Sequence record: OZ035819.1 | Direction: 5' to 3' (one strand) | Length of the DNA stretch: 43,420 nt | Origin: Kagunavirus LM02P1 | Shown here: positions 1 through 43,420 of the stretch, in pieces | Layout of the letters: each line of letters begins with the position of its first letter | How positions within the stretch are numbered: the first letter of the stretch is position 1 | Made by a program: the position numbers and the translations under genes | Notes under the pieces: generated by a model | Databases searched by the model: none | Seen by the model: only the letters and a program-made list of their open reading frames with translations | What the model was told of the DNA's origin: nothing

Positions 1-30
1 GTTAAGGCTGTTAAACCGGGGGTTGAGTAA
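1..30 (+). CDS. terS: terminase small subunit, 3' end (continuation of the ORF that runs off the window end at 43420)
   Basis: Frame 1 is open from position 1 to TAA at 28-30 and is exactly in phase with ORF 42938..43420 (483 nt, no stop); the stop overlaps the terL ATG at 30. Confidence 0.6.
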   Translation, partial: VKAVKPGVE

Positions 31-1265
31 TGGATATCCCATTAACCGAACCACAACAGGACTTTGTGTTCAGTACAAAGACACATCCAGCTATTGTCGC
101 GGGACTGGGGGCGGGCAAGTCCCGCGCGGCCACTATGCGTCTCCTGTATCTCATGTTGCGCGAGCGCGGGATAAACACCCTGTACACCATGCCTACGTAT
201 GACCTGTTGAAGCTGCGCGCCATCCCTGGTGTGGTTGATGACCTGAACATGATGGGGCTTAAGTATGACCTCAACAAATCAGAATACAGTATCCATGTTA
301 AGGGGTACGGCACTATGTTTTTCAGGTCATACGACAACCCGAACCGTCTAATCGCTTTTGAAGTAGCCCATTCTGTAGCCGATGAACTTGACGTTCTTAC
401 TAAAGAACAGGCGTCTCTGGTGTGGCGTAAAATTTCAGAGCGTACCCGACAGCCTTGCAGAGGGGGTAACAGTATTGCTGCTGTGACCACACCTGACCAG
501 GGATTCTCTGGATTTGTGTATGACTATTGGGTTACTAACGCTGACAGTTCTACGGAACTGATTAAGGCGTCTACGTTGTCTAACCCCTATTTACCTGATG
601 GCTACGTCGAACAGATACGCAGGAACTACGACGCGGCTTTGGCCGATATGTATATCAACGGTGAATTTGTCAGTTTGACGGCCAATAAGGTGTATCACTA
701 TTTCAAACGAAGCACCCATGACTCCACTCGCACCTTGCAGAACGGAGACGCTCTGCACATAGGGTTGGACTTTAACATCGGTGGCTGTTGCGCCACCGTG
801 AGCGTTATCGAAGACGGCAACCCGACGGTTGTTGATGAGTTTGTCAGCCATAATACCGACGACTTCGTCAATAATGTCAGGATACGGTATCCGGGCCATA
901 CGGTTACGGTTTACCCCGACGCATCAGGCCGCTCAGGTCACACTAATGCATCATTATCCGACATAGGTATCATAGAAAAGGCTGGCTTGCGTGTTAACGC
1001 TCCAAGTAAGAACCCATTCGTTAAAGACCGAATAAACGCGGTTAACGCTCTTTTGTCACATAGCCGTTTGAAGGTTAACACTTCAAAATGCCCTAAATTA
1101 ACGCAGTCACTGGAGACGCAGGGGTATAACGATAACGGTGAACCGGAGAAGTTTAAAACCCACCCGGCTATTGACGACTGGAACGACAGTTTAGGTTATT
1201 GTATGCATAGGTTGTTCCCTGTTGTCCGCCCTGTTATCAATACCCCAGTTCGTTTCGCACTTTAA
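30..1265 (+). CDS. terL: terminase large subunit
   Basis: 411 aa; Walker A GLGAGKS, Walker B-like VADELD, C-terminal nuclease-type motifs GLDFNIGG and VYPDASGRS; directly follows terS. Confidence 0.85.
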   Translation: MDIPLTEPQQDFVFSTKTHPAIVAGLGAGKSRAATMRLLYLMLRERGINTLYTMPTYDLLKLRAIPGVVDDLNMMGLKYDLNKSEYSIHVKGYGTMFFRSYDNPNRLIAFEVAHSVADELDVLTKEQASLVWRKISERTRQPCRGGNSIAAVTTPDQGFSGFVYDYWVTNADSSTELIKASTLSNPYLPDGYVEQIRRNYDAALADMYINGEFVSLTANKVYHYFKRSTHDSTRTLQNGDALHIGLDFNIGGCCATVSVIEDGNPTVVDEFVSHNTDDFVNNVRIRYPGHTVTVYPDASGRSGHTNASLSDIGIIEKAGLRVNAPSKNPFVKDRINAVNALLSHSRLKVNTSKCPKLTQSLETQGYNDNGEPEKFKTHPAIDDWNDSLGYCMHRLFPVVRPVINTPVRFAL

Positions 1266-1277
1266 GAGGATTATTCA

Positions 1278-2759
1278 ATGTTAACTATGAACGGTCAGAA
1301 TCAGGGTGTTAAAACTAAACACCGGGAATGGCTGCATCACTTCGATAAATGGCAGAAGGTGCGCCACGCACTGGAAGGCGACCTTATCCGCTATCTTCGC
1401 AACGTCGGGAAGAATGAGCCTGACCCGACCTACGCGGCCCAGCGCCAGGAAGAATACGAGAACGGCGCTATCTGCTACAACTTCACCAAGAGAACGCTGG
1501 CTGGGATGGTTGGGTCCGTGATGCGCAAAGACCCCGAGCAGATTATTCCGCCTGAGCTTGAGTACCTGTTGCGCAATGCGGACGGCTCCGGTGTCGGGCT
1601 GTGGCAGCACGCGCAGGATACGTTAATGGAGATTGACTCGGTGGGCCGTGGTGGGTTGCTGGTTGATGCCCCGGAGACTGCTGCGGCAACGGCGGCAGAA
1701 CAGAATGCGGGATTATTAAACCCGGTCATCGCATTTTACACCGCAGAGAACATCATCAACTGGCGACTGACTCGCGTTGGTTCAGTTAACCGCGTGACGA
1801 TGGTCGTGTTGCGCGAGGTGTGGGAGTACTCGGAACCGGGCGCAGAGTTCGAAACCAAGTTCGGTGAGCAGTATCGCGTTCTCGATTTGATTTACGGGCG
1901 CTACCGCCAGCGCATTTACCGCTTCGATGCCGAAGGTGGGGCTAATGGTGAAGTAATCGAAATATTCCCGGAACTTGGCGAACAGTTACGCGGCAAAATC
2001 CCGTTCACGTTCATTGGGGCAAGCAACAACGATGCGACCATCGACGATGCGCCTTTGCTGCCATTAGCTGAGCTTAATATCGGACATTTCCGCAACAGCG
2101 CGGACAACGAGGAATCCAGCTTCGTTGTCGGCCAGCCCACTCTGTTCATTGCTCCGGGTGAGAACATGAGCATGGAACAGTGGGCAGAAGCAAACCCACA
2201 CGGTGTGAGCATGGGGTCGCGTTCAGGCCATAACATCGGCTACGGTGGTAACGCGTTTCTTGTTCAGGCGGGTGAGAATAACCTCGCCAAACAGAACATG
2301 CTGGATAAAGAGAATCAGGCCATCCAGATTGGTGCGCAGCTTATCACGCCGACGCAGCAGATTACCGCTGAATCAGCCCGCCTGCAACGTGGCGCTGATA
2401 CATCCGTAATGGCAACCATTGCGCGTAACGTAAGCATGGCATACACAGAGGCGTTGCGTTGGGTGGCTGCTATGCTGGGCTTGCGCGAAGGCACGGAAAT
2501 TGAGTTCAAGCTAAACATGGAATTCTTCCTGCAACCGATGACGGCGCAAGACCGCGCACAGTGGATGGCAGACATTAACGCTGGTTTACTGCCAGCAACC
2601 GCCTACTACTCCGCGCTGCGTAAGGCCGGGGTAACTGACTGGACCGACGAGGAGATTACAACGGCGATTGAGGACGCACCTGTGCCGTTAGGCGCTGTTA
2701 CTCAGGTAACTGGCGATATTCCGCAGTCGGCGCAACAGCAGGACGCCACTCAGCAATAA
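1278..2759 (+). CDS. portal protein
   Basis: 493-aa ORF immediately after terL with RBS-like AAGAGGA upstream; size and position typical of portal. Confidence 0.7.
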   Translation: MLTMNGQNQGVKTKHREWLHHFDKWQKVRHALEGDLIRYLRNVGKNEPDPTYAAQRQEEYENGAICYNFTKRTLAGMVGSVMRKDPEQIIPPELEYLLRNADGSGVGLWQHAQDTLMEIDSVGRGGLLVDAPETAAATAAEQNAGLLNPVIAFYTAENIINWRLTRVGSVNRVTMVVLREVWEYSEPGAEFETKFGEQYRVLDLIYGRYRQRIYRFDAEGGANGEVIEIFPELGEQLRGKIPFTFIGASNNDATIDDAPLLPLAELNIGHFRNSADNEESSFVVGQPTLFIAPGENMSMEQWAEANPHGVSMGSRSGHNIGYGGNAFLVQAGENNLAKQNMLDKENQAIQIGAQLITPTQQITAESARLQRGADTSVMATIARNVSMAYTEALRWVAAMLGLREGTEIEFKLNMEFFLQPMTAQDRAQWMADINAGLLPATAYYSALRKAGVTDWTDEEITTAIEDAPVPLGAVTQVTGDIPQSAQQQDATQQ

Positions 2760-2795
2760 GTTCACCTGTAGCCCCGAAAGGGGCTTTCTTATAGT

Positions 2796-3872
2796 ATGCT
2801 ATTAACTTTAGCGCCACAGGGTTTATTTATGAGCTTACTGACATCACTAATCAGCCACCAGATTTGGCTGCAACGCAACGCATCTGGCGAAGTGAAAGAC
2901 CTCGCACCGTTCATTCAGGAGATGCGGGATGAAATCAAACGGCAGGTGCTGTTGTTCGGCGACGACGGGAGAAGCACCGCGCGTCTCAATAAACTGTTAC
3001 GCGACTTAGAAGAAGCACTGACAGGGCTAGCCGGAGACTGGCAAACAAAGCTGACCGAAGACCTTAAGGAACTGGCAGCGTATGAGGCTGAGTGGAATGT
3101 GAAAACACTCACGGCTAACGTCAACGCTGAATTTGTTACCCCTACCGCTGAGCAGGTGTGGTCTGCAGCCGTGTTTCAACCGCTGGCGTTACGCGACAAG
3201 CCAGTTGATTTCACTAAGCTAATGGATGGCTGGGGTGAAACAGAAGTATCGCGACTGGTAACTGGTGTTAAGATGGGTTTCGTTCAAGGCCAAACCACAC
3301 GGCAGATTGTTAAAAATGTCGTTGGCGCTGGCGGACTGGCGGACATCTCTGAGCGCAACGCAGCTACGGTAACCCGCACCGCGCTGTCGCACATATCCAA
3401 CGAAGCACGCAACGAGACGTACCGTCAGAACGACGACATCATCGAGAAATATGAATGGGTATCGACGCTTGACAGCCGTACCAGTACGATTTGCAGAGCC
3501 AGGGACGGAATGACGTGGGAAATCGGTAAGGGGCCGATGCCCCCCGCCCATTTTGGCTGCCGAAGCACCACAGCACCTGTAATCAGTTCAGAATTCGACT
3601 TCCTCGATAAAGACGCAAAACGTGCAGCTAAGGGTGCGGACGGCGGAACTCAGGTAAGCGTGGACACCTCTTACTACGAGTTCCTAAAACAACAACCGGC
3701 ATGGTTTCAGGATGAAGCACTCGGTCCTGTTCGCGGTAAGATTTTCCGCAACAGCGGTATATCGCCGGAAGAGTTTCGCGTAATATCTGTAGATGGTTTC
3801 GGGAATCCGCTTACGCTTAAGCAGATGGCGGAACTCGATAAACGTGTTGCTGATTATCTGAAAGGGGAATAA
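2796..3872 (+). CDS. head morphogenesis protein (Mu F / SPP1 gp7-like minor capsid protein)
   Basis: 358 aa; conserved stretch WVSTLDSRTSTICRARDGMTWEI...PPAHFGCRS typical of this family; follows portal; alternative ATG at 2829. Confidence 0.75.
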   Translation: MLLTLAPQGLFMSLLTSLISHQIWLQRNASGEVKDLAPFIQEMRDEIKRQVLLFGDDGRSTARLNKLLRDLEEALTGLAGDWQTKLTEDLKELAAYEAEWNVKTLTANVNAEFVTPTAEQVWSAAVFQPLALRDKPVDFTKLMDGWGETEVSRLVTGVKMGFVQGQTTRQIVKNVVGAGGLADISERNAATVTRTALSHISNEARNETYRQNDDIIEKYEWVSTLDSRTSTICRARDGMTWEIGKGPMPPAHFGCRSTTAPVISSEFDFLDKDAKRAAKGADGGTQVSVDTSYYEFLKQQPAWFQDEALGPVRGKIFRNSGISPEEFRVISVDGFGNPLTLKQMAELDKRVADYLKGE

Positions 3873-4333
3873 TGATGGGCTTTTTCAAAGTAACTGACGT
3901 ACCTTCGCGTCGCGTTGTCCAGTTTGCTCGCGTGTCTGGCTCCGGTGAGAACGTGGTGTCTATTGGGGACGAAAGTGTACTAGGTACGCCAGTAGATGAT
4001 ATGCCGTTTGCAGATAAGACCGGTATTGCGCTACCCGCCGCGGGGATGCTTTACGAGATTCCGTATCTGGCTGACGCCGGCGACGTGTATTTCTCTGTGC
4101 AACCGAAAGACACGGAACTGACAGACGGCAGCGCGACTCTCACTGTCGAAGTTAAAGCCGGTAAAGCGCCATATGCTCTGACCTGGTACAAAGATGGCAA
4201 GGAAGTGGTAAACGCCCCGGAAGAGGCTTTGTCTCTGACGGTTAATGCTGTCGGTGAATACTTCGTTAAAGTTACCGATGCCGATGGTGTAGAGACGGTG
4301 AGTAAAGCGGCGAAGGTCACTAAGCCAGAATGA
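3872..4333 (+). CDS. Ig-like domain protein (possible head decoration/accessory)
   Basis: 153 aa; Ig-like signature YALTWYKDGKEV...GEYFVKVTDADG; ATGA overlap with upstream stop. Confidence 0.45.
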   Translation: MMGFFKVTDVPSRRVVQFARVSGSGENVVSIGDESVLGTPVDDMPFADKTGIALPAAGMLYEIPYLADAGDVYFSVQPKDTELTDGSATLTVEVKAGKAPYALTWYKDGKEVVNAPEEALSLTVNAVGEYFVKVTDADGVETVSKAAKVTKPE

Positions 4334-4336
4334 TAA

Positions 4337-4365
4337 AAGGCCCCGTTATGGGGCCTTAGTTTTAT
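4337..4365. terminator. bidirectional intrinsic terminator
   Basis: GC hairpin AAGGCCCC-gttat-GGGGCCTT flanked by T-runs on both strands, between convergent genes 3872..4333 (+) and 4362..4655 (-). Confidence 0.6.
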
Positions 4366-4655
4366 TTCTTTCCTAATGCTTTCTTGATTGCTTTGCCGGC
4401 CAGATTTAACGGATGGTCTTCATGGCAATCATCAGAAGATACCGCGCAAACATCCTCAACGTAATCGCGAAGCTGGCGAAGTGCTTCAAGTAACTCTGGT
4501 GCCGAGGCGATAAGTTTTGCGTTAGCCAATTTTACTGAGTCCTTTTCCCTCATACTCATTACCTCCGCCACATAAACATCACCCGCCCAGATAGCCGTTC
4601 CGCGATTAACCCATGCACCGTCTGTACCTTTAAATTCGTGTGTCATTTTTTTCAT
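4362..4655 (-). CDS. hypothetical protein (antisense moron, 97 aa)
   Basis: ATG at 4655 with own promoter at 4676-4704 and terminator at 4337-4365; no motif recognised. Confidence 0.55.
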   Translation of the reverse strand: MKKMTHEFKGTDGAWVNRGTAIWAGDVYVAEVMSMREKDSVKLANAKLIASAPELLEALRQLRDYVEDVCAVSSDDCHEDHPLNLAGKAIKKALGKK

Positions 4656-4675
4656 CTCCTGTTCAAGTTAACTGA

Positions 4676-4704
4676 ATAGTACCCTATTATATTGGGGTGT
4701 GCAA
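4676..4704 (-). promoter_or_regulatory. sigma70-type promoter (TTGCAC-N17-TACTAT) for 4362..4655
   Basis: Read on minus strand; core 27 nt (4673-4699) identical to 13905-13931. Confidence 0.55.
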
Positions 4705-4770
4705 ACTATTTGTCTACGTATTCCAGTTATTCCGCTCAATTGTAAATGTTGGAATAAACTATTCGAATAG

Positions 4771-4799
4771 TTGACTTTTCACTGAAAATGTGCTAAGCT
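4771..4799 (+). promoter_or_regulatory. strong sigma70-type promoter TTGACT-N17-TAAGCT with TGn extended -10
   Basis: -35 at 4771-4776, -10 at 4794-4799 preceded by TGC; perfect palindrome CTATTCGAATAG at 4759-4770 abuts the -35. Confidence 0.55.
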
Positions 4800-4805
4800 C
4801 CACCT

Positions 4806-5006
4806 GAGCTTGTGAAGTATGAACAAGCGACCGCGGCGCGGGCAGGTAACGGAGCGGGACGTAAGTCCTGAGTGTAGTTACGCTGACGCGTTCGGAAGGG
4901 CCATACTCTATTGCTTGTGTAAAAAGTAGCTGGTTTACTGAGATTACGCCGTTTTTATGTTTAAATGATAAGGACTAGCGCCCCGCTTTATGGCGGGGCT
5001 TTACTT
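4806..5006 (+). ncRNA. candidate ~200-nt noncoding transcript (or leader) between promoter 4771 and terminator 4978
   Basis: GC-rich, stop-rich region bounded by a promoter and an intrinsic terminator; only coding option is a 36-codon ORF (4819..4929) without a clear RBS. Confidence 0.3.
4978..5006 (+). terminator. intrinsic terminator
   Basis: Hairpin CGCCCCGC-tttatg-GCGGGGC followed by TTTACTT, 18 nt upstream of the Rz ATG. Confidence 0.5.
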
Positions 5007-5023
5007 ATCGAGAAAGGAGAAAC

Positions 5024-5410
5024 ATGAATCTTAAAGCAACTGTCGTAGCTGTAGCATGTTTCATCATCCTTGCCTACGCACACGGCTACTATCAATACCG
5101 CATCGGCTGGAACGAAGGCCGGGTGAATCTCGTTTCGCAGCAACAGCAGAAAGCACAGGCTGAGTTAGCGAAGAAAACACAACGGCAGCAGCAGGACGAA
5201 TCTAAGGCCGCCGCCGCCGATTCCAAAGGCAAGACTGAATCTGAGGTAATCACCCGTGAAGTCGTTAAGTACATTAAAACGCCTGGTCGCAGCGTGTGCA
5301 CTTTCGATGATGCTCGCGTCCTGCTCAAGTCCCGCGCCGTCGCAAACGCCAATTCCATCTCCGGATACGACGATGATACAGCCGCCGTGCAAGCTGGCAC
5401 CGCCAAGTAG
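5024..5410 (+). CDS. Rz: i-spanin (Rz-like inner-membrane spanin subunit)
   Basis: 128 aa; N-terminal TM helix VVAVACFIILAYA then charged Q/K/A-rich periplasmic region; a lipoprotein ORF overlaps in the +1 frame. Confidence 0.65.
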   Translation: MNLKATVVAVACFIILAYAHGYYQYRIGWNEGRVNLVSQQQQKAQAELAKKTQRQQQDESKAAAADSKGKTESEVITREVVKYIKTPGRSVCTFDDARVLLKSRAVANANSISGYDDDTAAVQAGTAK

Positions 5411-5519
5411 CGACGCTGACGAGGATTTGGCTATTGATGTCCAGAACGCCGAATGTGTACGGCAACTGCGTCTTAAGGTATTCCAGTTGCAGGATTATGT
5501 GAGGAATATTCTGGAATAG
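5256..5519 (+). CDS. Rz1: o-spanin (Rz1-like outer-membrane lipoprotein), overlapped architecture
   Basis: 87 aa; signal peptide with lipobox LASC, proline-rich mature part (SSPAPSQTPIPSPD); begins inside Rz in another frame and extends past its stop. Confidence 0.6.
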   Translation: MKSLSTLKRLVAACALSMMLASCSSPAPSQTPIPSPDTTMIQPPCKLAPPSSDADEDLAIDVQNAECVRQLRLKVFQLQDYVRNILE

Positions 5520-5601
5520 TTGCCTTGCATGTTGGAATAATTTATTCTTGACATGTAAATCCGGGTGGCCCGGGTTCCAACGTCCAGGGGACATACTGAC
5601 T

Positions 5602-6303
5602 ATGAATCGTTTTTTACGTTATCCGTTCCAGGAAGAAGCTGGAGCAGAAGATAAATCAGGTGGCGGTGACGCTCCTAAAATGTACACAGCCGAAGAAGTT
5701 CAGGCGCTGATTGAGAAAGAAGTTGCCGGGCTTAAGGCCAATCAGGAAGCATTGCTGGCGGAGAAGAAAGAAGCCGCTCGCAAAGCAAAAGAGGCCGAAG
5801 AAGAACGGCAGCGCGCACACCAGGAGGCACTAAAAGCCGCTGGTAAGATGGATGAGTTCGAAAAGACGATTCGTAGCCAGTATGACCCGGTGTTAGCTGA
5901 GAAAGACGGTCGCATCTCCAGAATGGCAGAGCGCATCCTCGGCAGCGAACGTAAAGCGGTGTTAGGCTCTTTCGCGGGTGACTTCATTACCCCCGAAGCA
6001 GTAGACATTCTTGCGCCGTTCGTTAAGACTGAGTTTGAAGGTGATGATGTGGTTACTAAGTTTGTCGGCGCAGATGGCAACGTAATCACGACTGACCCGG
6101 AACAGTTCCGCAAATACCTGCGTGAACACAAAGCGTTTTCGCATTTGATTAAAGCAAATGCAGCTTCCGGCGGCGGGGCTTCCGGCGGCAAAGGCGGCGG
6201 GGCCGCACCAGCGTTTAAAGATATGAACGAAGCGGAGCGTTTAGCTCTGTACAAATCGAACCCTGCCGAATTTGAACGGCAACTTAAAGCCCTGAGGAAA
6301 TAA
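5602..6303 (+). CDS. scaffolding protein
   Basis: Coiled-coil, E/K/A-rich sequence immediately upstream of major capsid gene; ATG at 5602 chosen, frame is open from 5548. Confidence 0.55.
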   Translation: MNRFLRYPFQEEAGAEDKSGGGDAPKMYTAEEVQALIEKEVAGLKANQEALLAEKKEAARKAKEAEEERQRAHQEALKAAGKMDEFEKTIRSQYDPVLAEKDGRISRMAERILGSERKAVLGSFAGDFITPEAVDILAPFVKTEFEGDDVVTKFVGADGNVITTDPEQFRKYLREHKAFSHLIKANAASGGGASGGKGGGAAPAFKDMNEAERLALYKSNPAEFERQLKALRK

Positions 6304-6305
6304 TA

Positions 6306-7355
6306 ATGGCAATTACCACTATCGGCGATATCGTAACTGGCAACGTACCCGTCCTTCTGTCTTATATGACTGAGGACCCGGTAGAGAAAACCGCGTTCTT
6401 CCAGTCCGGCATCCTGACCCCTACCCCGTACGCAGCAGATATTGCTCGTGGCCCGTCCAACATCGCTAATATTCCTTTCTGGAAAGCGATTGATACTTCT
6501 ATCGAGCCGAACTACTCGAACGATGTATACCAGGACATCGCCACTCCGCGCAACGTACAAACCGGTGAGATGATGGCGCGCGTCGCTTATCTGAACGAAG
6601 GTTTCGGACAAGCTGACCTGACTGTTGAACTGACCAGCCAGAACCCGCTGCAATCTGTTGCCTCTCGTCTGGATAACTTCTGGCAGCGTCAGGCTCAGCG
6701 CCGTCTGATTGCTACCGCCCTCGGTCTGTACAACGACAACGTAACGGCTACCGATGCCTACCACGAGCAGAACGACATGGTTATCGACGTGTCTGCAACT
6801 CTGGGATTCGATTCCGGTGCGTTCATTGATGCTACCCAGACCATGGGTGATGCGCTGATGGGTAACAGCGGTGAAGTGCTGGGTGCAATCGCGATGCACA
6901 GCTTTGTGTATGCACAGGCGCGTAAGCAACAGCTCATCGACTTCATCCGTGATGCCGACAACAACACCATGTTTGCCACCTACCAGGGCTACCGCGTGAT
7001 TGTTGACGACAGCATGACCGTAGTCGGCACTGGCCCTAGCCGTAAGTTCATCTCCATCATCTTCGGCAACGGTGCTATCGGTTACGGCGAGGGCAACCCG
7101 TCCAACCCTCTGGAATACGGGCGTGAAGCGTCTCGCGGTAACGGCGGCGGTGTTGAAACCCTGTGGACCCGTAAGACCTGGTTGCTGCACCCACTGGGCT
7201 ACAGCTTCACCAGTGCGGTAATCACCGGTAACGGTACTGAAACCGTAGCACGCTCTGCTTCCTGGCAGGACCTGGCAAACGCCTCCAACTGGAACCGCGT
7301 TGTTGACCGTAAGCATGTACCTATTGCCTTCCTGGTAACTGGTGTCGGTGCTTAA
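6306..7355 (+). CDS. major capsid protein
   Basis: 349-aa ORF after scaffold, followed by strong terminator at 7371-7395; codon-biased, highly expressed-looking. Confidence 0.75.
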   Translation: MAITTIGDIVTGNVPVLLSYMTEDPVEKTAFFQSGILTPTPYAADIARGPSNIANIPFWKAIDTSIEPNYSNDVYQDIATPRNVQTGEMMARVAYLNEGFGQADLTVELTSQNPLQSVASRLDNFWQRQAQRRLIATALGLYNDNVTATDAYHEQNDMVIDVSATLGFDSGAFIDATQTMGDALMGNSGEVLGAIAMHSFVYAQARKQQLIDFIRDADNNTMFATYQGYRVIVDDSMTVVGTGPSRKFISIIFGNGAIGYGEGNPSNPLEYGREASRGNGGGVETLWTRKTWLLHPLGYSFTSAVITGNGTETVARSASWQDLANASNWNRVVDRKHVPIAFLVTGVGA

Positions 7356-7370
7356 GGTTAAGCTATAATC

Positions 7371-7395
7371 GGGAGGGACTTCGGTCCCTCTTTTC
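7371..7395 (+). terminator. intrinsic terminator after capsid gene
   Basis: Hairpin GAGGGAC-ttcg-GTCCCTC followed by TTTT. Confidence 0.65.
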
Positions 7396-7414
7396 ATTTA
7401 CTAAGAGGTAAATT

Positions 7415-7714
7415 ATGGCTAAGACCGGAAAAGGCTTACCGCGTAGTCTCCAGAATGTCGACTTCGGCGACTTTGACATCCCAGTAACGCCGGCTACTAC
7501 CAGCGTAGTTGGCGGGGTTAAAAAGTCAGCTACTGTAGCCGCCCCCGCGGCCATTACTGCTGGTGAAGGAGCGCAGTCTGCTGATGCCCCGACTAAGACC
7601 GAGTTCGATGCTCTTGTAGCGGAGTACAACAAACTTCGAACTGATGTAACCGCGCTGCGCACTACCGTAGCAAATCTGTTGACTGCGCTTAAAAACGCAG
7701 GAACTGTAAGCTAA
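7415..7714 (+). CDS. hypothetical structural protein (99 aa)
   Basis: RBS AAGAGG upstream; A/T/S-rich with C-terminal amphipathic helix; position between capsid and connector genes. Confidence 0.4.
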   Translation: MAKTGKGLPRSLQNVDFGDFDIPVTPATTSVVGGVKKSATVAAPAAITAGEGAQSADAPTKTEFDALVAEYNKLRTDVTALRTTVANLLTALKNAGTVS

Positions 7715-7726
7715 AGGAGCTTAAAA

Positions 7727-8077
7727 ATGGTTGATGTAATCAAACGTCGTATTACCGGTGTTTCTGACGATTCTCCTGCCGATGGTCAGGTTGAAATCGA
7801 CATGGCGAATATCTCGCCAGCGTCTTTTTCTACCGCACTGAACGCCACAACGGCAGTTACGGCAGGGCAGACTATGACTCTTACCGTAGTGGTAACTGGC
7901 GGTATGGAGCCCTATTCCTACCAGTGGTACAAGAACAACAATGCCATCGCCGGGGCTACCGCGGCTACCTACGCTAAAGCGTCAACCACTACCGCCGATT
8001 CTGGTACGTATAAAGTGGTTGTTCACGATGTATATGGTAATATTATCTCCAGCAGCACCGTAGCAACTGTATCTTAA
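7727..8077 (+). CDS. Ig-like domain protein (possible decoration protein)
   Basis: 116 aa; Ig-like signature YSYQWYKNNNAI...SGTYKVVVHDVYGN. Confidence 0.45.
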   Translation: MVDVIKRRITGVSDDSPADGQVEIDMANISPASFSTALNATTAVTAGQTMTLTVVVTGGMEPYSYQWYKNNNAIAGATAATYAKASTTTADSGTYKVVVHDVYGNIISSSTVATVS

Positions 8078-8113
8078 TACAACGGCCCTTCGGGGCCGTA
8101 ATAAGGAAAGGTC

Positions 8114-8293
8114 ATGGCAGATAATTATGTAATCCGCGAAAAGTACACCCACGTTGATGTTGTTGACGGTCAGGTGATGCCTGTTCGCGGTGTGGTAGAA
8201 GCGGATGAACTGGTTGCGACTCAACCGGACAACGAAGAAGCGCACAACAACGGCGGTGGTACTAAGCGTCGCCGCCGTAAGTCAGAGGAATAG
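8114..8293 (+). CDS. small hypothetical protein (59 aa, basic C-terminus KRRRRK)
   Basis: ATG at 8114 with RBS AGGAAAGG; not in ORF track (below length cutoff); coordinates checked codon by codon. Confidence 0.3.
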   Translation: MADNYVIREKYTHVDVVDGQVMPVRGVVEADELVATQPDNEEAHNNGGGTKRRRRKSEE

Positions 8294-8296
8294 TAC

Positions 8297-8449
8297 ATGA
8301 ATATCGTGCGCCGCTTGCTCTGTACCCACAAATACCGAACGGTAAGAGTCGCATATGGTGACGAGATAATTGGTAGAAATTACAAGCGATATTGCCAAGA
8401 GTGCACAAAATGCGGCGCAATCAGATACGTGGGTGGTGATAAATGTTAA
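8297..8449 (+). CDS. small Cys-rich protein (50 aa; CxH...CxxCxxC)
   Basis: ATG at 8297 with RBS GAGGAA; stop overlaps ATG of next gene (ATGTTAA). Confidence 0.3.
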   Translation: MNIVRRLLCTHKYRTVRVAYGDEIIGRNYKRYCQECTKCGAIRYVGGDKC

Positions 8450-8952
8450 TTGTAGAAACAGGTCAAATTGTAGATGGGGCCGATTCGTACATCTCGCTAG
8501 CTGACGCCCGCGCGTTAGCGGCTAATTATGGCCTGGAGTTGCCGGAAGACGATACCGCCGCCGAAGTAGCCTTGCGCAACGGTGCTACTTATGTAGGGCT
8601 TGCAGAACCGCAGATGTGCGGTCGTCGAGTATCCGCAGAGCAGTCTCTTGCGTACCCCCGTACCGGCATTACGTTAAATGGGTTCCCTGTAGCGAACAAT
8701 GTCATTCCGAAGCAGGTAATTCTTGCGCAGGTAATCGCCGCCGTTACGTATGGCGCAGGCACCGAAGTGCGCGCCAACTCAGACGGTCGTTCCGTGCAGA
8801 CGGAGCGTGTAGAGGGTGCAGTAACGGTGACATACTTCAACAACGGCAACAGTGGTGCTACGACCTCGATCACCGCTGCGGACGACGCTTTACGCCCGCT
8901 ACTGTGTGGCGGTCTTAATAATGGTTTCTCGTTTAATGTGTACCGGGGTTAA
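8443..8952 (+). CDS. structural protein, head-tail connector region (function unassigned)
   Basis: 169-aa ORF in the connector block between capsid and tail genes. Confidence 0.4.
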   Translation: MLIVETGQIVDGADSYISLADARALAANYGLELPEDDTAAEVALRNGATYVGLAEPQMCGRRVSAEQSLAYPRTGITLNGFPVANNVIPKQVILAQVIAAVTYGAGTEVRANSDGRSVQTERVEGAVTVTYFNNGNSGATTSITAADDALRPLLCGGLNNGFSFNVYRG

Positions 8953-8954
8953 AA

Positions 8955-9569
8955 ATGGCTAAGACTAAAACAGAGATATTTACGCTAATCGGTTCAGAGC
9001 TACCCGACAACACAACCGGGCTTATCACTCCAGCGAAGTTACGCACGGTACTAACACAGATGGCAGACTCACCTATTTACGCCACTCCAGGCGTTAAAGA
9101 GGTTGAAGTTCTGCGCGCTGCGTCGACCGTAACACAAGCGCCCACCGCAGTAGATACAGCATTGCAGTTAACTTTCGGCTCCGCCCAGGGAAGCGCATCT
9201 GACCCGGTAATGATTAATGCTGCTGGGCTGGTTACGTTCAACACTGCGGGTAACTACGCCGTTCGAATCAAGTTACAGGCTGGTCGTACAGGGGCCAGCG
9301 GCACGTCTATCCTGCTATCGCGCATCCTCGTCAACGGCGCTCAGTACGGCTCGCCCGCCGCCACTAAACTGGTAAGCGCCGACATGACAATCCCGATTGA
9401 GTCTCGCGTCGTTATTAACCCGACCGCAGGCCAGACGTTTGCCGTTCAGATTATGCGGGACAGCGCCGGGAGTGACTTCGGCGGTGTATACCCACAAGCG
9501 GCTACTGTAGCCTCATGGGGTACCGCCCCGTCAGCACTACTGGTTATCTCGAGACTGGAGGCAGCCTGA
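8955..9569 (+). CDS. structural protein (204 aa, function unassigned)
   Basis: Position in connector block; RBS upstream; no diagnostic motif recognised. Confidence 0.4.
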   Translation: MAKTKTEIFTLIGSELPDNTTGLITPAKLRTVLTQMADSPIYATPGVKEVEVLRAASTVTQAPTAVDTALQLTFGSAQGSASDPVMINAAGLVTFNTAGNYAVRIKLQAGRTGASGTSILLSRILVNGAQYGSPAATKLVSADMTIPIESRVVINPTAGQTFAVQIMRDSAGSDFGGVYPQAATVASWGTAPSALLVISRLEAA

Positions 9570-9928
9570 TGGGCACCGCTTTCAGTAGACGTATGCAAGG
9601 CGTGGGCACACGCCTGCTAACCAAATTCGGTAGCACGGTATCTCTGGTTCGCGCTGGATCGAAAGTGTGGGATGAAGTTCTCGGTGAGTACATCTGGTCC
9701 GCAGACGAAGTGTTGCCGTTGAAGGCCGTTCCGGTCCCTGTTAACGCAGGACTGGTAAACGGTACGACGATTCAGGCGGGCGACATGATTGTTAAAGCCG
9801 ATTGCAGTGTCGTTCCTAAGATGGAAGACAAGGTGCAATTCGGCGGCGAGCAATGGTCTGTCGTAGCCATTGAGAAGAAGATGGTTAACGATGATGTCGT
9901 GGCCTACTTTATTCAGGTGAGAAAATGA
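9569..9928 (+). CDS. head-tail joining/adaptor protein (putative)
   Basis: ATG at 9569 preceded by GGAGG and overlapping upstream stop by 1 nt; ~119 aa; position. Confidence 0.4.
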   Translation: MGTAFSRRMQGVGTRLLTKFGSTVSLVRAGSKVWDEVLGEYIWSADEVLPLKAVPVPVNAGLVNGTTIQAGDMIVKADCSVVPKMEDKVQFGGEQWSVVAIEKKMVNDDVVAYFIQVRK

Positions 9929-10323
9929 GTTTCGCGCTTGATGTCTCTAAGTTCGTGGAAAAGGCGAAGAAGAATACCGAGAAGGTGATGCGTCAGGTGT
10001 CTATCAAGCTGTTTTCCGCTATCATAAAGGCGAGTCCGGTAGATACAGGCCGCTTTCGTATGAACTGGATGGTATCTGGCGGCACTCCTGCTTTCGGGGT
10101 TACAGATGCTACGGATAAATCAGGAAACGCCGCAATCGGAAACGCTACAAGTTTCGTACTGAAAGCAGCAGACTGGCACGAGTTCACGCTGACAAATAAT
10201 CTGCCGTATGCGCAACGGTTGGAGTACGGCCATTGGTCGAAACAGGCCCCACAAGGCATGGTCAGGATAAATGTGTCTCGCTTCCAGCAACTCATTAACG
10301 AAGAAGCCAACAAGGTGAAATGA
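9925..10323 (+). CDS. HK97 gp10-family head-tail connector/tail completion protein
   Basis: 132 aa; family-like motifs SPVDTGRFRMNW and NNLPYAQRLEYGHWSKQAPQGMV. Confidence 0.6.
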   Translation: MSFALDVSKFVEKAKKNTEKVMRQVSIKLFSAIIKASPVDTGRFRMNWMVSGGTPAFGVTDATDKSGNAAIGNATSFVLKAADWHEFTLTNNLPYAQRLEYGHWSKQAPQGMVRINVSRFQQLINEEANKVK

Positions 10324-10736
10324 TGGGCTACTTTGAGGACTTAACCAAAGCGTTCGATGTGCCGCTGGTAGCCTTCGGAACCACCAACGGCATCAAGGTC
10401 GCGCTTGAGAACATTGACGCGCCGACGTCAACCAATACGCCGTATCTGGCGAGTTACATGTTGCTGGCGGATACCGAGCAGGCGGATTTGTTCTTCACGG
10501 AACAACGCGCCGGTGTTTATCAGGTAGACATTAACTACGCATCGGTGAAAGGTAGCGCGCCAATCAATAAAATGGCAGACTTACTTAACACGGCGTTTAA
10601 AGCAGGTAAGTCATTTTCACGTAACGACATCTGCGCCGAGGTTCAATCGGTTAGCCTGGGGCCGCTGATTGTAGAAAACGGATGGGCCAAAAGACCATTG
10701 TCAATTAACTTTATTGCATTCACCAAGAGGCTGTGA
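10320..10736 (+). CDS. tail completion/terminator protein (putative)
   Basis: 138-aa ORF between gp10-like gene and major tail gene; ATGA overlap. Confidence 0.4.
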   Translation: MMGYFEDLTKAFDVPLVAFGTTNGIKVALENIDAPTSTNTPYLASYMLLADTEQADLFFTEQRAGVYQVDINYASVKGSAPINKMADLLNTAFKAGKSFSRNDICAEVQSVSLGPLIVENGWAKRPLSINFIAFTKRL

Positions 10737-11905
10737 ATATGGCTACAACTCCTTTTAAGGGCGCGACTACCGCGCAATTCTATGTGGCGGAAGTCACCCC
10801 GGGCGTAACACCGACTAACCCGGTATGGTCGCCGTTGCGTAACACAGGTGGCGTTCCTGCGATCACCCGCGACACGCTGACCTCCAACGAACTGGACGGC
10901 AGCCGTGAAACTACATCCATCCGCACCGGTAACAAACAGGTTAGCGGAGAATACGCCATCGAGCTTAGCTCGAAAAGCCAGGACGACTGGCTGGCGGGTG
11001 CTTTAGGCTCTACGTGGCAATCTGGTGTTTCCCTGTCCAGTCTGTCGATTACGGTCGCACCGGCGGGCAAGACGTTCACCCGTGCTGATGGCAGCTTTAT
11101 TACTGACGGCGTTGAAGTGGGCGACCTGATCGCGTTTACCGACTTGACGGGCGACAACGCAAAACCGTTTATCGTTACTGCGGTAGAGGCACTGGTAGTT
11201 ACCGGTGCGGGTATTCAACACACTCTGACCACCGAGACCGCTACTACCGCGGCTAAGACCGGCGACAAACTGGAAACTGGTAACGCGTGTAAGACGTTCT
11301 CTATCCTCACCTGGTACAAAGGCCAGTGCGGTGGGGCCGACGCGTACACACTGACCAAAGGTGTGGAAGTTTCTGGTTTCACTGTCGAGCAGGCTGTTAA
11401 CGCGATGGTAACAGGTAGCTTCCCGTTCATCGGACGTAGTCAGGAGATTCTCACCGAGCCGCCATCTGGTTCTGACTTCTCCTCTGTTACGTTTGGTGAT
11501 GAGCCGTTCTCCTCAGTTGACGTTTCTGTGTTCGATGGCTCTACGCCGTTGCGTTGCGATAGCCTTACCATCACCAACGACAACAGCGCGTCCGCACAGT
11601 TCGAACTCGGCAACACTAACGTTGCGTTTGTGGAACGTAGCCGCGCAGCTAACACCTTCTCCATCTCCGGTAAGCTGTATGACATGGCGATGATTCAGAA
11701 GTTTATCAACGAACAGCAGGTAGAGATTAACTCTATTCTGGCCGGGGTAAACGGTGCTATGTCTTTCAGCCTGAAACGTGCGGAACTTACGGCGGTTACG
11801 CCAGAGATTGGTGGGCCTGAGTCAATTACTCAGTCCATTGAAGGCCAGGCTACCGGTAACCAGTACCAGTCATCTATTGTTATTCAGCGTATCACCTACG
11901 CATAA
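10733..11905 (+). CDS. major tail protein (putative)
   Basis: 390-aa ORF, last structural gene before the chaperone/tape-measure block; followed by terminator. Confidence 0.5.
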   Translation: MNMATTPFKGATTAQFYVAEVTPGVTPTNPVWSPLRNTGGVPAITRDTLTSNELDGSRETTSIRTGNKQVSGEYAIELSSKSQDDWLAGALGSTWQSGVSLSSLSITVAPAGKTFTRADGSFITDGVEVGDLIAFTDLTGDNAKPFIVTAVEALVVTGAGIQHTLTTETATTAAKTGDKLETGNACKTFSILTWYKGQCGGADAYTLTKGVEVSGFTVEQAVNAMVTGSFPFIGRSQEILTEPPSGSDFSSVTFGDEPFSSVDVSVFDGSTPLRCDSLTITNDNSASAQFELGNTNVAFVERSRAANTFSISGKLYDMAMIQKFINEQQVEINSILAGVNGAMSFSLKRAELTAVTPEIGGPESITQSIEGQATGNQYQSSIVIQRITYA

Positions 11906-11909
11906 AACT

Positions 11910-11935
11910 AAGGCCCCTTCCGGGGCCTTTTTCTT
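11910..11935. terminator. bidirectional intrinsic terminator
   Basis: Hairpin AGGCCCC-ttcc-GGGGCCT followed by TTTTCTT; same hairpin family recurs at 4337, 22745, 25394 and 28778. Confidence 0.65.
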
Positions 11936-12107
11936 ATTCCTTCAATTGCATAGGGTAGAAGTTAACGAGTTCTCCTTTATCCCGAAGCTGTGAACATTCA
12001 TCTAACGCGTCTTCCTGGCTACTTACGGCATAGATATCATCCCACTCGTCCCATTCTTTGTCGTATACACGGATTACATATATTGTTTTCATTATAGTCT
12101 TACTCAT
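11934..12107 (-). CDS. small acidic protein (57 aa)
   Basis: ATG at 12107 with AGGAG RBS; D/E-rich (EWDEWDD...EDALDE); last gene of antisense island. Confidence 0.4.
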   Translation of the reverse strand: MSKTIMKTIYVIRVYDKEWDEWDDIYAVSSQEDALDECSQLRDKGELVNFYPMQLKE

Positions 12108-12330
12108 CAATATTACTCCTGTACTCCCGTAACTTCTCCAGACTTTCAATTGCTTCTGCCAAGTCTGTTCCGGTGTCCTTGTGACCCCGCAAGCCCATAC
12201 ACAGCAGTTTCTTTAAAGCATGCTGTAACGCCGGGTCGCGGATATCGAAGGCGCGCAGCACATCATAAACGTCTACTGTCATAGTGCTGCCGTGAGTGTT
12301 TGTCATTGTGCGGTTGTATTTATTTGTCAC
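12100..12330 (-). CDS. small hypothetical protein (76 aa from GTG; internal ATGs possible)
   Basis: Minus-strand ORF with overlapping start/stop coupling to neighbours. Confidence 0.4.
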   Translation of the reverse strand: MTNKYNRTMTNTHGSTMTVDVYDVLRAFDIRDPALQHALKKLLCMGLRGHKDTGTDLAEAIESLEKLREYRSNIDE

Positions 12331-12520
12331 TGTTAACTCTCTTAAATCTGGCTATGCCTGACTCGTTAATGTTGCCTATTTCAAAGAAGCTGCGATATTT
12401 AGGCGAATACATTTTTACATCGCCATTCTCTAGGGTGACCCCTTCATATACAGCACCTACTTCGAATCCATTTTTCTCCGCGTACGGACTAACCTCGGTA
12501 CATTCATACATGTCTTTCAT
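12320..12520 (-). CDS. small hypothetical protein (66 aa)
   Basis: ATG at 12520 overlaps the stop of 12517..13647 (ATGA coupling). Confidence 0.45.
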   Translation of the reverse strand: MKDMYECTEVSPYAEKNGFEVGAVYEGVTLENGDVKMYSPKYRSFFEIGNINESGIARFKRVNSDK

Positions 12521-13647
12521 CCCAGCATCTCCGGTGAAATAGTTAAACGTGCGACCTCGCCATATTCGGCGCTATAAGTAATTACATTTGCACTGCGGCC
12601 TGACATCCATCCGCCGCGGGAGGCGTAGGCGTCTTTAGCCGCTAAGGTGCGGTGTTGCTCAACAACCATGTTACGGCTTTCTACAATCTTCTGATGGTGC
12701 AGGTGGCCCACGTGGGCGTAGCTATAGGCACTCTCACCGAACGCTTTGCGGAACTTGGCAATCATAACCGGTTCGATAGCGTCGAAGCGTGCTTTATGTC
12801 CGTGATGAAAGAACAGCGTAGTTTTGCCGTGTTGTACCATCTTGTAAACATCCGGCGACGTATCGACGAACACACGCGGCTCGTTGTCGTACAGCGTACT
12901 GAACATCTCGGCTAACCAAATCATACCCGATTCGTCGTGGTTCCCTTGCACGATAAGCAGTCGGACGTTTTTATGTTTAACCAGTGCCATATCAACAACA
13001 CGGCGAACCATACGAATCATGTAGCGTACAAGTTTCTGATAGCGTGTGTCCGCATCAAGAACATGACCACTCGCTGGCGTAACTGCGTCCAGACTATCGA
13101 AGTGCGCAAGGTCGCCGAGCAGGTTAATAACTCCTGTTCCCGCGTCCGGTGCTTTCTGAAACGCCGCGTCGAACCATCGGGAGAACAGGTCTTCAGCAAT
13201 CTTCATATCCCAGTCGTCGCCGCTTTCATCGGCCCAGGCCAGCATACCGAGATGGAAATCAGATACCGTGTAAAGATTAAGTAGCTTGTCGTCGCGTTTG
13301 GCTCGAGTCGCTTTAACAGGCGCAACCGGCGTAATCTCTGACTTCATACCTTCGATTACGGCTTTCATCAACTCGACCTGACGTTCGGCGTCGGTGTCAG
13401 TCTTAACCCATTGCAGTTTGGTGTTGCCGAACTCATCCACCAGTGACGACGTCCCCTTAATCTTGTAGCCGTCCGGCACAAGGTGACTAACGTCGCGCCC
13501 GTGGCCTACGCCTTTCTTTGCCAGCTTCGCTTTACGGATACGAATAACGCGGTCTGAGATGCCGTATTTACGGGCGATGTCTACATTCTTCATCCCGGCG
13601 TTCAATTCTTCCTGTAACTGCTCGTCGGTTATTTTCTTCTGGGCCAT
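12517..13647 (-). CDS. HTH domain fused to calcineurin-like metallophosphoesterase (SbcD/Mre11-like or phosphodiesterase-like)
   Basis: 376 aa; N-terminal HTH NVDIARKYGISDRVIRIRKAKL; full metallophosphatase motif set SDFHLG, GDLAHFD, GNHDE, HHGH, GHLHH; RBS GAGGAAG. Confidence 0.7.
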   Translation of the reverse strand: MAQKKITDEQLQEELNAGMKNVDIARKYGISDRVIRIRKAKLAKKGVGHGRDVSHLVPDGYKIKGTSSLVDEFGNTKLQWVKTDTDAERQVELMKAVIEGMKSEITPVAPVKATRAKRDDKLLNLYTVSDFHLGMLAWADESGDDWDMKIAEDLFSRWFDAAFQKAPDAGTGVINLLGDLAHFDSLDAVTPASGHVLDADTRYQKLVRYMIRMVRRVVDMALVKHKNVRLLIVQGNHDESGMIWLAEMFSTLYDNEPRVFVDTSPDVYKMVQHGKTTLFFHHGHKARFDAIEPVMIAKFRKAFGESAYSYAHVGHLHHQKIVESRNMVVEQHRTLAAKDAYASRGGWMSGRSANVITYSAEYGEVARLTISPEMLG

Positions 13648-13685
13648 GCTTACTTCCTCGTGTTTAGGATTTGTCCTATACTAGC

Positions 13686-13892
13686 TCACTTCTCTTTGAC
13701 ATTCGAGTTGCACGCCCAGATTAAAATAAATACCCACGGCAGCAGAACCCAGCCAAGAAACAGATTAGCCATGAATATCGCTAATTTCGCTTTATGGTCG
13801 CGGAAATATGCAACCAGAAACGGCGCGAAATAAGCGAGCAGTGCAAACAGAATTAAGGAAACTGGTAAACTTGACATTTTAAACCCCTTCAT
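13686..13892 (-). CDS. small 2-TM membrane protein, superinfection-immunity (Imm)-like
   Basis: 68 aa; two hydrophobic helices around YFAPFLVAYFRDHKAKLAIFMANLFLGWVLLPWVFILIWA, matching the Imm-type signature as I recall it; first gene after promoter. Confidence 0.5.
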   Translation of the reverse strand: MKGFKMSSLPVSLILFALLAYFAPFLVAYFRDHKAKLAIFMANLFLGWVLLPWVFILIWACNSNVKEK

Positions 13893-13907
13893 TGTTGGTG
13901 TAAGTGA

Positions 13908-13936
13908 ATAGTACCCTATTATATTGGGGTGCGCAA
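13908..13936 (-). promoter_or_regulatory. sigma70-type promoter (TTGCGC-N17-TACTAT) for the antisense island
   Basis: Spacer identical to promoter at 4676-4704; sits 16 nt upstream of the ATG at 13892. Confidence 0.55.
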
Positions 13937-14043
13937 GTAATGTGATAGAATAATTTTGCGCCTAGTGTCGCACACGAAAAGCGGGTGGTTCCCGTCTGGC
14001 GCGTCAACCTTAACCTGTAACCTCTTAACCAAAGGATTAAAGA

Positions 14044-14460
14044 ATGAAACTTTCCGATTTTTATTACGAAGCTGAAGCTGAAAAGGGTGCACGTATGCCG
14101 ATACCATTAAAAGACGGTACCGATTCCGGGGAATGGCTTAATGTTGTTTCTCCTGAGGCAGACGTTGCCGTTAAGGCTATGCGCGCGTTCACCCTTGCAT
14201 ACCGGGCAGTGTTAGGGAAATTAAAACCGCTTCGTGATAAGTGCGAAGAGATGAAAGATTTCTCTGAATACAACCTGAAGATGGAAGACGCGGCGACGGA
14301 CCTTAACCGCCAGTTAGCACTTGAACTGGTTAACGGTTGGAGTCTCGACGATGAATTTAATAAAGAGAACCTGAATACTCTTTTCTCACAATATAAACGC
14401 CTCGCTGAACACGTTGTTGTTTTCCACAACGAACAGCTTCACCAATTGCAGGAAAAGTAG
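14044..14460 (+). CDS. tail assembly chaperone (G-like, putative)
   Basis: 138-aa acidic ORF immediately upstream of tape measure gene; RBS AAAGGA. Confidence 0.5.
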   Translation: MKLSDFYYEAEAEKGARMPIPLKDGTDSGEWLNVVSPEADVAVKAMRAFTLAYRAVLGKLKPLRDKCEEMKDFSEYNLKMEDAATDLNRQLALELVNGWSLDDEFNKENLNTLFSQYKRLAEHVVVFHNEQLHQLQEK

Positions 14461-14465
14461 ACGCG

Positions 14466-14825
14466 TTGCTCCAGTTTGCCCGTTGGAACTTCATAACCCG
14501 CCACAAACGGCAGGAGTTTGACAGTATTGCCGACGGGCATAAAGCCGCGCTAATTGCTATGGGGGTTATGCAAGATGCGCCGGAAGCAACGCAGGACACC
14601 GGGCCAGAATGCCCCCATGAGCTATTAACCACCTTCGAGAAGTACAGGGAAATCAAATTCACCCGCCGAGTTGACGACGATGGCATCAAGATGTACCCGC
14701 GCGAACAGTTAAGATGGTCAGATTTAGTGGCGTACAGTACCGTTTCAGGCCAGAATATAGACATGTTTGAATCTGACATCATCATGAGCTTAGACGCTAT
14801 TTTCGAGGGTAGAAACGATGGCTGA
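14466..14825 (+). CDS. second tail assembly chaperone ORF (T-like, putative)
   Basis: 119-aa ORF, TTG start without good RBS, -1 frame relative to upstream ORF and open from 14409; overlaps tape measure start. Confidence 0.35.
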   Translation: MLQFARWNFITRHKRQEFDSIADGHKAALIAMGVMQDAPEATQDTGPECPHELLTTFEKYREIKFTRRVDDDGIKMYPREQLRWSDLVAYSTVSGQNIDMFESDIIMSLDAIFEGRNDG

Positions 14826-17154
14826 TGTAGCTAGTTTAGTTGTAAAAGTATCGGAGCAAGGCGCGAAAGCTACATCGGACCGTCTTGATAATCTCTCCAA
14901 GTCGGCAAAGGTAGCCGGAGCTGCGGTAGCGGGCCTCGCTTCCATCGTCGCCGCTACCGCGTACAAGGCCGCACAGGAACTGGTAGACTCCCAACGGCAA
15001 CTGGACAAGATGTCCGCCAGCCTGAAAACACTAACCGGAAGCACGCAGGGTGCAAGACAGGCATTAAGCATCCTGCAAGACTTCGCGCGAGACACTCCGT
15101 ATGGCCTTGAACAGGCGGTAGAGGGATTCCGTAAACTGGTGGCTCTCGGCCTTACCCCCTCAGAAGAAGCGTTGCGATCCTATGGCAACACTGCCGCTGC
15201 TATGGGCAAAGACCTTAATCAGATGATTGAGGCCGTTGCGGACGCCAGTACATTTGAATTTGAGCGCCTTAAAGAATTCGGCATCAAGGCCAAGCAAAAC
15301 AAAGACGATGTTGAATTTACCTTCCAGGGCACCACTACGGTAGTTAAGAAGAGCGCTGCCGACATCGAGCAATACCTGCTCAACATTGGTAACGTAAACT
15401 TCGCGGGGGCTATGGCGGACCAGGCCAACACACTTAACGGGGCCATCGCCAGTGCCAGCGATTCCTGGTCACAGTTAAAAATGACACTGGCTACCAGCCT
15501 TGATGTTGGCGCTCTTGCGGAACCCATCCGGTACATCGATGATTTAATCCAGGAACTTAACGCACAGGTAGCATCCGGCGAACTCGCCGCTGAGATGCGT
15601 ATGTGGGGTGACATCGCGTCGGAAGTAGGAAGCGCGATAGAGATGTCGTTCGATGCGGCATTTGGTTTCGTAGGTGACGCGATAAACGGGCTGAATGAAC
15701 TTTGGGATTTTAGCAGTAAAAGCATCACAGACAGCGGCGAACAAACGGCGACAACCATCGCGGAATCAGCTGCCGATGCGCTCGATTTCATCGCAGAAGA
15801 ATTTACCGCGATGGAGCGATTCTTTGAAGATATGGTTAAAGGGGCACAGGACGCTGGCCGGTTGGTGAAAGCTGCCTTCACACCAGGGGAATCTGTAGAC
15901 GTAGCAAAAAACATTAACTTCCAGCTAGGGATGGCACTGGATACTCAGCGCGATGTTGCGGACCTGACCCGTAAAAGTTTCCGCGAACAGGTGGAGGCCC
16001 AGCAAAATATTGTCGCGCTTAAACGCGCAGCATATGACATCGACAAAGAAGCCGCTAAGGAAGAAGGGCTTAGTAAATTTAAGGTAACTGGTACTGGTGG
16101 CGGGTCCGAAGATGATAACGCTAGCGCAAAAGCCGCCAAGAAAGCTGCGGATGCGTTCGAGCGCCAGAAGAAAGCCGCTGAGGATTTCTACTACCAGTCG
16201 ATTCATCTCAATGATGACGTATTCCAGAAAATAGAAGCCAACCAGGAACAGCAGTTAACCAAGCTACAAGAGTTTTACGGCAATCAGCTTCTTAGCGACC
16301 AGCAATACGAGAACGCTAAAACTCAGATTATGCTGGAGGCGGACACCGCACGTCAGGAAGAACTCGCCAAGCGAGAGAAAGAACGACAGGAGAAGAACCA
16401 GAAAGGCGAAGACTTCATGGCTCAGATTATGGGCCAGAACGCCGCTGAGCTTGAGCTTCTGGAGATTCAGGAGCAACAAAAACTTGACGTTGCAGACAAA
16501 TACCGCGAACAGAACCTTATTAACGAGGAGCAGTACCAAGCAGCGGTTAACGCGATAAATGACCAGTACGCATTGAAACGCGCCAACGCGACAGGTAATG
16601 CTTTCGGGATGATGGCGGATAATATTAAGTCGTCTCTCGGCGAAGCGTCTACGGCGTACAAAGCGTTTGCTATCGCCCAGGCCACCATAGCCACATACAC
16701 ATCCGCTATAGAGGCATATAAGTCCGCGTCCGCGATTCCTATTGTCGGCTGGGTGCTCGGCCCGGTGGCTGCTGCCGCAGCCGTAGCAGCGGGTCTGGCG
16801 AACATTGGTAAGATTCGCTCCGCACGTGAACAGGGGGGTAACCTAGCCGCCGGTCAGTTATCTACCATCGCAGAACGAAACAAACCAGAAGTTATCATGC
16901 CAGCAGGCGCATCGCGTGTTCGCACCGCACAGCAAATGAAAGAGATTATGGGCGAGAACGGCAACAAGTCAGGCGGTGACAGCGTTACAATCGTCAACAA
17001 CACCACCGGACGTGTTGATTCCGCCGTTACAGAGCGTGACGACGAAGGGCGGTTACGTGTTATCATCAGCGAAACAGTATCGGCGGCGTTACAAGACAGC
17101 AACAGTGCAATCTCTAAGTCACGCCGTGCTACACGAAACCAGCCGGGGTATTAA
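14818..17154 (+). CDS. tail tape measure protein
   Basis: 778 aa; alpha-helical, A/Q/E-rich; largest gene in the tail block, preceded by chaperone pair. Confidence 0.8.
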   Translation: MADVASLVVKVSEQGAKATSDRLDNLSKSAKVAGAAVAGLASIVAATAYKAAQELVDSQRQLDKMSASLKTLTGSTQGARQALSILQDFARDTPYGLEQAVEGFRKLVALGLTPSEEALRSYGNTAAAMGKDLNQMIEAVADASTFEFERLKEFGIKAKQNKDDVEFTFQGTTTVVKKSAADIEQYLLNIGNVNFAGAMADQANTLNGAIASASDSWSQLKMTLATSLDVGALAEPIRYIDDLIQELNAQVASGELAAEMRMWGDIASEVGSAIEMSFDAAFGFVGDAINGLNELWDFSSKSITDSGEQTATTIAESAADALDFIAEEFTAMERFFEDMVKGAQDAGRLVKAAFTPGESVDVAKNINFQLGMALDTQRDVADLTRKSFREQVEAQQNIVALKRAAYDIDKEAAKEEGLSKFKVTGTGGGSEDDNASAKAAKKAADAFERQKKAAEDFYYQSIHLNDDVFQKIEANQEQQLTKLQEFYGNQLLSDQQYENAKTQIMLEADTARQEELAKREKERQEKNQKGEDFMAQIMGQNAAELELLEIQEQQKLDVADKYREQNLINEEQYQAAVNAINDQYALKRANATGNAFGMMADNIKSSLGEASTAYKAFAIAQATIATYTSAIEAYKSASAIPIVGWVLGPVAAAAAVAAGLANIGKIRSAREQGGNLAAGQLSTIAERNKPEVIMPAGASRVRTAQQMKEIMGENGNKSGGDSVTIVNNTTGRVDSAVTERDDEGRLRVIISETVSAALQDSNSAISKSRRATRNQPGY

Positions 17155-17157
17155 CCA

Positions 17158-17652
17158 ATGAGTGATTTGAGATTCCCTATGTCCCTTCGACCAATAGTGT
17201 CGAAGGGGTACTCCCAAACGCGAGGGAGTAATATCTGGCGTACAGAAGTGCAAGGCGGCGTTCCGCGTCAGGGCCGAGACACATACTTCGAACCGGTGCC
17301 GATTAGCGTTACCCTGGTTGTGTCGTCACTAGGCCGCCAGGCTTTCTATAGCTTTCTGAATAACATAGACGGCGGGGCGTCTTCGTTCATCATGCCTCAC
17401 GATACCGGTTTAGGTATCGAAGACCACCAGGTTCTTATTACGTCTGATATTAGCGATAGCACTGACGATGGTAAGAACTGGGTGATTACGTTCACAGCCA
17501 CCGCGGAGCGGACTGCGATTCAGGAAGACACATGTCTTACTAAGAATCTACCGGATTTGTTTGGTTGTTATGGTGATTGCTTGGGTGGGTTCCTTAAAGC
17601 ATACGGAACCGCGCAGTCAACGTTTCCACGAATTTGGGACCCTATGCAATGA
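17158..17652 (+). CDS. minor tail protein (lambda M-like)
   Basis: 164 aa; KGYSQTRG and FYSFLNNIDGGASSF resemble the lambda gpM pattern; follows tape measure. Confidence 0.5.
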   Translation: MSDLRFPMSLRPIVSKGYSQTRGSNIWRTEVQGGVPRQGRDTYFEPVPISVTLVVSSLGRQAFYSFLNNIDGGASSFIMPHDTGLGIEDHQVLITSDISDSTDDGKNWVITFTATAERTAIQEDTCLTKNLPDLFGCYGDCLGGFLKAYGTAQSTFPRIWDPMQ

Positions 17653-18164
17653 GCCAGGAATCAGTAGAAGCAGCCTATCGCCGTAAACTGGCCTCCAACC
17701 CGGACGGCGAAATTGACTACACGACGCTGGAGATAGTGCATCCGCTTCTTTCGAAGCGGTATTTACTTGTGCGCGGAACTTCTGACCTGACGGCAACGTT
17801 AGAGACCGGAGAAGTAGTTACGTTTGAGGCCACACCAATGGAGGCTAAAGGGGCCGCCAACAATAATGATATGGACCAGCGGGCATCATTCGCACTACCC
17901 GACATCGGCAACCAGTTAGACGATGAGATGGATAGGATACCCCCCGATAATACCGTGTTGCCTAAGTTTATATTCCGCCGTTTTGTTAGTACCGATTTGT
18001 CTTATCCGGCGGATGGGCCTGTTGTGTACGAGTTGCAGTCAATAAACCAGGAAAAGGGGATATTCACCGCTGACGTCGGCGTACCTATGTTGAACCAAAG
18101 GGCCACTGGTGAACTAATGACCCCTTCGATGATCCCATTGTTACGCGGTGTTTTGTCTACATGA
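17634..18164 (+). CDS. minor tail protein
   Basis: 176-aa ORF overlapping upstream gene by 19 nt; position between M-like and K-like genes. Confidence 0.45.
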   Translation: MGPYAMSQESVEAAYRRKLASNPDGEIDYTTLEIVHPLLSKRYLLVRGTSDLTATLETGEVVTFEATPMEAKGAANNNDMDQRASFALPDIGNQLDDEMDRIPPDNTVLPKFIFRRFVSTDLSYPADGPVVYELQSINQEKGIFTADVGVPMLNQRATGELMTPSMIPLLRGVLST

Positions 18165-18526
18165 ACATTAATTCTTATACAGGGTTGCCGTACGATTTTC
18201 GCCGTCGTAATTGCTGGCACCATGTGCGTAACGTCCGTGCGGACGCGGGCCTGGCCACGCCTGAGTTTAACGTCGCATCGCCAACACAGATTAATGATGC
18301 ATTTGAAGAAGGTCATAAAAACGCTAAAGGTCTCGTACGCGTAGAAACCCCGCAAAACTTTGATGCCGTTCTGATGGCAACACGGCACAGAAACCGTGTA
18401 ATCTGGCACGCTGGCATATATTATGATGGTATGGTCAGTCATTGCGAGCTAGCAAGTCGCCAGGTACGGTTAGACCGACTGGAAGACTTGCGCGAAACTT
18501 ATGCGGAGATAGAATTTTGGCGCTGA
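18161..18526 (+). CDS. tail assembly protein K-like (NlpC/P60-type Cys/His fold)
   Basis: 121 aa; candidate catalytic Cys in RRRNCWHHV and downstream His residues (VIWHAGIY, VSHCE); position. Confidence 0.45.
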   Translation: MNINSYTGLPYDFRRRNCWHHVRNVRADAGLATPEFNVASPTQINDAFEEGHKNAKGLVRVETPQNFDAVLMATRHRNRVIWHAGIYYDGMVSHCELASRQVRLDRLEDLRETYAEIEFWR

Positions 18527-21069
18527 TATTACATTACACCCGTAACGAAGACGGTACTTTTGACCGCAAACGGTATAACGTACCCCCGATGGAATACGTC
18601 GTTGCTAACATCCCAGACGGGGTACCTGTGCGTATTTACCGCGGCGAGATTGGTGATGATACAGACGTAACGGAAAACTTCGAAGCGCTGAAAGAAGATG
18701 ACGTTTTCCATATCATCGAGGGCGCTGGCGGCGGCGGTGGTTTTCTGGGTAAACTCCTGGACCCTTTGGGTGTGCTTAAATTTGTTACCAAGTTGATTTC
18801 TCCGTCGCAGAAAACGCCTAAAACGAGTTTAGCGAACCAGCAGGCGGAGTCCCCCAACAACAGCTTGACGGACCGAAACAATAAACCGCGTCCGTATGAA
18901 CGGTCGTATGATATTTGCGGCAGGGTCCAGACTATCCCTAATAACCTCATGACTACGTATAAGGTCTTCAATGACGCAGGTGTGGTAGTTGAATACGGCT
19001 ACTATGACGCCGGTCGCGGGTATCTTGATATTAAAGCCGAAGACATCACCGACGGCGATACTAAAGTACAGGAGATTACAGGAACTTCTGTAGCGGTATA
19101 CGCCCCATTTACGTCCCCTAACAACACAAATACGCCTCAGCTTCTGGTAGGGGATCCTATTAATCAGAATCTATACATAACTATTGCCTCGAACGAGGTA
19201 GATGGGGTCGTTCTTAAAGCGCAGAACGACATCAGGGTTAATCCCAGTGATACCGGGGAGATTTCATTGCAGGGGGCAACTGGTGTCGTCCGCGATAACA
19301 CTGGCGACTCTGCTTTCTCTGAGATTTTATCAGTTGGGGACATAGCTGTTTTTAACCTTATTCTGGTAAAAGACGTGGCTAACGTCAGTGGTAGCTATAC
19401 TGTTACATACGTAGATGACTTTGAGGTAAGAGTAGCCGCCGGAGGGATGTTGTCAGAATGGCAAAAATTGCCATCGGGATTCACTCCTTTAACGCAAGGT
19501 ACCGAAGCATGGATTTCACCATCTAACACCTACGATAAGTCGTTAACGGACTGGACTACTTTAAACCGCCTGGAAATTGAACGCGTAGTAGCCAACATCG
19601 CGGCCGCGAATGGTATGTATAAAGACAACGGTAGTAAATTGCGCACGTCGGTAACTGTCGAGATTCAGTATCAACTCCTTGATGAAACTGGCGTGCCGTA
19701 CGGTGATGTTTACTCAAAACAGGCCGTTATATCAGGTCGTTCTGCGGATTACACAGGTGTTACTATTTACGCCGACTTGCCCGTGCGGTCTAAAGTTAGA
19801 GTGCGCGCCCGCCGTGTTACTAACCTTGACCTCAGTTTCGAGGGGACCGTGGTAGACGAGGTTTCCTACATCAACCTTTATGGGCAGGTACGCGACACTA
19901 CACCGCATTACGGCAACCGTACTACCGTGCACTCCGCACGTAAGCAGACGCCGCGGGCCGCAGAGATTAAGCAGCCGCAACTACGTATGGTTGCCACAGA
20001 GATGGTGTACAAATACCTCGGCAACGGCATATTCGACACGGTTATGACGCCTAATACTCAGGCGATTCAGTCCTTAATCCGTCTTGCCCGCGACCCGGCA
20101 GTAGGTAATCTCAACCTAACAACATCCAATATGGACAAGTTGTTAGCGACTCAGACCGAGATAGAAAACTATTTCGGTAGCGCAGAGGCTGGTCAATTCT
20201 GCTACACTTTTGACGATTATAAAATGACCATGCAGGATATCATCAGCACAATAGCTGATGCTATTTTCTGTACGCCGTATCGTAAAGGGCGGGACATATT
20301 ACTGGATTTCGAGCGCCCTCGTATGGGGCCGGAGATGGTATTCACCCACCGCAGTAAGACAACGGCATCTGAGAAGTGGACTAGGACATTCAACGACGCT
20401 CAGGTATACGATAGTCTTAAGTTCTCCTACATCGACCCAGATACCAACGTAAAAGAGACTATTAGCATTCCAGCCGAAGGTGGTGTTAATACTGAAACGT
20501 ATGACTCCAAAGGTATACGTAACTATCGCCAGGCGTATTGGGCAGCTTATCGACGTTACCAGAAAAACTTGTTGAAGAAAGTCACGGTGTCCTTTACGGC
20601 GACAGAAGAAGGAGTTTTTGTGCTGCCGGGTCGCGCAATAAGCGTCGTTAAAGGTTCGCGCGTAGCGCCTCAAGACGGCTATGTTGTTGCCGTTAATGGT
20701 CTTACCCTGACGTTATCACAGCCTGTCACATTTACTCCGGGTGACGACCACTCTTTAATCCTTAAGAAGCGCGACGGTGGTGTTCAGAGCGTCTCGGTAG
20801 TTCCTGGAAGTCACGAACGGGAAGTAATTATGTTATCCGCGCCGCAGGAGGCGATATACACAGGGAATAGCGCGCTAAAAACTGAGTTTTCATTCGGCAA
20901 CGAAGCAAGGCATAATGCTCAGATGATTCTTGTTTCTACAGTTGACCCAGGAGATGACAGAACAGTTAAGATTACCGGGATTAACTACGAAGCAGATTTC
21001 TATAAATACGACGGCGTCGCACCTTTCGGTAGCGGTTTCTCCGGCGGATTCAGCAACGGTTTTAGTTAA
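18442..21069 (+). CDS. central tail fibre / host specificity protein (lambda J-like) with gpI-like N-terminal region; true start unresolved
   Basis: 875-aa frame; N-terminal ~150 aa resemble lambda gpI (VFHIIEGAGGGGGF); remainder is a large beta-rich tail tip protein. Confidence 0.55.
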   Translation: MRASKSPGTVRPTGRLARNLCGDRILALILHYTRNEDGTFDRKRYNVPPMEYVVANIPDGVPVRIYRGEIGDDTDVTENFEALKEDDVFHIIEGAGGGGGFLGKLLDPLGVLKFVTKLISPSQKTPKTSLANQQAESPNNSLTDRNNKPRPYERSYDICGRVQTIPNNLMTTYKVFNDAGVVVEYGYYDAGRGYLDIKAEDITDGDTKVQEITGTSVAVYAPFTSPNNTNTPQLLVGDPINQNLYITIASNEVDGVVLKAQNDIRVNPSDTGEISLQGATGVVRDNTGDSAFSEILSVGDIAVFNLILVKDVANVSGSYTVTYVDDFEVRVAAGGMLSEWQKLPSGFTPLTQGTEAWISPSNTYDKSLTDWTTLNRLEIERVVANIAAANGMYKDNGSKLRTSVTVEIQYQLLDETGVPYGDVYSKQAVISGRSADYTGVTIYADLPVRSKVRVRARRVTNLDLSFEGTVVDEVSYINLYGQVRDTTPHYGNRTTVHSARKQTPRAAEIKQPQLRMVATEMVYKYLGNGIFDTVMTPNTQAIQSLIRLARDPAVGNLNLTTSNMDKLLATQTEIENYFGSAEAGQFCYTFDDYKMTMQDIISTIADAIFCTPYRKGRDILLDFERPRMGPEMVFTHRSKTTASEKWTRTFNDAQVYDSLKFSYIDPDTNVKETISIPAEGGVNTETYDSKGIRNYRQAYWAAYRRYQKNLLKKVTVSFTATEEGVFVLPGRAISVVKGSRVAPQDGYVVAVNGLTLTLSQPVTFTPGDDHSLILKKRDGGVQSVSVVPGSHEREVIMLSAPQEAIYTGNSALKTEFSFGNEARHNAQMILVSTVDPGDDRTVKITGINYEADFYKYDGVAPFGSGFSGGFSNGFS

Positions 21070-21081
21070 AGAGGACTCTAT

Positions 21082-22551
21082 ATGTCAAGCGGATGCGGTG
21101 ACGTTTTAAGCCTGGCGGATTTACAGACCGCCAAGAAACACCAGATTTTCGAAGCTGAGGTTATCACCGGTAAATCCGGCGGCGTTGCTGGTGGCGCTGA
21201 TATTGATTACGCGACAAATCAGGTTACGGGGCAGACTCAGAAGACCGTGCCTAAGGTTATTTCAGACATCGGCATCGAGCGAATCGGCGACTTCACGAAC
21301 GGAGGTACGGTCACTGCAAGAAATCAGGGCATGTTGGAGGAGGGTGGGTCGGTGTACACCTGGCGCGGTTCCCTGCCGAAGGTAGTACCGGCTGGAAGTA
21401 CTCCACAGTCAACCGGCGGAATATACCCAAACGGGGACTGGATTGACGTAGGCGACGCTACCATACGCTCGGTGCTTAATGGCCCGGACGGGACGGGACT
21501 GAATTATTTCTTCGGTGGTGGGGGATGGGCCGGAGAAAATGCTGCGGGTGTTAATATATACAATAACGACACTATAACCTACGACAATGCCCTCCGTCAG
21601 CGATTTTCAATACCGGATACCGCTAATCCTCTCCCAATAGAGTGGCTCGAGAAGGTTACATCCGCTACCCGCGAGGACGAGGTGAAAAGATGGGAGCAAG
21701 GTTGTTCTTACCATTCCCTCACTAAAGTTAGCGGTTCCGCATACGGGGCCACAGATACCTCAGTAGCCACCCATTCGTCTGGTACAGGGCAACTTATTGC
21801 TAAGCATATGCGCGGTGAGTCCCGTCACAGTAATGCAGAGACGTGGGGGGGATGGTCATATGGCGCGGTTCTTGGTGAAGCAATCGATACAGGTGCCAAA
21901 AGCACTATTGCACATGAGTTTAACCTAAATAACCGCGGCCCCGACATGGGGTGGATGCAGAATGCTGTTGATGGGAGCACAAGGGGGCTTGTATGCGTAA
22001 CCCAAGACAATAGTAACCCGGTAACACAGATGCTTGTGATAGGGAGAGGTTCCGCGGCCCCTAATGGTTATATATGGACCGGTGCACTTTTTCGGGCTAA
22101 CTCTTTTGTTGCCCCAACTGAGCCATTAACAGAGGTCGGGAACGGGGAGGCTATTAGACTCGAGGGGAGTTCAGTGCTTTTGGTGTCCAACGGTATAAGA
22201 TTCCGCGGTGGCGCATTTAGAACCGGTATTTCGTTGACAGAAAGTACGTTTTCCTCAAACTGCGCAATTTTATTAGGTGATAACCAACGAATTACCGTAG
22301 GTACTGGTCCGGCAAACACCACATATCTCGCGTTTAACCGGTCCGAGGGGTGGGTTGATTTTTCTAATTTAAATATACGCTTGAATGGGACAAAAATTTT
22401 AGGGCCACGTGTTACGGGGATAAACCAGTTAACCGGAACCGCCGACGGGGTTTCAAAAAACACCGAGACTGTTACCCTGCAAGAACTGGCCCGTTATGTT
22501 AAAAAGGTTACAGACGCCCTGATTGCTCATGGTATAATGGGTCCTTCTTAA
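21082..22551 (+). CDS. tail fibre/spike (receptor-binding) protein
   Basis: 489 aa, Gly/Thr/Asn-rich, last large gene of late operon; RBS AGAGGA. Confidence 0.55.
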   Translation: MSSGCGDVLSLADLQTAKKHQIFEAEVITGKSGGVAGGADIDYATNQVTGQTQKTVPKVISDIGIERIGDFTNGGTVTARNQGMLEEGGSVYTWRGSLPKVVPAGSTPQSTGGIYPNGDWIDVGDATIRSVLNGPDGTGLNYFFGGGGWAGENAAGVNIYNNDTITYDNALRQRFSIPDTANPLPIEWLEKVTSATREDEVKRWEQGCSYHSLTKVSGSAYGATDTSVATHSSGTGQLIAKHMRGESRHSNAETWGGWSYGAVLGEAIDTGAKSTIAHEFNLNNRGPDMGWMQNAVDGSTRGLVCVTQDNSNPVTQMLVIGRGSAAPNGYIWTGALFRANSFVAPTEPLTEVGNGEAIRLEGSSVLLVSNGIRFRGGAFRTGISLTESTFSSNCAILLGDNQRITVGTGPANTTYLAFNRSEGWVDFSNLNIRLNGTKILGPRVTGINQLTGTADGVSKNTETVTLQELARYVKKVTDALIAHGIMGPS

Positions 22552-22565
22552 CTTGGGAGGTGGCT

Positions 22566-22718
22566 ATGAGCGAAGAAATTATCAAGATAATTATGCAGTT
22601 TATGATGCGCGTAGATCTAAAAGGTCAAGAAGTTCCGGCCTTCAATAAGGTCATGTCGGCGCTGCAACATGAGATTGATTCTAAGAGCGAGCCTAAGAGC
22701 GAGCCTAAGAGCGAGTAG
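22566..22718 (+). CDS. small protein with C-terminal (SEPK)x3 repeat
   Basis: ATG at 22566 with RBS GGGAGG; 50 aa; ends in tandem 12-nt repeat. Confidence 0.35.
   Translation: MSEEIIKIIMQFMMRVDLKGQEVPAFNKVMSALQHEIDSKSEPKSEPKSE
22683..22715 (+). repeat. tandem 12-nt repeat AAGAGCGAGCCT x2.75
   Basis: Direct in-frame repeat at the 3' end of ORF 22566..22718. Confidence 0.8.
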
Positions 22719-22744
22719 CCCTGTGCTTAATTTAACATAAAACT

Positions 22745-22768
22745 AAGGCCCCAAACGGGGCCTTTTCT
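22745..22768. terminator. bidirectional intrinsic terminator between convergent late (+) and replication (-) transcription
   Basis: Hairpin AAGGCCCC-aaac-GGGGCCTT followed by TTCTC. Confidence 0.65.
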
Positions 22769-22906
22769 CTACTCTTCGGATAACTTCTCCAGAATAAACG
22801 CCAGTTGCGCATTGGCGGCGTCTCTCTGTTGCCGTAGTCTTAGGACTTCCTCTTCGAGTTCCTTGATACGTTTCTGTAAAGCTGGGATTGGGGCTACGAT
22901 GTTCAT
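22769..22906 (-). CDS. small coiled-coil protein (45 aa)
   Basis: ATG at 22906 overlaps the stop of 22903..23088; sequence IKELEEEVLRLRQQRDAANAQL; ends at the terminator. Confidence 0.3.
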   Translation of the reverse strand: MNIVAPIPALQKRIKELEEEVLRLRQQRDAANAQLAFILEKLSEE

Positions 22907-23088
22907 TTCTTACCATCACTTTTCTTGAAGCTACGTTTTATATCTGGCAGCGTGTAGCATCTCGACTTCTCATATTTCCCGTCAGAGCTTACCAAAACAA
23001 AGCTGTTGCCGTCGTTTGATATGTACTCGATGGTGAAAGTATTGAACGAATGTACGCTGTATATTTCATCGCCAACATTAAGTTTCAT
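22903..23088 (-). CDS. hypothetical protein (61 aa)
   Basis: ATGA-coupled to the helicase gene upstream. Confidence 0.4.
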   Translation of the reverse strand: MKLNVGDEIYSVHSFNTFTIEYISNDGNSFVLVSSDGKYEKSRCYTLPDIKRSFKKSDGKK

Positions 23089-24509
23089 TTCTTACCTCGT
23101 CTCTTCATGTAATTAAGCAACTCTTCCTGTACTGATTTCTTCTCGTCTGTACGCGCGGAAACAACCTCATCCAGCGTGTCTTTAGCGACGATGTGATAGA
23201 GGAACACCGGGCGCTCGTGACCGGCCTGTTTCTGACGAACGGGCCCTATGCGTTCTACAACCTGTAAATAATGCTCAAGGTTCCAGCCTTGCGAAATAAA
23301 CGCCAGATGATGCCCGCCGTCCTGTAAATTCAAACCATGCCCGGCTGACGCAGGATGAACGCATAATATTTCGATTTCACCTCTGTTCCACGCTTCCATC
23401 TGTTTATTACCCTTAGCACCTTTGGCGAACGCCTGTGCCTGCGGGAATCGTTTCAGGATGCGCTCAAGCTCATGCTTGAACTGGTAGGCCACCAGTAACG
23501 GCGCACCCTGCAATTCCTCAACAATGGACTCCAGTGCGTCCAGTTTCGTGTCGTGCACTTTCTCCCAGTCTTTGGTCGCTTCGCCGTCTGGCCCTGACAC
23601 ATACACGGCACCAGATGCAATCTGTAGGCACTTCGACGTCTTCGCAGCGGCGTTAGCCGCTTCAACTTCCCCGCTCTCCAGTTCTGCGAATAGCTTTTCC
23701 TCCATATCGATGTACGCCTGACGTGCTTTCTTCGGCAGGTCAATTTCCACGGGCACGATAATCGGCGCTTCACATCCAAACCACTCGGCAGCATCAATCG
23801 TTAGACTAATGTCCTTCATCTTCTGGTGAATCTCGGTATCCGCTCCCGGGCGAGCGTGATACTCCCGCGCCATCGCGGATTTACCTTTCTGTACCGAGTT
23901 AAACCAGCGGTCGGTGAATGCCGTGTACGACGACCCCAGGCGCTCGCCCGCGTCGATAAACCAGTTCTGACCCCACAAGTCTTTGAGGCCATTTGGCGAC
24001 GGGGTGCCAGTAAGGTTAATGAAACGCTTAACCTTTCCGAATGCCACCTTACTGAGCGCCTTTGCTCGCTTGCTTCCACCAGAACGGCTACGGAATGATT
24101 TCAGCTTCGTGCTTTCATCTGCGACGATAACGGTAAAAGGCCAGTCGTCTTTGCCGTAGTAGTCAATCAGCCACTCGATAACTTCGTAGTTCGTACACAC
24201 TACGTTAGCATCGGACTCAAGCGCCGCGATGCGGCGCTTTTCTGAACCAGTTGCATCGACGACATTCAGGCAGGGGAATTGCCATTTCTCTTGTTCTGCC
24301 GGCCACGTACCGGACGCAACGCGCAACGGGGCGAGGATTAACACACGGTCCTCTTCAGTAAGCTGCCCGTTACGGAACAGTCGGTTTAATGTCCACAGTA
24401 CGCTGCCGGTCTTCCCGGCGCCCATGCTTGCCCATATGTTGCAGCGATGATGTTGCAACATGAACGAAGTCATGAGTTTCTGGTACTCGCGCCTTTGAAA
24501 CTTAGACAT
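23085..24509 (-). CDS. SNF2/DEAD-like superfamily 2 helicase
   Basis: 474 aa; Walker A ASMGAGKT, DExx-type box VIVADESTKLK, C-terminal helicase domain. Confidence 0.8.
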   Translation of the reverse strand: MSKFQRREYQKLMTSFMLQHHRCNIWASMGAGKTGSVLWTLNRLFRNGQLTEEDRVLILAPLRVASGTWPAEQEKWQFPCLNVVDATGSEKRRIAALESDANVVCTNYEVIEWLIDYYGKDDWPFTVIVADESTKLKSFRSRSGGSKRAKALSKVAFGKVKRFINLTGTPSPNGLKDLWGQNWFIDAGERLGSSYTAFTDRWFNSVQKGKSAMAREYHARPGADTEIHQKMKDISLTIDAAEWFGCEAPIIVPVEIDLPKKARQAYIDMEEKLFAELESGEVEAANAAAKTSKCLQIASGAVYVSGPDGEATKDWEKVHDTKLDALESIVEELQGAPLLVAYQFKHELERILKRFPQAQAFAKGAKGNKQMEAWNRGEIEILCVHPASAGHGLNLQDGGHHLAFISQGWNLEHYLQVVERIGPVRQKQAGHERPVFLYHIVAKDTLDEVVSARTDEKKSVQEELLNYMKRRGKK

Positions 24510-25185
24510 GATTAGCCTCGTAAACTGCTTTTGCGAAACCCCGCGGGGTAAGGCTGCGGATTGTTTTTGTCCTCACCGATTTACCGCCTAATTTATTGTG
24601 TTGGTCAGAATACTCATCATCCACAGCAACGACTGACTTAACCGGCATTACGAAACCATTACCTGTCCAAAGACATGTCTTTTTAGGGTACGCGTCCCTC
24701 GGTTTTATGTACTCTGGGAACATTGGATGTGTGTCGTCTTCGGGTAAATAGCCGCCGTATTCGTACGGGTTGAACGTGTAGTCAGGCTTACGCCATAAAG
24801 ACGAAAGAACGCTAACCGGATTCTCAATCATATAGGGCACGTTGTACCTTTTAGCCAGACGCGCCGCCACTTTGCATGTAATCACGGCCTCTACCTGAAA
24901 AGTTGGATTCTTCTTCCGCTTCGTTTCAAAATGCGCCGCGCCGCTAACGGCTAAATCTGTGCACGGAGGGAACGCGAAAATAATATCCGGTGCAACCTCG
25001 AAGTCGAACTTATTATCAATCCACGCGTTTATATAGTGAATGTTCTCGTGTTCAACTTTTGCACCCAATCGCGCGTAGTCGCCGTGGTCGGCGCCGTCGT
25101 AGTTGAAACAATAGCAAGTATGGCCTGCTTCCGCCCACGGTTGGGCCATAAGGCCCGAACCGTCAAACAATGACCAGACAATCAT
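24502..25185 (-). CDS. compact DNA cytosine-C5 methyltransferase-like protein
   Basis: 227 aa; motif I-like LFDGSGL, motif IV-like DIIFAFPPCTDLAVSG (Pro-Cys dipeptide), motif VI-like MIENPV; no obvious target-recognition domain. Confidence 0.5.
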   Translation of the reverse strand: MIVWSLFDGSGLMAQPWAEAGHTCYCFNYDGADHGDYARLGAKVEHENIHYINAWIDNKFDFEVAPDIIFAFPPCTDLAVSGAAHFETKRKKNPTFQVEAVITCKVAARLAKRYNVPYMIENPVSVLSSLWRKPDYTFNPYEYGGYLPEDDTHPMFPEYIKPRDAYPKKTCLWTGNGFVMPVKSVVAVDDEYSDQHNKLGGKSVRTKTIRSLTPRGFAKAVYEANHV

Positions 25186-25373
25186 TTTGCCACCAGCACC
25201 AGTTCTTTACGCCCGAACGCCGTAACGTTGCCTGTTACATCTTCGATAACCAGTTTACCGTTCGACTCGACGTACACCGTATCAACGGCAGCCGGACGTC
25301 GGGTCTTAACGTTGAAAATCATGTCGCCCGGTACGATGTCACGTGCGGGTTTGCGGTCATATTCGTGTTTCAT
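25182..25373 (-). CDS. hypothetical protein (63 aa)
   Basis: Coupled to the methyltransferase-like gene. Confidence 0.4.
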   Translation of the reverse strand: MKHEYDRKPARDIVPGDMIFNVKTRRPAAVDTVYVESNGKLVIEDVTGNVTAFGRKELVLVAK

Positions 25374-25412
25374 TTCTCAATTCCTTATAGTTAAGGCCCC
25401 GAAGGGCCTGTA

Positions 25413-25667
25413 TTAGTTAGATAATTCGCCTTGAACTTGCTTAATAAGTTCTCTGGCCGTTGTGAAGTCTACGGACAGCCCTTTAGCGACGTCTTCCGCA
25501 AGCACCTTGTGACCAACTGACCCGAAGCCCAGGATACGGTTTACTTCCGAAACCTTCATAGACCATGAGTAATTAACTGACGCCCCTGTGTATTTACCGA
25601 TACGAACAGATGAATCGATTGAACCAATAATCATGGTGTTTACTGACAGTTGAAGTTCGATAGCCAT
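25413..25667 (-). CDS. hypothetical protein (84 aa)
   Basis: ATG at 25667 downstream of promoter 25702-25730. Confidence 0.4.
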   Translation of the reverse strand: MAIELQLSVNTMIIGSIDSSVRIGKYTGASVNYSWSMKVSEVNRILGFGSVGHKVLAEDVAKGLSVDFTTARELIKQVQGELSN

Positions 25668-25668
25668 T

Positions 25669-25983
25669 TTATAATTCCTTATATTGTTGGGGTATGTGCT
25701 TACTATAATAGTCTGCTATTAGGGTGTCAATCTGTTTTATCGAACCAACGACAAAAACATTTGCGCCACGTTTGCGCATCCGCTCATGCTCACGTAGCTG
25801 GTGGGGGTCAGGCTTCGTGTTTTCGTCTTTCTTAACCTCGACGAACCAGACGACGCCGCCGGGGAGAATTGCCAGCAGGTCGGGGGCGCCGGAACGCCCC
25901 TCGTAGGAAAGTTTACGAACGAGGCCACCAAGGGCCTCGAATCGCTCCTTTGCATATTTCTGTATTTTGCCTTCCGGGGTCAT
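25669..25983 (-). CDS. VRR-NUC domain nuclease (PD-(D/E)XK fold)
   Basis: Motif GAPDLLAILPGGVVWFVEVK (D...E-V-K core); ATG at 25983 preferred over upstream TTG at 25998. Confidence 0.65.
   Translation of the reverse strand: MTPEGKIQKYAKERFEALGGLVRKLSYEGRSGAPDLLAILPGGVVWFVEVKKDENTKPDPHQLREHERMRKRGANVFVVGSIKQIDTLIADYYSKHIPQQYKEL
25702..25730 (-). promoter_or_regulatory. sigma70-type promoter TTGACA-N17-TATAGT inside the 3' end of the VRR-NUC gene
   Basis: Near-consensus hexamers read on minus strand; would drive 25413..25667 and downstream genes. Confidence 0.5.
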
Positions 25984-26132
25984 GAGCGCAGAACCCAAGT
26001 AAGGAAAGCCCCGCCCAGAACGGCAACACCGACAAAATTAAAGAACAGGCCATAGCAGAACATCGCGGCTATTCCCGCACCGAGTAGAAGTGCGAGCATG
26101 GTTACTATCGTCCAAAATACAAGCATTGTCAT
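25980..26132 (-). CDS. small membrane protein (50 aa, 2 predicted TM)
   Basis: ATG at 26132 with GGAGG RBS; hydrophobic throughout; stop overlaps VRR-NUC start. Confidence 0.35.
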   Translation of the reverse strand: MTMLVFWTIVTMLALLLGAGIAAMFCYGLFFNFVGVAVLGGAFLTWVLRS

Positions 26133-26214
26133 AATACGCACTCCTCCCGTTTCGTATGCTCAATCCCACAGCGCGGACAGATTCGACAGTCTTCTTCATA
26201 GAACCAGTAAATTT

Positions 26215-26346
26215 TCATTCCAGCACCCACAGATAAATTGCGATGAACATGCCCAGTACGGCGGCCATCATGCTGTATTGACCCTCGTGGCAGTAGACAC
26301 CGGCGGCGAATCCCGCCAGTACCGCGATAATAAGTTTACTTAGCAT
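26215..26346 (-). CDS. small membrane protein (43 aa)
   Basis: ATG at 26346 overlapping the 3' end of the polymerase gene; hydrophobic. Confidence 0.3.
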   Translation of the reverse strand: MLSKLIIAVLAGFAAGVYCHEGQYSMMAAVLGMFIAIYLWVLE

Positions 26347-28609
26347 AGCGGTACACCTCTTCCCCAGCCCATGTTAACGGGAACCCTTCAGCCCATTCAG
26401 GTAATGCGCATAGCAGGTCACCCATCTCTTTAACCGTGTACTCCGGCGTATCTGGCGTTTCAGCCACACATTCGTCGTGTACGTGGAGCACAATCGGGTA
26501 GCCCGCCGCCTCGACCGTCAGGAGTCCGTTAACTAGTAAGTCACGGCACAACGCCTGGATGATGTTTTCACACAATTTTCCGCCGTGGGTGTACAAAGTT
26601 GTCCACTGGCGGGTGGTCTGATTCTCACCCTGGTACTTGATGCGGACGTTAGTAGTGACACGCCCATCCTCGTCAGTTTCTTTAGTAACGCTCAGACCTA
26701 TGCCGGGGTATGACATGATGCGCCCCGACGGCAGTTCCACGCACAACCACCAACCCGGCACAAAGTTACCCTGTCTGTCTTTCTCTTTAGTACGCCAGAT
26801 GCGGATGGCTCTGTCGCCGTTAAGGCGTACTCGGGCCCCCGCCCAAAACTCTCGTCCCGGATTTCTAATGGCGGCTATCACCGAATCCTTAAGGTCATTC
26901 CAGAATTTCACTGTTTCCGGATGGGCTTCCCGCCACATGCGCTTAATGGCGTCACAGGTGCGCCAGACTTCTTTAGGCAGCACATAAGAGGCCCGTTCAT
27001 CTTTTTTACCAGGCTTTGGCGGGCGTTTAGCCTCCTGAATTCTGGCCCATTCGTAGCCACGGGCGGTAGCCGCCCAAATGTGGTCGGGGAACGTGCCCCG
27101 CATTGTCTCTGTCATTTTAAAGAGGTCCAGCCCGTAAGTTTTAGCCATAGTCATAAAAGCCCCTACGCCCCCCTCGTAGCCGAGGCCGAGTTCGCAACAT
27201 TTCCCGACCTGACGTAGGTCCTTACGGGTGGCTTTTAGTTCTACGGGGTCCATGCCGAACATCTTACCAGCTGTGGCGCAATAGATATCAATCCCCGCGC
27301 GGAACGTCTCAAGGGCGGACGTCTCCCCCGCCGTCCAGGCTAGCCCGCGCCCTTCCACGTTTGAGTAGTCGGCAACGAGCAACTTATTACCTTTTTCCGG
27401 GATGATGCAACTGCGGACAGTCGAGGCCGTTAGTTTAGACACATCGAAACGGCGATGCGCCCGGCCCTTTAAAAGCAAATTGATGCCAAATGATAGCGGG
27501 TTAAGCCTGCGGTTCCAGTCTTCGTCGGACTCCCACGGCTGGCGCACAAGTTTCTTTTCCTCGTTAGTCGGGTCGTCGTGGTAGTACCCGCGCGACAGGT
27601 TCTGCGGTTGGAACCCTTTACCCGCAAATCGTAAAGTGCGCTTTGCCCCACCGTACTGGATGCAACCGCGGCGGCGGCCGTCTTTGGACCGTCCTAGCAG
27701 GAGCGGTTTGTATTTTGTCGACGCCGTGGAGGCCGCGCCGAGGCGCATCTCAATGATTGTGCGCGCATCGTCAGGTAAGTCGTCGTCCTCTAGCAAACCT
27801 TCGAGCGTTGCTTTCTGTGCATTATAGATATTGTAGGCCGGTGCCAGCTCCCGAAGGATTGGCAGGAAGTCTTTACCCGTTAGCTTCCCGCCAAATTTAG
27901 CCCTGGCCTCGTTTTTTAGCTCTTGCTTGTGGCGTTCAACTGCTGCTACCGCCGCCTCAGCAAGAGCCGCATCAACAAAGAAGCCTCGGTCGTTGATTAA
28001 CTGGTCAAGTTCAAGTACACGGTCCTCGAAATCGGAGTTACCCCAACGTGGCAGCTTATGGAAGACTTCACGCATCGCTGTGATGTCGCTCACGGCGTAC
28101 TTGATGAACAGCGCCCACTCGTCCGGGTGCGTCTCCGCGGTGTAGCGGCGGATTTTGTAGTTCTTCGGCGTCGGTTTAGAAAAACGCTGAATCAGCGCCT
28201 TACCGCGTTTGTCTTTCGCATTGTCCGCAGATACGCCCAACACTTCGCACAATGCGTCAAGTGAACCCGGCAGCGCGTGACGAAACGCCCAAATCATCGT
28301 ATCAATGGTGTTGCTTACCGGAATATCAAAGCCCCAGCAGTGCTTCATGATGAGTCTGTCGAACATTGAGCCGTTGTGCCACACCATCTTAATGCGACTG
28401 TTAGGCTTAACCAGACGGCGTAACGCGCGGTGCAAATCCCCCGGCATGTCGCTGCCGTTGGTGCAATCCCACACCTGCACAGGCTCGTCGTCAAAAGCGT
28501 ATGTACAGATAAGGACTTCTGTGGTTGGGTGTTCGGCGTAAGCGTAGGAGCCGACTTTCTTTAAATCGGCTTCGGAGAATGTTTCAAAGTCAAGGTATAA
28601 GTAGCTCAT
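26336..28609 (-). CDS. family A DNA polymerase with 3'-5' exonuclease domain
   Basis: Exo I YLDFETFS; Pol motif A LLVADYSNVEGR, motif B RQVGKCCELGLGYEGG, motif C VLHVHDE; ATG at 28609 with AGGAAA RBS preferred over TTG at 28663. Confidence 0.85.
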   Translation of the reverse strand: MSYLYLDFETFSEADLKKVGSYAYAEHPTTEVLICTYAFDDEPVQVWDCTNGSDMPGDLHRALRRLVKPNSRIKMVWHNGSMFDRLIMKHCWGFDIPVSNTIDTMIWAFRHALPGSLDALCEVLGVSADNAKDKRGKALIQRFSKPTPKNYKIRRYTAETHPDEWALFIKYAVSDITAMREVFHKLPRWGNSDFEDRVLELDQLINDRGFFVDAALAEAAVAAVERHKQELKNEARAKFGGKLTGKDFLPILRELAPAYNIYNAQKATLEGLLEDDDLPDDARTIIEMRLGAASTASTKYKPLLLGRSKDGRRRGCIQYGGAKRTLRFAGKGFQPQNLSRGYYHDDPTNEEKKLVRQPWESDEDWNRRLNPLSFGINLLLKGRAHRRFDVSKLTASTVRSCIIPEKGNKLLVADYSNVEGRGLAWTAGETSALETFRAGIDIYCATAGKMFGMDPVELKATRKDLRQVGKCCELGLGYEGGVGAFMTMAKTYGLDLFKMTETMRGTFPDHIWAATARGYEWARIQEAKRPPKPGKKDERASYVLPKEVWRTCDAIKRMWREAHPETVKFWNDLKDSVIAAIRNPGREFWAGARVRLNGDRAIRIWRTKEKDRQGNFVPGWWLCVELPSGRIMSYPGIGLSVTKETDEDGRVTTNVRIKYQGENQTTRQWTTLYTHGGKLCENIIQALCRDLLVNGLLTVEAAGYPIVLHVHDECVAETPDTPEYTVKEMGDLLCALPEWAEGFPLTWAGEEVYRYAK

Positions 28610-28761
28610 TTCTTTTTCCTTAAATCTAGTGCCTTCGTTTCGCTGAGTCTTATTTTCATACAATCACGGCAAATCCACACATGCCGGTATCCGGCCCGGT
28701 ACTTATCCGCGTACCACGGAAGAGGTTTCATATAGCGATAAACGTGCTTACAGAAAAACAT
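28606..28761 (-). CDS. small Cys/His-containing protein (51 aa)
   Basis: ATG at 28761; CKH...CRDC; stop TGA overlaps the polymerase ATG (ATGA coupling); coordinates checked by hand translation. Confidence 0.3.
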   Translation of the reverse strand: MFFCKHVYRYMKPLPWYADKYRAGYRHVWICRDCMKIRLSETKALDLRKKK

Positions 28762-28777
28762 TATTTTCGACCCTTAG

Positions 28778-28801
28778 TAAAAAGGCCCAATGAAGGGCCT
28801 T
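28778..28801 (-). terminator. intrinsic terminator after SSB gene
   Basis: Hairpin AGGCCC-ttcatt-GGGCCT followed by TTTTT on minus strand. Confidence 0.55.
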
Positions 28802-28820
28802 AGTTAAATTGATTCAGATA

Positions 28821-29447
28821 TTAACGGCGGCGACGTTCGCGGCGCGGTGCGTCATCTTCTTCGTCGTCTTCCAGGTCATTGACGCTTGCAGCGACTTTAG
28901 AACCGCCAAACGCTTTACCTTCGCCGACGTATTTAATCGCCAACAGGTTAACTCCGAGGACTTTGTATTTCTGGCTGAACCAGATTTCTACGCTTACGTT
29001 AGCAACGCAGCCGCTGTAAACCTGTTCGCCTTCAATCTGTTCGCCGTCTACGTTGAAGTCCTGCTCTACCTGAGTCTCACCTTTTTTAGAGGTTACAATC
29101 AGTGGCTGTTTCTGTGCTTTCGCTTTGAAGTAGAAGCCTTCCGGGAAGTCTTCAAACGGATTGTCGCGCTCGGCAATGTCTTTAATAGCGCATTTATCCA
29201 TGTGCTTACCTTCGCCGTAGTTGGACTTCATCCATTTCTCGGCAGCAGCTGCGCCTAACGCCTCTTCAACTACAGCGTAAACCGTGTCGTAGAGTGCGTC
29301 GATTTGAGCATGGTCGGACGGCAGGATAATAGTTGCGCTGTACTGGCCTTTAGTGATTGAGCCATCATCGTTTTCACGGTCTTTTTCGCGTTCGAATACG
29401 TTAACCCAAGCAGTGTTTACTTTACGCAGATTTAATTTCAGTCCCAT
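28821..29447 (-). CDS. single-strand DNA-binding protein (DUF2815-like)
   Basis: 208 aa with acidic C-terminal tail DLEDDEEDD typical of SSB; own near-consensus promoter; adjacent to DUF2800-like nuclease. Confidence 0.55.
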   Translation of the reverse strand: MGLKLNLRKVNTAWVNVFEREKDRENDDGSITKGQYSATIILPSDHAQIDALYDTVYAVVEEALGAAAAEKWMKSNYGEGKHMDKCAIKDIAERDNPFEDFPEGFYFKAKAQKQPLIVTSKKGETQVEQDFNVDGEQIEGEQVYSGCVANVSVEIWFSQKYKVLGVNLLAIKYVGEGKAFGGSKVAASVNDLEDDEEDDAPRRERRRR

Positions 29448-29499
29448 TTGATTTCTCGCTTTTCAGTTTACTCCGGGAACTGCCCGGCCAGTGATTAGA

Positions 29500-29528
29500 A
29501 ATATAATAGCTAACTATTCAGGTGTCAA
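29500..29528 (-). promoter_or_regulatory. sigma70-type promoter TTGACA-N17-TATATT for SSB gene
   Basis: Near-consensus hexamers read on minus strand, ~50 nt upstream of the ATG at 29447. Confidence 0.6.
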
Positions 29529-29791
29529 CCCTTCCATCCAGTTATTTTCTCAACTATCAATACGTATTCGAAAGGCCACTCCAAATTCTGCACCCATTTA
29601 ATTTCCTTCGTCTGGTCCAGTTGCTCGGGGTCTACCGTTTCATACTTAATCGCAACGTAGACCGTTAGTGGAAGAAGGATAATTAGAAGCGGCACTAACA
29701 TTGCCCAGTAACAAACAAATGCCACAAACCCGCCAAATACCCTGAACGTTTTACGAATCATTTCAAATCCTCCTCTGTTACCCGATTCCAC
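29525..29791 (-). CDS. small membrane protein
   Basis: Hydrophobic segment FVAFVCYWAMLVPLLIILLPLTVYVAI; start uncertain (overlaps nuclease gene end). Confidence 0.35.
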   Translation of the reverse strand: MESGNRGGFEMIRKTFRVFGGFVAFVCYWAMLVPLLIILLPLTVYVAIKYETVDPEQLDQTKEIKWVQNLEWPFEYVLIVEKITGWKG

Positions 29792-30999
29792 TCAGGCCGT
29801 TTGTCGTCTGCCGTTGCAACGCATGGTGCGCCTGGCTTACGGGTGATGAAGTCTTTCAGTTCTTCTTCCGGTATTACTTTAACCGCTTCGGTAGGGGTCA
29901 TGAGCACTTCTTTAGTCAGCTTGTCGCCGTAGAGTTCTGCCACTTTCTCTGCGTCTTTCCACGCACGATTACCCGGCCTGCCTTCAACCAACTTGTACCC
30001 CGGCACTTTCTTACCGGAATGCAAAGCGGCGGCCATAGCTTTCTCAACCTTGTCGATGTGCTGGCGCAACAACGGCAACTTCTCATACTCAGATACGAGT
30101 TGCTCCGGCGTAAGTTCCAGTGCAAAGTCATCTTCCAGTTCTCCGGCCAGTACCGAATTAACGGTTTTTGTACGCGCGGCGCACTGTTCAGAGAACCGGC
30201 ACCACTGACAGCCATCGACCGACGGCCTGAAGTCCGACGCCTTCAGGTTCTTCTTACCGCGGAAATAGGCATCAAGAGCCAACAGCGCGCGTTTCTGGGC
30301 AAACTTAGCGAACAGCTCCAGCCCCTCAGCCGAGATGTCCCACTCCGACGCGCCACCCGCGTACGGCTGGAAGATAACCAGGCGAACTGTTGTTATGTGA
30401 TAACGTCTCTTGAGTCGGCGATAAACACCGAGAGCATAGAGCATAAGCTGTTTGTTTTCTTTCGCTTCGACACGATGCCGCCCTGTTTTAAGGTCGCCAA
30501 TAATTAGCATGTGCTCGTCTGTGTTCGCCAGCTCCTGGACGGCAACAAGGTCGGCGGTTCCGAATGTCTCGACGCCTTCGTAACCTGGATGCAGCACCTC
30601 AGTAAGATTGACGCGCATCTCCAGTTTTGCGTAAGTAGCCACGTCGATAATCGCTTTGCAGTAGTCGGTGTACTTTGTACACTGGTCAATCATGTCCGCC
30701 GTAATAAGTACCGCGCCTTTCATCGGACTGATTAGCGCCTTAATCTGGCCTTTACCCTCATCCAGTACATATGCACCTACTTCACGTGCTAACGGTAGCG
30801 CAGTTCCGCGGATATAGGCATTTAGGTGCACTTCTGCGATTGTATGACATGCGGTCCCTGTAACGGCAGCTTTACCCGATTCGTTAGGAATGTCTTTTTC
30901 ACACGCCAGTGATGCGGCACAGGTAAGCCACTTTTTAGCACCTGATGGCGACAGTAAGGCGTGCACATCGTTATTGCCGCCGCGTTCTTTTAAAATCAT
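29758..30999 (-). CDS. PD-(D/E)XK nuclease, DUF2800/Cas4-like
   Basis: 413 aa; N-terminal LSPSGAKKWLTCAAS motif as I recall for this family; sits between SSB and primase as in many phage replication modules. Confidence 0.55.
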   Translation of the reverse strand: MILKERGGNNDVHALLSPSGAKKWLTCAASLACEKDIPNESGKAAVTGTACHTIAEVHLNAYIRGTALPLAREVGAYVLDEGKGQIKALISPMKGAVLITADMIDQCTKYTDYCKAIIDVATYAKLEMRVNLTEVLHPGYEGVETFGTADLVAVQELANTDEHMLIIGDLKTGRHRVEAKENKQLMLYALGVYRRLKRRYHITTVRLVIFQPYAGGASEWDISAEGLELFAKFAQKRALLALDAYFRGKKNLKASDFRPSVDGCQWCRFSEQCAARTKTVNSVLAGELEDDFALELTPEQLVSEYEKLPLLRQHIDKVEKAMAAALHSGKKVPGYKLVEGRPGNRAWKDAEKVAELYGDKLTKEVLMTPTEAVKVIPEEELKDFITRKPGAPCVATADDKRPEWNRVTEEDLK

Positions 31000-31493
31000 T
31001 TCTCGGCTCCGTTAACTGTAAACCCGTATTTAATTTCGGCTTGCCTACGAGCCTTAGCCGCGTTCTCTAACCTATCGTAAGCACCTAAATAAATTGGCGC
31101 CCCATCTACATAAATTCTGGCGACCCACTTACCAGAGCGTTTATGAAACCCAACGCCTTTAACACCTGAAGCATTGTCAGTCCGTATTTTGGTGCCGTGG
31201 GCGATACTACCTCGTCGCATTTTTATAAGATTTTCTATTCTGTTATCAGTTCTATCTTTATTTGCGTGGCGAATTACTTCCCCTGGCGCTATCTCCCCAT
31301 TAAACATCTCCCAAACCACGTGGTGGATAAGTTTAGTAACCCCGTTAAAACGTAGTATTTTGAATTCACTTCCGTCGTTATCCACCCTCACACTCCCAGC
31401 TTCTTGGCCTATTTTTACCGATTTTGATGGTCTTATCTTCCAATACAATTTCCCTGTGACAGGGTCGTAGTCAAACAGTTCATGCCAATTCAT
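30996..31493 (-). CDS. HNH homing endonuclease with C-terminal AP2 DNA-binding domain
   Basis: HNH region HHVVWEMFNG...IRHANKDRTDNRIENL; AP2-like region GVKGVGFHKRSGKWVARIYVDG; ATG at 31493 with GGGAGG RBS; locally AT-rich by eye. Confidence 0.7.
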   Translation of the reverse strand: MNWHELFDYDPVTGKLYWKIRPSKSVKIGQEAGSVRVDNDGSEFKILRFNGVTKLIHHVVWEMFNGEIAPGEVIRHANKDRTDNRIENLIKMRRGSIAHGTKIRTDNASGVKGVGFHKRSGKWVARIYVDGAPIYLGAYDRLENAAKARRQAEIKYGFTVNGAEK

Positions 31494-31762
31494 ACCCTGA
31501 CCTCCCACTGGTCGATTAAATGCCGTGTCTTATGGTCACAATGCATCGCCCAGCTATACATCGACTCGAAGACATAAAAGTCACTTTTAACGAAAGTCGT
31601 GCGCTTAATCTGCGACAGGTGACGGCCTATATCTTTCGGCTTTGGTACTTTGCCTAAGAACGCCATCTCTTCCATCTGGTGCGCACCCGACGGCGCACGT
31701 AACAGCCACAACACCTCTGTGTTATCCCGGCGGTCGATGCCGCGGTAGAGTTGGTAAATCAT
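31490..31762 (-). CDS. hypothetical protein (90 aa)
   Basis: Stop overlaps HNH start (ATGA coupling). Confidence 0.4.
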   Translation of the reverse strand: MIYQLYRGIDRRDNTEVLWLLRAPSGAHQMEEMAFLGKVPKPKDIGRHLSQIKRTTFVKSDFYVFESMYSWAMHCDHKTRHLIDQWEVRV

Positions 31763-31804
31763 ATTCCGGCCCTCTGTTAAAGCGGCCCGAAGGCCGCAGG
31801 TAAA

Positions 31805-32317
31805 TTATTCTTCTTCGAAATACTTGTTCTTAATCGCCGTCAGACGTTCCAGGTATTCAGCCAGGTCTTCGTCTTTAATCGCGGCAATCTTCATCTTCTT
31901 GCCGGTGAACTCTTCCAGCAGTTCATCGGAATCGTCACACGCGGCATCGCTCGGACCCTCGTTAATCGCATCGTCGATAGCCTGAATCTGGTCGCGCAGA
32001 GACTGGTAATCGACTTCTTCCGGCTCTGGCGTCGGCGCATCTACAGGTTTAGGGGCTGGTTTTGATTTGCCAGGCTTGCGTTTAGGCTTTTCTTCTTCTG
32101 CCGGTTTAGTGTCAACGAGGTCTTCACCTTCAACCGGGATTTCTTTCCCGATGCCAGTGCCTGGGTCGACTTCAAGCACCTCTCCAGTAACCGATACATC
32201 TACAAGCATTTCACCTACATGCTCAGTTGGCGGCACCGGTCGTTTCGCGCTATTCGCAGCAATCAGTTCATGCGCAACTACGAAACGTTCCAGTAATTTT
32301 AAAAATTGGTCTAACAT
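31805..32317 (-). CDS. acidic hypothetical protein (170 aa)
   Basis: ATG at 32317; Pro/Lys-rich linker and strongly acidic C-terminal half; preceded by conserved leader and promoter. Confidence 0.45.
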   Translation of the reverse strand: MLDQFLKLLERFVVAHELIAANSAKRPVPPTEHVGEMLVDVSVTGEVLEVDPGTGIGKEIPVEGEDLVDTKPAEEEKPKRKPGKSKPAPKPVDAPTPEPEEVDYQSLRDQIQAIDDAINEGPSDAACDDSDELLEEFTGKKMKIAAIKDEDLAEYLERLTAIKNKYFEEE

Positions 32318-32348
32318 TTGTTTCTCTCCTCTCGTTTGGTATGGGCTA

Positions 32349-32378
32349 ACTATAATAGCTAACTATTCATGATGTCAA
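32349..32378 (-). promoter_or_regulatory. sigma70-type promoter TTGACA-N18-TATAGT for 31805..32317
   Basis: Read on minus strand; leader 32318-32348 shares 15-nt AAACGAGAGGAGAGA with the leader at 37094-37122. Confidence 0.5.
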
Positions 32379-32442
32379 TGGGCTTTTCTAAAATAATTAA
32401 TATGGTACTATTCACATATCAACTAACTAAGGAGTAATTGAC

Positions 32443-32658
32443 ATGCAACCATCTGAACTAGGCATCCGTGTAGAGCAACGCCGCAAAGAACTCGGCATCT
32501 CCCAGCGCCGTCTGGCTGTCCTGGCCGGTGTTTCTCAGGGAGCGATTAACCAGCTGGCACTTGGAGTAACTCAGGACGTCCGACCGGCGACGCTGTTTAA
32601 ACTGGCGGAAGTGCTGGAAGTAGACGCCAAGTGGCTGGCGTTCGGTGAAGGGGCTTAA
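32443..32658 (+). CDS. XRE-family helix-turn-helix transcriptional regulator
   Basis: 71 aa; HTH LGISQRRLAVLAGVSQGAINQLALG; RBS AAGGAG; only + strand gene inside the - strand replication module. Confidence 0.7.
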   Translation: MQPSELGIRVEQRRKELGISQRRLAVLAGVSQGAINQLALGVTQDVRPATLFKLAEVLEVDAKWLAFGEGA

Positions 32659-32673
32659 CGCCCCTTTCTTTTT
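32648..32673. terminator. bidirectional intrinsic terminator
   Basis: Hairpin AGGGGC-ttaac-GCCCCT followed by TTCTTTTT; overlaps XRE stop; primase stop at 32676. Confidence 0.6.
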
Positions 32674-32675
32674 AT

Positions 32676-34943
32676 CTATTCCAAATCTTCCTCTGTCACT
32701 GTCAGCATTTCATTCGGTTCGTATATTGTCTTCGGAATCTTGTTATCCGTTATTCGGGTGTTCAGCCTGTAACGGCCTGGAATTATCTGATTGTTTTCGT
32801 CGGTCCCTGGCACAAGATAACCCGCCTCAACCATTTTCTTAATCTTCCCACGTTCTATGGCTTCTTTGGAGTTAAACGCCTTTGCGTTAGGGTCGGACTG
32901 TGCGAGCTTATTTGCCGCAGCTACTGTGATACCTTCGTTGCCATTGTAGGTTCCTTCCGCCAGTTCAAACGCCGCCAGTATCGTGGCCTCCGAACTGTTG
33001 ACGGCGTTCTCTACGGTTTTACGTACGTTTTCTTTACCTTCCTTTGTCAGCCCTTCTTCCCGCTCTTTCTCCTCATCGGTCTTGAATGGCTCGAATCCCC
33101 AAGGCATCAATACAAGCGCCTTGTGCGGTTCAGGCAGGTCGAGGTTTACGATTGTGCCGTATTCCTCGGTGGAACCGAGGAACTCAACCGCGCGGTACTC
33201 TTTCGGCGGAGGTGCTTCACGGAACTGTACCGACTCCAGCACCATGCCAACCGTCTTCTGTTGGGGGCCGTGCTTAAATTTCGAGTGGTATACGTTTATC
33301 TGACGGTCGGTTGCACGTTCGATTGTCAGTTCCACGTCGACACCCGCATACAGCGCCCCGCTGCCACGGGCTTTCTTTCCGCCCTTCGGGGTATGGTGGA
33401 CAACGCCTACCGCAGCTTTAGTCGCGTCGCGTACTTCTTTCAGGATGGCGATAACTTTACCCATACCGATCGCCGTTGATGAACTGTTCTCGTCGAACTT
33501 ATCAATCGTCAGGGCCAGCGTCTGGTTGAGTGTGTCGAACGCAACCATACCAATTGGCTCGTCGCCTGCAGTTTCGCGCATCAACTTAATCAGGTTTTTC
33601 AGTTTGCCGACTTCGCCCATGTCGATGACATGTACGTAATCTTTACCTTCCTCGCCATATTTAGCGGCTAGTGCATCAATACGGGTGCGTGTAGCGGCAC
33701 CGCCCTCGCCATCGATATAGAAATGGTGGCAACGCTGGGTATCCGCCCCCGCAAACCGGTATCCGGCGGCGCTGAGGTACATCATCCCCAGCGTATAGAA
33801 CGATTTGTACGTACCTGATTCCCCGACAATATCCCAGATACAATCTGACGGCATGTACCCTTCAACGACGAAATCCGCCTTTACTGGTTCTGGTAGCTCG
33901 TCCTCCTCTGAGTCATCATTGTCTTCCAGGTCGTCGAGGCTGCATGAAACTGATTCACGCGCACCCCAGCCGATAGCCTCTGCGACTTCACTGAATGGCA
34001 GCCCTGTAGCGTCACACGCATACTTCCACACCTCTTTCGGCGACATGCCCTCGGTTGCCGTGATGTCGGTGTCGTGAATCATGGTTACGTTAGGCGCTTC
34101 GTATCCCTCGCGCGGGAAGCACAACAGGAAGTCGTCCGGGCGTGGAGTCGGGTCGCTATAGTTTTCGGCGTGTTCTGGTGTGGCGGGCATCTTAAGGCCG
34201 CGTGGCGTCAAGATGCCGCCGTGCTCGAAGGCCAGTGCTTCAAACGCATCGGTAAACGCAGTGCGCAGTTCTTCCGGTATCTGGTAATCCGATGCGCTGC
34301 TCACCTCGTAATCCGGGATGCCTTCCAGTAACTCGCCGGGGTCAATCAGGTCATTGCGGCGCGACCAGATAACCTGAGAGCCAACCGGCGGCAGGTACAT
34401 CGGCTGGGACAGAGTAAACCCGCTGCGGTCCGCGCCCATGCCTTTGAAGAAGTGCTCCAGCAACCCGTGACGTACGCGGATGATGTCACCGCCTTCGACC
34501 GGGCGGGCCAGCGGCATGACGACGCGAAAGCGTGGAGACTCATCGGTATGGGATGCCGTGGTGTAAACGCACATGGCTTTACGGCCTCGCTTAACCAGGC
34601 GCACTGCTTCCTGGTACTCTTCCGGCGTTGCGCTGTCGAAGTCAAGATACGCCAGTGACGATTTGGTTACAGACGCGTCACAGCGATAGAAGAAGCCTTT
34701 ACGCGCATGCTTAAAGTCACCTGTTTCCGGGTCTTTTACGGTGCTGTGCGTTGAGTCGCACGCGGCAGTGATATACCCCGGCGCTGTCTTAGGGTTAATC
34801 CCGTCATGAACAGCATCAAGCGGCTGGATTAACTCTTTCAGGTCGTCCAGTGTTGCCGTATGTGTGGTTCTGACGTTTATATCCTTTTTCTCCGCCCGCG
34901 CGTTGCGACGGGACCACGAGTAGGATAAAATTACATCGGACAT
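32676..34943 (-). CDS. bifunctional primase-polymerase (AEP) / P-loop helicase
   Basis: 755 aa; AEP motifs AYLDFD and TTASHTDESPRFRVVMP; C-terminal Walker A GESGTYKS, Walker B-like MVAFD. Confidence 0.75.
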   Translation of the reverse strand: MSDVILSYSWSRRNARAEKKDINVRTTHTATLDDLKELIQPLDAVHDGINPKTAPGYITAACDSTHSTVKDPETGDFKHARKGFFYRCDASVTKSSLAYLDFDSATPEEYQEAVRLVKRGRKAMCVYTTASHTDESPRFRVVMPLARPVEGGDIIRVRHGLLEHFFKGMGADRSGFTLSQPMYLPPVGSQVIWSRRNDLIDPGELLEGIPDYEVSSASDYQIPEELRTAFTDAFEALAFEHGGILTPRGLKMPATPEHAENYSDPTPRPDDFLLCFPREGYEAPNVTMIHDTDITATEGMSPKEVWKYACDATGLPFSEVAEAIGWGARESVSCSLDDLEDNDDSEEDELPEPVKADFVVEGYMPSDCIWDIVGESGTYKSFYTLGMMYLSAAGYRFAGADTQRCHHFYIDGEGGAATRTRIDALAAKYGEEGKDYVHVIDMGEVGKLKNLIKLMRETAGDEPIGMVAFDTLNQTLALTIDKFDENSSSTAIGMGKVIAILKEVRDATKAAVGVVHHTPKGGKKARGSGALYAGVDVELTIERATDRQINVYHSKFKHGPQQKTVGMVLESVQFREAPPPKEYRAVEFLGSTEEYGTIVNLDLPEPHKALVLMPWGFEPFKTDEEKEREEGLTKEGKENVRKTVENAVNSSEATILAAFELAEGTYNGNEGITVAAANKLAQSDPNAKAFNSKEAIERGKIKKMVEAGYLVPGTDENNQIIPGRYRLNTRITDNKIPKTIYEPNEMLTVTEEDLE

Positions 34944-35002
34944 ATTGTATATTCCTTCAGCAAGTAATTTGGCCTCGGCGTTCGCCGCGTCGGGGCTTTC
35001 TT

Positions 35003-35278
35003 TTATTCCAGGTCGCGGGAGATATTACCCTCGGGGACCAACACTTTTCCAATACTTCTCGCTTTCTCTGTAATAGGCGTCGCTCTTGTTGCCCGATAAA
35101 ACTTTCCTTTATTAAGAATCTCACCATGTCGCTCGAGCACATCTAAAGCATGTTTAATCGGGCTTACACCGTAATTATCCAACCGGTATCTCCGAAGCCC
35201 GTCTACTGTAAAAGCGCCGTTCGCTTCGGTCAGTCTGCGTGCACACATTAATATGTTTTTCTGGAATTTAGTTAGCAT
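35003..35278 (-). CDS. hypothetical protein (91 aa)
   Basis: Second gene of leftward early operon. Confidence 0.4.
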   Translation of the reverse strand: MLTKFQKNILMCARRLTEANGAFTVDGLRRYRLDNYGVSPIKHALDVLERHGEILNKGKFYRATRATPITEKARSIGKVLVPEGNISRDLE

Positions 35279-35447
35279 CTTTTACGTTCTCCTTAATCCA
35301 CGCCTCCACAGTAGCGCGGTCAAACGTACCCGGCTGACGGTAGCCGTTAATAACACGACAACACTCCGGGAACTTTCCTGACCGAAGCCAGCGATTAAGA
35401 GTCATAGGGGAAACCCCGATTAAGTCTGCTACTTCTTTCTGTGTCAT
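35268..35447 (-). CDS. AlpA/excisionase-type HTH DNA-binding protein
   Basis: ATG at 35447 with RBS; motif MTQKEVADLIGVSPMTLNRWLRSGKFP. Confidence 0.55.
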   Translation of the reverse strand: MTQKEVADLIGVSPMTLNRWLRSGKFPECCRVINGYRQPGTFDRATVEAWIKENVKDAN

Positions 35448-35476
35448 TTTATGCGCCCTCTTTATCAAGTGAAACA

Positions 35477-35505
35477 ACTATAACACCTACAATAGCCAAA
35501 CACAA
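35477..35505 (-). promoter_or_regulatory. sigma70-type promoter TTGTGT-N17-TATAGT for leftward replication operon
   Basis: Hexamers with 17-nt spacer read on minus strand upstream of 35447. Confidence 0.45.
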
Positions 35506-35868
35506 CCTATTGACAAAATAAAATGTAGCTGTAAAATCAACGTATCGAAGAGCTTTAGTTCAGAATTACTTAGAAACAATATTCTTAAGTCTCGGGTACT
35601 TAAAGCCCCGCCCTAAAGCGGGGCGCTAAATAGTACTCTTGGTAACGTTAGTATCTAAGTTTCCTCAAAGTAACAGCAAGTGGCAAGAAAGCCCCCGTCT
35701 ATTTAAATTTTACCCTCCTACATAAGCCACTGATAATTAAAAGTTTCTATAGATGCCGTAAGCAAGGTAGAGAGTACTTCACTCCGCTGGGGTGGGCTAA
35801 CGCCCACCCACTGCGTTGCGTACTCTTTTAAGAAACGAAAGAATCACAACGGCAACGTAACTATTCTC

Positions 35869-35897
35869 TTGCACGCCCCAACATAATAGGATACTAT
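35869..35897 (+). promoter_or_regulatory. sigma70-type early promoter TTGCAC-N17-TACTAT
   Basis: Same architecture as 37065-37093, 4676-4704 and 13908-13936; followed by conserved leader TTATCGAAACGAGA. Confidence 0.55.
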
Positions 35898-35931
35898 TCA
35901 CTTATCGAAACGAGACAGAGGAGTGAGGGTT

Positions 35932-36114
35932 ATGTTTAAACGTGGTCAGTTGGTTAAAACTGTACAGGGCCAATATGGAATTATTAAACGAGTTCCGAAT
36001 AAAGTTCCAGGGTCGTACCATCTCACGCACCCAGAATGGGACTTTGACGTGGGGGTGCGTGAAGACGAGCTAACACTCATCGGCAACAATTTTAAATTCA
36101 AAGGGGCGAAGTGA
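35932..36114 (+). CDS. early protein (60 aa)
   Basis: ATG at 35932 with RBS GGAGTGAGGG; first gene after early promoter. Confidence 0.45.
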   Translation: MFKRGQLVKTVQGQYGIIKRVPNKVPGSYHLTHPEWDFDVGVREDELTLIGNNFKFKGAK

Positions 36115-36347
36115 TGGAAGAATTAATTTGCGTTACCAGTCTCTGCGATTACTTCACAGAAGGAAAGCGTTATACGTTAAGTATCGATGGGTACGTTACC
36201 TCTGATGATGGCGATGATTATCGGGTAACTGACGAGGATGTATATGAAGGGCGTATGGGTGTTTATACCTGGAGATGGTTAGCATTATTCACAACGGCAT
36301 CGAATCATGATGCTCGTGCCGACGACTCTGAGGGAGGTTGCCGTTAA
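36114..36347 (+). CDS. early acidic protein (77 aa)
   Basis: ATGA coupling; D/E-rich (DDGDDYRVTDEDVYEG). Confidence 0.45.
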   Translation: MEELICVTSLCDYFTEGKRYTLSIDGYVTSDDGDDYRVTDEDVYEGRMGVYTWRWLALFTTASNHDARADDSEGGCR

Positions 36348-36604
36348 TGACTAACACTGAACTGGAAACTGTTGCCGAAAAACTGCATAAGGCGCGAGTA
36401 ATGGCCCGGGGCGCTGGACTGGAGCAGTTTTACAACATGTGGCGCACCGCAACGCGCGACCCTGATTTTCTGCGAACTGGGTGTCTCTTGTATAAAGACG
36501 TTTATCCTGTTCGTGCTCGCAAGGACTACGGGTGGGTTCGTGAGACACCTAATCTTTTGTGGTGTTGGGCGCATGGTGAGTTTTGGGTAAGGGTTAAGGA
36601 CTAA
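36347..36604 (+). CDS. early protein (85 aa)
   Basis: ATG at 36347 with RBS GAGGGAGG. Confidence 0.45.
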   Translation: MTNTELETVAEKLHKARVMARGAGLEQFYNMWRTATRDPDFLRTGCLLYKDVYPVRARKDYGWVRETPNLLWCWAHGEFWVRVKD

Positions 36605-36607
36605 GTT

Positions 36608-36769
36608 ATGAGAGAAGCATCCGAACGGTGGGCCGTCGTCGAAGGGCTGCCCGTTAACAAGGGTTCAAAGAAAGAGTACCTGAACGTTAAGACGCGTCTC
36701 GCGTGGCGGGCGTGGAAAGCTGGTGTGCAGTTCCGTGCTGGTATAACAGGTGGGGTGACAGGTCAATAG
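36608..36769 (+). CDS. small basic protein (53 aa)
   Basis: ATG at 36608 with RBS AAGGA; below ORF-track cutoff. Confidence 0.35.
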   Translation: MREASERWAVVEGLPVNKGSKKEYLNVKTRLAWRAWKAGVQFRAGITGGVTGQ

Positions 36770-36792
36770 CTTACTATTTTACTGAGTGACTT

Positions 36793-36830
36793 ACGCTGCT
36801 ACACAGCAGCGTATCATTTTTCTCATTTTT
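36793..36830 (+). terminator. intrinsic terminator
   Basis: Hairpin ACGCTGCT-acac-AGCAGCGT followed by ATCATTTTTCTCATTTTT. Confidence 0.6.
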
Positions 36831-36883
36831 GTTCTATTTCACCAAACGCAACAATCGAAGCGACTATTGCAGGAGATGCAACA

Positions 36884-37057
36884 ATGATTACTAGAGAACA
36901 GGCCGAACGACTAATCACGTTAATCGACACGATGATTGATGTAAAAACCGATTTAGCAACGGCAACAGAGGAATACGCTACCTGGTCGCTTGAAGAAAGA
37001 GAAGCAGAAGCGGAGCGCGAGTTACTGGCGTTCATCGATTCCATAACACACCAATAA
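36884..37057 (+). CDS. small protein (57 aa)
   Basis: ATG at 36884 with RBS AGGAGA. Confidence 0.35.
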   Translation: MITREQAERLITLIDTMIDVKTDLATATEEYATWSLEEREAEAERELLAFIDSITHQ

Positions 37058-37064
37058 AATTTAC

Positions 37065-37093
37065 TTGCACACACAGATATAATAGACTACTAT
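37065..37093 (+). promoter_or_regulatory. sigma70-type promoter TTGCAC-N17-TACTAT
   Basis: Same architecture as 35869-35897; followed by leader TTATCGAAACGAGAGGAGAGAGAAG. Confidence 0.55.
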
Positions 37094-37122
37094 TCAGTTA
37101 TCGAAACGAGAGGAGAGAGAAG

Positions 37123-37251
37123 ATGAAAGATTATAGCGAAGTGACTTTAGGTGAGTTGCAGGGCGAGTACGAAGATATGCTCTACCCGTTCATCTGCGAC
37201 GGAGATTACAACGGCGTCTATAACGGAGTGAGCGAAGAATATGAACACTAA
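37123..37251 (+). CDS. small acidic protein (42 aa)
   Basis: ATG at 37123 after conserved leader/RBS. Confidence 0.3.
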   Translation: MKDYSEVTLGELQGEYEDMLYPFICDGDYNGVYNGVSEEYEH

Positions 37252-37975
37252 AAACGAAGTATTCGAATACCTGATTGACCAGCTATGGCATCAGGTAAAT
37301 AAGAAAGATGTCACATCTTTCAATGTGTCTGTGCGGATATCCGACCTTGATGAGGTCAAGCAGGTAATTCACAACCTACAGCAGCATATCGCTGGTAAGG
37401 ACGACGAAATACGTATGCTGAAAGACAGCCTACGGCAGCAGATGGCGAACAACCCCCACAAGCAGCAGTGCGAAGACCTGGCGCATGAGGTGCAGTCACT
37501 TAAGAATCAGTTACGTGATATGTCGGAATTGGTGGATGAGTTGATGGGTACAATAACGTTAATGAATGAAGACTTTGGCCGCGTAACAGGGCGGAGCGGT
37601 CCTTTACCTAAAGGGGAGAGCTACGTAGTAGGTGAGCACGGGCCTGAGCAATCCGGTTGCCGTAAGGGAGATACTCAGGAATGCGAGCACTCTTGGATTA
37701 TTATGCCTGGGTTGTTTCTTAGCGAAGGCAATCCGAACAACGTTCCTGGTAGTGAGTTATGCTGTAAATGTGGTAAGCGTGAGTGGGATGTTAAGGGATA
37801 TAAACCGAAAGATGATACCCAGGAATGCTCCTATAACTGGCGATTCGTTAATGGTAAGGCTCCCGCCGTATGTATTAATTGCGGAATGACTAAATCCAGC
37901 AAGTGTGAGCACGAATGGTGCTTTTACGATGGTGGTGCTTTGAAGATGTGCAGAATATGCGGGCTAAAGAAATGA
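37241..37975 (+). CDS. coiled-coil protein with three C-terminal zinc-ribbon-like repeats
   Basis: 244 aa; three units of C-x-H/Y-x-W ... C-x-x-C-G (CEHSW...CCKCG, CSYNW...CINCG, CEHEW...CRICG). Confidence 0.55.
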   Translation: MNTKNEVFEYLIDQLWHQVNKKDVTSFNVSVRISDLDEVKQVIHNLQQHIAGKDDEIRMLKDSLRQQMANNPHKQQCEDLAHEVQSLKNQLRDMSELVDELMGTITLMNEDFGRVTGRSGPLPKGESYVVGEHGPEQSGCRKGDTQECEHSWIIMPGLFLSEGNPNNVPGSELCCKCGKREWDVKGYKPKDDTQECSYNWRFVNGKAPAVCINCGMTKSSKCEHEWCFYDGGALKMCRICGLKK

Positions 37976-38175
37976 CCAGTATCTTATTTATCTGGGTACT
38001 ATCCGCAGGCCAGATGCACCTCGCGGCATCGGAAACGTTTTATTCTATGGAGGCGTGCCAGTCCGCGGCACGCGCAGCAGAGAACGCGCACTTCCTGTTT
38101 CAGGGTGACAAGCCCAACGATTCAGAGGTACGCGCTATCTGCTCACCTAAGCGACTCGGTAAACAGGAGAAGTGA
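37972..38175 (+). CDS. small secreted/periplasmic protein (67 aa)
   Basis: ATGA coupling; N-terminal signal-peptide-like ILFIWVLSAGQMHLAAS, two Cys in mature part. Confidence 0.4.
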   Translation: MTSILFIWVLSAGQMHLAASETFYSMEACQSAARAAENAHFLFQGDKPNDSEVRAICSPKRLGKQEK

Positions 38176-38176
38176 T

Positions 38177-38443
38177 ATGGTACAGAGATACGAGTTATCG
38201 GATAAATGGGAAGAGCCTAAGATGGCGAAGTATGACTGGGGTGATTATGTAGAGTACGACAGCTATAAGGAACTTGACGACTATTACCAGGAACGCATCG
38301 CCGATGCCAACGAGGAAATAGAGGTTCTCGTCGCAAGACTGGCGGAAGTAAACGCCGAGTTACAGAAATACAAAGACCAGTTCCCGGATTACGTCGAGTG
38401 CGCGAACTGTGGGTCAGTTACGCATGTGGAAGGGGTGGAGTGA
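38177..38443 (+). CDS. small acidic protein, MVQRY paralogue A (88 aa)
   Basis: ATG at 38177 with RBS AGGAGA; begins MVQRY; C-terminal CANCG. Confidence 0.45.
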   Translation: MVQRYELSDKWEEPKMAKYDWGDYVEYDSYKELDDYYQERIADANEEIEVLVARLAEVNAELQKYKDQFPDYVECANCGSVTHVEGVE

Positions 38444-38667
38444 TGGTACAGAGATACTTATTACAGGGTGGTTTAATAGGGCCGCACGATGAAGGTGATT
38501 GGGTAGGTTACGAAGACTACGCGGCGCTTGAGCGTAAGTTTGACTCGATATTAAACCTCCTTGTTAAACTAGATGATGATTTGGGTTACGGTAAGATACC
38601 TGATGAATATGCCTACGACAGAATCGGTGAGATTATCGAGAAGCACCAAAATGACCTTAGCGACTGA
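38443..38667 (+). CDS. small acidic protein, MVQRY paralogue B (74 aa)
   Basis: ATG at 38443 (TGATG coupling); begins MVQRY like the upstream gene. Confidence 0.45.
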   Translation: MVQRYLLQGGLIGPHDEGDWVGYEDYAALERKFDSILNLLVKLDDDLGYGKIPDEYAYDRIGEIIEKHQNDLSD

Positions 38668-38818
38668 CATCCTGAAAAACAGCGGCAAAGCGCCGCTGTC
38701 GCCACGTAAACGACATTTCAACACGCATCCGACGTATCTTGAATTACATGAGCGCCGGAAGACACCGGCGCAACGACTGGCTGAATATTGGAGAAAGCAT
38801 GACTACTATCGCGTTTGA
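38651..38818 (+). CDS. small basic protein (55 aa)
   Basis: ATG at 38651 overlapping the upstream gene end; K/R-rich. Confidence 0.3.
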   Translation: MTLATDILKNSGKAPLSPRKRHFNTHPTYLELHERRKTPAQRLAEYWRKHDYYRV

Positions 38819-39236
38819 CGGTAAGACGATGGCCTGCGACACCCGAGTTACCGCGGGCGACACGTATTTCAACACAGATACCAAGATATACGAGAGTGAT
38901 GCTTATGTTATCGGGGTCGCCGGTGACGCGGGCTGTGGTACTATGCTTGTTCAGGTATCAAATATCCTGACCATGCGTACCTATGAGTATAACTTTAAGG
39001 CTATTGTATACGAGAAGCACACCAGACGTGTTTTCTATGTGTCATTCGATAAAAGCTGGGGGTCAAATAGCTGCGTTGTCCCAATTGTTGATAGCTACTT
39101 CGCCGTCGGTTCAGGGGCTGATTTCGCGCGCGCAGCTATGGAATGTGAGTATTCCGCACAGGGGGCAGTGGCCGTTGCATCGAAGTTTGACACTAACACC
39201 GGCGGCAAGATTATTACCAAACAACTATTAGGATAA
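38799..39236 (+). CDS. HslV/proteasome beta-subunit-like Ntn hydrolase
   Basis: ATG at 38799 with RBS GGAGA; after Met the protein starts TTI (HslV starts TTIVSV); VTAGDTYFNTDTK, YVIGVAGDAGCG and FAVGSGADFARAA parallel HslV segments. Confidence 0.55.
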   Translation: MTTIAFDGKTMACDTRVTAGDTYFNTDTKIYESDAYVIGVAGDAGCGTMLVQVSNILTMRTYEYNFKAIVYEKHTRRVFYVSFDKSWGSNSCVVPIVDSYFAVGSGADFARAAMECEYSAQGAVAVASKFDTNTGGKIITKQLLG

Positions 39237-39295
39237 TTCCTACCCGTGGTATCCTCCAGTTACTGCATACTTAATACGCACCTGGAGGATTCATC

Positions 39296-39604
39296 TTGGA
39301 TAAATTTACTGAAACTGTGACAGGCTGGCTTCTCGCTGCCGCGCTAGCCGGAGGGGTTATCGGACTACGGCAACATAAGTCCGTTATTTCTGGGCCTATA
39401 GACGGCTTCTGCTTTATTGCAACTGGCTTCACTTGTGCCGTGTTTGGTGCACCTCTCGCGGCTCAATGGTTTGGCATTACGGGCGACCGTGAAATCGCAG
39501 GCCTGGGCTTCATTATCGCTATTCTCTGGATGCCTATCTATTCCCGCCTCTCTGGTATTGTTGCCGGAGAATATATCGCACGTCGAGGAGGCCCAGATGA
39601 ATGA
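39296..39604 (+). CDS. holin
   Basis: 102 aa, three hydrophobic helices, charged C-terminus; immediately upstream of lysozyme. Confidence 0.6.
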   Translation: MDKFTETVTGWLLAAALAGGVIGLRQHKSVISGPIDGFCFIATGFTCAVFGAPLAAQWFGITGDREIAGLGFIIAILWMPIYSRLSGIVAGEYIARRGGPDE

Positions 39605-39869
39605 GTTATTCTGGTTCGGCGGTATGCTGGCAATCGGAGGCGCATCGCTGTTTAATGTATATCATCCCAGCGTTGACGACGGGCTATTTGGCCGGGTGCT
39701 CTATATCCTGACCGCTATTGTCTGCGCCGCCGGGTGTATCCACCTGTTACAGGGCAGCATGTCACCTACGCTGCCTGAGACATTAATCACATTAGTTGCG
39801 CTGCGTCAGATTCGTCATGCGTGGCTGTCATACGGAGGATATAAGCGTGTCTCGAAATATTTCAGATAA
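39597..39869 (+). CDS. small membrane protein (second holin-like / lysis regulator, putative)
   Basis: ATG at 39597 with RBS GGAGG, overlapping holin stop (ATGAATGA); two hydrophobic segments. Confidence 0.45.
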   Translation: MNELFWFGGMLAIGGASLFNVYHPSVDDGLFGRVLYILTAIVCAAGCIHLLQGSMSPTLPETLITLVALRQIRHAWLSYGGYKRVSKYFR

Positions 39870-40335
39870 TGGATTGCATTTTACCGCTGCGTTCGAGGGG
39901 TTCCGCGGAACTGCATATCGCGCTACACCGAACGAGACGTACCTGACTATTGGTTACGGTCATTACGGGCCGGATGTAACGCCAGGCAAGACCATCACCC
40001 CGGGGCAAGGCCTCCTGTTACTAAATCGCGATATGGCGAAGGCCGTAGGCGCGGTTGATGCAGCAGCACACCATTCACTGACACAGGCACAGTTCGACGC
40101 TGTGTGCGACCTGGTCTATAACGCGGGTGCGGGCGTGATTGCCGCTACCACCGGAACCGGTAAGGCGCTGCGCTCCGGTGATGTTGCGACGCTGCGGGCT
40201 AAGCTGGCGCTGTTCATCAACCAGAACGGCAAACCGTTGCTCGGCCTGCGCCGCCGTACAGCCGGACGGCTCGCACTGTTCGACGGTAAACCGTGGCAGG
40301 AGGCTGAGGCTATTGGGCGCGCGGTGAAAGGTTGA
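39847..40335 (+). CDS. endolysin, GH24 phage lysozyme
   Basis: GTG at 39847 after GGAGG; ISDNGLHFTAAFEGFRGTAYRA...YLTIGYGH (catalytic E, TIGxGH) and C-terminal RRRTAGRLALF; frame open from 39796. Confidence 0.75.
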   Translation: MSRNISDNGLHFTAAFEGFRGTAYRATPNETYLTIGYGHYGPDVTPGKTITPGQGLLLLNRDMAKAVGAVDAAAHHSLTQAQFDAVCDLVYNAGAGVIAATTGTGKALRSGDVATLRAKLALFINQNGKPLLGLRRRTAGRLALFDGKPWQEAEAIGRAVKG

Positions 40336-40402
40336 CACTTAAGACTAATCCGACGATACTTAAATCACCTCCTGCTTCACCCCTCTACTCTCCAGTTTTC
40401 TC

Positions 40403-40433
40403 CCGGCCCTGACCCAGCCGGGATTTTTTTTAT
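40403..40433 (+). terminator. intrinsic terminator after lysis cassette
   Basis: Hairpin CCCGGC-cctgaccca-GCCGGG followed by ATTTTTTTTT. Confidence 0.7.
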
Positions 40434-40453
40434 CTATTTTCTGCAATGACTAG

Positions 40454-40482
40454 TTGACTATTACCTACGACCCTATTATATT
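40454..40482 (+). promoter_or_regulatory. sigma70-type promoter TTGACT-N17-TATATT
   Basis: Near-consensus; leader 40483-40515 carries the ATCGACAACGAGA variant of the conserved leader. Confidence 0.6.
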
Positions 40483-40515
40483 TACTCCATCGACAACGAG
40501 AACGGAGTAGAGAAG

Positions 40516-40764
40516 ATGGGTGACGTATCGACGATAGAAATAACCGAGGAACTTGAAGCTAAATGCATCACATGGACTATGGATAACGACCCGGTTGCTA
40601 TGCGTAAATTTCCAATGAAAATCACAGATATCGAAGCATTCGAAGACGCACAACTGATGGCACGCATTGCCGTTAGCCACCGGGGTGGAAGCATTCCAGC
40701 GGACTCGTTCTGGGCCGCAGCGATGCAGGCACTTAAAGCAGCTTATGCGGGAGAGAAGAAATGA
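40516..40764 (+). CDS. hypothetical protein (82 aa)
   Basis: RBS GGAGTAGAGAAG upstream; first gene after promoter 40454. Confidence 0.45.
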   Translation: MGDVSTIEITEELEAKCITWTMDNDPVAMRKFPMKITDIEAFEDAQLMARIAVSHRGGSIPADSFWAAAMQALKAAYAGEKK

Positions 40765-40955
40765 AAGTTAAAGCAACTAAAGTTACCTGGTTACATACCC
40801 TGGACTATGTGACAGAGGGTAAAGAGTATGATGTGTACAACCCGACAACCAGTGGCCTAGGTTGGGTGGTGGATGATGTTGGTGATTCTATTCTTATAGA
40901 CTTTAGTGACGAAGGTGAGTGCTACCACGGCGTTAAATGGGAGATTGTAGAATGA
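40761..40955 (+). CDS. hypothetical protein (64 aa)
   Basis: ATGA coupling. Confidence 0.45.
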   Translation: MKVKATKVTWLHTLDYVTEGKEYDVYNPTTSGLGWVVDDVGDSILIDFSDEGECYHGVKWEIVE

Positions 40956-41107
40956 GCGAACAAGGACCAGCAAGCCAACCATTACGAGTAGGCCGTAAAG
41001 TCAGTCACACTCCGTTCCCTACACGCGAGGAACTGATGAAACGTAACAGTTTCCCAGGGCCGGACAAGAACAAGTATCTCAATCGCATGTGGGGAGAGCG
41101 TAAATAA
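40952..41107 (+). CDS. small protein (51 aa)
   Basis: ATG at 40952 overlapping upstream stop; below ORF-track cutoff. Confidence 0.3.
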   Translation: MSEQGPASQPLRVGRKVSHTPFPTREELMKRNSFPGPDKNKYLNRMWGERK

Positions 41108-41280
41108 TGACTAACAACGAATACGAGAAACTCAGCGTAGAATCCGCGACTGGTGAATCTGAAATAGTGTGGATTGACGCCCACATAGAGCACCACTTAC
41201 GGCAGGTAGATAAACTTATGGAGCGCCGCCGTGAACTGATTAACCGTTTCAATCTGAACAAAGGTGACACCAATGCCTAA
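41107..41280 (+). CDS. small protein (57 aa)
   Basis: ATG at 41107 overlapping upstream stop; below ORF-track cutoff. Confidence 0.3.
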   Translation: MTNNEYEKLSVESATGESEIVWIDAHIEHHLRQVDKLMERRRELINRFNLNKGDTNA

Positions 41281-41512
41281 AATCACAATCGCATCGCTGG
41301 AGCGCCGTATTCTGGTGCTTGAGTCAGAGAAACAGACGTTAGGAGGGCAATTGTCGATTAACGGTGAATTTCAACTGGAGGCGTTTAAGATGTTGCTTGA
41401 TAAGTTGAAAGCGGACGAAAAGCCTTGCGAGCACGATTACTACCTACATGTGGTTGGTGGATTACATCGGGCCACGTGCATCAAATGTGGTAAAGCGTAT
41501 GGAGTCGCCTGA
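41273..41512 (+). CDS. hypothetical protein with C-terminal CxxC...CxxC
   Basis: ATG at 41273; C-terminal CEHDYYLHVVGGLHRATCIKCG. Confidence 0.4.
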   Translation: MPKITIASLERRILVLESEKQTLGGQLSINGEFQLEAFKMLLDKLKADEKPCEHDYYLHVVGGLHRATCIKCGKAYGVA

Positions 41513-41681
41513 GCCAGTAGTTATCGATGGCGTCCTGTGGAAACCCTACGCGGTTAACCACATCGACGCCGACGGGAAGAAGTTCAGCTTCTACATTTTT
41601 GCAATTAGCCGTGAGCACGCCGCTTGTGTGGTCGACGATATACGAGAAACGGCGTGGCTCGGTGACGAGATAGTGGGGTGA
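41499..41681 (+). CDS. hypothetical protein (60 aa)
   Basis: ATG at 41499 overlapping upstream gene end. Confidence 0.4.
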   Translation: MESPEPVVIDGVLWKPYAVNHIDADGKKFSFYIFAISREHAACVVDDIRETAWLGDEIVG

Positions 41682-41683
41682 GT

Positions 41684-41944
41684 ATGGAACAGATTGAGCA
41701 ACTCAAGAAGAACAACAAAGACCTTAAGAAGGCGCTTGATAAGATTAACGGTAAGTATTCAAAAGCAACCCAGGAACTGACCGCTGCAAAACTGGAGATT
41801 GAACACCTAACGCGTGTTCGCGACATTCTGGAGAACGCCGAAACCTTGCGTAGCCAGAGGGCTTGGATTGATACGCCAGTATCAATTCTGATTGGCGTAG
41901 CGGTTGGGATGATATTTATGTGGGGTGTTGGGCATGTTCAGTGA
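41684..41944 (+). CDS. coiled-coil protein with C-terminal TM anchor
   Basis: ATG at 41684 (frame open from GTG 41678); hydrophobic C-terminus ILIGVAVGMIFMWGV. Confidence 0.45.
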   Translation: MEQIEQLKKNNKDLKKALDKINGKYSKATQELTAAKLEIEHLTRVRDILENAETLRSQRAWIDTPVSILIGVAVGMIFMWGVGHVQ

Positions 41945-42116
41945 CATCGACGCAGCAATCGAAGAAGCAATCGAAGAAGCAATCTGGCGTCGCTACAACG
42001 GCGAGCAACAGCGCCACTTCTGCCTGGTGCAACGAGGTAACTTGATTGCCGTAGTGCAGGACCGCGATAACAAATATCCGAATGCGATGTGGACAACGAG
42101 GAATTTCTTAGGATGA
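41934..42116 (+). CDS. small protein with (AIEE)x2.5 repeat
   Basis: ATG at 41934; contains tandem 12-nt repeat GCAATCGAAGAA at 41954-41983. Confidence 0.35.
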   Translation: MFSDIDAAIEEAIEEAIWRRYNGEQQRHFCLVQRGNLIAVVQDRDNKYPNAMWTTRNFLG

Positions 42117-42121
42117 TTACC

Positions 42122-42349
42122 AGCATTCCGAACCTGATTAAAGAATACGGCACGATGGCGGAGACGTGCAGACAAACCGGCATCAACGAAATGACGATTG
42201 CGAAGTACAGTAAAGACGTGAACTGCGAGCGCCACGTAATTTATAACAACCGTCTGATGACGCACGTTAAAACAAGCCCGGTGTTATTCACGCGCCGCGG
42301 TATCACTAAAACAGAGCAACGCATTGCTAAAGGGGAGAGTAGGGAATGA
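42122..42349 (+). CDS. small putative HTH DNA-binding protein
   Basis: ATG at 42122; helix-turn-helix-like YGTMAETCRQTGINEMTIAKYS. Confidence 0.4.
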   Translation, partial: SIPNLIKEYGTMAETCRQTGINEMTIAKYSKDVNCERHVIYNNRLMTHVKTSPVLFTRRGITKTEQRIAKGESRE

Positions 42350-42546
42350 GCGAAAAACTATTGTTACTTATGCTGCATACGCTTCTTGACGACAACGGGC
42401 AGGTGGTATTCCAGTTTATCGGGCGCGATGACCTCCTAATCGACGTCTCTGATGGAATATTTGCTATTGGCGACGAGTTTGTAGAAAGGGGTGATGCGTT
42501 CCAGTATCTAAGTGATAATTACGACGTACTGGAAGATATTTGCTGA
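42346..42546 (+). CDS. acidic hypothetical protein (66 aa)
   Basis: ATGA coupling; D/E-rich. Confidence 0.4.
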   Translation: MSEKLLLLMLHTLLDDNGQVVFQFIGRDDLLIDVSDGIFAIGDEFVERGDAFQYLSDNYDVLEDIC

Positions 42547-42661
42547 TGAAACTGTTGATCATCCCTAACGCCTGGACTATAGCCGTAGCTAACGACCATT
42601 ACGGCGGCGATGGTAAAAGAGCACCACGACACGGCCTATATAACTGATTGGAGAGTGAAAA

Positions 42662-42811
42662 ATGATTGAATTTGATGATGTTTTATTTGAGAAATATAAC
42701 GGAAGGGTGTTTTTGACTGTGATGTACGGTGTTTACTCAAAGTCCTTTGACGGGTTTTCGAAAGCAGATTGTATAAATCAACTACTATCGTGGGTCGCAA
42801 GACGCAAATAA
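42662..42811 (+). CDS. small protein (49 aa)
   Basis: ATG at 42662 with RBS GGAGAG; followed by terminator. Confidence 0.3.
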   Translation: MIEFDDVLFEKYNGRVFLTVMYGVYSKSFDGFSKADCINQLLSWVARRK

Positions 42812-42820
42812 CCAATAACA

Positions 42821-42845
42821 AGCCCTCTACGGAGGGCTTTTCTGT
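42821..42845 (+). terminator. intrinsic terminator upstream of the late operon
   Basis: Hairpin AGCCCTC-tacg-GAGGGCT followed by TTTCT. Confidence 0.65.
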
Positions 42846-42937
42846 ACATCCCGCCCAATCCCCTTATATAATCCCTTTAGACGCGTAGGGCGCGTCTGAT
42901 GCGCTCTGATGGTCAGACGCATATGTCAGGGGGTTAT

Positions 42938-43420
42938 ATGAAACTTACACTTAAGCAACCATCACCTGAGGTGGTGCAAGCTGCGCATGAAGAGGCTGTT
43001 AGCGCCAACCGTCGCCGTAAACGACCGCGCGGCAAACAGAGCCTTTATCAATCATCCCGTAATTCCGCGGCATTGTGGAATCCAGATTATTGCGACGAAC
43101 TGATTCGTTTCTTTGACCGCAACTCGTGGGAACTTGTGCCCACGTCCAAGGGTGATGAACGTCCTCTTATTCAGGATAAGCCCCCGTCACTGGCTCGCTT
43201 CGCCTTACACATCGGCGTTACTATCCCGATTATTAAGCTGTGGCTGCGCGAGATTCCCGCATTTGCAGAAGCCTATGAAACCGCTCAGGCGCTGGAAGAG
43301 GCGTATTTCACTGAGACAGGCGCAGCTGGTATCTCGGCTACGTTTGCTGCTGCTAAGTTGGGGTTGAATAAGAAAGAAGAATCAACGGGCGAGGGTTCAG
43401 AACCTATTGAGATTCGATTC
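42938..43420 (+). CDS. terS: terminase small subunit (5' part; ORF continues at 1..30)
   Basis: ATG at 42938 with RBS AGGGGG; no stop to window end; basic N-terminus RRRKRPRGK and HTH-like SLARFALHIGVTIPIIKLWLRE; directly precedes terL across the window junction. Confidence 0.65.
   Translation, partial: MKLTLKQPSPEVVQAAHEEAVSANRRRKRPRGKQSLYQSSRNSAALWNPDYCDELIRFFDRNSWELVPTSKGDERPLIQDKPPSLARFALHIGVTIPIIKLWLREIPAFAEAYETAQALEEAYFTETGAAGISATFAAAKLGLNKKEESTGEGSEPIEIRF

Follow-up and report, generated by a model that had tools for sequence, protein, structure and literature searches.

Which functions are exerted by the first small genes of the rightward gene string of Kagunavirus LM02P1, and are their products, as an earlier note on this DNA had supposed, small acidic proteins that mimic DNA and counteract restriction? 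The window, i.e. the whole analyzed stretch of 43,420 nt (sequence record OZ035819.1), was assigned to Kagunavirus (Guernseyvirinae; K1G-like small siphovirus) by its matches to Kagunavirus genomes, the closest of which are Escherichia phage AV104 and relatives with ~90% identity across ~74% of positions 22000-43420. Twenty-nine related metagenomic loci (IMG/VR) and ~120 GenBank relatives served as the comparison set. Within the window, the replication block with the helicase-primase gene (32676-34943) is oriented leftward. A leftward ORF of 91 aa lies between this gene and that of an HTH (HTH_17/excisionase-like) regulator on the minus strand (35268-35477; Pfam PF12728, E 4.9e-9; phrog_66). 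The HTH gene is transcribed in the opposite direction to the small genes discussed here. Its body is common to 26 of the 29 loci (~70% identity), and its 5′ end together with its promoters is allelic among the relatives. A divergent intergenic region of ~450 nt separates it from the rightward string of small ORFs, which leads to the genes of the holin and of the endolysin (the latter at 39796-40335, plus strand).

At the head of this string, three consecutive plus-strand ORFs of 60 to 85 aa occupy exactly positions 35932 to 36604, as had been described: ORF A (60 aa, basic; 35932-36114; phrog_12538), ORF B (77 aa, acidic; 36114-36347) and ORF C (85 aa, basic; 36347-36604). The A/B and B/C joints are stop/start overlaps of 1 nt (TGATG and TAATG, respectively), each of the three ORFs is preceded by a Shine-Dalgarno sequence, and ORF D (53 aa, very basic with a pI of 10.6; 36608-36769, plus strand; phrog_15836, E 1.6e-31) begins 3 nt past ORF C. 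Farther downstream on the same strand, ORF E (36884-37057) encodes an acidic DUF7438 protein of 57 aa (Pfam PF24219, E 3.9e-11) and is an optional cassette, and ORF F is located at 37123-37251.

ORFs A, B and C are genuine protein genes. Full-length tblastn matches were detected in 87 phage records for ORF A (40-60% identity), in 29 for ORF B, with 53 more records matching its tail alone, and in 14 for ORF C. A protein search covering 5.8 billion sequences yielded 47 relatives of ORF B and 27 of ORF C, essentially all of them on phage contigs of ~44 kb. When the ORF B core was compared with its closest DNA relatives (BPS11Q3 and EM1), 12-13 synonymous and 5-10 non-synonymous differences were counted, and the low dN/dS values of the ORF B core (0.08-0.16) and of ORF C (0.15-0.21) reveal purifying selection on the array genes. 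Nearly all relatives possess ORF A; the slot that it occupies is truncated in BPS11Q3. True relatives recovered by an exhaustive phmmer search of 1.84 billion representatives are all 60 to 63 aa long, which indicates that the ORF A family is limited to this phage group. Long repeat proteins that also matched ORF A in this search had no coherent Pfam assignment and were dismissed as low-complexity matches. The earlier note had held that a lack of conservation among relatives would speak against its proposal. Conservation is present, though patchy and allelic.

The pattern of this conservation is revealed by a blastn coverage profile of positions 34900-39000 of the window, in which coverage alternates between ~26-29 of the 29 loci at short junctions and 4-12 loci in the ORF bodies. 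The core of ORF A is shared by 12 of the 29 loci, that of ORF B by 4 and ORF C by 7. Junction J0 (35845-35935) comprises a promoter-like box, the leader TATCGAAACGAGA, a Shine-Dalgarno sequence and the start codon of slot A, and is 95.9% identical in ~29 loci. J1 (36072-36120) contains the last codons of slot A, a Shine-Dalgarno sequence (GGGG), the TGATG overlap and the first codons of slot B (MEEL); it is 97.3% identical in ~26 loci with 37 invariant columns. J2 (AACGGCATCGAATCATGATGCTCGTGCCGACGACTCTGAGGGAGGTTGCCGT; 36293-36346) combines the tail of slot B with the Shine-Dalgarno sequence for slot C. The constant block J3 (36605-36715), which encodes the N-terminal 43 aa of ORF D, is 92.9% identical in ~27 loci, and J4 (36762-36878), composed of a terminator-like hairpin and the leader of the next slot, is 93.7% identical in ~26 loci. 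A second promoter-like cassette (TTGCAC-N17-TACTAT...TATCGAAACGAGA) forms J5 (37045-37122; ~25 loci) upstream of ORF F. All of these junctions are read on the plus strand, and further constant junctions occur downstream of J5. J0 and J5 are direct repeats (81% over 53 nt), and the promoter-like cassette exists in exactly two copies in the 43-kb window, where none would be expected by chance. In all loci, the order J0 to J7 is collinear, while the inserts vary from ~10 nt (empty slot) to ~740 nt; in many relatives, the gap between J4 and J5 is only 9-14 nt, i.e. the ORF E slot is empty. The near-invariant junctions (45-110 nt) are 95.9-97.3% identical to the window, compared to 88.3-88.6% for the helicase-primase gene of the same loci. 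This conservation could also reflect recent recombinational spread instead of function.

Between the junctions, the content of the slots differs strongly. Slot A proteins start with MFK(K/R)GQLV and end with LIGNNFKFKGAK, with a hypervariable basic core of ~40 aa in between. In slot B, at least six mutually unrelated protein families share one tail (...ASNHDARADDSEGGCR), and slot C houses several families, one of which is found in slot B of some phages and in slot C of others (hhalign 96.8%). Slots B and C may also be empty (loci L004 and L014). Unrelated alleles carry the same terminal peptides because the junctions lie within coding sequence. A crude clustering (single linkage on DNA) gave ~11, ~11 and ~7 allele classes for slots A, B and C, and 27 A/B/C combinations exist in ~30 genomes. 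Four-gamete quartets were found between adjacent slots, and the alleles assort almost freely. Replacements, insertions and deletions between relatives are bounded by the junctions, in the same manner as in the PeSL-type regions of T4-like phages discussed below. The rightward small-gene unit is headed by an array of swappable cassettes whose first three slots hold ORFs A, B and C.

Regarding transcription of the array, a consensus scan identified a near-consensus sigma-70 promoter in rightward orientation (TTGACA-16-TAAAAT, 11 of 12 positions; 35510-35537) and a sigma-70-like promoter for the HTH gene in leftward orientation (TTGTCA-16-TATTGT, 9 of 12 positions; 35516-35489). These two putative promoters (35489-35537) stand back to back with their -35 region in common. 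The rightward one is located 395 nt upstream of ORF A on a segment common to just one of the 29 relatives. Phage Bas71 possesses an analogous 11/12 promoter at the same relative position, followed by a terminator-like hairpin and then by the conserved leader. Immediately upstream of ORF A, J0 contains the promoter-like box TTGCAC-N17-TACTAT (35869-35897), and the segment made up of box, leader, Shine-Dalgarno sequence and ATG (35869-35934) is the same in all relatives. The box, like that of J5, agrees with the consensus at only 7 of 12 positions and was not picked up by the consensus scan; J0 is regarded as a putative promoter. At the other end, the scan detected an intrinsic-terminator-like hairpin with a subsequent T run in J4 (36792-36813, plus strand; ΔG -17.7 kcal/mol, z -5.2), of which Bas71 and Bas73 carry an identical copy. 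It is likely that A, B, C and D constitute one four-gene transcription unit and that A, B and C are expressed early. The sole RNA-seq paper on a Kagunavirus (phage K1B4) reports four early genes and names only the HTH homologue (PMC12645636). Since the other early genes go unnamed, the K1B4 transcriptome cannot settle the timing of ORFs A to C.

Scans of ORFs A to G against Pfam, PHROGs and NCBIfam returned only PHROGs of unknown function and DUF7438 (ORF E). For A, B and C, neither these three collections nor the sequences of the PDB contained a match to a known anti-defence family, and searches of the PDB sequences with the three proteins gave nothing significant. Matches of ORF A to Gag p30 in the PDB were judged to be due to chance (E ~0.05). 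The anti-CRISPR candidates of another Kagunavirus, EcoPhCCP1, are machine-learning predictions (PMC12919940). More can be said about ORF B from structure prediction. An AF2 model built with the family alignment shows a core (residues 2-61) predicted with moderate confidence (pLDDT 78.7) to be a six-stranded beta-barrel, while the tail encoded by J2 (residues 62-77) is disordered in the model. For ORF C, a long N-terminal helix and three C-terminal strands were predicted with low confidence (pLDDT 59), which is why this model was left out of the fold search. By a single method, applied to a single predicted model, the fold of ORF B probably resembles that of Gp54 of Escherichia phage Bas11 (PDB 9axb; PF25180, "Phage antiviral trigger protein Gp54"; Zhang et al., Nature 2024, PMC11578894). 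Gp54, whose six-stranded beta-barrel has a rare topology with a prominent beta1-beta2 loop, is a non-essential protein of 66 aa, which binds and activates CapRel(SJ46) directly by clamping its zinc-finger-like domain; close homologues in SECphi27, Bas5, Bas8 and Bas10 do not activate CapRel(SJ46), and the discoverers suggested that Gp54 may inhibit another defence system (PMC11578894). Sequence comparisons did not extend the resemblance to homology. The PF25180 profile did not match ORF B or nine other slot alleles by hmmscan at E values up to 1, while the positive controls were recognized (P0074 with E 8.5e-20, P0075-P0093), and profiles built from 40 ORF B core sequences and from 18 Gp54-family sequences matched each other in hhalign with a probability of 1.9%. 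In a Foldseek search of the PDB with the ORF B model, 9axb was absent from the matches. A BFVD match in phage vB_EcoS-95 was rejected as a link to Gp54, as it differs from the Gp54 homologue of that phage. Because the checks by sequence homology, Foldseek and BFVD failed, ORF B is called Gp54-like in fold here and not a member of the Gp54 family. True PF25180 genes do occur as cassettes in Kagunavirus arrays, namely XY1 gp47 and P0074, the latter a chimera whose N-terminal half is of the ORF C type and whose C-terminal half is Gp54.

Taking these data together, we favor the reading that A, B and C are coupled genes in a junction-bounded, shuffled array and that they encode accessory host-interaction products rather than DNA mimics; its probability may be put at roughly 60%. 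Each slot is bounded by position-specific junctions (J0, J1, J2, J3 and so on), between which alternative and often unrelated cassettes reside. The junctions carry the expression signals, i.e. the promoter-like box, Shine-Dalgarno sequences and stop/start overlaps, and also contain the terminal codons of the flanking ORFs. In this reading, A, B and C are translationally coupled. Exchange probably takes place by homologous recombination at the junctions between co-infecting relatives. The products may bind host or phage proteins early in infection, serving takeover or counter-defence. In this scheme, ORF A would be the basic protein of a first slot that is nearly always occupied and whose core is hypervariable. 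ORF B may be a small acidic barrel of the rare Gp54(Bas11)-like kind that most likely acts by protein-protein binding, and ORF C is predicted to be an optional basic alpha/beta protein. An accessory host-interaction or counter-defence role of the three proteins is plausible. The idea of host takeover or counter-defence that had been put forward earlier is retained in its general form, for which the hypervariable shuffled array and the purifying selection provide circumstantial support, and is considered unlikely in the form of an acidic DNA mimic.

On the other hand, A, B and C might serve the phage's own programme, e.g. by modulating the neighbouring HTH regulator, the timing of transcription or replication initiation, with no anti-defence role at all. 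In that case, the genes would vary in step with allelic modules for regulation or replication. This alternative is possible, though somewhat unlikely. It would fit the location of the genes beside the divergent regulatory region and the HTH gene with its allelic 5′ end and promoters, the occurrence of ORF A in nearly all relatives, and the small size and very basic nature of ORFs A and D, which are compatible with nucleic-acid binding. However, the slots B and C that are empty or filled with unrelated families fit better with a dispensable accessory role, the alleles of slots A, B and C assort independently of each other, and even slot A is not intact in every relative, as the truncation in BPS11Q3 demonstrates.

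The reading of A, B and C as accessory cassettes can be carried further. The array might be a dedicated junction-guided exchange system for counter-defence genes in a strictly lytic group of siphoviruses. Selection would then have kept the junctions, J2 with its possible RNA hairpin among them, for two uses, namely as landing pads for recombination and as signals for expression or processing. ORF B and the Gp54 cassettes might form a broad, divergent superfamily of six-stranded barrels that inhibit host immunity proteins by clamping them with beta-sheets and are themselves sensed by proteins like CapRel. In this full extent, the proposal is rather improbable. Under it, the slot alleles should foretell how sensitive individual Kagunaviruses are to systems like Old, a trait that varies among them.

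What constrains the junctions can best be studied at J2. In the alignment of the ORF B family, the first six and the last ~20 residues are invariant, whereas the core is just ~45-50% identical. The C-terminal ~20 aa are invariant because they translate J2. This element, the final 52 nt of ORF B, is near-identical in each of the 29 loci, while the sequences that flank it are unrelated, and it is present as a single copy in each of 121 GenBank phage records with at least 93% identity. One explanation would be that the constant terminal peptides (MFKKGQLV.../...LIGNNFKFKGAK in slot A and MEEL.../...ASNHDARADDSEGGCR in slot B) are functional tags, i.e. docking or degradation signals, and that the junctions are conserved on their account. 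Slot B proteins of at least six unrelated families do, with few exceptions, end with the same 16-20 residues read in the same frame of J2. By contrast, J2 displays no synonymous difference over ~14 synonymous sites where ~5 would be expected, while the dS of the adjoining core is ~0.5, and its four-fold degenerate sites are nearly all fixed in 22 distinct sequences. Moreover, four independent genomes (L006, L016, Bas71 and Bas76) have a slot B ORF that runs through J2 in a different frame or ends within it, and the tail of ORF B, as mentioned above, is predicted to be disordered, at low confidence. A role as peptide tags is therefore quite improbable: the constraint on J2 acts on the nucleotides and not on the peptide. 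J2 gives a Shine-Dalgarno sequence and start context to any occupant of slot C. Beyond that, a 6-bp hairpin (GGCAUC/GAUGCU) can be drawn whose pairing is kept in 98.5% of the cells of the alignment, with G-U intermediates present. Two double-compensatory pairs, both from one sequence, were found, which is matched by 8 of 500 shuffles, and the minimum-free-energy fold of the window sequence has a z of -0.73. Owing to the origin of the compensatory pairs from a single sequence and the weak thermodynamic signal, an RNA structure in J2 is only suggestive. Alternative pairings of CGGCA with 36317-36321 or with 36339-36344 were discarded, as they contained uncompensated mismatches or showed no variation. 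An Rfam scan of positions 35400-37300 matched no family.

The charge of the proteins had been the starting point for the supposition of anti-restriction functions. Of the description "small acidic proteins", the size holds for A, B and C and the acidity for B alone. ORF B contains the quoted stretch DDGDDYRVTDEDVYEG and is indeed strongly acidic (pI 4.16; 17 D/E versus 7 K/R; 22% Asp/Glu; net charge -10). Its family is acidic throughout, with a median pI of 4.05 for 40 family cores, and an acidic loop (DEDGDEW-like) is a hallmark of the family. ORF A (pI 9.70, net +4) and ORF C (pI 9.06, net +3) belong to uniformly basic families with median pI values of 9.7 and 9.15, respectively. Neither does acidity set ORF B apart, because 5 of the 13 rightward ORFs as far as the endolysin gene have a pI below 5. 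A further argument comes from the BASEL collection, whose Kagunavirus isolates Bas70-76 "display a high sensitivity to RM systems" (PMC11990801). A comparison of the arrays of Bas71, Bas72, Bas73 and Bas76 revealed ORF B-family alleles with an acidic core (MEELICIES...DEDGDEWDLED) in Bas71 and Bas76. These alleles weigh against a broad anti-restriction role of the ORF B family; as they are only ~50% identical to ORF B of the window, they test ORF B itself indirectly. Hence, while ORF B is small, probably early and strongly negative, a DNA-mimic anti-restriction role is unlikely for these ORFs, and it is hardly credible that ORF B, perhaps with its neighbours, is an Ocr/ArdA-type acidic mimic that blocks restriction enzymes at the start of infection, given that two of the three proteins are basic, that searches of Pfam, PHROG, NCBIfam and PDB sequences gave no match to Ocr, ArdA or another anti-restriction protein, and that the Kagunaviruses of the BASEL collection are reported as RM-sensitive. 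In this case, acidity and early position alone failed to identify a DNA mimic.

The junction-delimited array and the prediction of a Gp54-like ORF B are the more interesting features of this locus. Should the cassettes encode counter-defence or takeover factors, the array would represent a compact library of dozens of small proteins in ~120 sequenced phages, situated at fixed and easily amplified positions and screenable against panels of defence systems. This might be of practical value, as Kagunaviruses serve as chassis for synthetic biology and therapy, e.g. CM001 (PMC11990801). With a Gp54-like ORF B, a very rare fold known to be sensed by a bacterial immunity protein would gain a second representative, unrelated in sequence, which could help to show how the phage profits from such barrels. 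The junctions, in turn, illustrate a way for a lytic phage to exchange payloads while gene order and expression signals stay constant.

How does the locus compare with known systems? Like Ocr (T7 gp0.3) and ArdA, ORF B is small, strongly negative and located at the start of an early operon. Its predicted structure is a compact beta-barrel, whereas Ocr and ArdA imitate B-DNA as elongated helical dimers. Searches by sequence and by fold found no likeness to Ocr (PF08684), ArdA (PF07275) or another mimic. ORF B and Gp54 are both small, acidic proteins (Gp54 only mildly so) of small siphoviruses, and in both phages the gene comes second in a series of small genes that follows a divergent intergenic region. 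The two proteins differ in that they are 9% identical with no detectable sequence homology, that the net charge of Gp54 is -3 compared to -10 for ORF B, and that ORF B possesses a junction-encoded tail.

As for the array, an analogy to integrons and their attC sites was rejected, since there is no integrase, the junctions are unlike one another and the cassettes remain in a fixed order. Lambdoid and other temperate phages have mosaic gene boundaries with short conserved sequences at the junctions of modules (cited in PMC3233612 and PMC3029335). The array shares with them the exchange of alleles at boundaries by recombination between relatives while synteny is kept. However, its junctions are unusually regular (every 150-300 nt) and more conserved than essential genes, and the array belongs to a strictly lytic phage group. 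A parallel may also be seen in the hyperplastic regions of T4-type phages, where promoter-early stem-loops (PeSLs), each pairing a sigma-70-like promoter with a terminator stem-loop, lie beside small non-essential ORFs and bound these replaceable units, resulting in modular shuffling (Arbiol et al. 2010, PMC2839356; Comeau et al. 2014, PMC4122927). In both cases, short conserved cassettes, putatively regulatory ones in the Kagunavirus array, mark the end points of exchange, as judged for the Kagunavirus array from its sequence. Only 9-14 nt separate the terminator-like J4 from the abutting promoter-like J5 in many relatives, and one cassette is repeated as J0 and J5. There are clear differences, though. 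The promoter-like cassette exists in only two copies per genome and not in many dispersed ones, and the carrier is a 43-kb lytic siphovirus instead of a T4-like myovirus. In addition, J1, J2 and J3 are unique, single-copy and position-specific elements which lie inside coding sequence, and the order of the genes between them is preserved.

The two junctions J0 (35845-35935) and J5 (37045-37122), which bound variable cassettes of the rightward array, share a 53-nt direct repeat whose copies (35863-35915 and 37059-37111) are 81% identical and are the only two in the whole window. The repeat contains the promoter-like sequence TTGCAC-N17-TACTAT plus TATCGAAACGAGA, and each copy is located immediately 5' of the Shine-Dalgarno sequence and start codon of its slot, occupied by ORF A (35932-36114) and ORF F (37123-37251), respectively. 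At three gene joints (36100-36117, 38161-38176 and 38429-38446) a stop/start coupling motif, AAGGGG.G.AGTGATGG, was detected. An MVQRY... start is contained in both ORF H (38105-38443) and ORF I (38398-38667), which points to more junction-type repeats further downstream.

Among the first four genes, only ORF D (36608-36769; phrog_15836) encodes a well-conserved protein. The part coding for its 43 N-terminal amino acids revealed 93% nucleotide identity across about 27 loci, while the C-terminus is variable; the protein is very basic (pI 10.6). ORF G (37241-37975, plus strand) encodes 244 amino acids with a coiled-coil in the N-terminal part and is itself a mosaic possessing its own constant blocks (J6, 37445-37520). 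Its relatives range from 119 to 259 amino acids, and the number of Cys-rich units, EQSGCRKEDTQEC.H.W...C..CG, varies among them. P0074, a 96-amino-acid protein of a metagenomic Kagunavirus-like contig, is a chimera whose N-terminal half is of the ORF C type (ORF C, 36347-36604) and whose C-terminal half is the PF25180 (Gp54) domain. This chimera shows that recombination happens inside the cassettes as well. The closest relative of ORF B (36114-36347; 92% amino acid identity) belongs to Salmonella phage BPS11Q3 (KX405002; L037, 1300-1731). In the GenBank record of this phage, both ORF A and ORF B are unannotated, and a stop codon cuts the ORF in its slot A short after about 28 codons.

Directly after the Shine-Dalgarno sequence of J2 (36293-36346), several relatives (L001, L003, L008, L022 and L026, and also L009 and L027) harbor a GTG-initiated mini-ORF preceding the next cassette. 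It encodes 16-23 mostly hydrophobic residues, e.g. MNNYPFILIISAVYVVHALWGLV, possibly as a leader peptide or a small peptide of the membrane. In the replication module, the ORF at 30996-31508 (minus strand) has an HNH_3 and an AP2 domain and resembles a homing endonuclease gene; it is adjoined by a DUF2800/PD-(D/E)XK nuclease gene (29758-30999).

The divergent promoter region (35489-35845) is allelic and common to only one of 29 relatives. Two GC-rich hairpins of very high stability, at 35603-35628 (dG -20.7) and 35784-35815 (dG -22.6), each with a z of about -3.5, lie within it, downstream of a near-consensus rightward promoter and ahead of the conserved J0 leader. An Rfam scan of 35400-37300 gave no match for this region. 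One possible reading of the hairpin-bearing segment is a short leader RNA/sRNA, another an attenuator. In Bas71, a Kagunavirus isolate of the BASEL collection, a terminator-like hairpin follows a strong promoter in the same place.

Follow-up and report, generated by a model that had tools for sequence, protein, structure and literature searches.

Guernseyvirinae phages carry a two-gene unit in which the C-terminal head of one protein is rebuilt by module shuffling, with zero to four small Cys/His modules per head, while the stalk of the same protein, the ATGA junction behind it and the 67-aa gene that follows are nearly fixed. We describe this unit in the Kagunavirus LM02P1 (Guernseyvirinae; sequence record OZ035819.1), for which the window, i.e. 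the whole stretch of DNA that we analysed, is a complete contig of 43,420 nucleotides. The first gene (37241..37975, plus strand, ATG start; ORF list and profile match) encodes a 244-aa protein of the phrog_6094 family that consists of a helical stalk and three modules resembling miniature CHCC zinc fingers. The second gene (37972..38175, plus strand) encodes a 67-aa protein of the phrog_3766 family with a hydrophobic N-terminus and two invariant cysteines, C29 and C57.

Two phage protein families encoded side by side

Both proteins matched existing family profiles. The 67-aa protein aligned through residues 1-66 with positions 1-66 of the 66 positions of phrog_3766 (E-value 4.2e-36), and the 244-aa protein aligned with phrog_6094 at an E-value of 5.5e-50 (169.9 bits). 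The latter match falls into three stretches because the protein has extra modules and an N-terminal helical insert, and it is in this respect that it differs from the phrog_6094 profile, which spans 142 positions. Both families are annotated as "unknown function", and they resemble the pair described here in gene order and in occurring in Guernseyvirinae that infect Salmonella and Escherichia. The phrog_6094 family is uncharacterised and confined to Guernseyvirinae phages; the N-terminus, the helix and the modules are common to the 933 clusters of homologues of the 244-aa protein. The N-terminus of the 244-aa ORF, MNTKNEVFEYLIDQL, agrees with the conserved N-terminus of these relatives, which supports the ATG start. 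Rfam and tRNA scans gave no hits anywhere in the window, and the minus-strand ORFs beneath the gene are at most 51 aa long, with no support for any of them.

A constrained helical stalk precedes three Cys/His modules

The preliminary description of this DNA placed three tandem modules behind a long coiled coil; the AlphaFold2 model and the motifs bear out a helical N-terminal half with three related Cys/His modules behind it. The model has helices at residues 4-21, 33-69 and 72-116 (pLDDT 82-92 across residues 41-110), with a helical region from 33 to 116, a disordered stretch at 128-146, and three hairpins. In an alignment of 40 sequences, residues 1-16 (MNTKNEVFEYLIDQLW; 37241..37288, plus strand) form a conserved N-terminal peptide with invariant V7, E9 and Q14, in which K4-I12 are at least 90% conserved. 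Residues 17-65 (37289..37435, plus strand), which overlap the predicted helix 33-69, are an optional insert that about half of the relatives lack, these being the family's short forms (alignment A1). The long helix at residues 72-116 (37454..37588, plus strand; pLDDT 84-92) contains invariant or near-invariant columns, including an invariant C77-E-D and the segment L-x2-E-V-x-S-L-K-N-Q-L-R-D, and its pN/pS across 33 loci is 0.07; it is likely an oligomerisation or docking segment. A coiled coil, as the preliminary description had it, is plausible, with matches to coiled-coil entries in Pfam and the PDB that all lie below threshold. The protein has no hydrophobic segment (Kyte-Doolittle maximum 0.35 over 19 aa). 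Between helix and modules lies a linker modelled with low confidence (37589..37681, plus strand; pLDDT below 50 at residues 128-146), the end of which is the conserved P-E-Q-S-G-C140-R-K-x-D-T-Q-E, with E136-E147 at least 90% conserved.

Each module has two knuckles. Module 1, of the long type A (37682..37774, plus strand), runs from C148-E-H-S-W through 21 residues to C174-C-K-C177-G and is defined by C148, H150, W152, C174, C177 and G178, with modelled strands at 152-155 and 171-174. Module 2, of type C (37826..37885, plus strand), has only 10 residues between C196-S-Y-N-W and C211-I-N-C214-G (C196, Y198, W200, C211, C214, G215; strands 200-203 and 206-211). Module 3, of type B (37904..37963, plus strand), has the same spacing between C222-E-H-E-W and C237-R-I-C240-G (C222, H224, W226, C237, C240, G241; strands 226-229 and 234-237, pLDDT 78-82). 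In the AlphaFold2 model a hairpin connects the two knuckles of each module (pLDDT 51-82, with 51-69 for modules 1 and 2 and 77-82 for module 3). The His of module 2 is replaced here by Tyr198 (codon TAT, 37832-37834), whereas H198 is at least 90% conserved in relatives. The module starts are 48 and 26 aa apart, so that the period of about 35 aa given in the preliminary description is an average rather than a regular repeat length; the count of three modules stands.

The three modules resemble each other beyond chance. Local-alignment z-scores against shuffled sequences were 7.3 (modules 1 and 2), 9.3 (modules 2 and 3) and 4.2 (modules 1 and 3), and among 200,000 shuffled versions of the C-terminal 110 aa none had the motif more than once (64 single occurrences). 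In the 40-sequence alignment C196, W200, C211, C214, G215, C222, H224, C237, C240 and G241 are invariant, and C148, H150, W152, C174, C177, G178 and H198 are at least 90% conserved; loss of the repeats in relatives, which would have spoken against the modules, was thus not observed, their Cys/His positions being nearly invariant. From this pattern the modules look like small zinc-binding hairpins of 20-31 residues each, with Cys-His-Cys-Cys as the putative ligand set.

A 15-nt direct repeat, GATACYCAGGAATGC, recovered by a repeat search, lies at the module boundaries. Its first copy (37670..37684, plus strand) encodes D-T-Q-E-C before module 1 and its second copy (37814..37828, plus strand) precedes module 2; the pair (repeat family D2) is 93% identical. 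The tetrapeptide DTQE stands ahead of 62 of the modules counted, and the repeat is a candidate microhomology through which modules could be gained or lost.

The head is reassorted among relatives

Across 120 relatives we counted one to four modules per protein, about 27 module types and at least 43 arrangements, the commonest of which, A-C-B, is the one found here. The internal triplication, which had been regarded as unusual, is therefore not a fixed feature of the family but one state of a combinatorial system, a finding that is new here; some relatives have no module at all. A Cys-free head replaces the modules in a Jerseyvirus, and the head of Kenya-K22 is Cys-free; GRNsp27 has a different N-terminus and a single module; and module 1 of P0022 has lost its His. 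Across loci the 244-aa protein is 31-75% identical, whereas its partner is 92-100% identical in most loci, and at 90% identity the homologues of the former fall into 933 clusters as against 50 for the latter. The pN/pS of the modules is 0.26-0.40, compared with 0.07 for the helix, which indicates that the modules are functional and that their diversity stems mostly from shuffling.

These data also bear on the idea that the Cys-rich modules are not metal sites at all, but spacers, redox or disulfide units, or functionless remnants drifting at a recombination hotspot. Such a view could draw on the loss of His from module 2 here and from module 1 of P0022, on the modest AlphaFold2 confidence for the modules, and on the fact that the sole similar sequences beyond the family are extracytoplasmic tandem repeats of long Firmicutes-type surface proteins (E-values 1e-9 to 1e-4). 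We nevertheless consider it highly improbable: the four ligand positions do not vary at all among 40 diverse short modules and are at least 90% conserved across the family, the modules are under purifying selection, and more than 900 sequence clusters retain an intact ORF. Moreover, the 244-aa protein has no export signal, which makes disulfides, in what would be a cytoplasmic protein, unlikely.

The junction and the 67-aa partner are nearly fixed

The two genes share an ATGA stop/start overlap (37972..37975, plus strand; ATG at 37972-37974, TGA at 37973-37975). The translational coupling that had been proposed from this overlap is supported by its conservation: 31 of 38 related loci have the 4-nt overlap and four more a 1-nt overlap, the distances in the other three being spurious products of frame extension errors. 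The partner lies directly downstream of the 244-aa gene in 37 of 39 loci, and its family is present in 474 phage records. With a pS of 0.30 against a pN of 0.016 (pN/pS about 0.05), the 67-aa ORF is a real gene. Natural exceptions comprise a truncated partner (L008), a partner that is fused or deleted (L039), and a locus with no detected partner homologue (L038). AlphaFold2 models the 67-aa protein as a small ββαβ domain, in which residues 3-23 form a β-hairpin in the core (pLDDT 83-87; about 84 for the N-terminal 24 aa). BFVD models of a homologue with 53% identity have the same fold (TM 0.84-0.87), and BFVD also contains weakly similar phage proteins of about 60 aa, all of them uncharacterised.

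The preliminary description regarded the 67-aa product as a small secreted peptide. Applied to the pair, this would mean that a cytoplasmic zinc-ribbon protein is co-expressed with an exported peptide through a purely translational link, with a Sec signal cut after residue 19 or 20 or thereabouts, and that the product is a disulfide-stapled periplasmic peptide of 47 aa with a role such as the timing of lysis or superinfection exclusion. Several features fit. The protein contains a run, ILFIWVLSAG, with the hydrophobicity of a signal-peptide h-region (Kyte-Doolittle 2.63 over 9 aa); its value of 1.38 over 19 aa marks it as too short to form a membrane helix. In all variants small residues near positions 18-20 (L17-x-[A/G]19 and A18-x-[S/A/T]20) come after G13, a helix breaker, and a Glu follows the putative cleavage site. 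The two invariant cysteines of the "mature" part could form a disulfide, one variant (P0175) has a lipobox-like L-T-A-C, and the holins are encoded about 1.1 kb downstream of the gene.

Other features do not fit. The N-terminus reads M-T-S and has no Lys or Arg ahead of the hydrophobic run. Starts further upstream, giving 72 aa or 86 aa, would provide a basic n-region, but we rejected them because several relatives have stops in frame a short way upstream; in L003, L014, L027 and L033 such stops exclude the longer MRAKE… start, and the in-frame ATG upstream is not conserved. In three distant homologues (Kenya-K22, GRNsp27 and P0190) identity is 75-96% over the N-terminal 24 aa and only 51-60% over the remainder, which is unusual for a cleaved signal, and the putative signal coincides with the core β-hairpin of the AlphaFold2 model, with which the BFVD models of the homologue agree. 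The conserved N-terminus and its modelled place as a core β-strand argue against cleavage, so that secretion is doubtful although the h-region and the small residues fit. We regard the exported-peptide account of the pair as rather unlikely; were it right, a cytoplasmic complex with the 244-aa protein would be excluded.

The pair lies in a block of small ORFs upstream of the lysis genes

The 244-aa gene lies in a block of small ORFs without known function between the helicase/primase and holin-endolysin genes, and among those measured in this block it is the most variable. A strong sigma-70-like promoter lies upstream at 35510-35537, and the rightward unit that contains the gene reaches the lysis genes. 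This arrangement would suit a nucleic-acid-binding regulator whose zinc modules contact DNA or RNA of the phage or the host and whose coiled coil makes it a dimer. Such a regulator would control phage transcription or translation (e.g. of lysis or late genes), as do P2 Ogr and Mu Com, small zinc-finger regulators of phages. Nucleic-acid-binding proteins commonly join tandem Cys/His modules to an oligomerising helix, the C-terminal half here has a mildly basic character (pI 8.1, charge +2), and the top structural neighbours of the protein, although not significant, are TFS4, Rpb9 and TFIIB, transcription-associated proteins with multiple zinc ribbons. Yet regulators of a core programme are normally conserved, and in this protein no part varies more than the putative binding head, which differs in copy number and type and gives way to a Cys-free domain in Kenya-K22. 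The net positive charge is weak, there is no match to Ogr/Delta, Com or DksA/TraR models, and natural variants lose the partner gene or fuse the two genes. We therefore think a regulatory role improbable, and less probable than export of the partner.

Discussion

Our best guess, offered with low confidence, is that the 244-aa protein is a cytoplasmic modular adaptor, in which a constant stalk, possibly together with the 67-aa partner, presents interchangeable zinc modules to a variable host target. The constant part comprises the conserved N-terminal peptide and the strongly constrained long helix, and the flexible linker joins it to a variable head, here of three independent β-hairpin modules. 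To judge from the ligand pattern, each module may bind one zinc ion, and the long helix may form a homo-oligomeric coiled coil. Synthesis of the 67-aa protein would be tied to that of the stalk by termination-reinitiation, and the 67-aa protein, instead of being a secreted peptide, would be a small partner that folds and stays in the cytoplasm. The constant part could then assemble the complex and the zinc modules recognise a host-dependent target, be it a host protein or a nucleic acid. Such an adaptor would probably serve an accessory function in host takeover or counter-defence and not a core phage function; an accessory character is suggested by the location among small ORFs and by the natural variants that lack the partner or have it fused. 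The hypervariability of the head fits an arms-race role but is no proof of one. A more specific proposal, which we think has only a small chance of being correct, is a host-interaction or counter-defence device in which the stalk and the 67-aa partner bear CHCC "warheads" for different host factors (e.g. an immune sensor or effector), retargeted by recombination at the D-T-Q-E-C junctions, as a phage counterpart of fast-evolving zinc-finger arrays; we hold that more detailed picture to be improbable too.

Guernseyvirinae such as Kagunavirus and Jerseyvirus are common choices for phage therapy and biocontrol directed at E. coli and Salmonella, and their small-ORF block is wholly unannotated. 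The exchange of whole mini-domains on a stalk that is, with its coupled partner, almost frozen is a pattern typical of proteins that face a changing host target. If the zinc modules are specificity units, their architecture could help to account for, or to foresee, how isolates differ in host range or defence sensitivity; the BASEL study reports that Kagunavirus isolates vary in their sensitivity to the Old system (10.1101/2024.09.12.612763). The C-x-H-x-W…C-x-x-C-G unit, for which there is neither a Pfam model nor a solved structure, would then amount to a small, defined binding domain. Should the gene prove dispensable and without phenotype, it is merely another hypothetical phage protein.

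Comparison with known systems gave no significant match that points to a function in Pfam, NCBIfam, PADLOC, PDB sequences or PDB folds, and we found no paper on the gene pair in the literature on Kagunavirus and Guernseyvirinae. Scans of both proteins, of the C-terminal half and of homologues against Pfam, NCBIfam and PADLOC returned only coiled-coil noise or generic CxxCG knuckles (for the defence and anti-defence profiles of PADLOC-DB, coiled-coil noise at E-values of 9e-4 or above), and phmmer searches of PDB sequences with the 244-aa protein and with a 40-module profile yielded nothing beyond noise and such knuckles. A Pfam Gad1 match (E-value 0.013, below the cut-off) comes from the 88-aa ORF next to the gene. 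Two homologues bear precomputed tags, PF28409 and PF08941, which were absent when P0045 and P0098 were rescanned, and the database names "putative tolA-binding protein", "cell division protein" and "lactocepin" are coiled-coil artefacts.

One analogy is to zinc ribbons, including the tandem ribbons of TFS4/TFIIS and Rpb9, which place two knuckles around a β-hairpin, as the modules do in the AlphaFold2 model, have C-x-x-C-G and occur as tandem units; they also top the fold-search list, although not significantly (Foldseek of the full 244-aa model against the PDB, best E-value 0.85). The first knuckle is C-x-x-C in zinc ribbons but C-x-H-x-W here. For the protein as a whole, every Pfam zinc-ribbon model stayed short of an E-value of 0.01. 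The C-terminal 111 aa matched no family, the ribbon models Zn_Ribbon_1, DZR and Zn_ribbon_3 included, at E-values up to 10, and homologues reached 12-16 bits against Pfam zinc-ribbon models with cut-offs of 25-27. Although the second knuckle, C-x-x-C-G, is present, the first is C-x-H, so that the earlier label "zinc-ribbon-like" is an analogy.

Two zinc-finger families also invite comparison. The zf-CHC2 domain of DnaG-type primases resembles the present modules as a small β-rich unit with ligands ordered Cys, His, Cys, Cys, but its motif, C-x2-H…C-x2-C, lies within a larger domain of about 90 aa; the phage protein differs in having no match to the Pfam model and no attached primase catalytic domain. 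DksA and TraR, which have a coiled coil and a C4 zinc finger (C-x2-C-x17-C-x2-C) and bind in the secondary channel of RNA polymerase, are similar as small phage- or host-encoded proteins with a long helical region and a C-terminal zinc-finger-like element. We rejected this reading: there is no Pfam match, the finger is CHCC and repeated, and the first helix is optional in the family, its absence from many members leaving no conserved antiparallel coiled-coil tip. Single modules of the form C-x-H-x-[WY]…C-x-x-C make up stand-alone phage proteins of other families (phrog_9023, phrog_4188 and phrog_7696), whose function is likewise unassigned. Three further ORFs in the window have one C-x-H-x-[WY]…C-x-x-C module each; of these, the 82-aa ORF at 41264..41512, a helix followed by one module, matches phrog_6094 weakly (E-value 0.005).

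In a search of 1.84 billion representatives, the sole similar sequences beyond the phage family were unclassified repeats of long Firmicutes-type secreted or surface proteins, G-H-x-W-x3-[AT]-C-x2-P-K-T-C-x2-C-G-x-T-E-G (P0133, P0137, P0139 and P0140; E-values 8e-9 to 6e-4, pairwise BLASTP E-value 3e-7). These repeats differ from the phage modules in being extracellular, behind a signal peptide or membrane anchor, in having ligands in the order H, C, C, C, and in forming arrays that reach 10 or more copies; they have no Pfam model and adjoin SH3_3, polysaccharide deacetylase or DUF11 domains. Through either homology or convergence, the phage modules share with them the H-x-W motif, the 15-residue spacing, P-x-x-C-x-x-C-G and the tandem layout.

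Three Cys/His modules follow a helical stalk in the 244-residue protein

The coding sequence at 37241..37975 (+), identified by ORF calling and from the sequence, specifies a 244-residue protein whose N-terminus agrees in alignment with the conserved MSNKNEVFEYLIDQL of its relatives, which supports the assigned start codon. Three modules lie within its C-terminal 110 residues, namely C148-E-H-S-W…C174-C-K-C-G (module 1), C196-S-Y-N-W…C211-I-N-C-G (module 2), and C222-E-H-E-W…C237-R-I-C-G (module 3). Module-to-module similarity relative to shuffled versions gave z-scores of 7.3, 9.3, and 4.2, and the module motif arose at most once in any of 200,000 shuffles. The ORF, its three motif copies, and the overlap of its stop codon with the start of a 67-aa ORF are therefore as the preliminary description reported them, but the repeat length of about 35 aa given there is an average rather than a regular period, because successive modules start 48 and 26 residues apart.

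An AlphaFold2 model built from a 120-sequence alignment has long helices (residues 4-21, 33-69, and 72-116; pLDDT up to 92) and a single short β-hairpin between the Cys/His 'knuckles' of each module, with residues 128-146 disordered; module 3 is modelled at pLDDT 77-82, modules 1 and 2 at ~51-69. Oligomerization might occur through the helix. Besides the module cysteines, the protein has C77 at the N-terminal end of the conserved helix (37469..37471; invariant among 40 aligned sequences and conserved in at least 90% of 120 homologues) and C140 in P-E-Q-S-G-C-R-K (37658..37660; at least 90% conserved); these two might contribute a further metal site or one between subunits.

The modules are conserved units that are shuffled between relatives

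A search of 5.8 billion proteins yielded 933 clusters of homologues, for which source names and parallel searches of phage records indicate an origin in Guernseyvirinae phages; the 120 listed are 143 to 291 aa long. The ligand set is conserved: relatives keep the Cys, His, Trp, and Gly positions of the modules (invariant or ≥90% conserved), and an alignment of 40 diverse short modules leaves C, H, C, and C as the sole invariant positions. Replacement of His by Tyr is seen in two modules only, module 2 of the window protein and module 1 of the homologue P0022. The former, Tyr198, is encoded by TAT at 37832-37834, where nearly all relatives have CAT or CAC; this single transition removes a putative metal ligand, and means that the module is degenerate or that the sequence is in error. 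Each module would bind one zinc, giving two or three in the window protein depending on Tyr198.

Among the best 120 homologues, 60 carry two modules, 36 carry three, 3 carry four, and 6 carry one. Clustering of 281 modules at ~55% identity defined 27 module types in 43 architectures, of which A-C-B (letters denoting types), the order in the window protein, is the commonest (19 of 120). Thus there are indeed three modules here, but the 'internal triplication' described previously is one state of a shuffled array with one to four copies in these relatives. Outside the modules, residues 17-65 form an optional insert. In the Salmonella phage Kenya-K22 (Jerseyvirus; L040, 680..1204) the N-terminus, the helix, and the ATGA coupling to the 67-aa gene are kept, and the zinc modules are replaced by a Cys-free C-terminal domain of ~60 aa (…EVEFRSGIVAIGEAKDYLWSIDNDNWDIVKYRVIK) with no Pfam match. 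In GRNsp27 there is only one module, and the N-terminus and coiled coil ahead of it are different. The sequence K-x-D-T-Q-E stands before most modules; in the 244-aa gene this junction takes the form of two direct copies of 15 nt, at 37670 and 37814, and is plausibly a recombination handle. Since pN/pS is 0.26-0.40 within module types, compared to 0.07 for the constrained helix segment of the stalk, diversity comes mainly from combinatorial shuffling of functional units and not from decay.

A constrained partner gene overlaps the modular gene

The stop codon of the 244-aa gene overlaps the ATG of the 67-aa ORF at 37972..38175 (+), a homologue of which lies directly 3′ of the variable gene in 37 of 39 loci examined. 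The ATGA coupling proposed previously is kept among relatives: the 4-nt overlap is present in 31 of 38 loci, with a 1-nt overlap in 4 more, independent of the C-terminal module. Across most loci the partner is 92-100% identical whereas the upstream protein is 31-75% identical; the partner gene has a pS of 0.30 and a pN of 0.016, its product forms only 50 clusters at 90% identity, and it is found in 474 phage records versus 312 for the upstream protein. Natural variants, in which the 67-aa gene is truncated to 29 codons (L008, 3190..3279), a deletion joins the upstream coiled-coil part to its last 18 codons (L039, 2501..2830), or no 67-aa homologue is detected (L038), indicate that the gene pair is probably accessory.

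An in-frame ATG 15 nt upstream (37957..37971) would add MRAKE, giving a 72-aa form that is annotated in some databases. In-frame stops in several relatives rule this out as the conserved start; the ATG is a by-product of conserved upstream Cys-Gly codons (A-TGC-GGG).

The preliminary description held the 67-aa product to be secreted. Consistent with export and cleavage, the hydrophobicity of ILFIWVLSAG would suffice for an h-region, although its length falls short of a membrane helix; G13, together with small residues at about positions 18-20, is compatible with a cleavage region; and two cysteines are invariant. However, with the longer start excluded no basic residue precedes the hydrophobic run, and the first 24 residues are better conserved than the rest in the most distant homologues (75-96% versus 51-60% identity). 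Moreover, AlphaFold2 places residues 3-11 and 14-23 in a β-hairpin packed against helix 26-45 and strand 52-59 (block pLDDT 81-87), a fold matched independently by BFVD models for a Klebsiella-phage homologue of 53% identity (TM 0.84-0.87). We therefore lean slightly towards a small cytoplasmic domain; an exported peptide is doubtful, and membrane association less probable still. Hence the earlier interpretation was right as to modules and coupling, and questionable as to secretion.

The gene pair lies in an accessory block and may serve host interaction

The window is a whole contig, since the database protein fully identical to the 244-aa product has a 43,420-bp contig as its sole source. 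The structural half of the window shares ~90% DNA identity with Kagunavirus phages of E. coli, among them Snoke and fFiEco03; the region of the gene pair gave patchy matches only, in ~310 Guernseyvirinae records. The gene sits within a rightward block of small ORFs bordered on one side by a leftward helicase/primase gene (32676..34943) and on the other by genes for an HslV-family peptidase, two holins (39296..39604, and 39601..39869 within the 39417.. frame), and an endolysin (39796..40335). The peptidase-like ORF (38739..39236, +; phrog_1040, E 1.5e-37) is directly 5′ of the holin genes. Predicted signals are a strong sigma-70-like promoter (35510-35537) and a terminator-like hairpin (36792-36813); scans of the window for Rfam families and tRNAs found none.

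Immediately upstream, a 42-aa ORF (37123..37251, +; phrog_35344, E 3e-32) shares 11 nt with the 5′ end of the 244-aa gene; its identity is 95-98% in some relatives, and in others it falls to ~41-44% or no homologue is detected. Downstream of the 67-aa gene, ORFs 38177..38443 and 38443..38667 (both +), overlapping by 1 nt, have MVQRY… as their N-terminus and a D-W-x-x-Y-x-x-Y stretch in common, and are thus tandem paralogues. The first ends in C-A-N-C-G, and its sub-threshold Pfam match to Gad1 (E 0.013) is probably coiled-coil noise.

We favor an adaptable host-interaction role for the pair, such as takeover or counter-defence, because a frozen stalk and partner are combined with a rapidly rearranged head, the location is an accessory block, and natural loss occurs occasionally. 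The 67-aa protein would be co-produced with the 244-aa protein, possibly in a complex, and the module head would bind a variable target. We consider a core regulator less likely, with both regulation through nucleic-acid binding and the exported-peptide model as live rivals to the host-interaction role.

Relationship to known families

The 244-aa protein falls in phrog_6094 and the 67-aa protein in phrog_3766, two PHROG families of unknown function, and searches of Pfam, NCBIfam, PADLOC, and PDB sequences gave nothing past coiled-coil noise or generic CxxCG knuckles. Foldseek found no significant match in the PDB, with multi-zinc-ribbon proteins at the top of its list. The module thus resembles a zinc ribbon in layout but falls outside every curated zinc-ribbon family. 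The ligands are ordered C, H, C, C, reminiscent of the primase CHC2 finger, with no profile match.

An exhaustive phmmer search, with the C-terminal 110 residues as query and 1.84 billion representatives as target, returned 35 proteins only, comprising the phage family itself and long Firmicutes-type surface proteins. The latter (P0133, P0135, P0137, P0139, P0140, and P0146) are secreted or anchored and carry up to ~10 or more tandem 24-aa repeats, G-H-x-W…C…C-x-x-C-G, next to which lie SH3_3, polysaccharide deacetylase, or DUF11 domains. Pfam has no model for the repeat, which gave C1_1 matches below threshold and nothing else. Although they share spacing and the H-x-W/P-x-x-C-x-x-C-G signature with the phage modules, these repeats are extracellular, occur in many tandem copies, and have a shifted ligand set; the likeness may reflect homology or convergence.

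Single modules occur in three further small ORFs of the phage. An 82-aa ORF (41264..41512, +; phrog_9023; weak phrog_6094 match, E 0.005) has a coiled-coil-like helix, then C-E-H-D-Y…C-I-K-C-G, and two ORFs of 50 and 51 aa (phrog_7696, unknown function) each have one C-x-H-x-Y…C-x-x-C, the former among structural genes (8297..8449, +) and the latter (28606..28761, −) just upstream of a 775-aa ORF (26336..28663, −). The unit is therefore a recurrent phage mini-domain. Our literature search found no publication on the gene pair, and the 244-aa gene is a member of a catalogued, uncharacterised phage family. What is new is a variant architecture built on known zinc-finger and coiled-coil designs, the interest of which would rise sharply if the modules turned out to be interchangeable determinants of specificity towards host factors.

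Follow-up and report, generated by a model that had tools for sequence, protein, structure and literature searches.

Sequence and model analysis of a PPH-type N-terminal-threonine hydrolase gene in Kagunavirus LM02P1

Introduction

The closest described relatives of the gene studied here are the PPH proteins, which were named and described in 2021 in a bioinformatics study (Fuchs et al., PMC8665760). They were reported as chains of ~140 residues, encoded by Caudovirales and in prophage regions, with no propeptide, no helix H2 and no S12/H5. Among the groups of that study, H2 was missing only from PPH and RPC, and the authors' representative for PPH was WP_042125023.1, KEGG OC.1434257 (PMC8665760). 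BPH subunits carry both apical helices, H1 and H2, together with a long acidic pore loop. Connectase, in which the first helix pair is missing, is recognised by an insertion of two helices that sits between S3 and S4 and lies over the active site (PMC8665760).

Activity in the better-known relatives is tied to partners and to assembly. HslV by itself is a poor peptidase until HslU is bound, and proteasome subunits on their own, away from the assembled complex, show no activity; ring-ring contacts in proteasomes are made by helices H3/H4 (PMC8665760). Full HslV activity requires HslU, whose C-terminal tail is held in E. coli HslV by F54, F57, Q114 and A79/K80, the last two residues being located on H2 (PMC6429459). 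HslV without HslU had already been remarked upon in a 2020 jumbo-phage paper (PMC7823757). Our literature search on PPH and on the phage 'HslV family peptidase' returned genome announcements and the bioinformatics paper of 2021 alone; experimental work on a PPH, whether enzymatic, structural or genetic, did not appear in it.

Here we analyse one such gene in Kagunavirus LM02P1. The window is the whole 43,420-nucleotide stretch of sequence record OZ035819.1, in which a sequence-only reading had placed a phage-encoded HslV/proteasome-like Ntn hydrolase.

Results

The gene and its start site

The gene lies at 38799..39236 on the + strand and encodes a protein of 145 aa (QHJ78532.1). Direct reading of the sequence placed the ATG at 38799 and the TAA at 39234-39236, with MTTIAFDG as the first residues; the N-terminus of the 145-aa protein is MTTIAFDGKTMACDTRV. 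In its own record, QHJ78532.1 is labelled 'MAG: hypothetical protein [Bacteriophage sp.]'. A Shine-Dalgarno sequence, GGAG, was read at 38790..38793 (+), 5 nt before the ATG. Two further in-frame starts upstream, TTG at 38739 and ATG at 38748, were inspected, and no Shine-Dalgarno sequence was seen at either. In the automatic ORF list the frame begins as early as the TTG at 38739; a database gene call, P0005 (162 aa), takes the upstream ATG as the start.

The region immediately upstream is occupied by an ORF of 55 aa (38651..38818, +) that shares 96% identity with ECPH5_6 of phage Ivi. It overlaps the start of the PPH gene by 20 nt in a different frame, which suggests that both belong to one operon; translational coupling of PPH to the 55-aa ORF is possible. 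A longer form starting at the upstream ATG or TTG, such as the 162-aa call, would carry a propeptide. This reading was rejected: neither start has a Shine-Dalgarno sequence, the additional stretch is the 3' end of the conserved 55-aa ORF, and relatives begin with Met-Thr. The protein therefore has no propeptide.

Family assignment and predicted fold

Profile methods were needed to detect the likeness to HslV, as plain BLASTP against E. coli HslV gave no significant match (E = 1). The protein matched PHROG 1040, 'peptidase HslV family', with E 5.5e-36 and 125.6 bits, its residues 1-142 aligning to profile positions 14-155 of 277. The match to Pfam PF00227 (Proteasome) was a marginal pass, at 23.3 bits against a gathering cut-off of 22.4, and 89 of 141 family members matched this model at E <= 0.01. 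Searched with phmmer against the PDB, the single sequence likewise gave a marginal match, to a Rhodococcus beta subunit (E 0.002). Among 1.84 billion cluster representatives searched, 415 relatives reached E <= 1e-10, and almost every one was 135-165 aa long with an alignment that started at residue 1; the median length of relatives was 147 aa. When a family profile of 141 relatives was compared with the PDB, matches were obtained to HslV (1m4y, 1.6e-12), beta5 (3.4e-11) and BPH (5.7e-11), HslV thus being the top entry. Alignment of the family profile with E. coli HslV by hhalign gave a probability of 97.5%.

An AF2 model built from an alignment of 141 diverse sequences reached pLDDT 95.2 and pTM 0.90, superseding an unusable run (pLDDT 47) on just 14 close relatives. 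The predicted fold is the alpha-beta-beta-alpha Ntn sandwich of proteasome subunits, the T1 type of MEROPS, and the best 50 Foldseek matches of the model in the PDB were all proteasome (beta), BPH or HslV. The fold was equally close to BPH and to HslV. The identity first proposed from the sequence alone, including the Ntn-hydrolase fold, is therefore upheld by PHROG 1040, PF00227, hhalign and AF2/Foldseek. At the level of sequence profiles and predicted structure, the gene is confirmed to encode an N-terminal-threonine hydrolase of the proteasome/HslV type with the complete core fold of beta subunits, HslV and BPH.

All the PPH traits listed by Fuchs et al. (PMC8665760) were seen in the LM02P1 protein, which has 145 aa and a Met-Thr start; its assignment to PPH is based on these described traits. 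PPH is the smallest proteasome-type Ntn hydrolase known. The gene family is already known and widely annotated, and the present gene is a rediscovery. A search of the anti-phage defence models of PADLOC-DB with the protein and three relatives gave no match.

Catalytic residues and subfamily features

Residue conservation was determined in 134 distant relatives (28-40% identity to the LM02P1 protein), and the register against HslV was taken from hhalign. Thr2 (codon 38802..38804, +), the predicted nucleophile that would become Thr1 after Met removal, aligns with Thr1 of E. coli HslV and was conserved as T in 97% and S in 2%. Of 145 distant representatives, 139 had Thr and 4 had Ser at this position, as would be expected if the reading of Thr2 as the nucleophile is correct. 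Asp14 (38838..38840, +) corresponds to Asp17 of the proteasome and HslV (D 98%), and Lys29 (38883..38885, +) to Lys33 (K 100%). The segment G39-V-A-G42 (38913..38924, +) contains the oxyanion-hole glycine and the next conserved glycine, and aligns with HslV 'GFAG': G39, equivalent to HslV G45 and proteasome G47, was G in 83% and A in 14%, and G42, equivalent to HslV G48, was G in 99%.

The second shell is also represented. G104-S105-G106 (39108..39116, +) corresponds to the Ser129 motif of the proteasome (HslV G123-S124-G125), with G 100%, S 90% (T 5%) and G 100%. Downstream, D131-T-N-T134-G135-G136 (39189..39206, +) forms a D-x-x-T-G-G motif that we take to be the proteasome Asp166-x-x-Ser169-Gly-Gly motif. 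In the same 134 relatives, D131 (Asp166) was D in 94%, T134 (Ser169) was T, S or C in 67, 20 and 12%, together 99%, and G135 (Gly170) was G in 93%. At the positions aligned to this motif by hhalign, E. coli HslV has C-I-Y-T-N-H.

Of the motif blocks from which the likeness to HslV was originally argued, two stand, 'GVAGDA' being equivalent to HslV 'GFAGGT' and 'AVGSGA' to 'AIGSGG'. The third, 'AGD' at residues 19-21, does not contain the counterpart of Asp17, which in the hhalign register is D14, in 'ACD'. Judged from these alignments, strong purifying selection acts on the full catalytic set in relatives of ~30% identity, and this conservation indicates an enzyme predicted to be catalytically active rather than a decoy.

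The strongest conservation outside the catalytic set was found in H3/H4, where A110, A113, M114, G117, A120, A123 and A127 were each conserved at >= 90%. Other features were confined to the Guernseyvirinae subgroup. Its members have a 7-residue insertion, SFDKSWG (aa 82-88; 39042..39062, +), where 93-99% of distant relatives have a gap, and lack W53/P57, residues typical of the wider family. The insertion sits in the hairpin before the strand that in HslV lines the HslU-tail pocket, and its K85 and W87 are invariant within the subfamily.

Comparison with HslV and the question of host HslU

Although HslV was the nearest PDB profile match, neither of the NCBIfam HslV equivalog models, TIGR03692 (157.75 bits) and NF003964 (137 bits), matched the protein at E <= 0.01. 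Its relatives scored 16-18 bits with these models, far under the cut-offs. Recent capture of a host hslV gene was considered as an origin and rejected, the divergence being too great (BLASTP E = 1; no NCBIfam HslV match).

Structural differences were seen at the face to which HslU would dock. In the AF2 model, the link from S5 to S6 is a lone short helix (46-50) followed by coil, in place of the apical H1/H2 pair of HslV. In the hhalign alignment, a gap of 13 residues faces HslV residues 63-75 (H1/H2), so that H2 is deleted and H1 is shortened, in the model, to about 5 residues. The chain stops after the last core strand, 138-142, with no H5/S12. Of the HslV residues that hold the HslU tail, F54, F57 and Q114 are replaced by T48, V51 and P95, and A79/K80 have no counterparts. 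The pocket positions were also variable across the 134 relatives. On these sequence and model comparisons, the PPH protein is not an HslV orthologue.

A search of the whole window with E. coli HslU by tblastn gave a best E of 3.7, in agreement with the earlier statement that no HslU-like ATPase is encoded there. Extending the search to the window and 83 other loci, ~80 of them with a PPH gene, gave a best E of 1.3. Use of the host HslU, which had been offered from the sequence as one of two ways for the protein to act, is disfavoured by the deletion of H2 and by the replacement or absence of the tail-pocket residues.

Distribution and genomic setting

Homologues of the protein were identified by tblastn in 319 phage records, where Salmonella accounted for 260, Escherichia for 31, Erwinia for 10 and other groups for the rest. 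Frequent labels in these records were 'peptidase HslV family', 'ATP-dependent protease' and 'putative protease'. A search of viral contigs yielded 378 matches. In BFVD, 40 viral structure clusters were found at E <= 0.001, including those of Caulobacter, Vibrio, Aeromonas, Pseudomonas and Erwinia phages. The suggestion that this is not a standard phage gene thus does not hold, in view of PHROG 1040, the 319 records and the 2021 description of PPH (PMC8665760). In Jerseyvirus and Kagunavirus genomes, its annotation is routine.

To express frequency, Guernseyvirinae records carrying a portal homologue were used as the denominator. PPH was found in 260/359 such Salmonella records (about 72%) and in 33/112 Escherichia/Kagunavirus records (about 29%), from which we conclude that it is an accessory gene. 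Two Kagunaviruses illustrate this: Bas73 has PPH, and Bas70 is without it at the same position.

In LM02P1, a Kagunavirus of the Guernseyvirinae, PPH is the last gene in a tight run of small ORFs (38177-38443, 38443-38667 and 38651-38818). After a gap of 59 nt it is followed by the first lysis gene, a class I-like holin (39296..39604, +; phrog_2359, E 3.8e-29), then by a second, class II-like holin (39597..39869, +; phrog_2508, E 4.5e-33) and an endolysin of the lysozyme family (39847..40335, +; GTG start with GGAGG upstream; phrog_33703, phrog_7 and the phage Ivi annotation). More small ORFs and then the terminase lie 3' of the endolysin. A promoter-like site is present at 39187-39214 and may separate PPH from the lysis transcript. 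In the Guernseyvirinae that carry PPH, the gene always stood directly before holin-holin-endolysin. The order PPH-holin-holin-endolysin is common to Kagunavirus Bas73 and Jerseyvirus vB_SalP_QS, the PPH of the latter having 54% protein identity.

Placement of the gene 'among early genes', as first described, is not established; PPH ends the small-ORF run directly upstream of the lysis cassette. In the transcriptome of Kagunavirus K1B4, no more than four genes were early and the lysozyme gene adjoining the PPH site fell into the 'middle' class; the PPH gene was not reported in that paper (PMC12645636). The 'early' label is made doubtful by the class of the adjacent lysozyme gene, and is not refuted by it.

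Outside Guernseyvirinae, the neighbours of PPH in 36 diverse viral loci were mostly terS, terL, portal, scaffold, Rz spanin and endolysin genes, terminase being the most frequent neighbour family. Lambdoid-type viral contigs showed the recurrent order Rz spanin ... PPH - terS - terL - portal. Among 145 neighbour proteins from the 36 loci, no AAA+ protein of the Clp/HslU type occurred in the top 25 Pfam and PHROG families. A conserved partner gene was also sought around PPH; the neighbourhoods were heterogeneous, with no single constant neighbour. Further family members were located in replication modules or in non-phage chromosomal settings, and the chromosomal copies of Acetobacteraceae lie between carbamoyltransferase and amidohydrolase genes (pyrimidine biosynthesis).

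Discussion

We consider it probable that the LM02P1 protein is a self-assembling, partner-independent, accessory threonine peptidase with no canonical HslU docking. Host methionine aminopeptidase would take off Met1, as it tolerates Thr in second place; E. coli HslV is itself such a case. The exposed threonine would then act as both nucleophile and general base, which would give an active threonine peptidase, and the subunits would probably assemble into a ring by themselves through the conserved H3/H4 helices. The enzyme would function without a dedicated AAA+ unfoldase and without canonical docking of host HslU. Because HslV alone is a poor peptidase and lone proteasome subunits are inactive, action without a partner is something we infer from the lost docking surface, and a non-canonical contact with host HslU, ClpX or another unfoldase may exist. 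With no unfoldase, the enzyme is proposed to act on peptides or unfolded proteins, or else at one specific cleavage site, and would not be an ATP-dependent degradation machine. In this Kagunavirus, PPH is a dispensable accessory gene, probably co-transcribed with the small-ORF run and placed directly before the lysis cassette.

A more specific version of this proposal is rather unlikely: PPH may be a self-sufficient homo-oligomeric 'mini-proteasome' without an ATPase-docking face, deployed late against specific host proteins. Its targets would be defence, stress-response or envelope regulators, attacked by an enzyme deployed from the lysis/packaging region, and some bacteria would have domesticated it independently, the Acetobacteraceae copies being an example. 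If true, no viral proteasome-like enzyme would have been functionally defined before this one, and its quaternary architecture might be new.

It is improbable, in our judgement, that PPH rings dock on host HslU (or ClpX etc.) to form a chimeric ATP-dependent protease that redirects degradation to substrates chosen by the phage. Such an arrangement would fit the lack of an own unfoldase in the phage and its relatives, the HslV profile match, the dependence of HslV on HslU for full activity (PMC6429459) and the possession of hslVU by the hosts, E. coli and Salmonella. Against this, the surface that HslU would grip is largely gone, with H2 deleted, H1 reduced to a few residues and the tail-holding positions replaced or absent and variable in the family. 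The subfamily insertion lies beside the pocket strand, and the fold stands equally near to HslV and to BPH, for which no unfoldase is known.

There is a slim chance that the same Thr1 chemistry serves a different reaction, PPH being a sequence-specific transpeptidase or ligase, similar to connectase, or a small-molecule amidase. Loss of H2 and H5 may not suit a classical closed double ring, and the position of the Acetobacteraceae copies between carbamoyltransferase and amidohydrolase genes would also be in keeping with this explanation. However, the two-helix insertion of connectase is absent from the PPH model, which has only a tight hairpin between S3 and S4, and the second shell is proteasome-like, of the Ser129/Asp166/Ser169 type.

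The position of the gene has an explanation of its own, which we regard as very unlikely, in which PPH is a protease of morphogenesis or lysis timing whose substrate would be a phage protein such as scaffold, capsid, holin/antiholin or spanin. Such a role would account for the recurrence of PPH at the lysis-packaging junction, directly before holin-holin-endolysin in Kagunavirus and Jerseyvirus and, in the lambdoid-type order, between Rz spanin and terS, with terminase as the commonest neighbour; the close relative Ivi, moreover, has no annotated prohead protease. Yet the lysis-terminase (packaging) junction is a general hot spot for accessory 'moron' genes, and some family members are found in replication modules or on non-phage chromosomes. 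Among Guernseyvirinae with the same head and lysis genes, ~71% of those of E. coli and 28% of those of Salmonella do without PPH, so it is not an essential processing enzyme.

Finally, we give hardly any credence to PPH as a decoy or poison subunit that joins host HslV or titrates HslU, inhibiting HslUV and stabilising, for example, SulA or sigma32: HslV and PPH do share a fold, and phages can block host proteases, as T4 PinA does with Lon, but near-invariant catalytic residues at ~30% identity are unexpected for a decoy, the HslU docking surface is absent, and mixed rings are made implausible by the insignificant BLASTP identity to E. coli HslV.

As the smallest known enzyme of its type, without the regulator-docking surface of HslV and beta subunits, PPH is relevant to the question of how far a self-compartmentalising protease can be pared down. 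The function of PPH is also a tractable subject, as the BASEL collection has Kagunaviruses with PPH (Bas73) and without it (Bas70, Bas71) on E. coli K-12. For a comparison of natural PPH+ and PPH- phages, E. coli K-12 hslU, hslV and lon mutants exist.

Comparison with known systems

Relative to HslV (ClpQ), the peptidase subunit of bacterial HslUV, which assembles as a double hexamer, PPH is ~30 residues shorter, retains the proteasome-like D-x-x-T-G-G motif that is missing from E. coli HslV, and is without an adjacent hslU, whereas HslV has hslU as its partner. The difference from 20S proteasome beta subunits (beta5/beta5i, Mycobacterium, Rhodococcus PrcB) is larger, PPH being ~55-90 residues shorter and having no propeptide, alpha-ring partner, H2 or H5. 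Connectase has the proteasome-type fold in common with PPH, yet is a ligase rather than a protease.

BPH (PDB 5ovs/5ovt/5ovu) is a heptameric double ring of subunits of 185-200 aa, compared with 145 aa for PPH. Both H2 and the long acidic loop of BPH are missing from PPH: the residues after H1 (aa 51-65) are VQVSNILTMRTYEYN, a stretch that is short and not acidic, unlike the BPH pore loop. With the PPH proteins of Fuchs et al., the LM02P1 protein shares the Met-Thr start, the Thr1/Asp17/Lys33/Gly47 set, the lack of a C-terminal domain, the lack of an associated ATPase and the occurrence in tailed phages and prophages of Proteobacteria. It differs from them in nothing essential, the departures being the 7-aa insertion of Guernseyvirinae (aa 82-88) and the loss of W53/P57.

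Start codon and subfamily features of PPH

The start codon of the phage proteasome-like threonine hydrolase (PPH) gene is overlapped by 20 nt by a conserved 55-aa ORF (38651-38818, + strand), which shows 96% identity to ECPH5_6 of the closely related phage Ivi. The in-frame stretch 5′ of PPH looks conserved because this ORF overlaps there, and the same overlap accounts for the false N-terminal extension of 17-20 aa assigned by some gene callers. The 162-aa database call, P0005, is such a case.

A seven-residue insertion, SFDKSWG (aa 82-88; 39042-39062, + strand), is specific to Guernseyvirinae PPH, its positions being a gap in 93-99% of 134 distant relatives. Residues K85 and W87 within it are invariant across the subfamily. 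The insertion lengthens the hairpin preceding the strand whose HslV counterpart lines the HslU-tail pocket. W53 and P57, 70-82% conserved across the wider PPH family, are lost in Guernseyvirinae.

Lysis genes and other ORFs

A sigma70-like site (TTGACA, 16 nt, GATTAT; 10/12 matches) was found at 39187-39214 (+ strand), in the 3′-terminal part of PPH and ~80 nt before the start of the first holin. The promoter scan overall showed no enrichment versus shuffled sequences. Given the location of this candidate inside PPH, the lysis cassette may have a promoter of its own, apart from PPH. The annotation of phage Ivi places i-spanin and o-spanin genes within the head module (11168-11663 of its locus, L085), ~8 kb away from the holin-holin-endolysin cassette; lysis genes therefore occur at two sites in this phage group. 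The corresponding stretch of the window is probably 5024-5410, which holds an ORF of 128 aa.

Only one gene of the close relatives carries the label 'AAA family ATPase' (ECPH5_73 in Ivi). It is the replicative helicase-primase of 755 aa (32676-34943 in the window, − strand; phrog_3228, E 7.9e-286), not an unfoldase of the Clp/HslU type. A 244-aa ORF of phrog_6094, of unknown function (37241-37975, + strand), has a coiled-coil-like N-terminal half and, in its C-terminal half, repeated Cys pairs (CEHSW...CCKCG, ECSYNW...CINCG, CEHEW...CRICG) that look like tandem zinc-ribbon units.

PPH relatives beyond the phage group

Non-phage PPH contexts in Fuchs et al. were Pseudoalteromonas and Mesorhizobium only (PMC8665760). 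We found a 134-aa PPH-like gene in Acetobacteraceae (Roseomonas, Falsiroseomonas; comparison loci L092:6001-6402, L097 and L099), in the order RuvX, aspartate/ornithine carbamoyltransferase, PPH, dihydroorotase-like amidohydrolase and DprA (neighbours at L092:4985-5920, L092:7163-8800, L092:9463-10581 and L099:3209-4954). This setting is a housekeeping one rather than a prophage.

Of the 277 positions in the profile of PHROG 1040, the window PPH spans 14-155 only, and the top BFVD match, A0A1W6DWU9, is a viral protein of 263 aa (44% identity, 131 columns). Longer relatives, extended by ~120 aa at the C-terminus, therefore exist and recall the RPC proteins described by Fuchs et al.

Follow-up and report, generated by a model that had tools for sequence, protein, structure and literature searches.

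The window that we analysed, i.e. the whole stretch of DNA of 43,420 nucleotides, belongs to a Kagunavirus (Guernseyvirinae), a K1G-like E. coli siphovirus whose best GenBank match for this genome end shares ~90% DNA identity; no near-identical record for the same end was found in GenBank. The small gene at 41934-42116 considered here belongs to a block of short + strand genes that overlap one another, flanked by the endolysin gene on one side and the terminase genes on the other. The features of this region, and of the tandem repeat that the small gene contains, are as follows:

40454-40482, + strand: promoter-like site TTGACT-17-TATATT (10/12 matches), just upstream of the first gene of the block (40516); a consensus match only.
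41678-41944, + strand: upstream 88-aa ORF; its N-terminal part is charged and helical-looking, and a segment at the C-terminus is hydrophobic. Its last 11 nt are shared with the start of the small gene.
41934-42116, + strand: small protein-coding gene of PHROG 5407, from ATG (41934) to TGA (42116); 60 aa here, 56 aa in relatives.
41946-41957, + strand: degenerate upstream unit ATCGACGCAGCA (IDAA), the first copy of the TRF array; INAA or IDAA in relatives.
41954-41984, + strand: perfect period-12 tandem tract, GCAATCGAAGAA x2.5, peptide A-IEEA-IEEA-I; the maximal tract is 31 nt, or 2.6 copies.
41955-41966, + strand: additional 12-nt unit (AIEE) that no relative examined has, as established against 65 homologous loci at both the DNA and the protein level.
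42113-42349, + strand: downstream NinH-like gene (Pfam Phage_NinH, E=2.5e-5, below the gathering score; phrog_268, E=1.3e-30).

The product of ORF 41934-42116 is a 60-aa protein, MFSDIDAAIEEAIEEAIWRRYNGEQQRHFCLVQRGNLIAVVQDRDNKYPNAMWTTRNFLG (N-terminus MFSDIDAAIEEAIEEAIW...), and the repeat tract lies in frame within its coding sequence. This protein matches the phrog_5407 profile with E=1.4e-22, its residues 1-59 aligning to profile positions 8-63 of 88, which represents a full-length family match. For 47 distinct DNA alleles, the in-frame pN/pS comes to 0.049, as against 3.7 and 2.3 when the frame is shifted either way, with variable sites distributed as 16/12/45 over codon positions 1/2/3. 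Considering the low pN/pS, the profile match, and the start and stop overlaps with both neighbours, this ORF is a genuine and strongly conserved gene. At its 3' end, the TGA of the small gene and the ATG of the NinH-like gene overlap as ATGA, an arrangement that suggests translational coupling between the two. In some GenBank records the NinH label (Pfam PF06322) is placed over the region of the small gene itself; the possibility that the small gene is NinH was ruled out, since the 60-aa protein has no Pfam match at E<=0.1 and it is the following gene that gives the NinH-like match. A scan for consensus matches found no terminator-like site inside the small-gene block, and no promoter-like or inverted-repeat site overlapping the tract. 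In the accessible part of a transcriptomics paper on Kagunavirus, the adjacent gene, NinH, is listed among the middle genes, and there is no mention of the small gene (PMC12645636).

The first-pass annotation of this DNA had described a 12-nt in-frame AIEE repeat, present 2.5 times within ORF 41934-42116, and this description holds: positions 41955-41984 form an exact 30-mer, composed of GCAATCGAAGAA + GCAATCGAAGAA + GCAATC. Its placement of the repeat at 41954-41983 needs a slight adjustment, as the 3' end falls 1 base short and the start lies 1 base before the in-register GCAATC at 41955, and is otherwise correct. TRF reports an array at 41946-41984 (period 12, 3.2 copies, 92% matches, score 64), which takes in the degenerate unit. 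When the whole 43-kb window was shuffled with its dinucleotides preserved, an array with a score of at least 60 and a period of at least 6 arose in only 3/200 cases; 100 shuffles contained no match to the 30-mer with up to 3 mismatches allowed. By these shuffles the tract is beyond chance expectation, and is unlikely to have arisen by chance. The extra unit, given above as 41955-41966, could be placed just as well at 41967-41978, the insertion point within the tract being arbitrary.

Elsewhere in the window, a second in-frame 12-nt repeat, CTAAGAGCGAGC x2.9, is found at 22681-22715 (TRF score 70), within ORF 22560-22718 on the + strand. It encodes SKSEPKSEPKSE, at the extreme C-terminus of a 52-aa ORF that directly follows a 489-aa tail-fibre-like ORF, and is probably the other in-frame 12-nt repeat to which the first-pass annotation alludes.

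How many units do relatives of the small gene carry? The loci compared came from IMG/VR (32) and from metagenomes (33), together with the GenBank phages ST20, K1G and Bas73. Wherever the tract is intact, the fetched homologous loci (65/65) encode AAIEEAIW (GCAATCGAAGAAGCAATC), i.e. 1.5 units in a 56-aa protein, and AAIEEAIEEAIW, with 2.5 units, occurs in the window only. When a 77-nt query across the tract was compared with 104 GenBank phage records, the best full-coverage matches all spanned 65 nt, 12 nt shorter than the query, and none of these best matches was an ungapped alignment. The exact 30-mer is absent from IMG/VR (2.9 million contigs), as is the exact 60-aa protein from an index of 153 billion genes. 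At the protein level, 12/12 protein-cluster representatives from a search of 5.8 billion proteins have one unit, and six distant full-length homologues (46-59% identity), recovered by a profile search of 1.84 billion representatives, have exactly one AIEE each. A scan of genome contigs returned no prophage copies, its sole match being a spurious one of 19 residues in Paenarthrobacter. Among the relatives the unit varies at synonymous sites (ATC/ATA/ATT, GAA/GAG, GCA/GCG), pS across the gene being 0.34, and the peptide AIEEAI is invariant.

Since all relatives examined have 1.5 units, we take the one-unit state to be ancestral and essentially invariant; judged by these comparisons, the insertion of a further unit is private to the window, and this 2.5-copy allele of a conserved Kagunavirus gene is previously unrecorded. 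The first-pass annotation had raised the prospect of a locus variable in copy number, and had proposed a comparison with relatives by which to check it. This comparison has now been run, with 1.5 units in all homologues examined and 2.5 in the window alone, so that length variation does occur. The notion of a copy-number-variable locus is nevertheless borne out only weakly, as the difference consists of one private variant, with no polymorphism among the relatives themselves.

The site of the insertion coincides with the most conserved part of the family, [DE]xAIEEA[ILM][WYF], which is followed by RH[FY]..VQ and MW[ST]T. All three motifs are present in the window protein, where one further AIEE stands in front of the first. 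Residues F2, I5, A12, I13, E14, E15, R27, H28, Q33, G35, V40, M52 and T55 are invariant in the family alignment. PHROG 5407 is found in Kagunavirus; more distantly related members come from N4-like phages, phi G17 and Salmonella phage Skate. One of the six distant homologues, P0015 (48% identity), is found in contigs of N4-like phages (L072, at 4001-4177, L073 and L074), where, in a 72-kb contig, it is encoded in a small-gene block downstream of N4 Gp1- and Gp2-like genes; the family is therefore common to Kagunavirus siphoviruses and N4-like podoviruses. Searches of Pfam and NCBIfam gave no match for the window protein or for nine other family members (n=10), a sequence-profile search of the PDB yielded nothing (best E=1.6), and Foldseek against the PDB no match at E<=0.001. 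Matches in BFVD are to uncharacterised small phage proteins only, including those of phi G17 (47% identity) and Salmonella phage Skate. On this sequence evidence, the gene product is a small accessory protein common to unrelated coliphage groups. A further BFVD entry, D2XJL6 (phage K1ind1, 93 aa), is an uncharacterised Kagunavirus protein with a similar predicted fold (TM 0.73, query-normalised; 23% identity; E=0.019), and may be a distant paralogue within the same phage group.

With a diverse alignment, AF2 returned a model of moderate confidence, built on only 10 aligned sequences (mean pLDDT 77.6), in which residues 5-22 form a helix and residues 28-34, 37-43 and 51-54 form strands. A shallow alignment had given a pLDDT of 59 and the same helix, and the value of 77.6 was reached after distant homologues had been added. 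The predicted fold is thus that of an N-terminal amphipathic helix packed on a small three-stranded sheet, and the entire repeat lies within the predicted helix. It is plausible, if speculative, that the conserved amphipathic helix of this small protein serves as an interaction surface. In a helical wheel, Ile 5, 9, 13 and 17 fall at 300, 340, 20 and 60 degrees, forming a continuous hydrophobic stripe over an arc of 120 degrees; in the relatives, the stripe is made up of Ile 5, 9 and 13. The insertion would turn the N-terminal end of the helix by ~40 degrees with respect to W18/Y21, and the hydrophobic moment, as computed, drops from 0.28 to 0.19.

What would these four added residues mean for the protein? 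In the model they would lengthen the predicted helix by about one turn, or roughly 6 Angstrom, and the protein with the insertion probably still folds, the change being neutral or mildly deleterious. Tolerance seems probable because the insertion amounts to about one more turn of helix, in which the stripe of an Ile at every fourth residue is continued. On the other hand, since it lies within the most conserved motif of the family, it could impair function rather than be neutral. A coiled coil or structural repeat was ruled out, as AF2 models a 60-aa globular protein in which the repeat, with its 4-residue period, lies in one short helix.

Taken together, we consider it very probable that the 2.5-copy allele is a recent, private 12-nt (AIEE) tandem duplication, most likely produced by slippage, in a constrained Kagunavirus gene, and that it is not a programmed variable-repeat switch. 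Slipped-strand tandem duplication between short direct repeats is the standard route by which small in-frame indels arise in the genes of bacteria and phages, and the ancestral allele, as represented by the relatives or by the window minus one unit, offers a suitable substrate: two copies of the 7-mer AGCAATC, at a spacing of 12 nt, form a 19-nt period-12 tract. During replication, the nascent strand would misalign between the two AGCAATC copies, i.e. by slipped-strand mispairing, and such a misalignment would duplicate exactly the 12 nt observed. In the window the two units are identical at 12/12 positions, and what has been inserted repeats the neighbouring sequence exactly, over the length of exactly one unit. 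That the duplication is recent is argued by this identity of the units, set against the variation at synonymous sites among relatives (pS 0.34), and by the absence of the allele elsewhere. The slippage mechanism is what we infer from this anatomy of the sequence.

Other explanations for the same observations have to be weighed. The extra copy could have been introduced in error during sequencing or assembly, or could stem from a minority variant that entered the consensus, in which case the true genome would have 1.5 copies as in the relatives; indeed, the 2.5-copy allele is seen in one sequence only. We regard this as unlikely, considering that errors in short-read or polished long-read assemblies are mostly homopolymer indels, and that a clean, in-frame duplication of a perfectly identical 12 nt is atypical of them. 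Moreover, a tract of 31 nt lies well within one read and so presents no ambiguity for an assembler, and both the reading frame and the sequence downstream of it are intact. One might instead regard the GCAATC(GAAGAA) repeats as an element acting at the level of the DNA, such as iteron- or operator-like binding sites for, e.g., the NinH-like product, with the coding of a peptide being incidental. This would draw on the spacing of the direct hexamer repeats, which are 12 nt (roughly one helical turn) apart, and on the neighbouring gene being annotated as DNA-binding in some records. However, synonymous third positions of the unit vary in relatives whose AIEEAI peptide does not, the constraint is on the protein (pN/pS 0.049), the peptide motif is kept in homologues of 46-59% identity, and neither an inverted-repeat nor a promoter-like site lies over the tract; a DNA-level role is accordingly extremely improbable.

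A more dynamic reading would have the tract as a hypervariable or contingency locus, frequently expanding and contracting, with length variants that the phage exploits, for example by altering its contacts with a host or defence protein. Copy number does differ between the window and the relatives, and the duplication has increased the direct-repeat homology from 7 to 19 nt, a length that should ease further slippage compared with the ancestral allele. Yet copy number does not vary among the 65 fetched loci, among the best-ranked of the 104 GenBank records or in homologues with as little as 46% identity, and typical contingency tracts are far longer than the 2.5 units present here. Furthermore, as the unit is a multiple of 3 (four codons), no copy number could switch the frame on or off. 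Such a locus is highly improbable on this evidence, and the related idea that the added helix turn is adaptive, re-tuning an interaction with a host or defence protein in the host of this phage, with 1.5-, 2.5- and 3.5-copy subpopulations that the 19-nt homology could yield, appears very unlikely. We conclude that the locus acts as an ordinary mutation and not as a switch, a recent slippage duplication being the reading that we retain.

Further short-homology rearrangements are apparent in the same small-gene block. The 10-mer ACATCGACGC occurs both at 41560-41569, inside a 77-aa upstream gene, and at 41944-41953, just before the repeat. Protein P0007 (...AVNHIDAAIEEAIW...), from Salmonella phage CTH7, represents an in-frame fusion whose junction coincides exactly with the ACATCGACGC microhomology, with ~384 nt deleted, and proteins P0010 and P0012 are further in-frame fusions that join the C-terminal half to different upstream ORFs. 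In L063, P0011 (phage Schulenburg), P0018 and L064 the gene is frameshifted or truncated, with N-termini read in the +1 frame (TLTQQSKKQSG...) or a frameshift after WRRYNG; most of these frameshifted relatives are known from single contigs, and the frameshifted or truncated versions could be real pseudogenes or sequencing errors. Directly upstream of the start codon, at ~41900-41933 in the window and at the equivalent positions in loci L001-L034, the sequences fall into several unrelated classes (..ILM, ..DSGVxM, ..LCGVLGM, and ..LGLCGVETV with a GTG start), which shows a mosaic recombination junction to lie right at the 5' end of the gene.

An ordinary mutational mechanism lies behind the 2.5-copy allele, and its significance is very small. 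It may serve as a strain marker for the window phage, and is one more instance of rearrangement at short homologies in the block of small genes that separates the lysis genes from the terminase genes. As a natural four-residue insertion in the most conserved motif of the family, it could also help to map the role of the N-terminal helix, once a function for the protein has been found.

Comparison with known systems helps to place this locus. The contingency loci of Haemophilus and Neisseria, with their tetra- and pentanucleotide tracts, and VNTR-type protein repeats resemble it in being coding tandem repeats that slippage can in principle change; they differ in that the tract here has 2.5 units, each a multiple of 3, with no frame switch, and shows no polymorphism in the 65 fetched loci or other relatives. 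Within PHROG 5407, the window protein shares the motifs AIEEA[ILM][WYF], RH[FY]..VQ and MW[ST]T along with the full-length profile match (E=1.4e-22), and its predicted fold of a helix plus three strands agrees with the BFVD models of members; it stands apart as the only member with a doubled AIEE, and with 60 aa vs 56. Slippage duplications are matched here in the exact copying of adjacent sequence, in the length of one unit, and in the 7-nt direct repeats set one unit (12 nt) apart: there is no difference in kind, the event at this locus being known by its footprint alone.

Follow-up and report, generated by a model that had tools for sequence, protein, structure and literature searches.

Long-lived mRNAs of Escherichia coli, such as that of ompA, carry stabiliser hairpins at their 5' termini. 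In IS10/Tn10, as reportedly described by Davis, Simons and Kleckner in 1985, translation of the transposase is inhibited by fold-back of read-through transcripts. In phage T4, the genes e, soc, 49 and I-TevI are preceded by a helix that sequesters the RBS, and the 5' strand of this helix is encoded by DNA that includes the late promoter of the same gene (PMC3014915). In HK022, a sigma-70 transcript at the head of a long operon with terminators opens with putL, which is made up of two neighbouring stem-loops and acts on distant terminators (PMC9378689). The put RNAs are ~70 nt long, with bulged stems and a triplex in stem I, and their read-through in cis requires the beta' zinc-binding domain of RNA polymerase. 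In phage SPP1, pac overlaps the PL1/PL2 promoters, the RBS and the 5' end of gene 1 (terS); it consists of double-stranded DNA boxes bound by TerS, and the terminase represses its own synthesis (PMC6316719).

Terminase cuts replicating phage DNA, so that the timing and amount of its synthesis should matter. To our knowledge, the control of late genes has hardly been described for Guernseyvirinae, Dhillonvirus and their relatives, although phages for therapy and biocontrol of E. coli and Salmonella very commonly belong to these groups. Here, we describe the terS leader of Kagunavirus LM02P1, a conserved element that probably controls terminase production. Our main reading, to which we assign a probability of roughly 0.45, is that a terS-terL promoter and this structured leader form a start-site-dependent RBS switch of the T4 gene e type.

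The window, i.e. the whole stretch of 43,420 nt that we analysed (OZ035819.1), comprises the complete genome, circularly permuted, of a siphophage of the Kagunavirus type (Guernseyvirinae). In the terS region, the closest DNA matches were Kagunavirus and Escherichia phages, with 86-92% identity. TerS matched the PHROG 3064 terminase (E = 1.3e-70), and its gene is split over the ends of the window because the record is cut ~30 nt before terL. The stop codon TAA of terS (28-30) and the ATG of terL (30-32) overlap in TAATG, which suggests that the two genes may be translationally coupled. From ~37.2 kb to 42811, where the ORF upstream of the leader ends, every gene lies on the + strand, including those of a holin, an endolysin, a NinH-like protein and small ORFs. 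The leader lies at the junction of this lysis and accessory unit with the terS-terL morphogenesis operon of >20 kb, which supports an earlier note on this DNA that had placed it at the head of the late operon. Coordinates are given in Table 1.

Several other features of the window were recorded. The lysis cassette (holin, 39296-39604; endolysin, 39796-40335) lies upstream of terS in the same direction, with small ORFs and the NinH-like gene between the two. This gene order resembles the lambdoid arrangement of nin, late promoter, lysis and terminase; no Q-like gene was seen. Two - strand ORFs (4362-4655 and 12517-13647) are inserted in the + strand morphogenesis operon and are flanked by bidirectional terminator-like hairpins (4337-57 and 11910-29). 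A 53-nt module occurs twice (35863-35915 and 37059-37111; 81% identity) and contains a promoter-like TTGCAC-17-TACTAT, the leader TCAnTTATCGAAACGAGA and the SD GAGGAG. Both copies stop ~15 nt short of an ATG (35933 and 37124, respectively), and a 24-nt core of the module has exactly two occurrences versus none expected. Furthermore, a consensus-grade sigma-70 promoter (TTGACA-17-TAAAAT; 35511-35539, + strand) was seen by eye in the control region from which the - strand replication genes and the + strand unit diverge.

Table 1. Features of the terS leader of Kagunavirus LM02P1 and of the adjoining genes, with their positions in the window.
Feature	Position	Strand	Remarks
Intrinsic terminator	42820..42845	+	AAGCCCTC tacg GAGGGCTT, then T-rich tail; 8/8 inverted repeat
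-35-like TGTACA	42843..42848, 18 nt 5' of the -10 box	+	TGTACA-18-TATAAT, 10/12 matches in promoter scan
Putative -10 box TATAAT	42867..42872	+	In read-through RNA, part of the 5' strand of P1
P1	42866-75 with 42930-39	+	Mean pair probability 0.93 in read-through RNA
Predicted transcription start (A)	42879 (+/-1 nt), 7 nt past the -10 box	+	From promoter geometry
HP1	42878..42898; stem 42878-85 / 42891-98, loop UAGGG 42886-90	+	Pair probability 0.96-0.98
HP2	42899..42922; stems 42899-903/42918-22 and 42905-09/42913-17	+	Pair probability 0.93
Alternative helix	42892-99 with 42913-20	+	Present in the genome; neither conserved nor populated
terS SD GGGGG, spacer and AUG	42929-33; 42938-40	+	42930-39 is the 3' strand of P1
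terS CDS	42938..43420, continued at the other end of the window up to its stop at 28-30	+	Joined translation of 170 aa
terL	30-1265	+	Matches Terminase_6N/6C

The MFE of the leader was -38.3 kcal/mol, compared with -25.5 +/- 3.4 kcal/mol for 200 dinucleotide shuffles (z = -3.7), none of which equalled it. Both the MFE and the centroid structure are three-way junctions, in which the hairpins HP1 and HP2 stand side by side, 0-1 nt apart, and are enclosed by the helix P1. When ten clade representatives were folded singly, each gave a three-way junction. In HP1, the pairing of AGACGCG (42879-85) with CGCGTCT (42891-97) that the earlier note had proposed was found in 7 of 7 positions, both by direct reading and with a repeat finder. 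HP2 reads AUGCG-c-UCUGA ugg UCAGA-CGCAU, with a bulged C at 42904 and the loop UGG at 42910-12.

P1 was absent from the earlier note and was recovered by the repeat finder as a repeat pair (ATATAATCCC at 42866-75 with GGGGTTATAT at 42930-39). Its 5' strand, the anti-SD AUAUAAUCCC, comprises the TATAAT box and the next four bases, and is extended to 42864-42877 in the MFE structure. Its 3' strand, GGGGUUAUAU, comprises the SD, the spacer and the first two bases of the AUG. The earlier note had located the TATAAT hexamer and the terS RBS correctly. A second copy of the anti-SD, AATCCCCTTA (42857-66), lies in the promoter spacer next to AATCCCTTTA (42870-42879), and in the majority Kaguna leader the upstream anti-SD copy pairs perfectly with AAGGGGAUU at the SD.

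According to the earlier note, the 3' arm of HP1 can pair with either of two partners, and these mutually exclusive hairpins would bring about antitermination or translational control. The second pairing exists: GCGTCTGA (42892-99) is complementary to TCAGACGC (42913-20) in 8 of 8 positions by direct reading and repeat finder, and this perfect 8-bp helix is intact in the Kaguna clade. Its cause is a direct repeat of TCTGATG (42895-901 and 42905-911; repeat finder), through which the 3' arm of HP1 looks like the 5' arm of HP2. The TCAGACGC arm pairs better locally, inside HP2, with a partner that had been overlooked. The alternative helix had a mean pair probability of 0.0002, both in read-through RNA and in RNA from the predicted +1, and the best structure that contained it was 5.4-5.8 kcal/mol worse than the MFE. 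Across 20 diverse leaders, 74.7% of its cells were paired and three pairs changed on both sides, which was equalled by 128 of the 500 shuffles. Moreover, the helix is broken in all lineages outside the Kagunavirus clade, exactly at the positions that co-vary in HP2. The change from UCUGA/UCAGA in Kaguna to UAUGA/UCAUA in Jersey, L053 and St162, for instance, is compensatory for HP2 and breaks the alternative helix.

Neither HP1 nor HP2 is followed by a U tract, so that neither hairpin is an intrinsic terminator, which argues against attenuation or antitermination through a choice of hairpins. Partner switching is thus extremely improbable. What stands of the structure-based control proposed earlier is translational control of terS, which is plausible, and not the device of competing hairpins; likewise, the pairing in HP1 co-varies strongly, whereas the second pairing does not. 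The word GCGTCTGA was also considered as a dispersed regulator site and rejected: the 8-mer is not enriched genome-wide (34 matches with <=1 mismatch versus 34.7 expected), and the covariance model finds a single copy of the element.

To study the conservation of the leader, we compared 50 IMG/VR loci and 37 metagenome and genome loci, together with five Logan contigs (TerS ~60% identical) and six remote phage records with TerS 30-35% identical, i.e. Dhillonvirus SECphi18, Eiauvirus eiAU-183, Salmonella St162, vB_STM-ZS, SaI_NFG_5579 and Serratia Tsm2. TerS-profile scans of metagenomes and genome contigs returned close relatives almost exclusively, and the diversity in the sample comes from the Logan contigs and the remote TerS hits. 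The double hairpin was present in ~11 lineages (Kaguna-, Jersey-, Dhillon- and Eiauvirus, and others), with TerS identity down to ~30%. Every lineage showed the same layout of a GC-rich terminator hairpin with T tract, TAYAAT, HP1, HP2, SD and AUG, and the distance from the -10 box to the ATG was 65-73 nt across lineages. There is one copy of the element per genome, always directly upstream of terS, including the genomes with TerS 30-35% identical.

In a MAFFT alignment of 16 leaders (A3), 94.6% of the cells were paired and 10 pairs changed on both sides, compared with 24-45% of cells paired in slid controls on the same alignment; none of the 500 shuffles equalled this result, a control that overstates independence because the sequences are related. 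A second alignment of 20 leaders from ~11 lineages (A5), which was fitted to the model and therefore leans towards the structure by construction, had 91.8% of its cells paired and showed changes on both sides in 20 of 28 pairs, which none of the 500 shuffles equalled; the MAFFT-only alignment and the single folds of the ten representatives gave the same verdict. The pairs that changed on both sides comprised 8/8 in HP1, 9/10 in HP2 and 3/10 in P1, i.e. 17 of the 18 pairs of the hairpins, and the percentage of paired cells was 93% in HP1, 95-99% in HP2 and 86-91% in P1. Two of the leaders (L051 and L055) were too divergent for MAFFT. The model R1 missed these two with default filters, and with filters off it gave weak E-values of 0.01-0.26.

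The stems diverge beyond recognition between lineages, and the loops stay. The inner stem of HP2, for example, occurs as UCUGA/UCAGA, UAUGA/UCAUA, GCCGA/UCGGC, GGAGA/UCUCC, UGGA/UCCA and GCAGG/CCUGC. We are highly confident that the conserved leader structure is real. A TerS homologue is present in ~650 deposited phage genomes, and the leader DNA matches 411 of those. Rfam returned no family match, giving sub-threshold chance hits on the upstream terminator only and nothing in eight divergent loci, and we found no paper describing a double-hairpin terS leader; the RNA motif is apparently so far undescribed. One Jerseyvirus-type terS locus (L093) was located on a 19-kb contig of an assembly of Taishania pollutisoli, a member of the Bacteroidota (NZ_JACVEL010000022.1). 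Its TerS is 85% identical and its leader is identical to that of Salmonella phages, and the locus is probably contamination rather than a true host association.

Conserved pairing might serve either RNA or DNA, since covariation could also be imitated by a palindromic operator to which a dimer binds, and the details of the two hairpins bear on this distinction. The non-Watson-Crick pairs on the + strand comprise 34 G.U versus 6 A.C. The bulges of HP2 are one-sided and differ between lineages (c in Kaguna, u/ac in St162, cc/a in L056), with C, U and A freely interchanged as the bulged base. The loop of HP1 is purine-rich in all lineages (UAGGG, CAGGG, CAGAG, AGG or UGA). The loop of HP2 is UGG (CGG once), with an interruption of the stem ~5 bp below it, and GA-UGG-UC is near-invariant. 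Furthermore, the covariance model scored ~100 bits on the + strand and ~18 bits on the - strand. The wobble bias, the one-sided bulges, the conservation of the loops and the strand scores all point to an element that acts as + sense RNA.

These observations also weigh on the reading that the promoter and leader region is, or doubles as, a pac site or a DNA site for TerS or a regulator; the earlier note had likewise mentioned that packaging signals could lie here. The near-complete turnover of both sides of the hairpin pairs while the stem sequences diverge completely, the wobble asymmetry on the + strand and the varied size of the one-sided HP2 bulges, which would break the symmetry of a dimer operator, all speak against a DNA site, and relatives yielded neither termini nor a submolar pac fragment. 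Nevertheless, the relatives are reported as headful packagers, the leader adjoins terS, the element accompanies terS genes of this family even in distantly related phages, and the words AGGG, GATGGTC and TATAAT are kept in nearly all lineages. In LM02P1, the half-site word YGCG(C)TCTGA also occurs in four similar copies, arranged <- -> -> <-, but this word is not kept outside Kaguna. SPP1 provides a precedent for a packaging signal at this place (PMC6316719). We consider a pac or DNA site unlikely; a dual role of the words AGGG and GATGGTC in RNA and DNA is possible, and the terS leader is a place to look for the unmapped pac site. The ends of GenBank records were rejected as evidence for pac or cos, as they are conventions and PhageTerm finds no termini.

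The terminator at 42820..42845 closes the upstream co-directional unit with the holin, the endolysin and the small nin-like ORFs. Covariation was seen in its stem (CTC/GAG to CGC/GCG, among other changes), and every lineage examined had a GC hairpin with T tract at this place. The terminator scan called this hairpin on the - strand only, because the scan tool absorbs two T's into the stem. In all lineages the terminator is directly followed by the TAYAAT box, of which T1, A2, A4, A5 and T6 are invariant. The -35 element of LM02P1 is mediocre (4/6, with an 18-nt spacer). Four lineages have TTGCCT or TTGCCA as the -35 partner, at a distance of 17 nt, LM02P1 and Jersey have TGTACA at 18 nt, and Dhillonvirus has a textbook extended -10, TGTTATAAT, of the form TGnTATAAT. 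The predicted +1 of LM02P1 coincides with the first paired region of HP1, and HP1 starts ~6-11 nt past the -10 box in the other lineages. The single published transcriptome of a Kagunavirus lists neither start sites nor terS. From these sequence patterns, TATAAT is very probably a real -10 box, and a terS promoter is quite likely.

The promoter separates our main reading from one in which the leader is a protein-binding translational operator or a constitutive attenuator. Here, a functional promoter would be absent, all terS mRNA would come from upstream with its RBS locked in P1, and the level of TerS and TerL would be set by a phage or host protein that binds the loops, or by RNase III cutting P1. 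The closed structure is indeed very stable and sequesters both SD and AUG, hairpins that proteins recognise typically have conserved loops and, as here, a bulge 5 bp beneath a small loop, and if terL is coupled to terS, one control point would set both subunits. Yet TAYAAT is invariant even in L051 and L055, where P1 takes another register and the pairing does not need this word; it is accompanied by a -35 element or an extended -10 and always preceded by a terminator. In addition, three lineages have the hairpins but no P1, and no candidate binding protein was identified. Such an operator or attenuator is unlikely.

Under the reading that we prefer, the start site-dependent RBS switch, RNA that leaks past the upstream terminator would carry both strands of P1, and its terS RBS would be closed. 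RNA started at the promoter would begin at the first base of HP1 without the anti-SD strand, and its RBS would be open. The predicted probability that SD and AUG are unpaired was 0.43-0.82 in promoter-started RNA versus 0.16-0.45 in read-through RNA, with the same direction in all ten representatives. The anti-SD changes along with the SD variant of the lineage, as in AAUCCCC/GGGGAUU, AAUCCU/AGGAUU and AAUCUCCU/AGGAGAUU. In a register-free test, the complementarity of the SD to the 30 nt 5' of the predicted start beat at least 97% of the shuffles in 8 of 15 representatives. The others were weak or marginal (L029, L053, L051 and L094) or had no such complementarity (eiAU-183, St162 and Tsm2). 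The upstream terminator appears to be strong, and the RNA that passes it may be too scarce to be of consequence. We give about even odds to the switch being functional.

P1 is not universal and hence cannot explain the conservation of the hairpin core. As far as the compared leaders indicate, the double hairpin is the core that all lineages conserve, to which P1 is often added. The RBS switch does not account for the conserved loops or for the position of the interruption in HP2. Because the loops AGGG and UGG and the interruption are kept, the double hairpin should be more than a spacer. It would stay at the extreme 5' end of the productive mRNA, where it would most likely serve 5'-end protection and/or recognition by a conserved partner; the second hairpin and the conserved loops are unexplained by 5' protection, which suggests such a partner.

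A partner such as RNA polymerase (RNAP) would fit the conservation of the loops across phages of different enterobacterial hosts. In this put-like reading, the double hairpin would be a compact class of RNA, unrelated to put, that binds the host RNAP and acts on it in cis, resulting in read-through of the terminators in the >20-kb operon. If true, this would let virulent enterobacterial siphophages without a known Q- or N-type antiterminator pass terminators. Two abutting stem-loops at the predicted +1 and at the head of a long operon are found here as in putL. Moreover, terminator-like hairpins on the + strand are enriched in the late region (1-20000; 35 versus 20.6 +/- 4.5), with strong intergenic ones at 2770-85, 4337-57, 4980-99, 7371-92 and 11910-29. 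This evidence is positional only, however. Similarity to put was not detected, as the best hit of model R1 in the HK022 genome with filters off scored 13.2 bits (E = 1.3) and Rfam gave nothing. The element is also shorter (~45 nt versus ~70 nt for put), with no sign of a triplex or of multiple bulges. We therefore regard put-like action as quite unlikely. A lambda-type nut boxA (CGCUCUUA-like) was also considered and rejected: CGCUCUGA occurs in the 5' arm of HP2 in Kaguna only, where it is paired and downstream of HP1. Other lineages have GCGCUAUGA, GCCCGCCGA or GAUUGCCGA instead of this boxA-like word.

The leader has consequences for the annotation of terS as well. TerS proteins in the databases (P0001-P0015) are often 181-183 or 194-195 aa long, versus ~170 aa. 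Gene callers start terS at an in-frame ATG or GTG within HP2 (42899-42937 and homologues), and since this frame is not conserved in other lineages, the longer proteins are probably due to mis-called starts. Several GenBank genomes were opened 39 nt upstream of the real ATG because of this mis-called start; record starts 51 nt upstream reflect the convention of the CPT group, 'opened in front of terS'. The in-frame ATG/GTG at 42899 was rejected as the start of a leader peptide or of an N-terminally extended TerS. L052, L053 and L056 do not keep the frame; eiAU, Tsm2, L051 and L055 have no start codon there; and the changes in the 'codons' follow the complementarity of the hairpin and not the amino acids. 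A short ORF from the AUG at 42909-11 to AUGA at the terS start has an early stop in Jersey, is fused in frame in L053 and is absent in L052, and was rejected too. The terS leader motif exposes a systematic annotation error, with terS starts called inside the second hairpin.

Each of the known systems shares part of its design with the leader of LM02P1. Like SPP1, LM02P1 is a headful siphophage with a signal-dense region of terS promoter, leader and start codon; in contrast to SPP1, it conserves intrastrand pairing with wobble pairs on the + strand. The HK022 putL RNA differs in that the LM02P1 element is directly followed by an RBS. Like the ompA stabiliser, it would place a stable stem-loop only a few nucleotides from the 5' terminus, but an ompA-type stabiliser needs neither a second hairpin nor conserved loop sequences, and the LM02P1 leader has both. 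As in IS10/Tn10, outside transcripts would carry an anti-RBS segment and the transcript from the own promoter would not; IS10/Tn10, however, is a mobile element with a simple duplex without internal conserved hairpins, whereas in LM02P1 the arrangement precedes a phage late operon.

The likeness to the T4 e-type leaders extends to the pairing of SD and AUG with an upstream segment in long transcripts, and to a promoter, here predicted, in the DNA of the 5' strand, whose RNA would be without that strand. In LM02P1, the box is of the host sigma-70 type rather than a T4 late promoter, the gene is terS, and the helix encloses two conserved hairpins in a three-way junction instead of forming a simple stem-loop. 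P1 is, moreover, absent in some lineages, and the LM02P1 switch is predicted from sequence and folding. What both leaders would have in common is that a dangerous late function is insulated from upstream transcription.

Follow-up and report, generated by a model that had tools for sequence, protein, structure and literature searches.

The terminase small-subunit gene divided between the two ends of the Kagunavirus LM02P1 record is restored by circular closure of a complete genome

Phages P22, Sf6 and SPP1 carry their packaging genes in the order terS-terL-portal, with a small TerS encoded by gene 3 of P22 and by gene 1 of both Sf6 and SPP1. The pac sites of these three phages lie inside terS or adjoin it, Sf6 itself being a pac phage, and the first cuts of headful packaging are usually spread across tens of bases. 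In the lambda-like phages, cos sites are located upstream of terS. The C-terminus of TerS binds TerL in lambda and P22, and specificity domains have been described for lambda and 21 (the C-terminus of Nu1 with the N-terminus of gpA) and for P22 (the gp3 tail with gp2). Closer to the locus considered here, a pac site was predicted by PhageTerm for Shashou (PMC6776780), whose TerL is of what we call below type B; TerL of the K1G/K1H type clusters beside that of headful phages (PMC5582158); and fBC-Eco01 gave no obvious termini by PhageTerm (PMC9825357). The DNA described in this report is the 43,420 nt sequence of Kagunavirus LM02P1 (OZ035819.1), the whole of which is referred to as the window. 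It shares the terS-terL-portal order and the small TerS of P22, Sf6 and SPP1, although the solved proteins of those phages show no sequence similarity to its TerS or TerL. We hold with high confidence that the window represents a complete, non-redundant genome of 43,420 bp that was opened by convention just before terL, with headful packaging initiated at a pac site as the likeliest mode.

The window both begins and ends within terS. On the + strand the gene starts at an ATG at 42938-42940, with a GGGGG run resembling a Shine-Dalgarno sequence 8 nt upstream, and the 483 nt from there to 43420 make up exactly 161 codons, open through the last base, so that a new codon starts at base 1. Nine further codons (VKAVKPGVE) are supplied by bases 1-27, after which comes a TAA at 28-30; codons 162-170 and the stop thus continue the frame in phase at 1-30, again on the + strand. 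The last A of this TAA doubles as the first base of the terL ATG at 30-32, giving a TAATG overlap. Joining the ends by script yielded an ORF of 513 nt, or 170 aa and a stop, which bears out the first-pass annotation in its reading that terS runs off the right end and resumes in phase at base 1. Of the six frames only frame 1 of the + strand is open at an end of the window, with an open run of 540 nt on the right; the remaining five meet a stop no more than 133 nt from either end. An open run of 540 nt is, however, expected at approximately 7% of random choices of position and frame in a window as gene-dense as this. Such runs are therefore not rare and the open frame taken by itself is weak evidence; it is homology and independent assembly that decide the matter.

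Two alternative starts were considered and set aside. In some Logan contigs terS has been called as a 183 aa product instead of 170 aa, the additional codons corresponding to window 42899-42937. This upstream start is disfavoured, being without a ribosome-binding site, and its ATG is GTG or absent in relatives. The start at 42938 is preferred because a ribosome-binding site is present, because divergent homologues begin there and because the upstream ATG is not kept. Base 1 cannot serve as an alternative start for terL either, since it does not share the reading frame of the ATG at 30, upstream of which the terL frame is interrupted by a TGA at 24-26. An exact look-up of the joined 170 aa protein gave no entry, which is no argument against the join since the gene caller applied to the identical Logan contig stored the 183 aa product.

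The evidence for closure comes from other genomes and from a separate assembly. In a whole-genome comparison, positions 43420 and 1 of the window fall on the adjacent bases 16158 and 16159 of Escherichia phage 26, of which the window is in effect a rotation. A query made up of 600 nt from each side of the junction was found as one collinear piece in phage 26, hz69 and Ec1-ASingh, and collinearity with Kagunavirus BCH953P1 (OZ035754) extends from the first base of the window to the last. Phage 26 has an intact terS (15676-16188, 170 aa) and terL (16188-17423, 411 aa) with the same overlap as the window. In ten Logan/ENA contigs with an identical TerL the upstream ORF is likewise intact and ends on the terL ATG; it is 170 or 183 aa long, the two lengths being the same terS frame read from two alternative starts. 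The Logan contig ERR12949708_1 (43,389 bp) is the same phage, separately assembled, and is 100% identical over the junction. Its first 10,914 nt match exactly the doubled window from 37062 through 43420/1 to 4555, and its last 14,355 nt match exactly window 22676-37030. By exact string matching the 31 nt at 37031-37061 are absent from the contig and continuous in the window. The window is thus open where the contig is continuous and the contig is open where the window is continuous, and a circle of 43,420 bp is closed when the two assemblies are combined. The contig is independent as an assembly, although it may share reads with the window. The 31 nt missing at its ends match in length the k-mer size of the Logan assembly. 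This 31 nt gap is intergenic and lies just upstream of a promoter-like TTGCAC...TATAAT site.

At 43,420 bp the genome lies inside the 40.6-45.7 kb span of relatives, and the gene complement is collinear round the whole circle. It had been proposed from the letters of the window that the record is a complete genome in circular or permuted form with no terminal direct repeat, and both parts of that proposal hold: among prefixes of 8-399 nt none equals the suffix of the same length, and no additional sequence lies between 43420 and 1, where phage 26 abuts exactly and the Logan contig spans the junction. Position 43420 directly precedes base 1, the split ORF is one 170 aa small-terminase gene and nothing is missing. 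The word circular applies here to the assembly alone and implies neither the form of the virion DNA nor the mode of packaging. Rfam and tRNA scans of the entire window gave no matches.

Beyond the overlap lies terL (30-1265, + strand), which encodes a large terminase of 411 aa. Its matches to Terminase_6N and Terminase_6C pass their cut-offs and it matches PHROG 2 with an E value of 6e-33. The match to TIGR01547 (PBSX-type; E 1e-13) reaches 51 bits, far under the cut-off of 105 bits, and a sequence search of the PDB with TerL was without a significant match. The portal protein (1278-2759, + strand; 493 aa) matches PHROG 145 (E 6e-147) and DUF4055 and completes a terS-terL-portal packaging block that spans the junction. 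In some relatives this block is interrupted by HNH/homing endonuclease genes, either between terL and the portal gene (4293-4907 in our locus L011) or between terS and terL (1169-2005 in the phiP4-7 locus, L009). In the window there is no endonuclease gene between terS and terL or between terL and the portal gene.

Comparison with other members of the group showed that the end of terS is inherited together with terL. Residues 1-143 of the window TerS are identical to those of the Kagunavirus NRG857CP3 TerS, and past an invariant FAAAKLGL the TerS tails differ completely. Three tails were found (A, NKKEESTGEGSEPIEIRFVKAVKPGVE; B, SKEKPVESTEETAPTEIVFTVAEPVGKIVTTNMGEVEE; C, NKTVATEEVRDEPISEVTIKVVSGER), each paired with its own type of TerL, and these three TerL types are 39% (A/B), 40% (A/C) and 55% (B/C) identical in pairwise comparison. 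The loci compared were those of OZ035734 (L006), ZCEC5 (L001) and phiP4-7 (L009). DNA similarity to type-B and type-C phages ends at window 43362-43371 and resumes at approximately 1230 against type B and approximately 1256 against type C. From these breakpoints the exchanged unit is the TerS tail together with TerL, approximately 1.3 kb in all. In the window the left part of the type-A cassette, coding for the C-terminal tail of TerS, is placed at 43368-43420 by the break in similarity, and the right part, comprising the end of the tail and nearly all of terL, at 1-1229 by its resumption; both are on the + strand. Type-A TerL is rare, being found in 7 of 50,697 phage records, and its nearest relative outside the group is that of Plesiomonas phage phiP4-7, at 73% identity. 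The phiP4-7 TerS resembles the window TerS in the tail only (PIEIKIVDARKP against PIEIRFVKAVKP; pairwise E 0.002), and the motif PIEI(R/K)xVxAxKP is common to these two otherwise unrelated proteins. The only Pfam match of the phiP4-7 TerS is a sub-threshold one to HTH_7 (23.3 bits against a threshold of 23.8). The Kagunavirus tail travels with TerL in a manner similar to the specificity domains of lambda/21 and P22. In contrast to those systems it is co-inheritance that points to binding here, and this would be consistent with a TerS C-terminal tail that is specific for its partner TerL. Three cassettes behind an invariant TerS body may offer a natural system for mapping TerS-TerL specificity. 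As the principle is already established for lambda and P22, the cassette is a modest handle on the specificity of the terminase subunits.

We consider it probable that the phage packages its DNA by a headful (pac) mechanism, a view extended by analogy from relatives with type-B TerL to type A. In such a mechanism TerS would recognise a site on concatemeric DNA, TerL would make the first cut and each capsid would take up DNA slightly in excess of one genome length, which would give virion DNAs that are circularly permuted and terminally redundant. DNA of this kind would cause assemblies to circularise with no end signal. Weak family evidence is in keeping with this mode, namely the matches of TerL to Terminase_6N/6C and to the PBSX-type model and the structural resemblance of TerS to the small terminase of Sf6. 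The packaging evidence in the literature concerns TerL of type B, which is 39% identical to that of the window; a literature search found no termini data for type-A phages and no mapped pac site in Guernseyvirinae, and a search of 42600-43420 for pac-like repeated boxes returned only short pairs at chance level. The record of phage 26 is annotated as circularly permuted and its note also mentions cohesive ends.

That mention bears on a different reading, in which the genome closes in the assembly while the virion has fixed ends elsewhere, for example in the terS leader, either as cos ends or as short direct terminal repeats; the circle would then have arisen from collapsed repeats or joined ends. 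Closure of the assembly does not tell these cases apart. One paper, in generic text, also words the Kagunavirus terminase in cos terms. Furthermore, the 120 nt preceding terS vary hardly at all and are highly structured, and they occupy the position at which lambda-like phages have cos sites. Fixed ends are nonetheless unlikely. PhageTerm predicted a pac site for Shashou and found no termini for fBC-Eco01, the window TerL belongs to a Terminase_6/PBSX-like set and not to the families of the lambda GpA type, and independent contigs of nearly full length break at unrelated positions.

The leader to which this alternative appeals has several features on the + strand. A terminator-like hairpin at 42820-42845, with a GC-rich stem of 8 bp and a T run, closes the upstream gene block. 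It is followed at 42843-42872 by putative promoter hexamers of the sigma-70 type (TGTACA-18-TATAAT), which match the consensus at 10 of 12 positions and are invariant in 15 related phages. A structured terS leader is predicted at 42864-42941, in which two hairpins are enclosed by a stem in which the -10 region would be base-paired to the ribosome-binding site and ATG of terS. The predicted fold of 131 nt (window 42815-42945) has a free energy of -53.1 kcal/mol and a z score of -4.9. Mean column identity in the leader is 96% among the 15 phages, compared with 88-93% in the flanking genes; with a leader so nearly invariant there is no covariation to support the predicted fold. The leader could be a late-promoter leader or regulatory element, or it could be the pac region at which packaging is initiated.

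The position of base 1 can be compared with that in other records. At least seven other Kagunavirus records in the ENA (OZ035734, OZ035752, OZ035754, OZ035764, OZ035783, OZ035805 and OZ035812) have exactly 29 nt ahead of the terL ATG, which is thus at base 30 in each. The first base of OZ035754 is homologous to base 1 of the window, with the terL ATG at 30, and the same is true of OZ035805. The other five, OZ035734, OZ035783, OZ035812, OZ035764 and OZ035752, all have type-B-like TerL. In the three of these that were read directly (OZ035734, OZ035783 and OZ035812) the TerS tail exceeds that of type A by 11 codons, and locally the DNA is only approximately 55% alike by eye. Measured to the start base, the shared part of terS lies 53 nt away in type A but 86 nt away in type B, while the distance to the terL ATG is constant. 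It is this constant offset which suggests that base 1 most likely reflects a depositor convention of fixed offset and not a physical end of the DNA, and the window probably came from the same pipeline as the seven records. Owing to the overlap of terS with terL, opening the circle at this offset places the cut within terS, ten codons short of its end.

Other depositors have followed comparable rules. The records of K1G, K1H, K1ind1-3, fFiEco and AV104 open at the terL ATG, a choice that takes 1-4 nt from the terS stop as well, and those of Shashou, Snoke, Sciku, Schulenburg and Jersey open approximately 50 nt upstream of terS. The conventions seen in K1G/K1H/fFiEco, in Shashou and its three sisters and in Jersey resemble that of the window in being arbitrary openings of a circular assembly, anchored on annotation in the packaging-gene region. 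The rule applied to the window differs in that its cut, 29 nt before terL, divides terS. In further public records and in long Logan contigs, terS-terL lies at unrelated positions. The passages concerned in the paper on the ENA collection describe Nextera libraries, SPAdes and Prokka with no mention of termini analysis or PhageTerm, and they give no rule for the orientation or start point of the genomes.

A start shared by the window and all the records of one ENA collection might instead be the first pac cut made by the terminase and located by read mapping, in which case pac cleavage would fall in the last 30 nt of terS. P22, Sf6 and SPP1 have pac in or next to terS, and relatives of the window are predicted pac phages. 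Even so this appears improbable. The 29 nt to the terL ATG are constant in two cassette types despite a difference of 11 codons in the tail and local DNA that is approximately 55% alike, whereas for a cut set from a TerS binding site that lies in the part of terS common to both types, the distance from that part should stay the same, which it does not (53 nt against 86 nt). Headful first cuts would also usually be scattered over tens of bases, the passages of the collection paper that mention Nextera and SPAdes are silent on termini analysis, and PhageTerm gave no termini in another Kagunavirus. There is an equally slim chance that the shared start is a mapped pac end lying inside the exchangeable cassette of TerS tail and TerL, each cassette then having its own cleavage site. 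A depositor convention remains the preferred explanation, and the start points of permuted phage records should be read as reflecting such conventions and not taken as DNA ends.

The identity of the split ORF as the small terminase of Guernseyvirinae is supported by comparison of sequences. The joined protein matches PHROG 3064 ('terminase', in the head and packaging category) with an E value of 1.3e-70 over residues 1-166 of 170. The gene lies directly upstream of terL and overlaps it, and its product is 170 aa long; the arrangement is the same in phage 26 and ten other contigs. Homologues are labelled small terminase or terS in many phage records. Residues 1-161 were modelled, and the best structural match of the model is the Sf6 small terminase gp1. 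TerS gave no Pfam or NCBIfam match and nothing significant in PDB sequence searches. The family of its homologues is narrow, with 25 clusters, and the 21 that were aligned are at least 58% identical. This narrowness, together with the lack of a match in those three resources, would suit a reading in which the ORF encodes some other small DNA-binding protein that merely precedes terL, and the terS labels in databases derive from position and propagated annotation. We regard such a reading as very unlikely. PHROG 3064 falls in the head-and-packaging category, and the ORF overlaps terL in translation. Its C-terminal tail changes with the type of TerL in three cassettes and is shared with the HTH-type phiP4-7 gene that carries a TerS annotation, and terL is without any other adjoining terS candidate.

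The suggestion that the window is incomplete or misjoined between 43420 and 1, the frame continuing in phase by chance, draws on the approximately 7% of random ends in this genome at which a 540 nt open run would be expected and can be dismissed as next to impossible, since phage 26 abuts exactly across the junction, an independent contig spans it at 100% identity, the upstream ORF (170 or 183 aa) is intact in ten other contigs and the joined protein aligns over its full length to PHROG 3064 and to 21 homologues. The split terS is thus an ordinary bookkeeping outcome of linearising a circularly closed assembly, of a kind already known, and is no biological oddity. Annotators must join both ends, as terS will otherwise be missed or called as two fragments; once this is done the record can be used as a complete genome without truncated operons.

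The window is the genome of a virulent siphophage of E. coli in the Kagunavirus group (Guernseyvirinae), its placement in or beside Kagunavirus being based on synteny with records so named and on best hits. The terS region is 88-93% identical to that of phages of the Kagunavirus group, and matches to AV104 cover 74% of the right-hand 25 kb, with an identity of 91%. Phage 26 (MZ832314), hz69 (ON556632), AV104 (OR352935) and BCH953P1 (OZ035754), with genomes of 42.5-44.6 kb, share with the window its gene order round the circle as well as TerL and the terS tail of type A, and the BCH953P1 record is opened at the identical position. Phage 26 and BCH953P1 differ from the window in having only approximately 67-68% nucleotide similarity to it; expressed as identity multiplied by coverage in one direction, the values for these two members, the only ones so compared, are 0.67 and 0.68 respectively, which is borderline against an ICTV genus criterion of approximately 70%. 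As the phage collection holds no identical record, the window represents a distinct species-level genome. Its TerL is 98.8-99.8% identical at the amino acid level to those of phage 26, hz69, AV104 and BCH953P1, in contrast to only 39% identity with TerL of the K1G/Jersey type. A protein identical to the window TerL is also recorded as a hypothetical protein in a third-party assembly of Escherichia coli (HCQ2681025.1), which suggests that DNA of this phage or a close one was sequenced along with a bacterial isolate.
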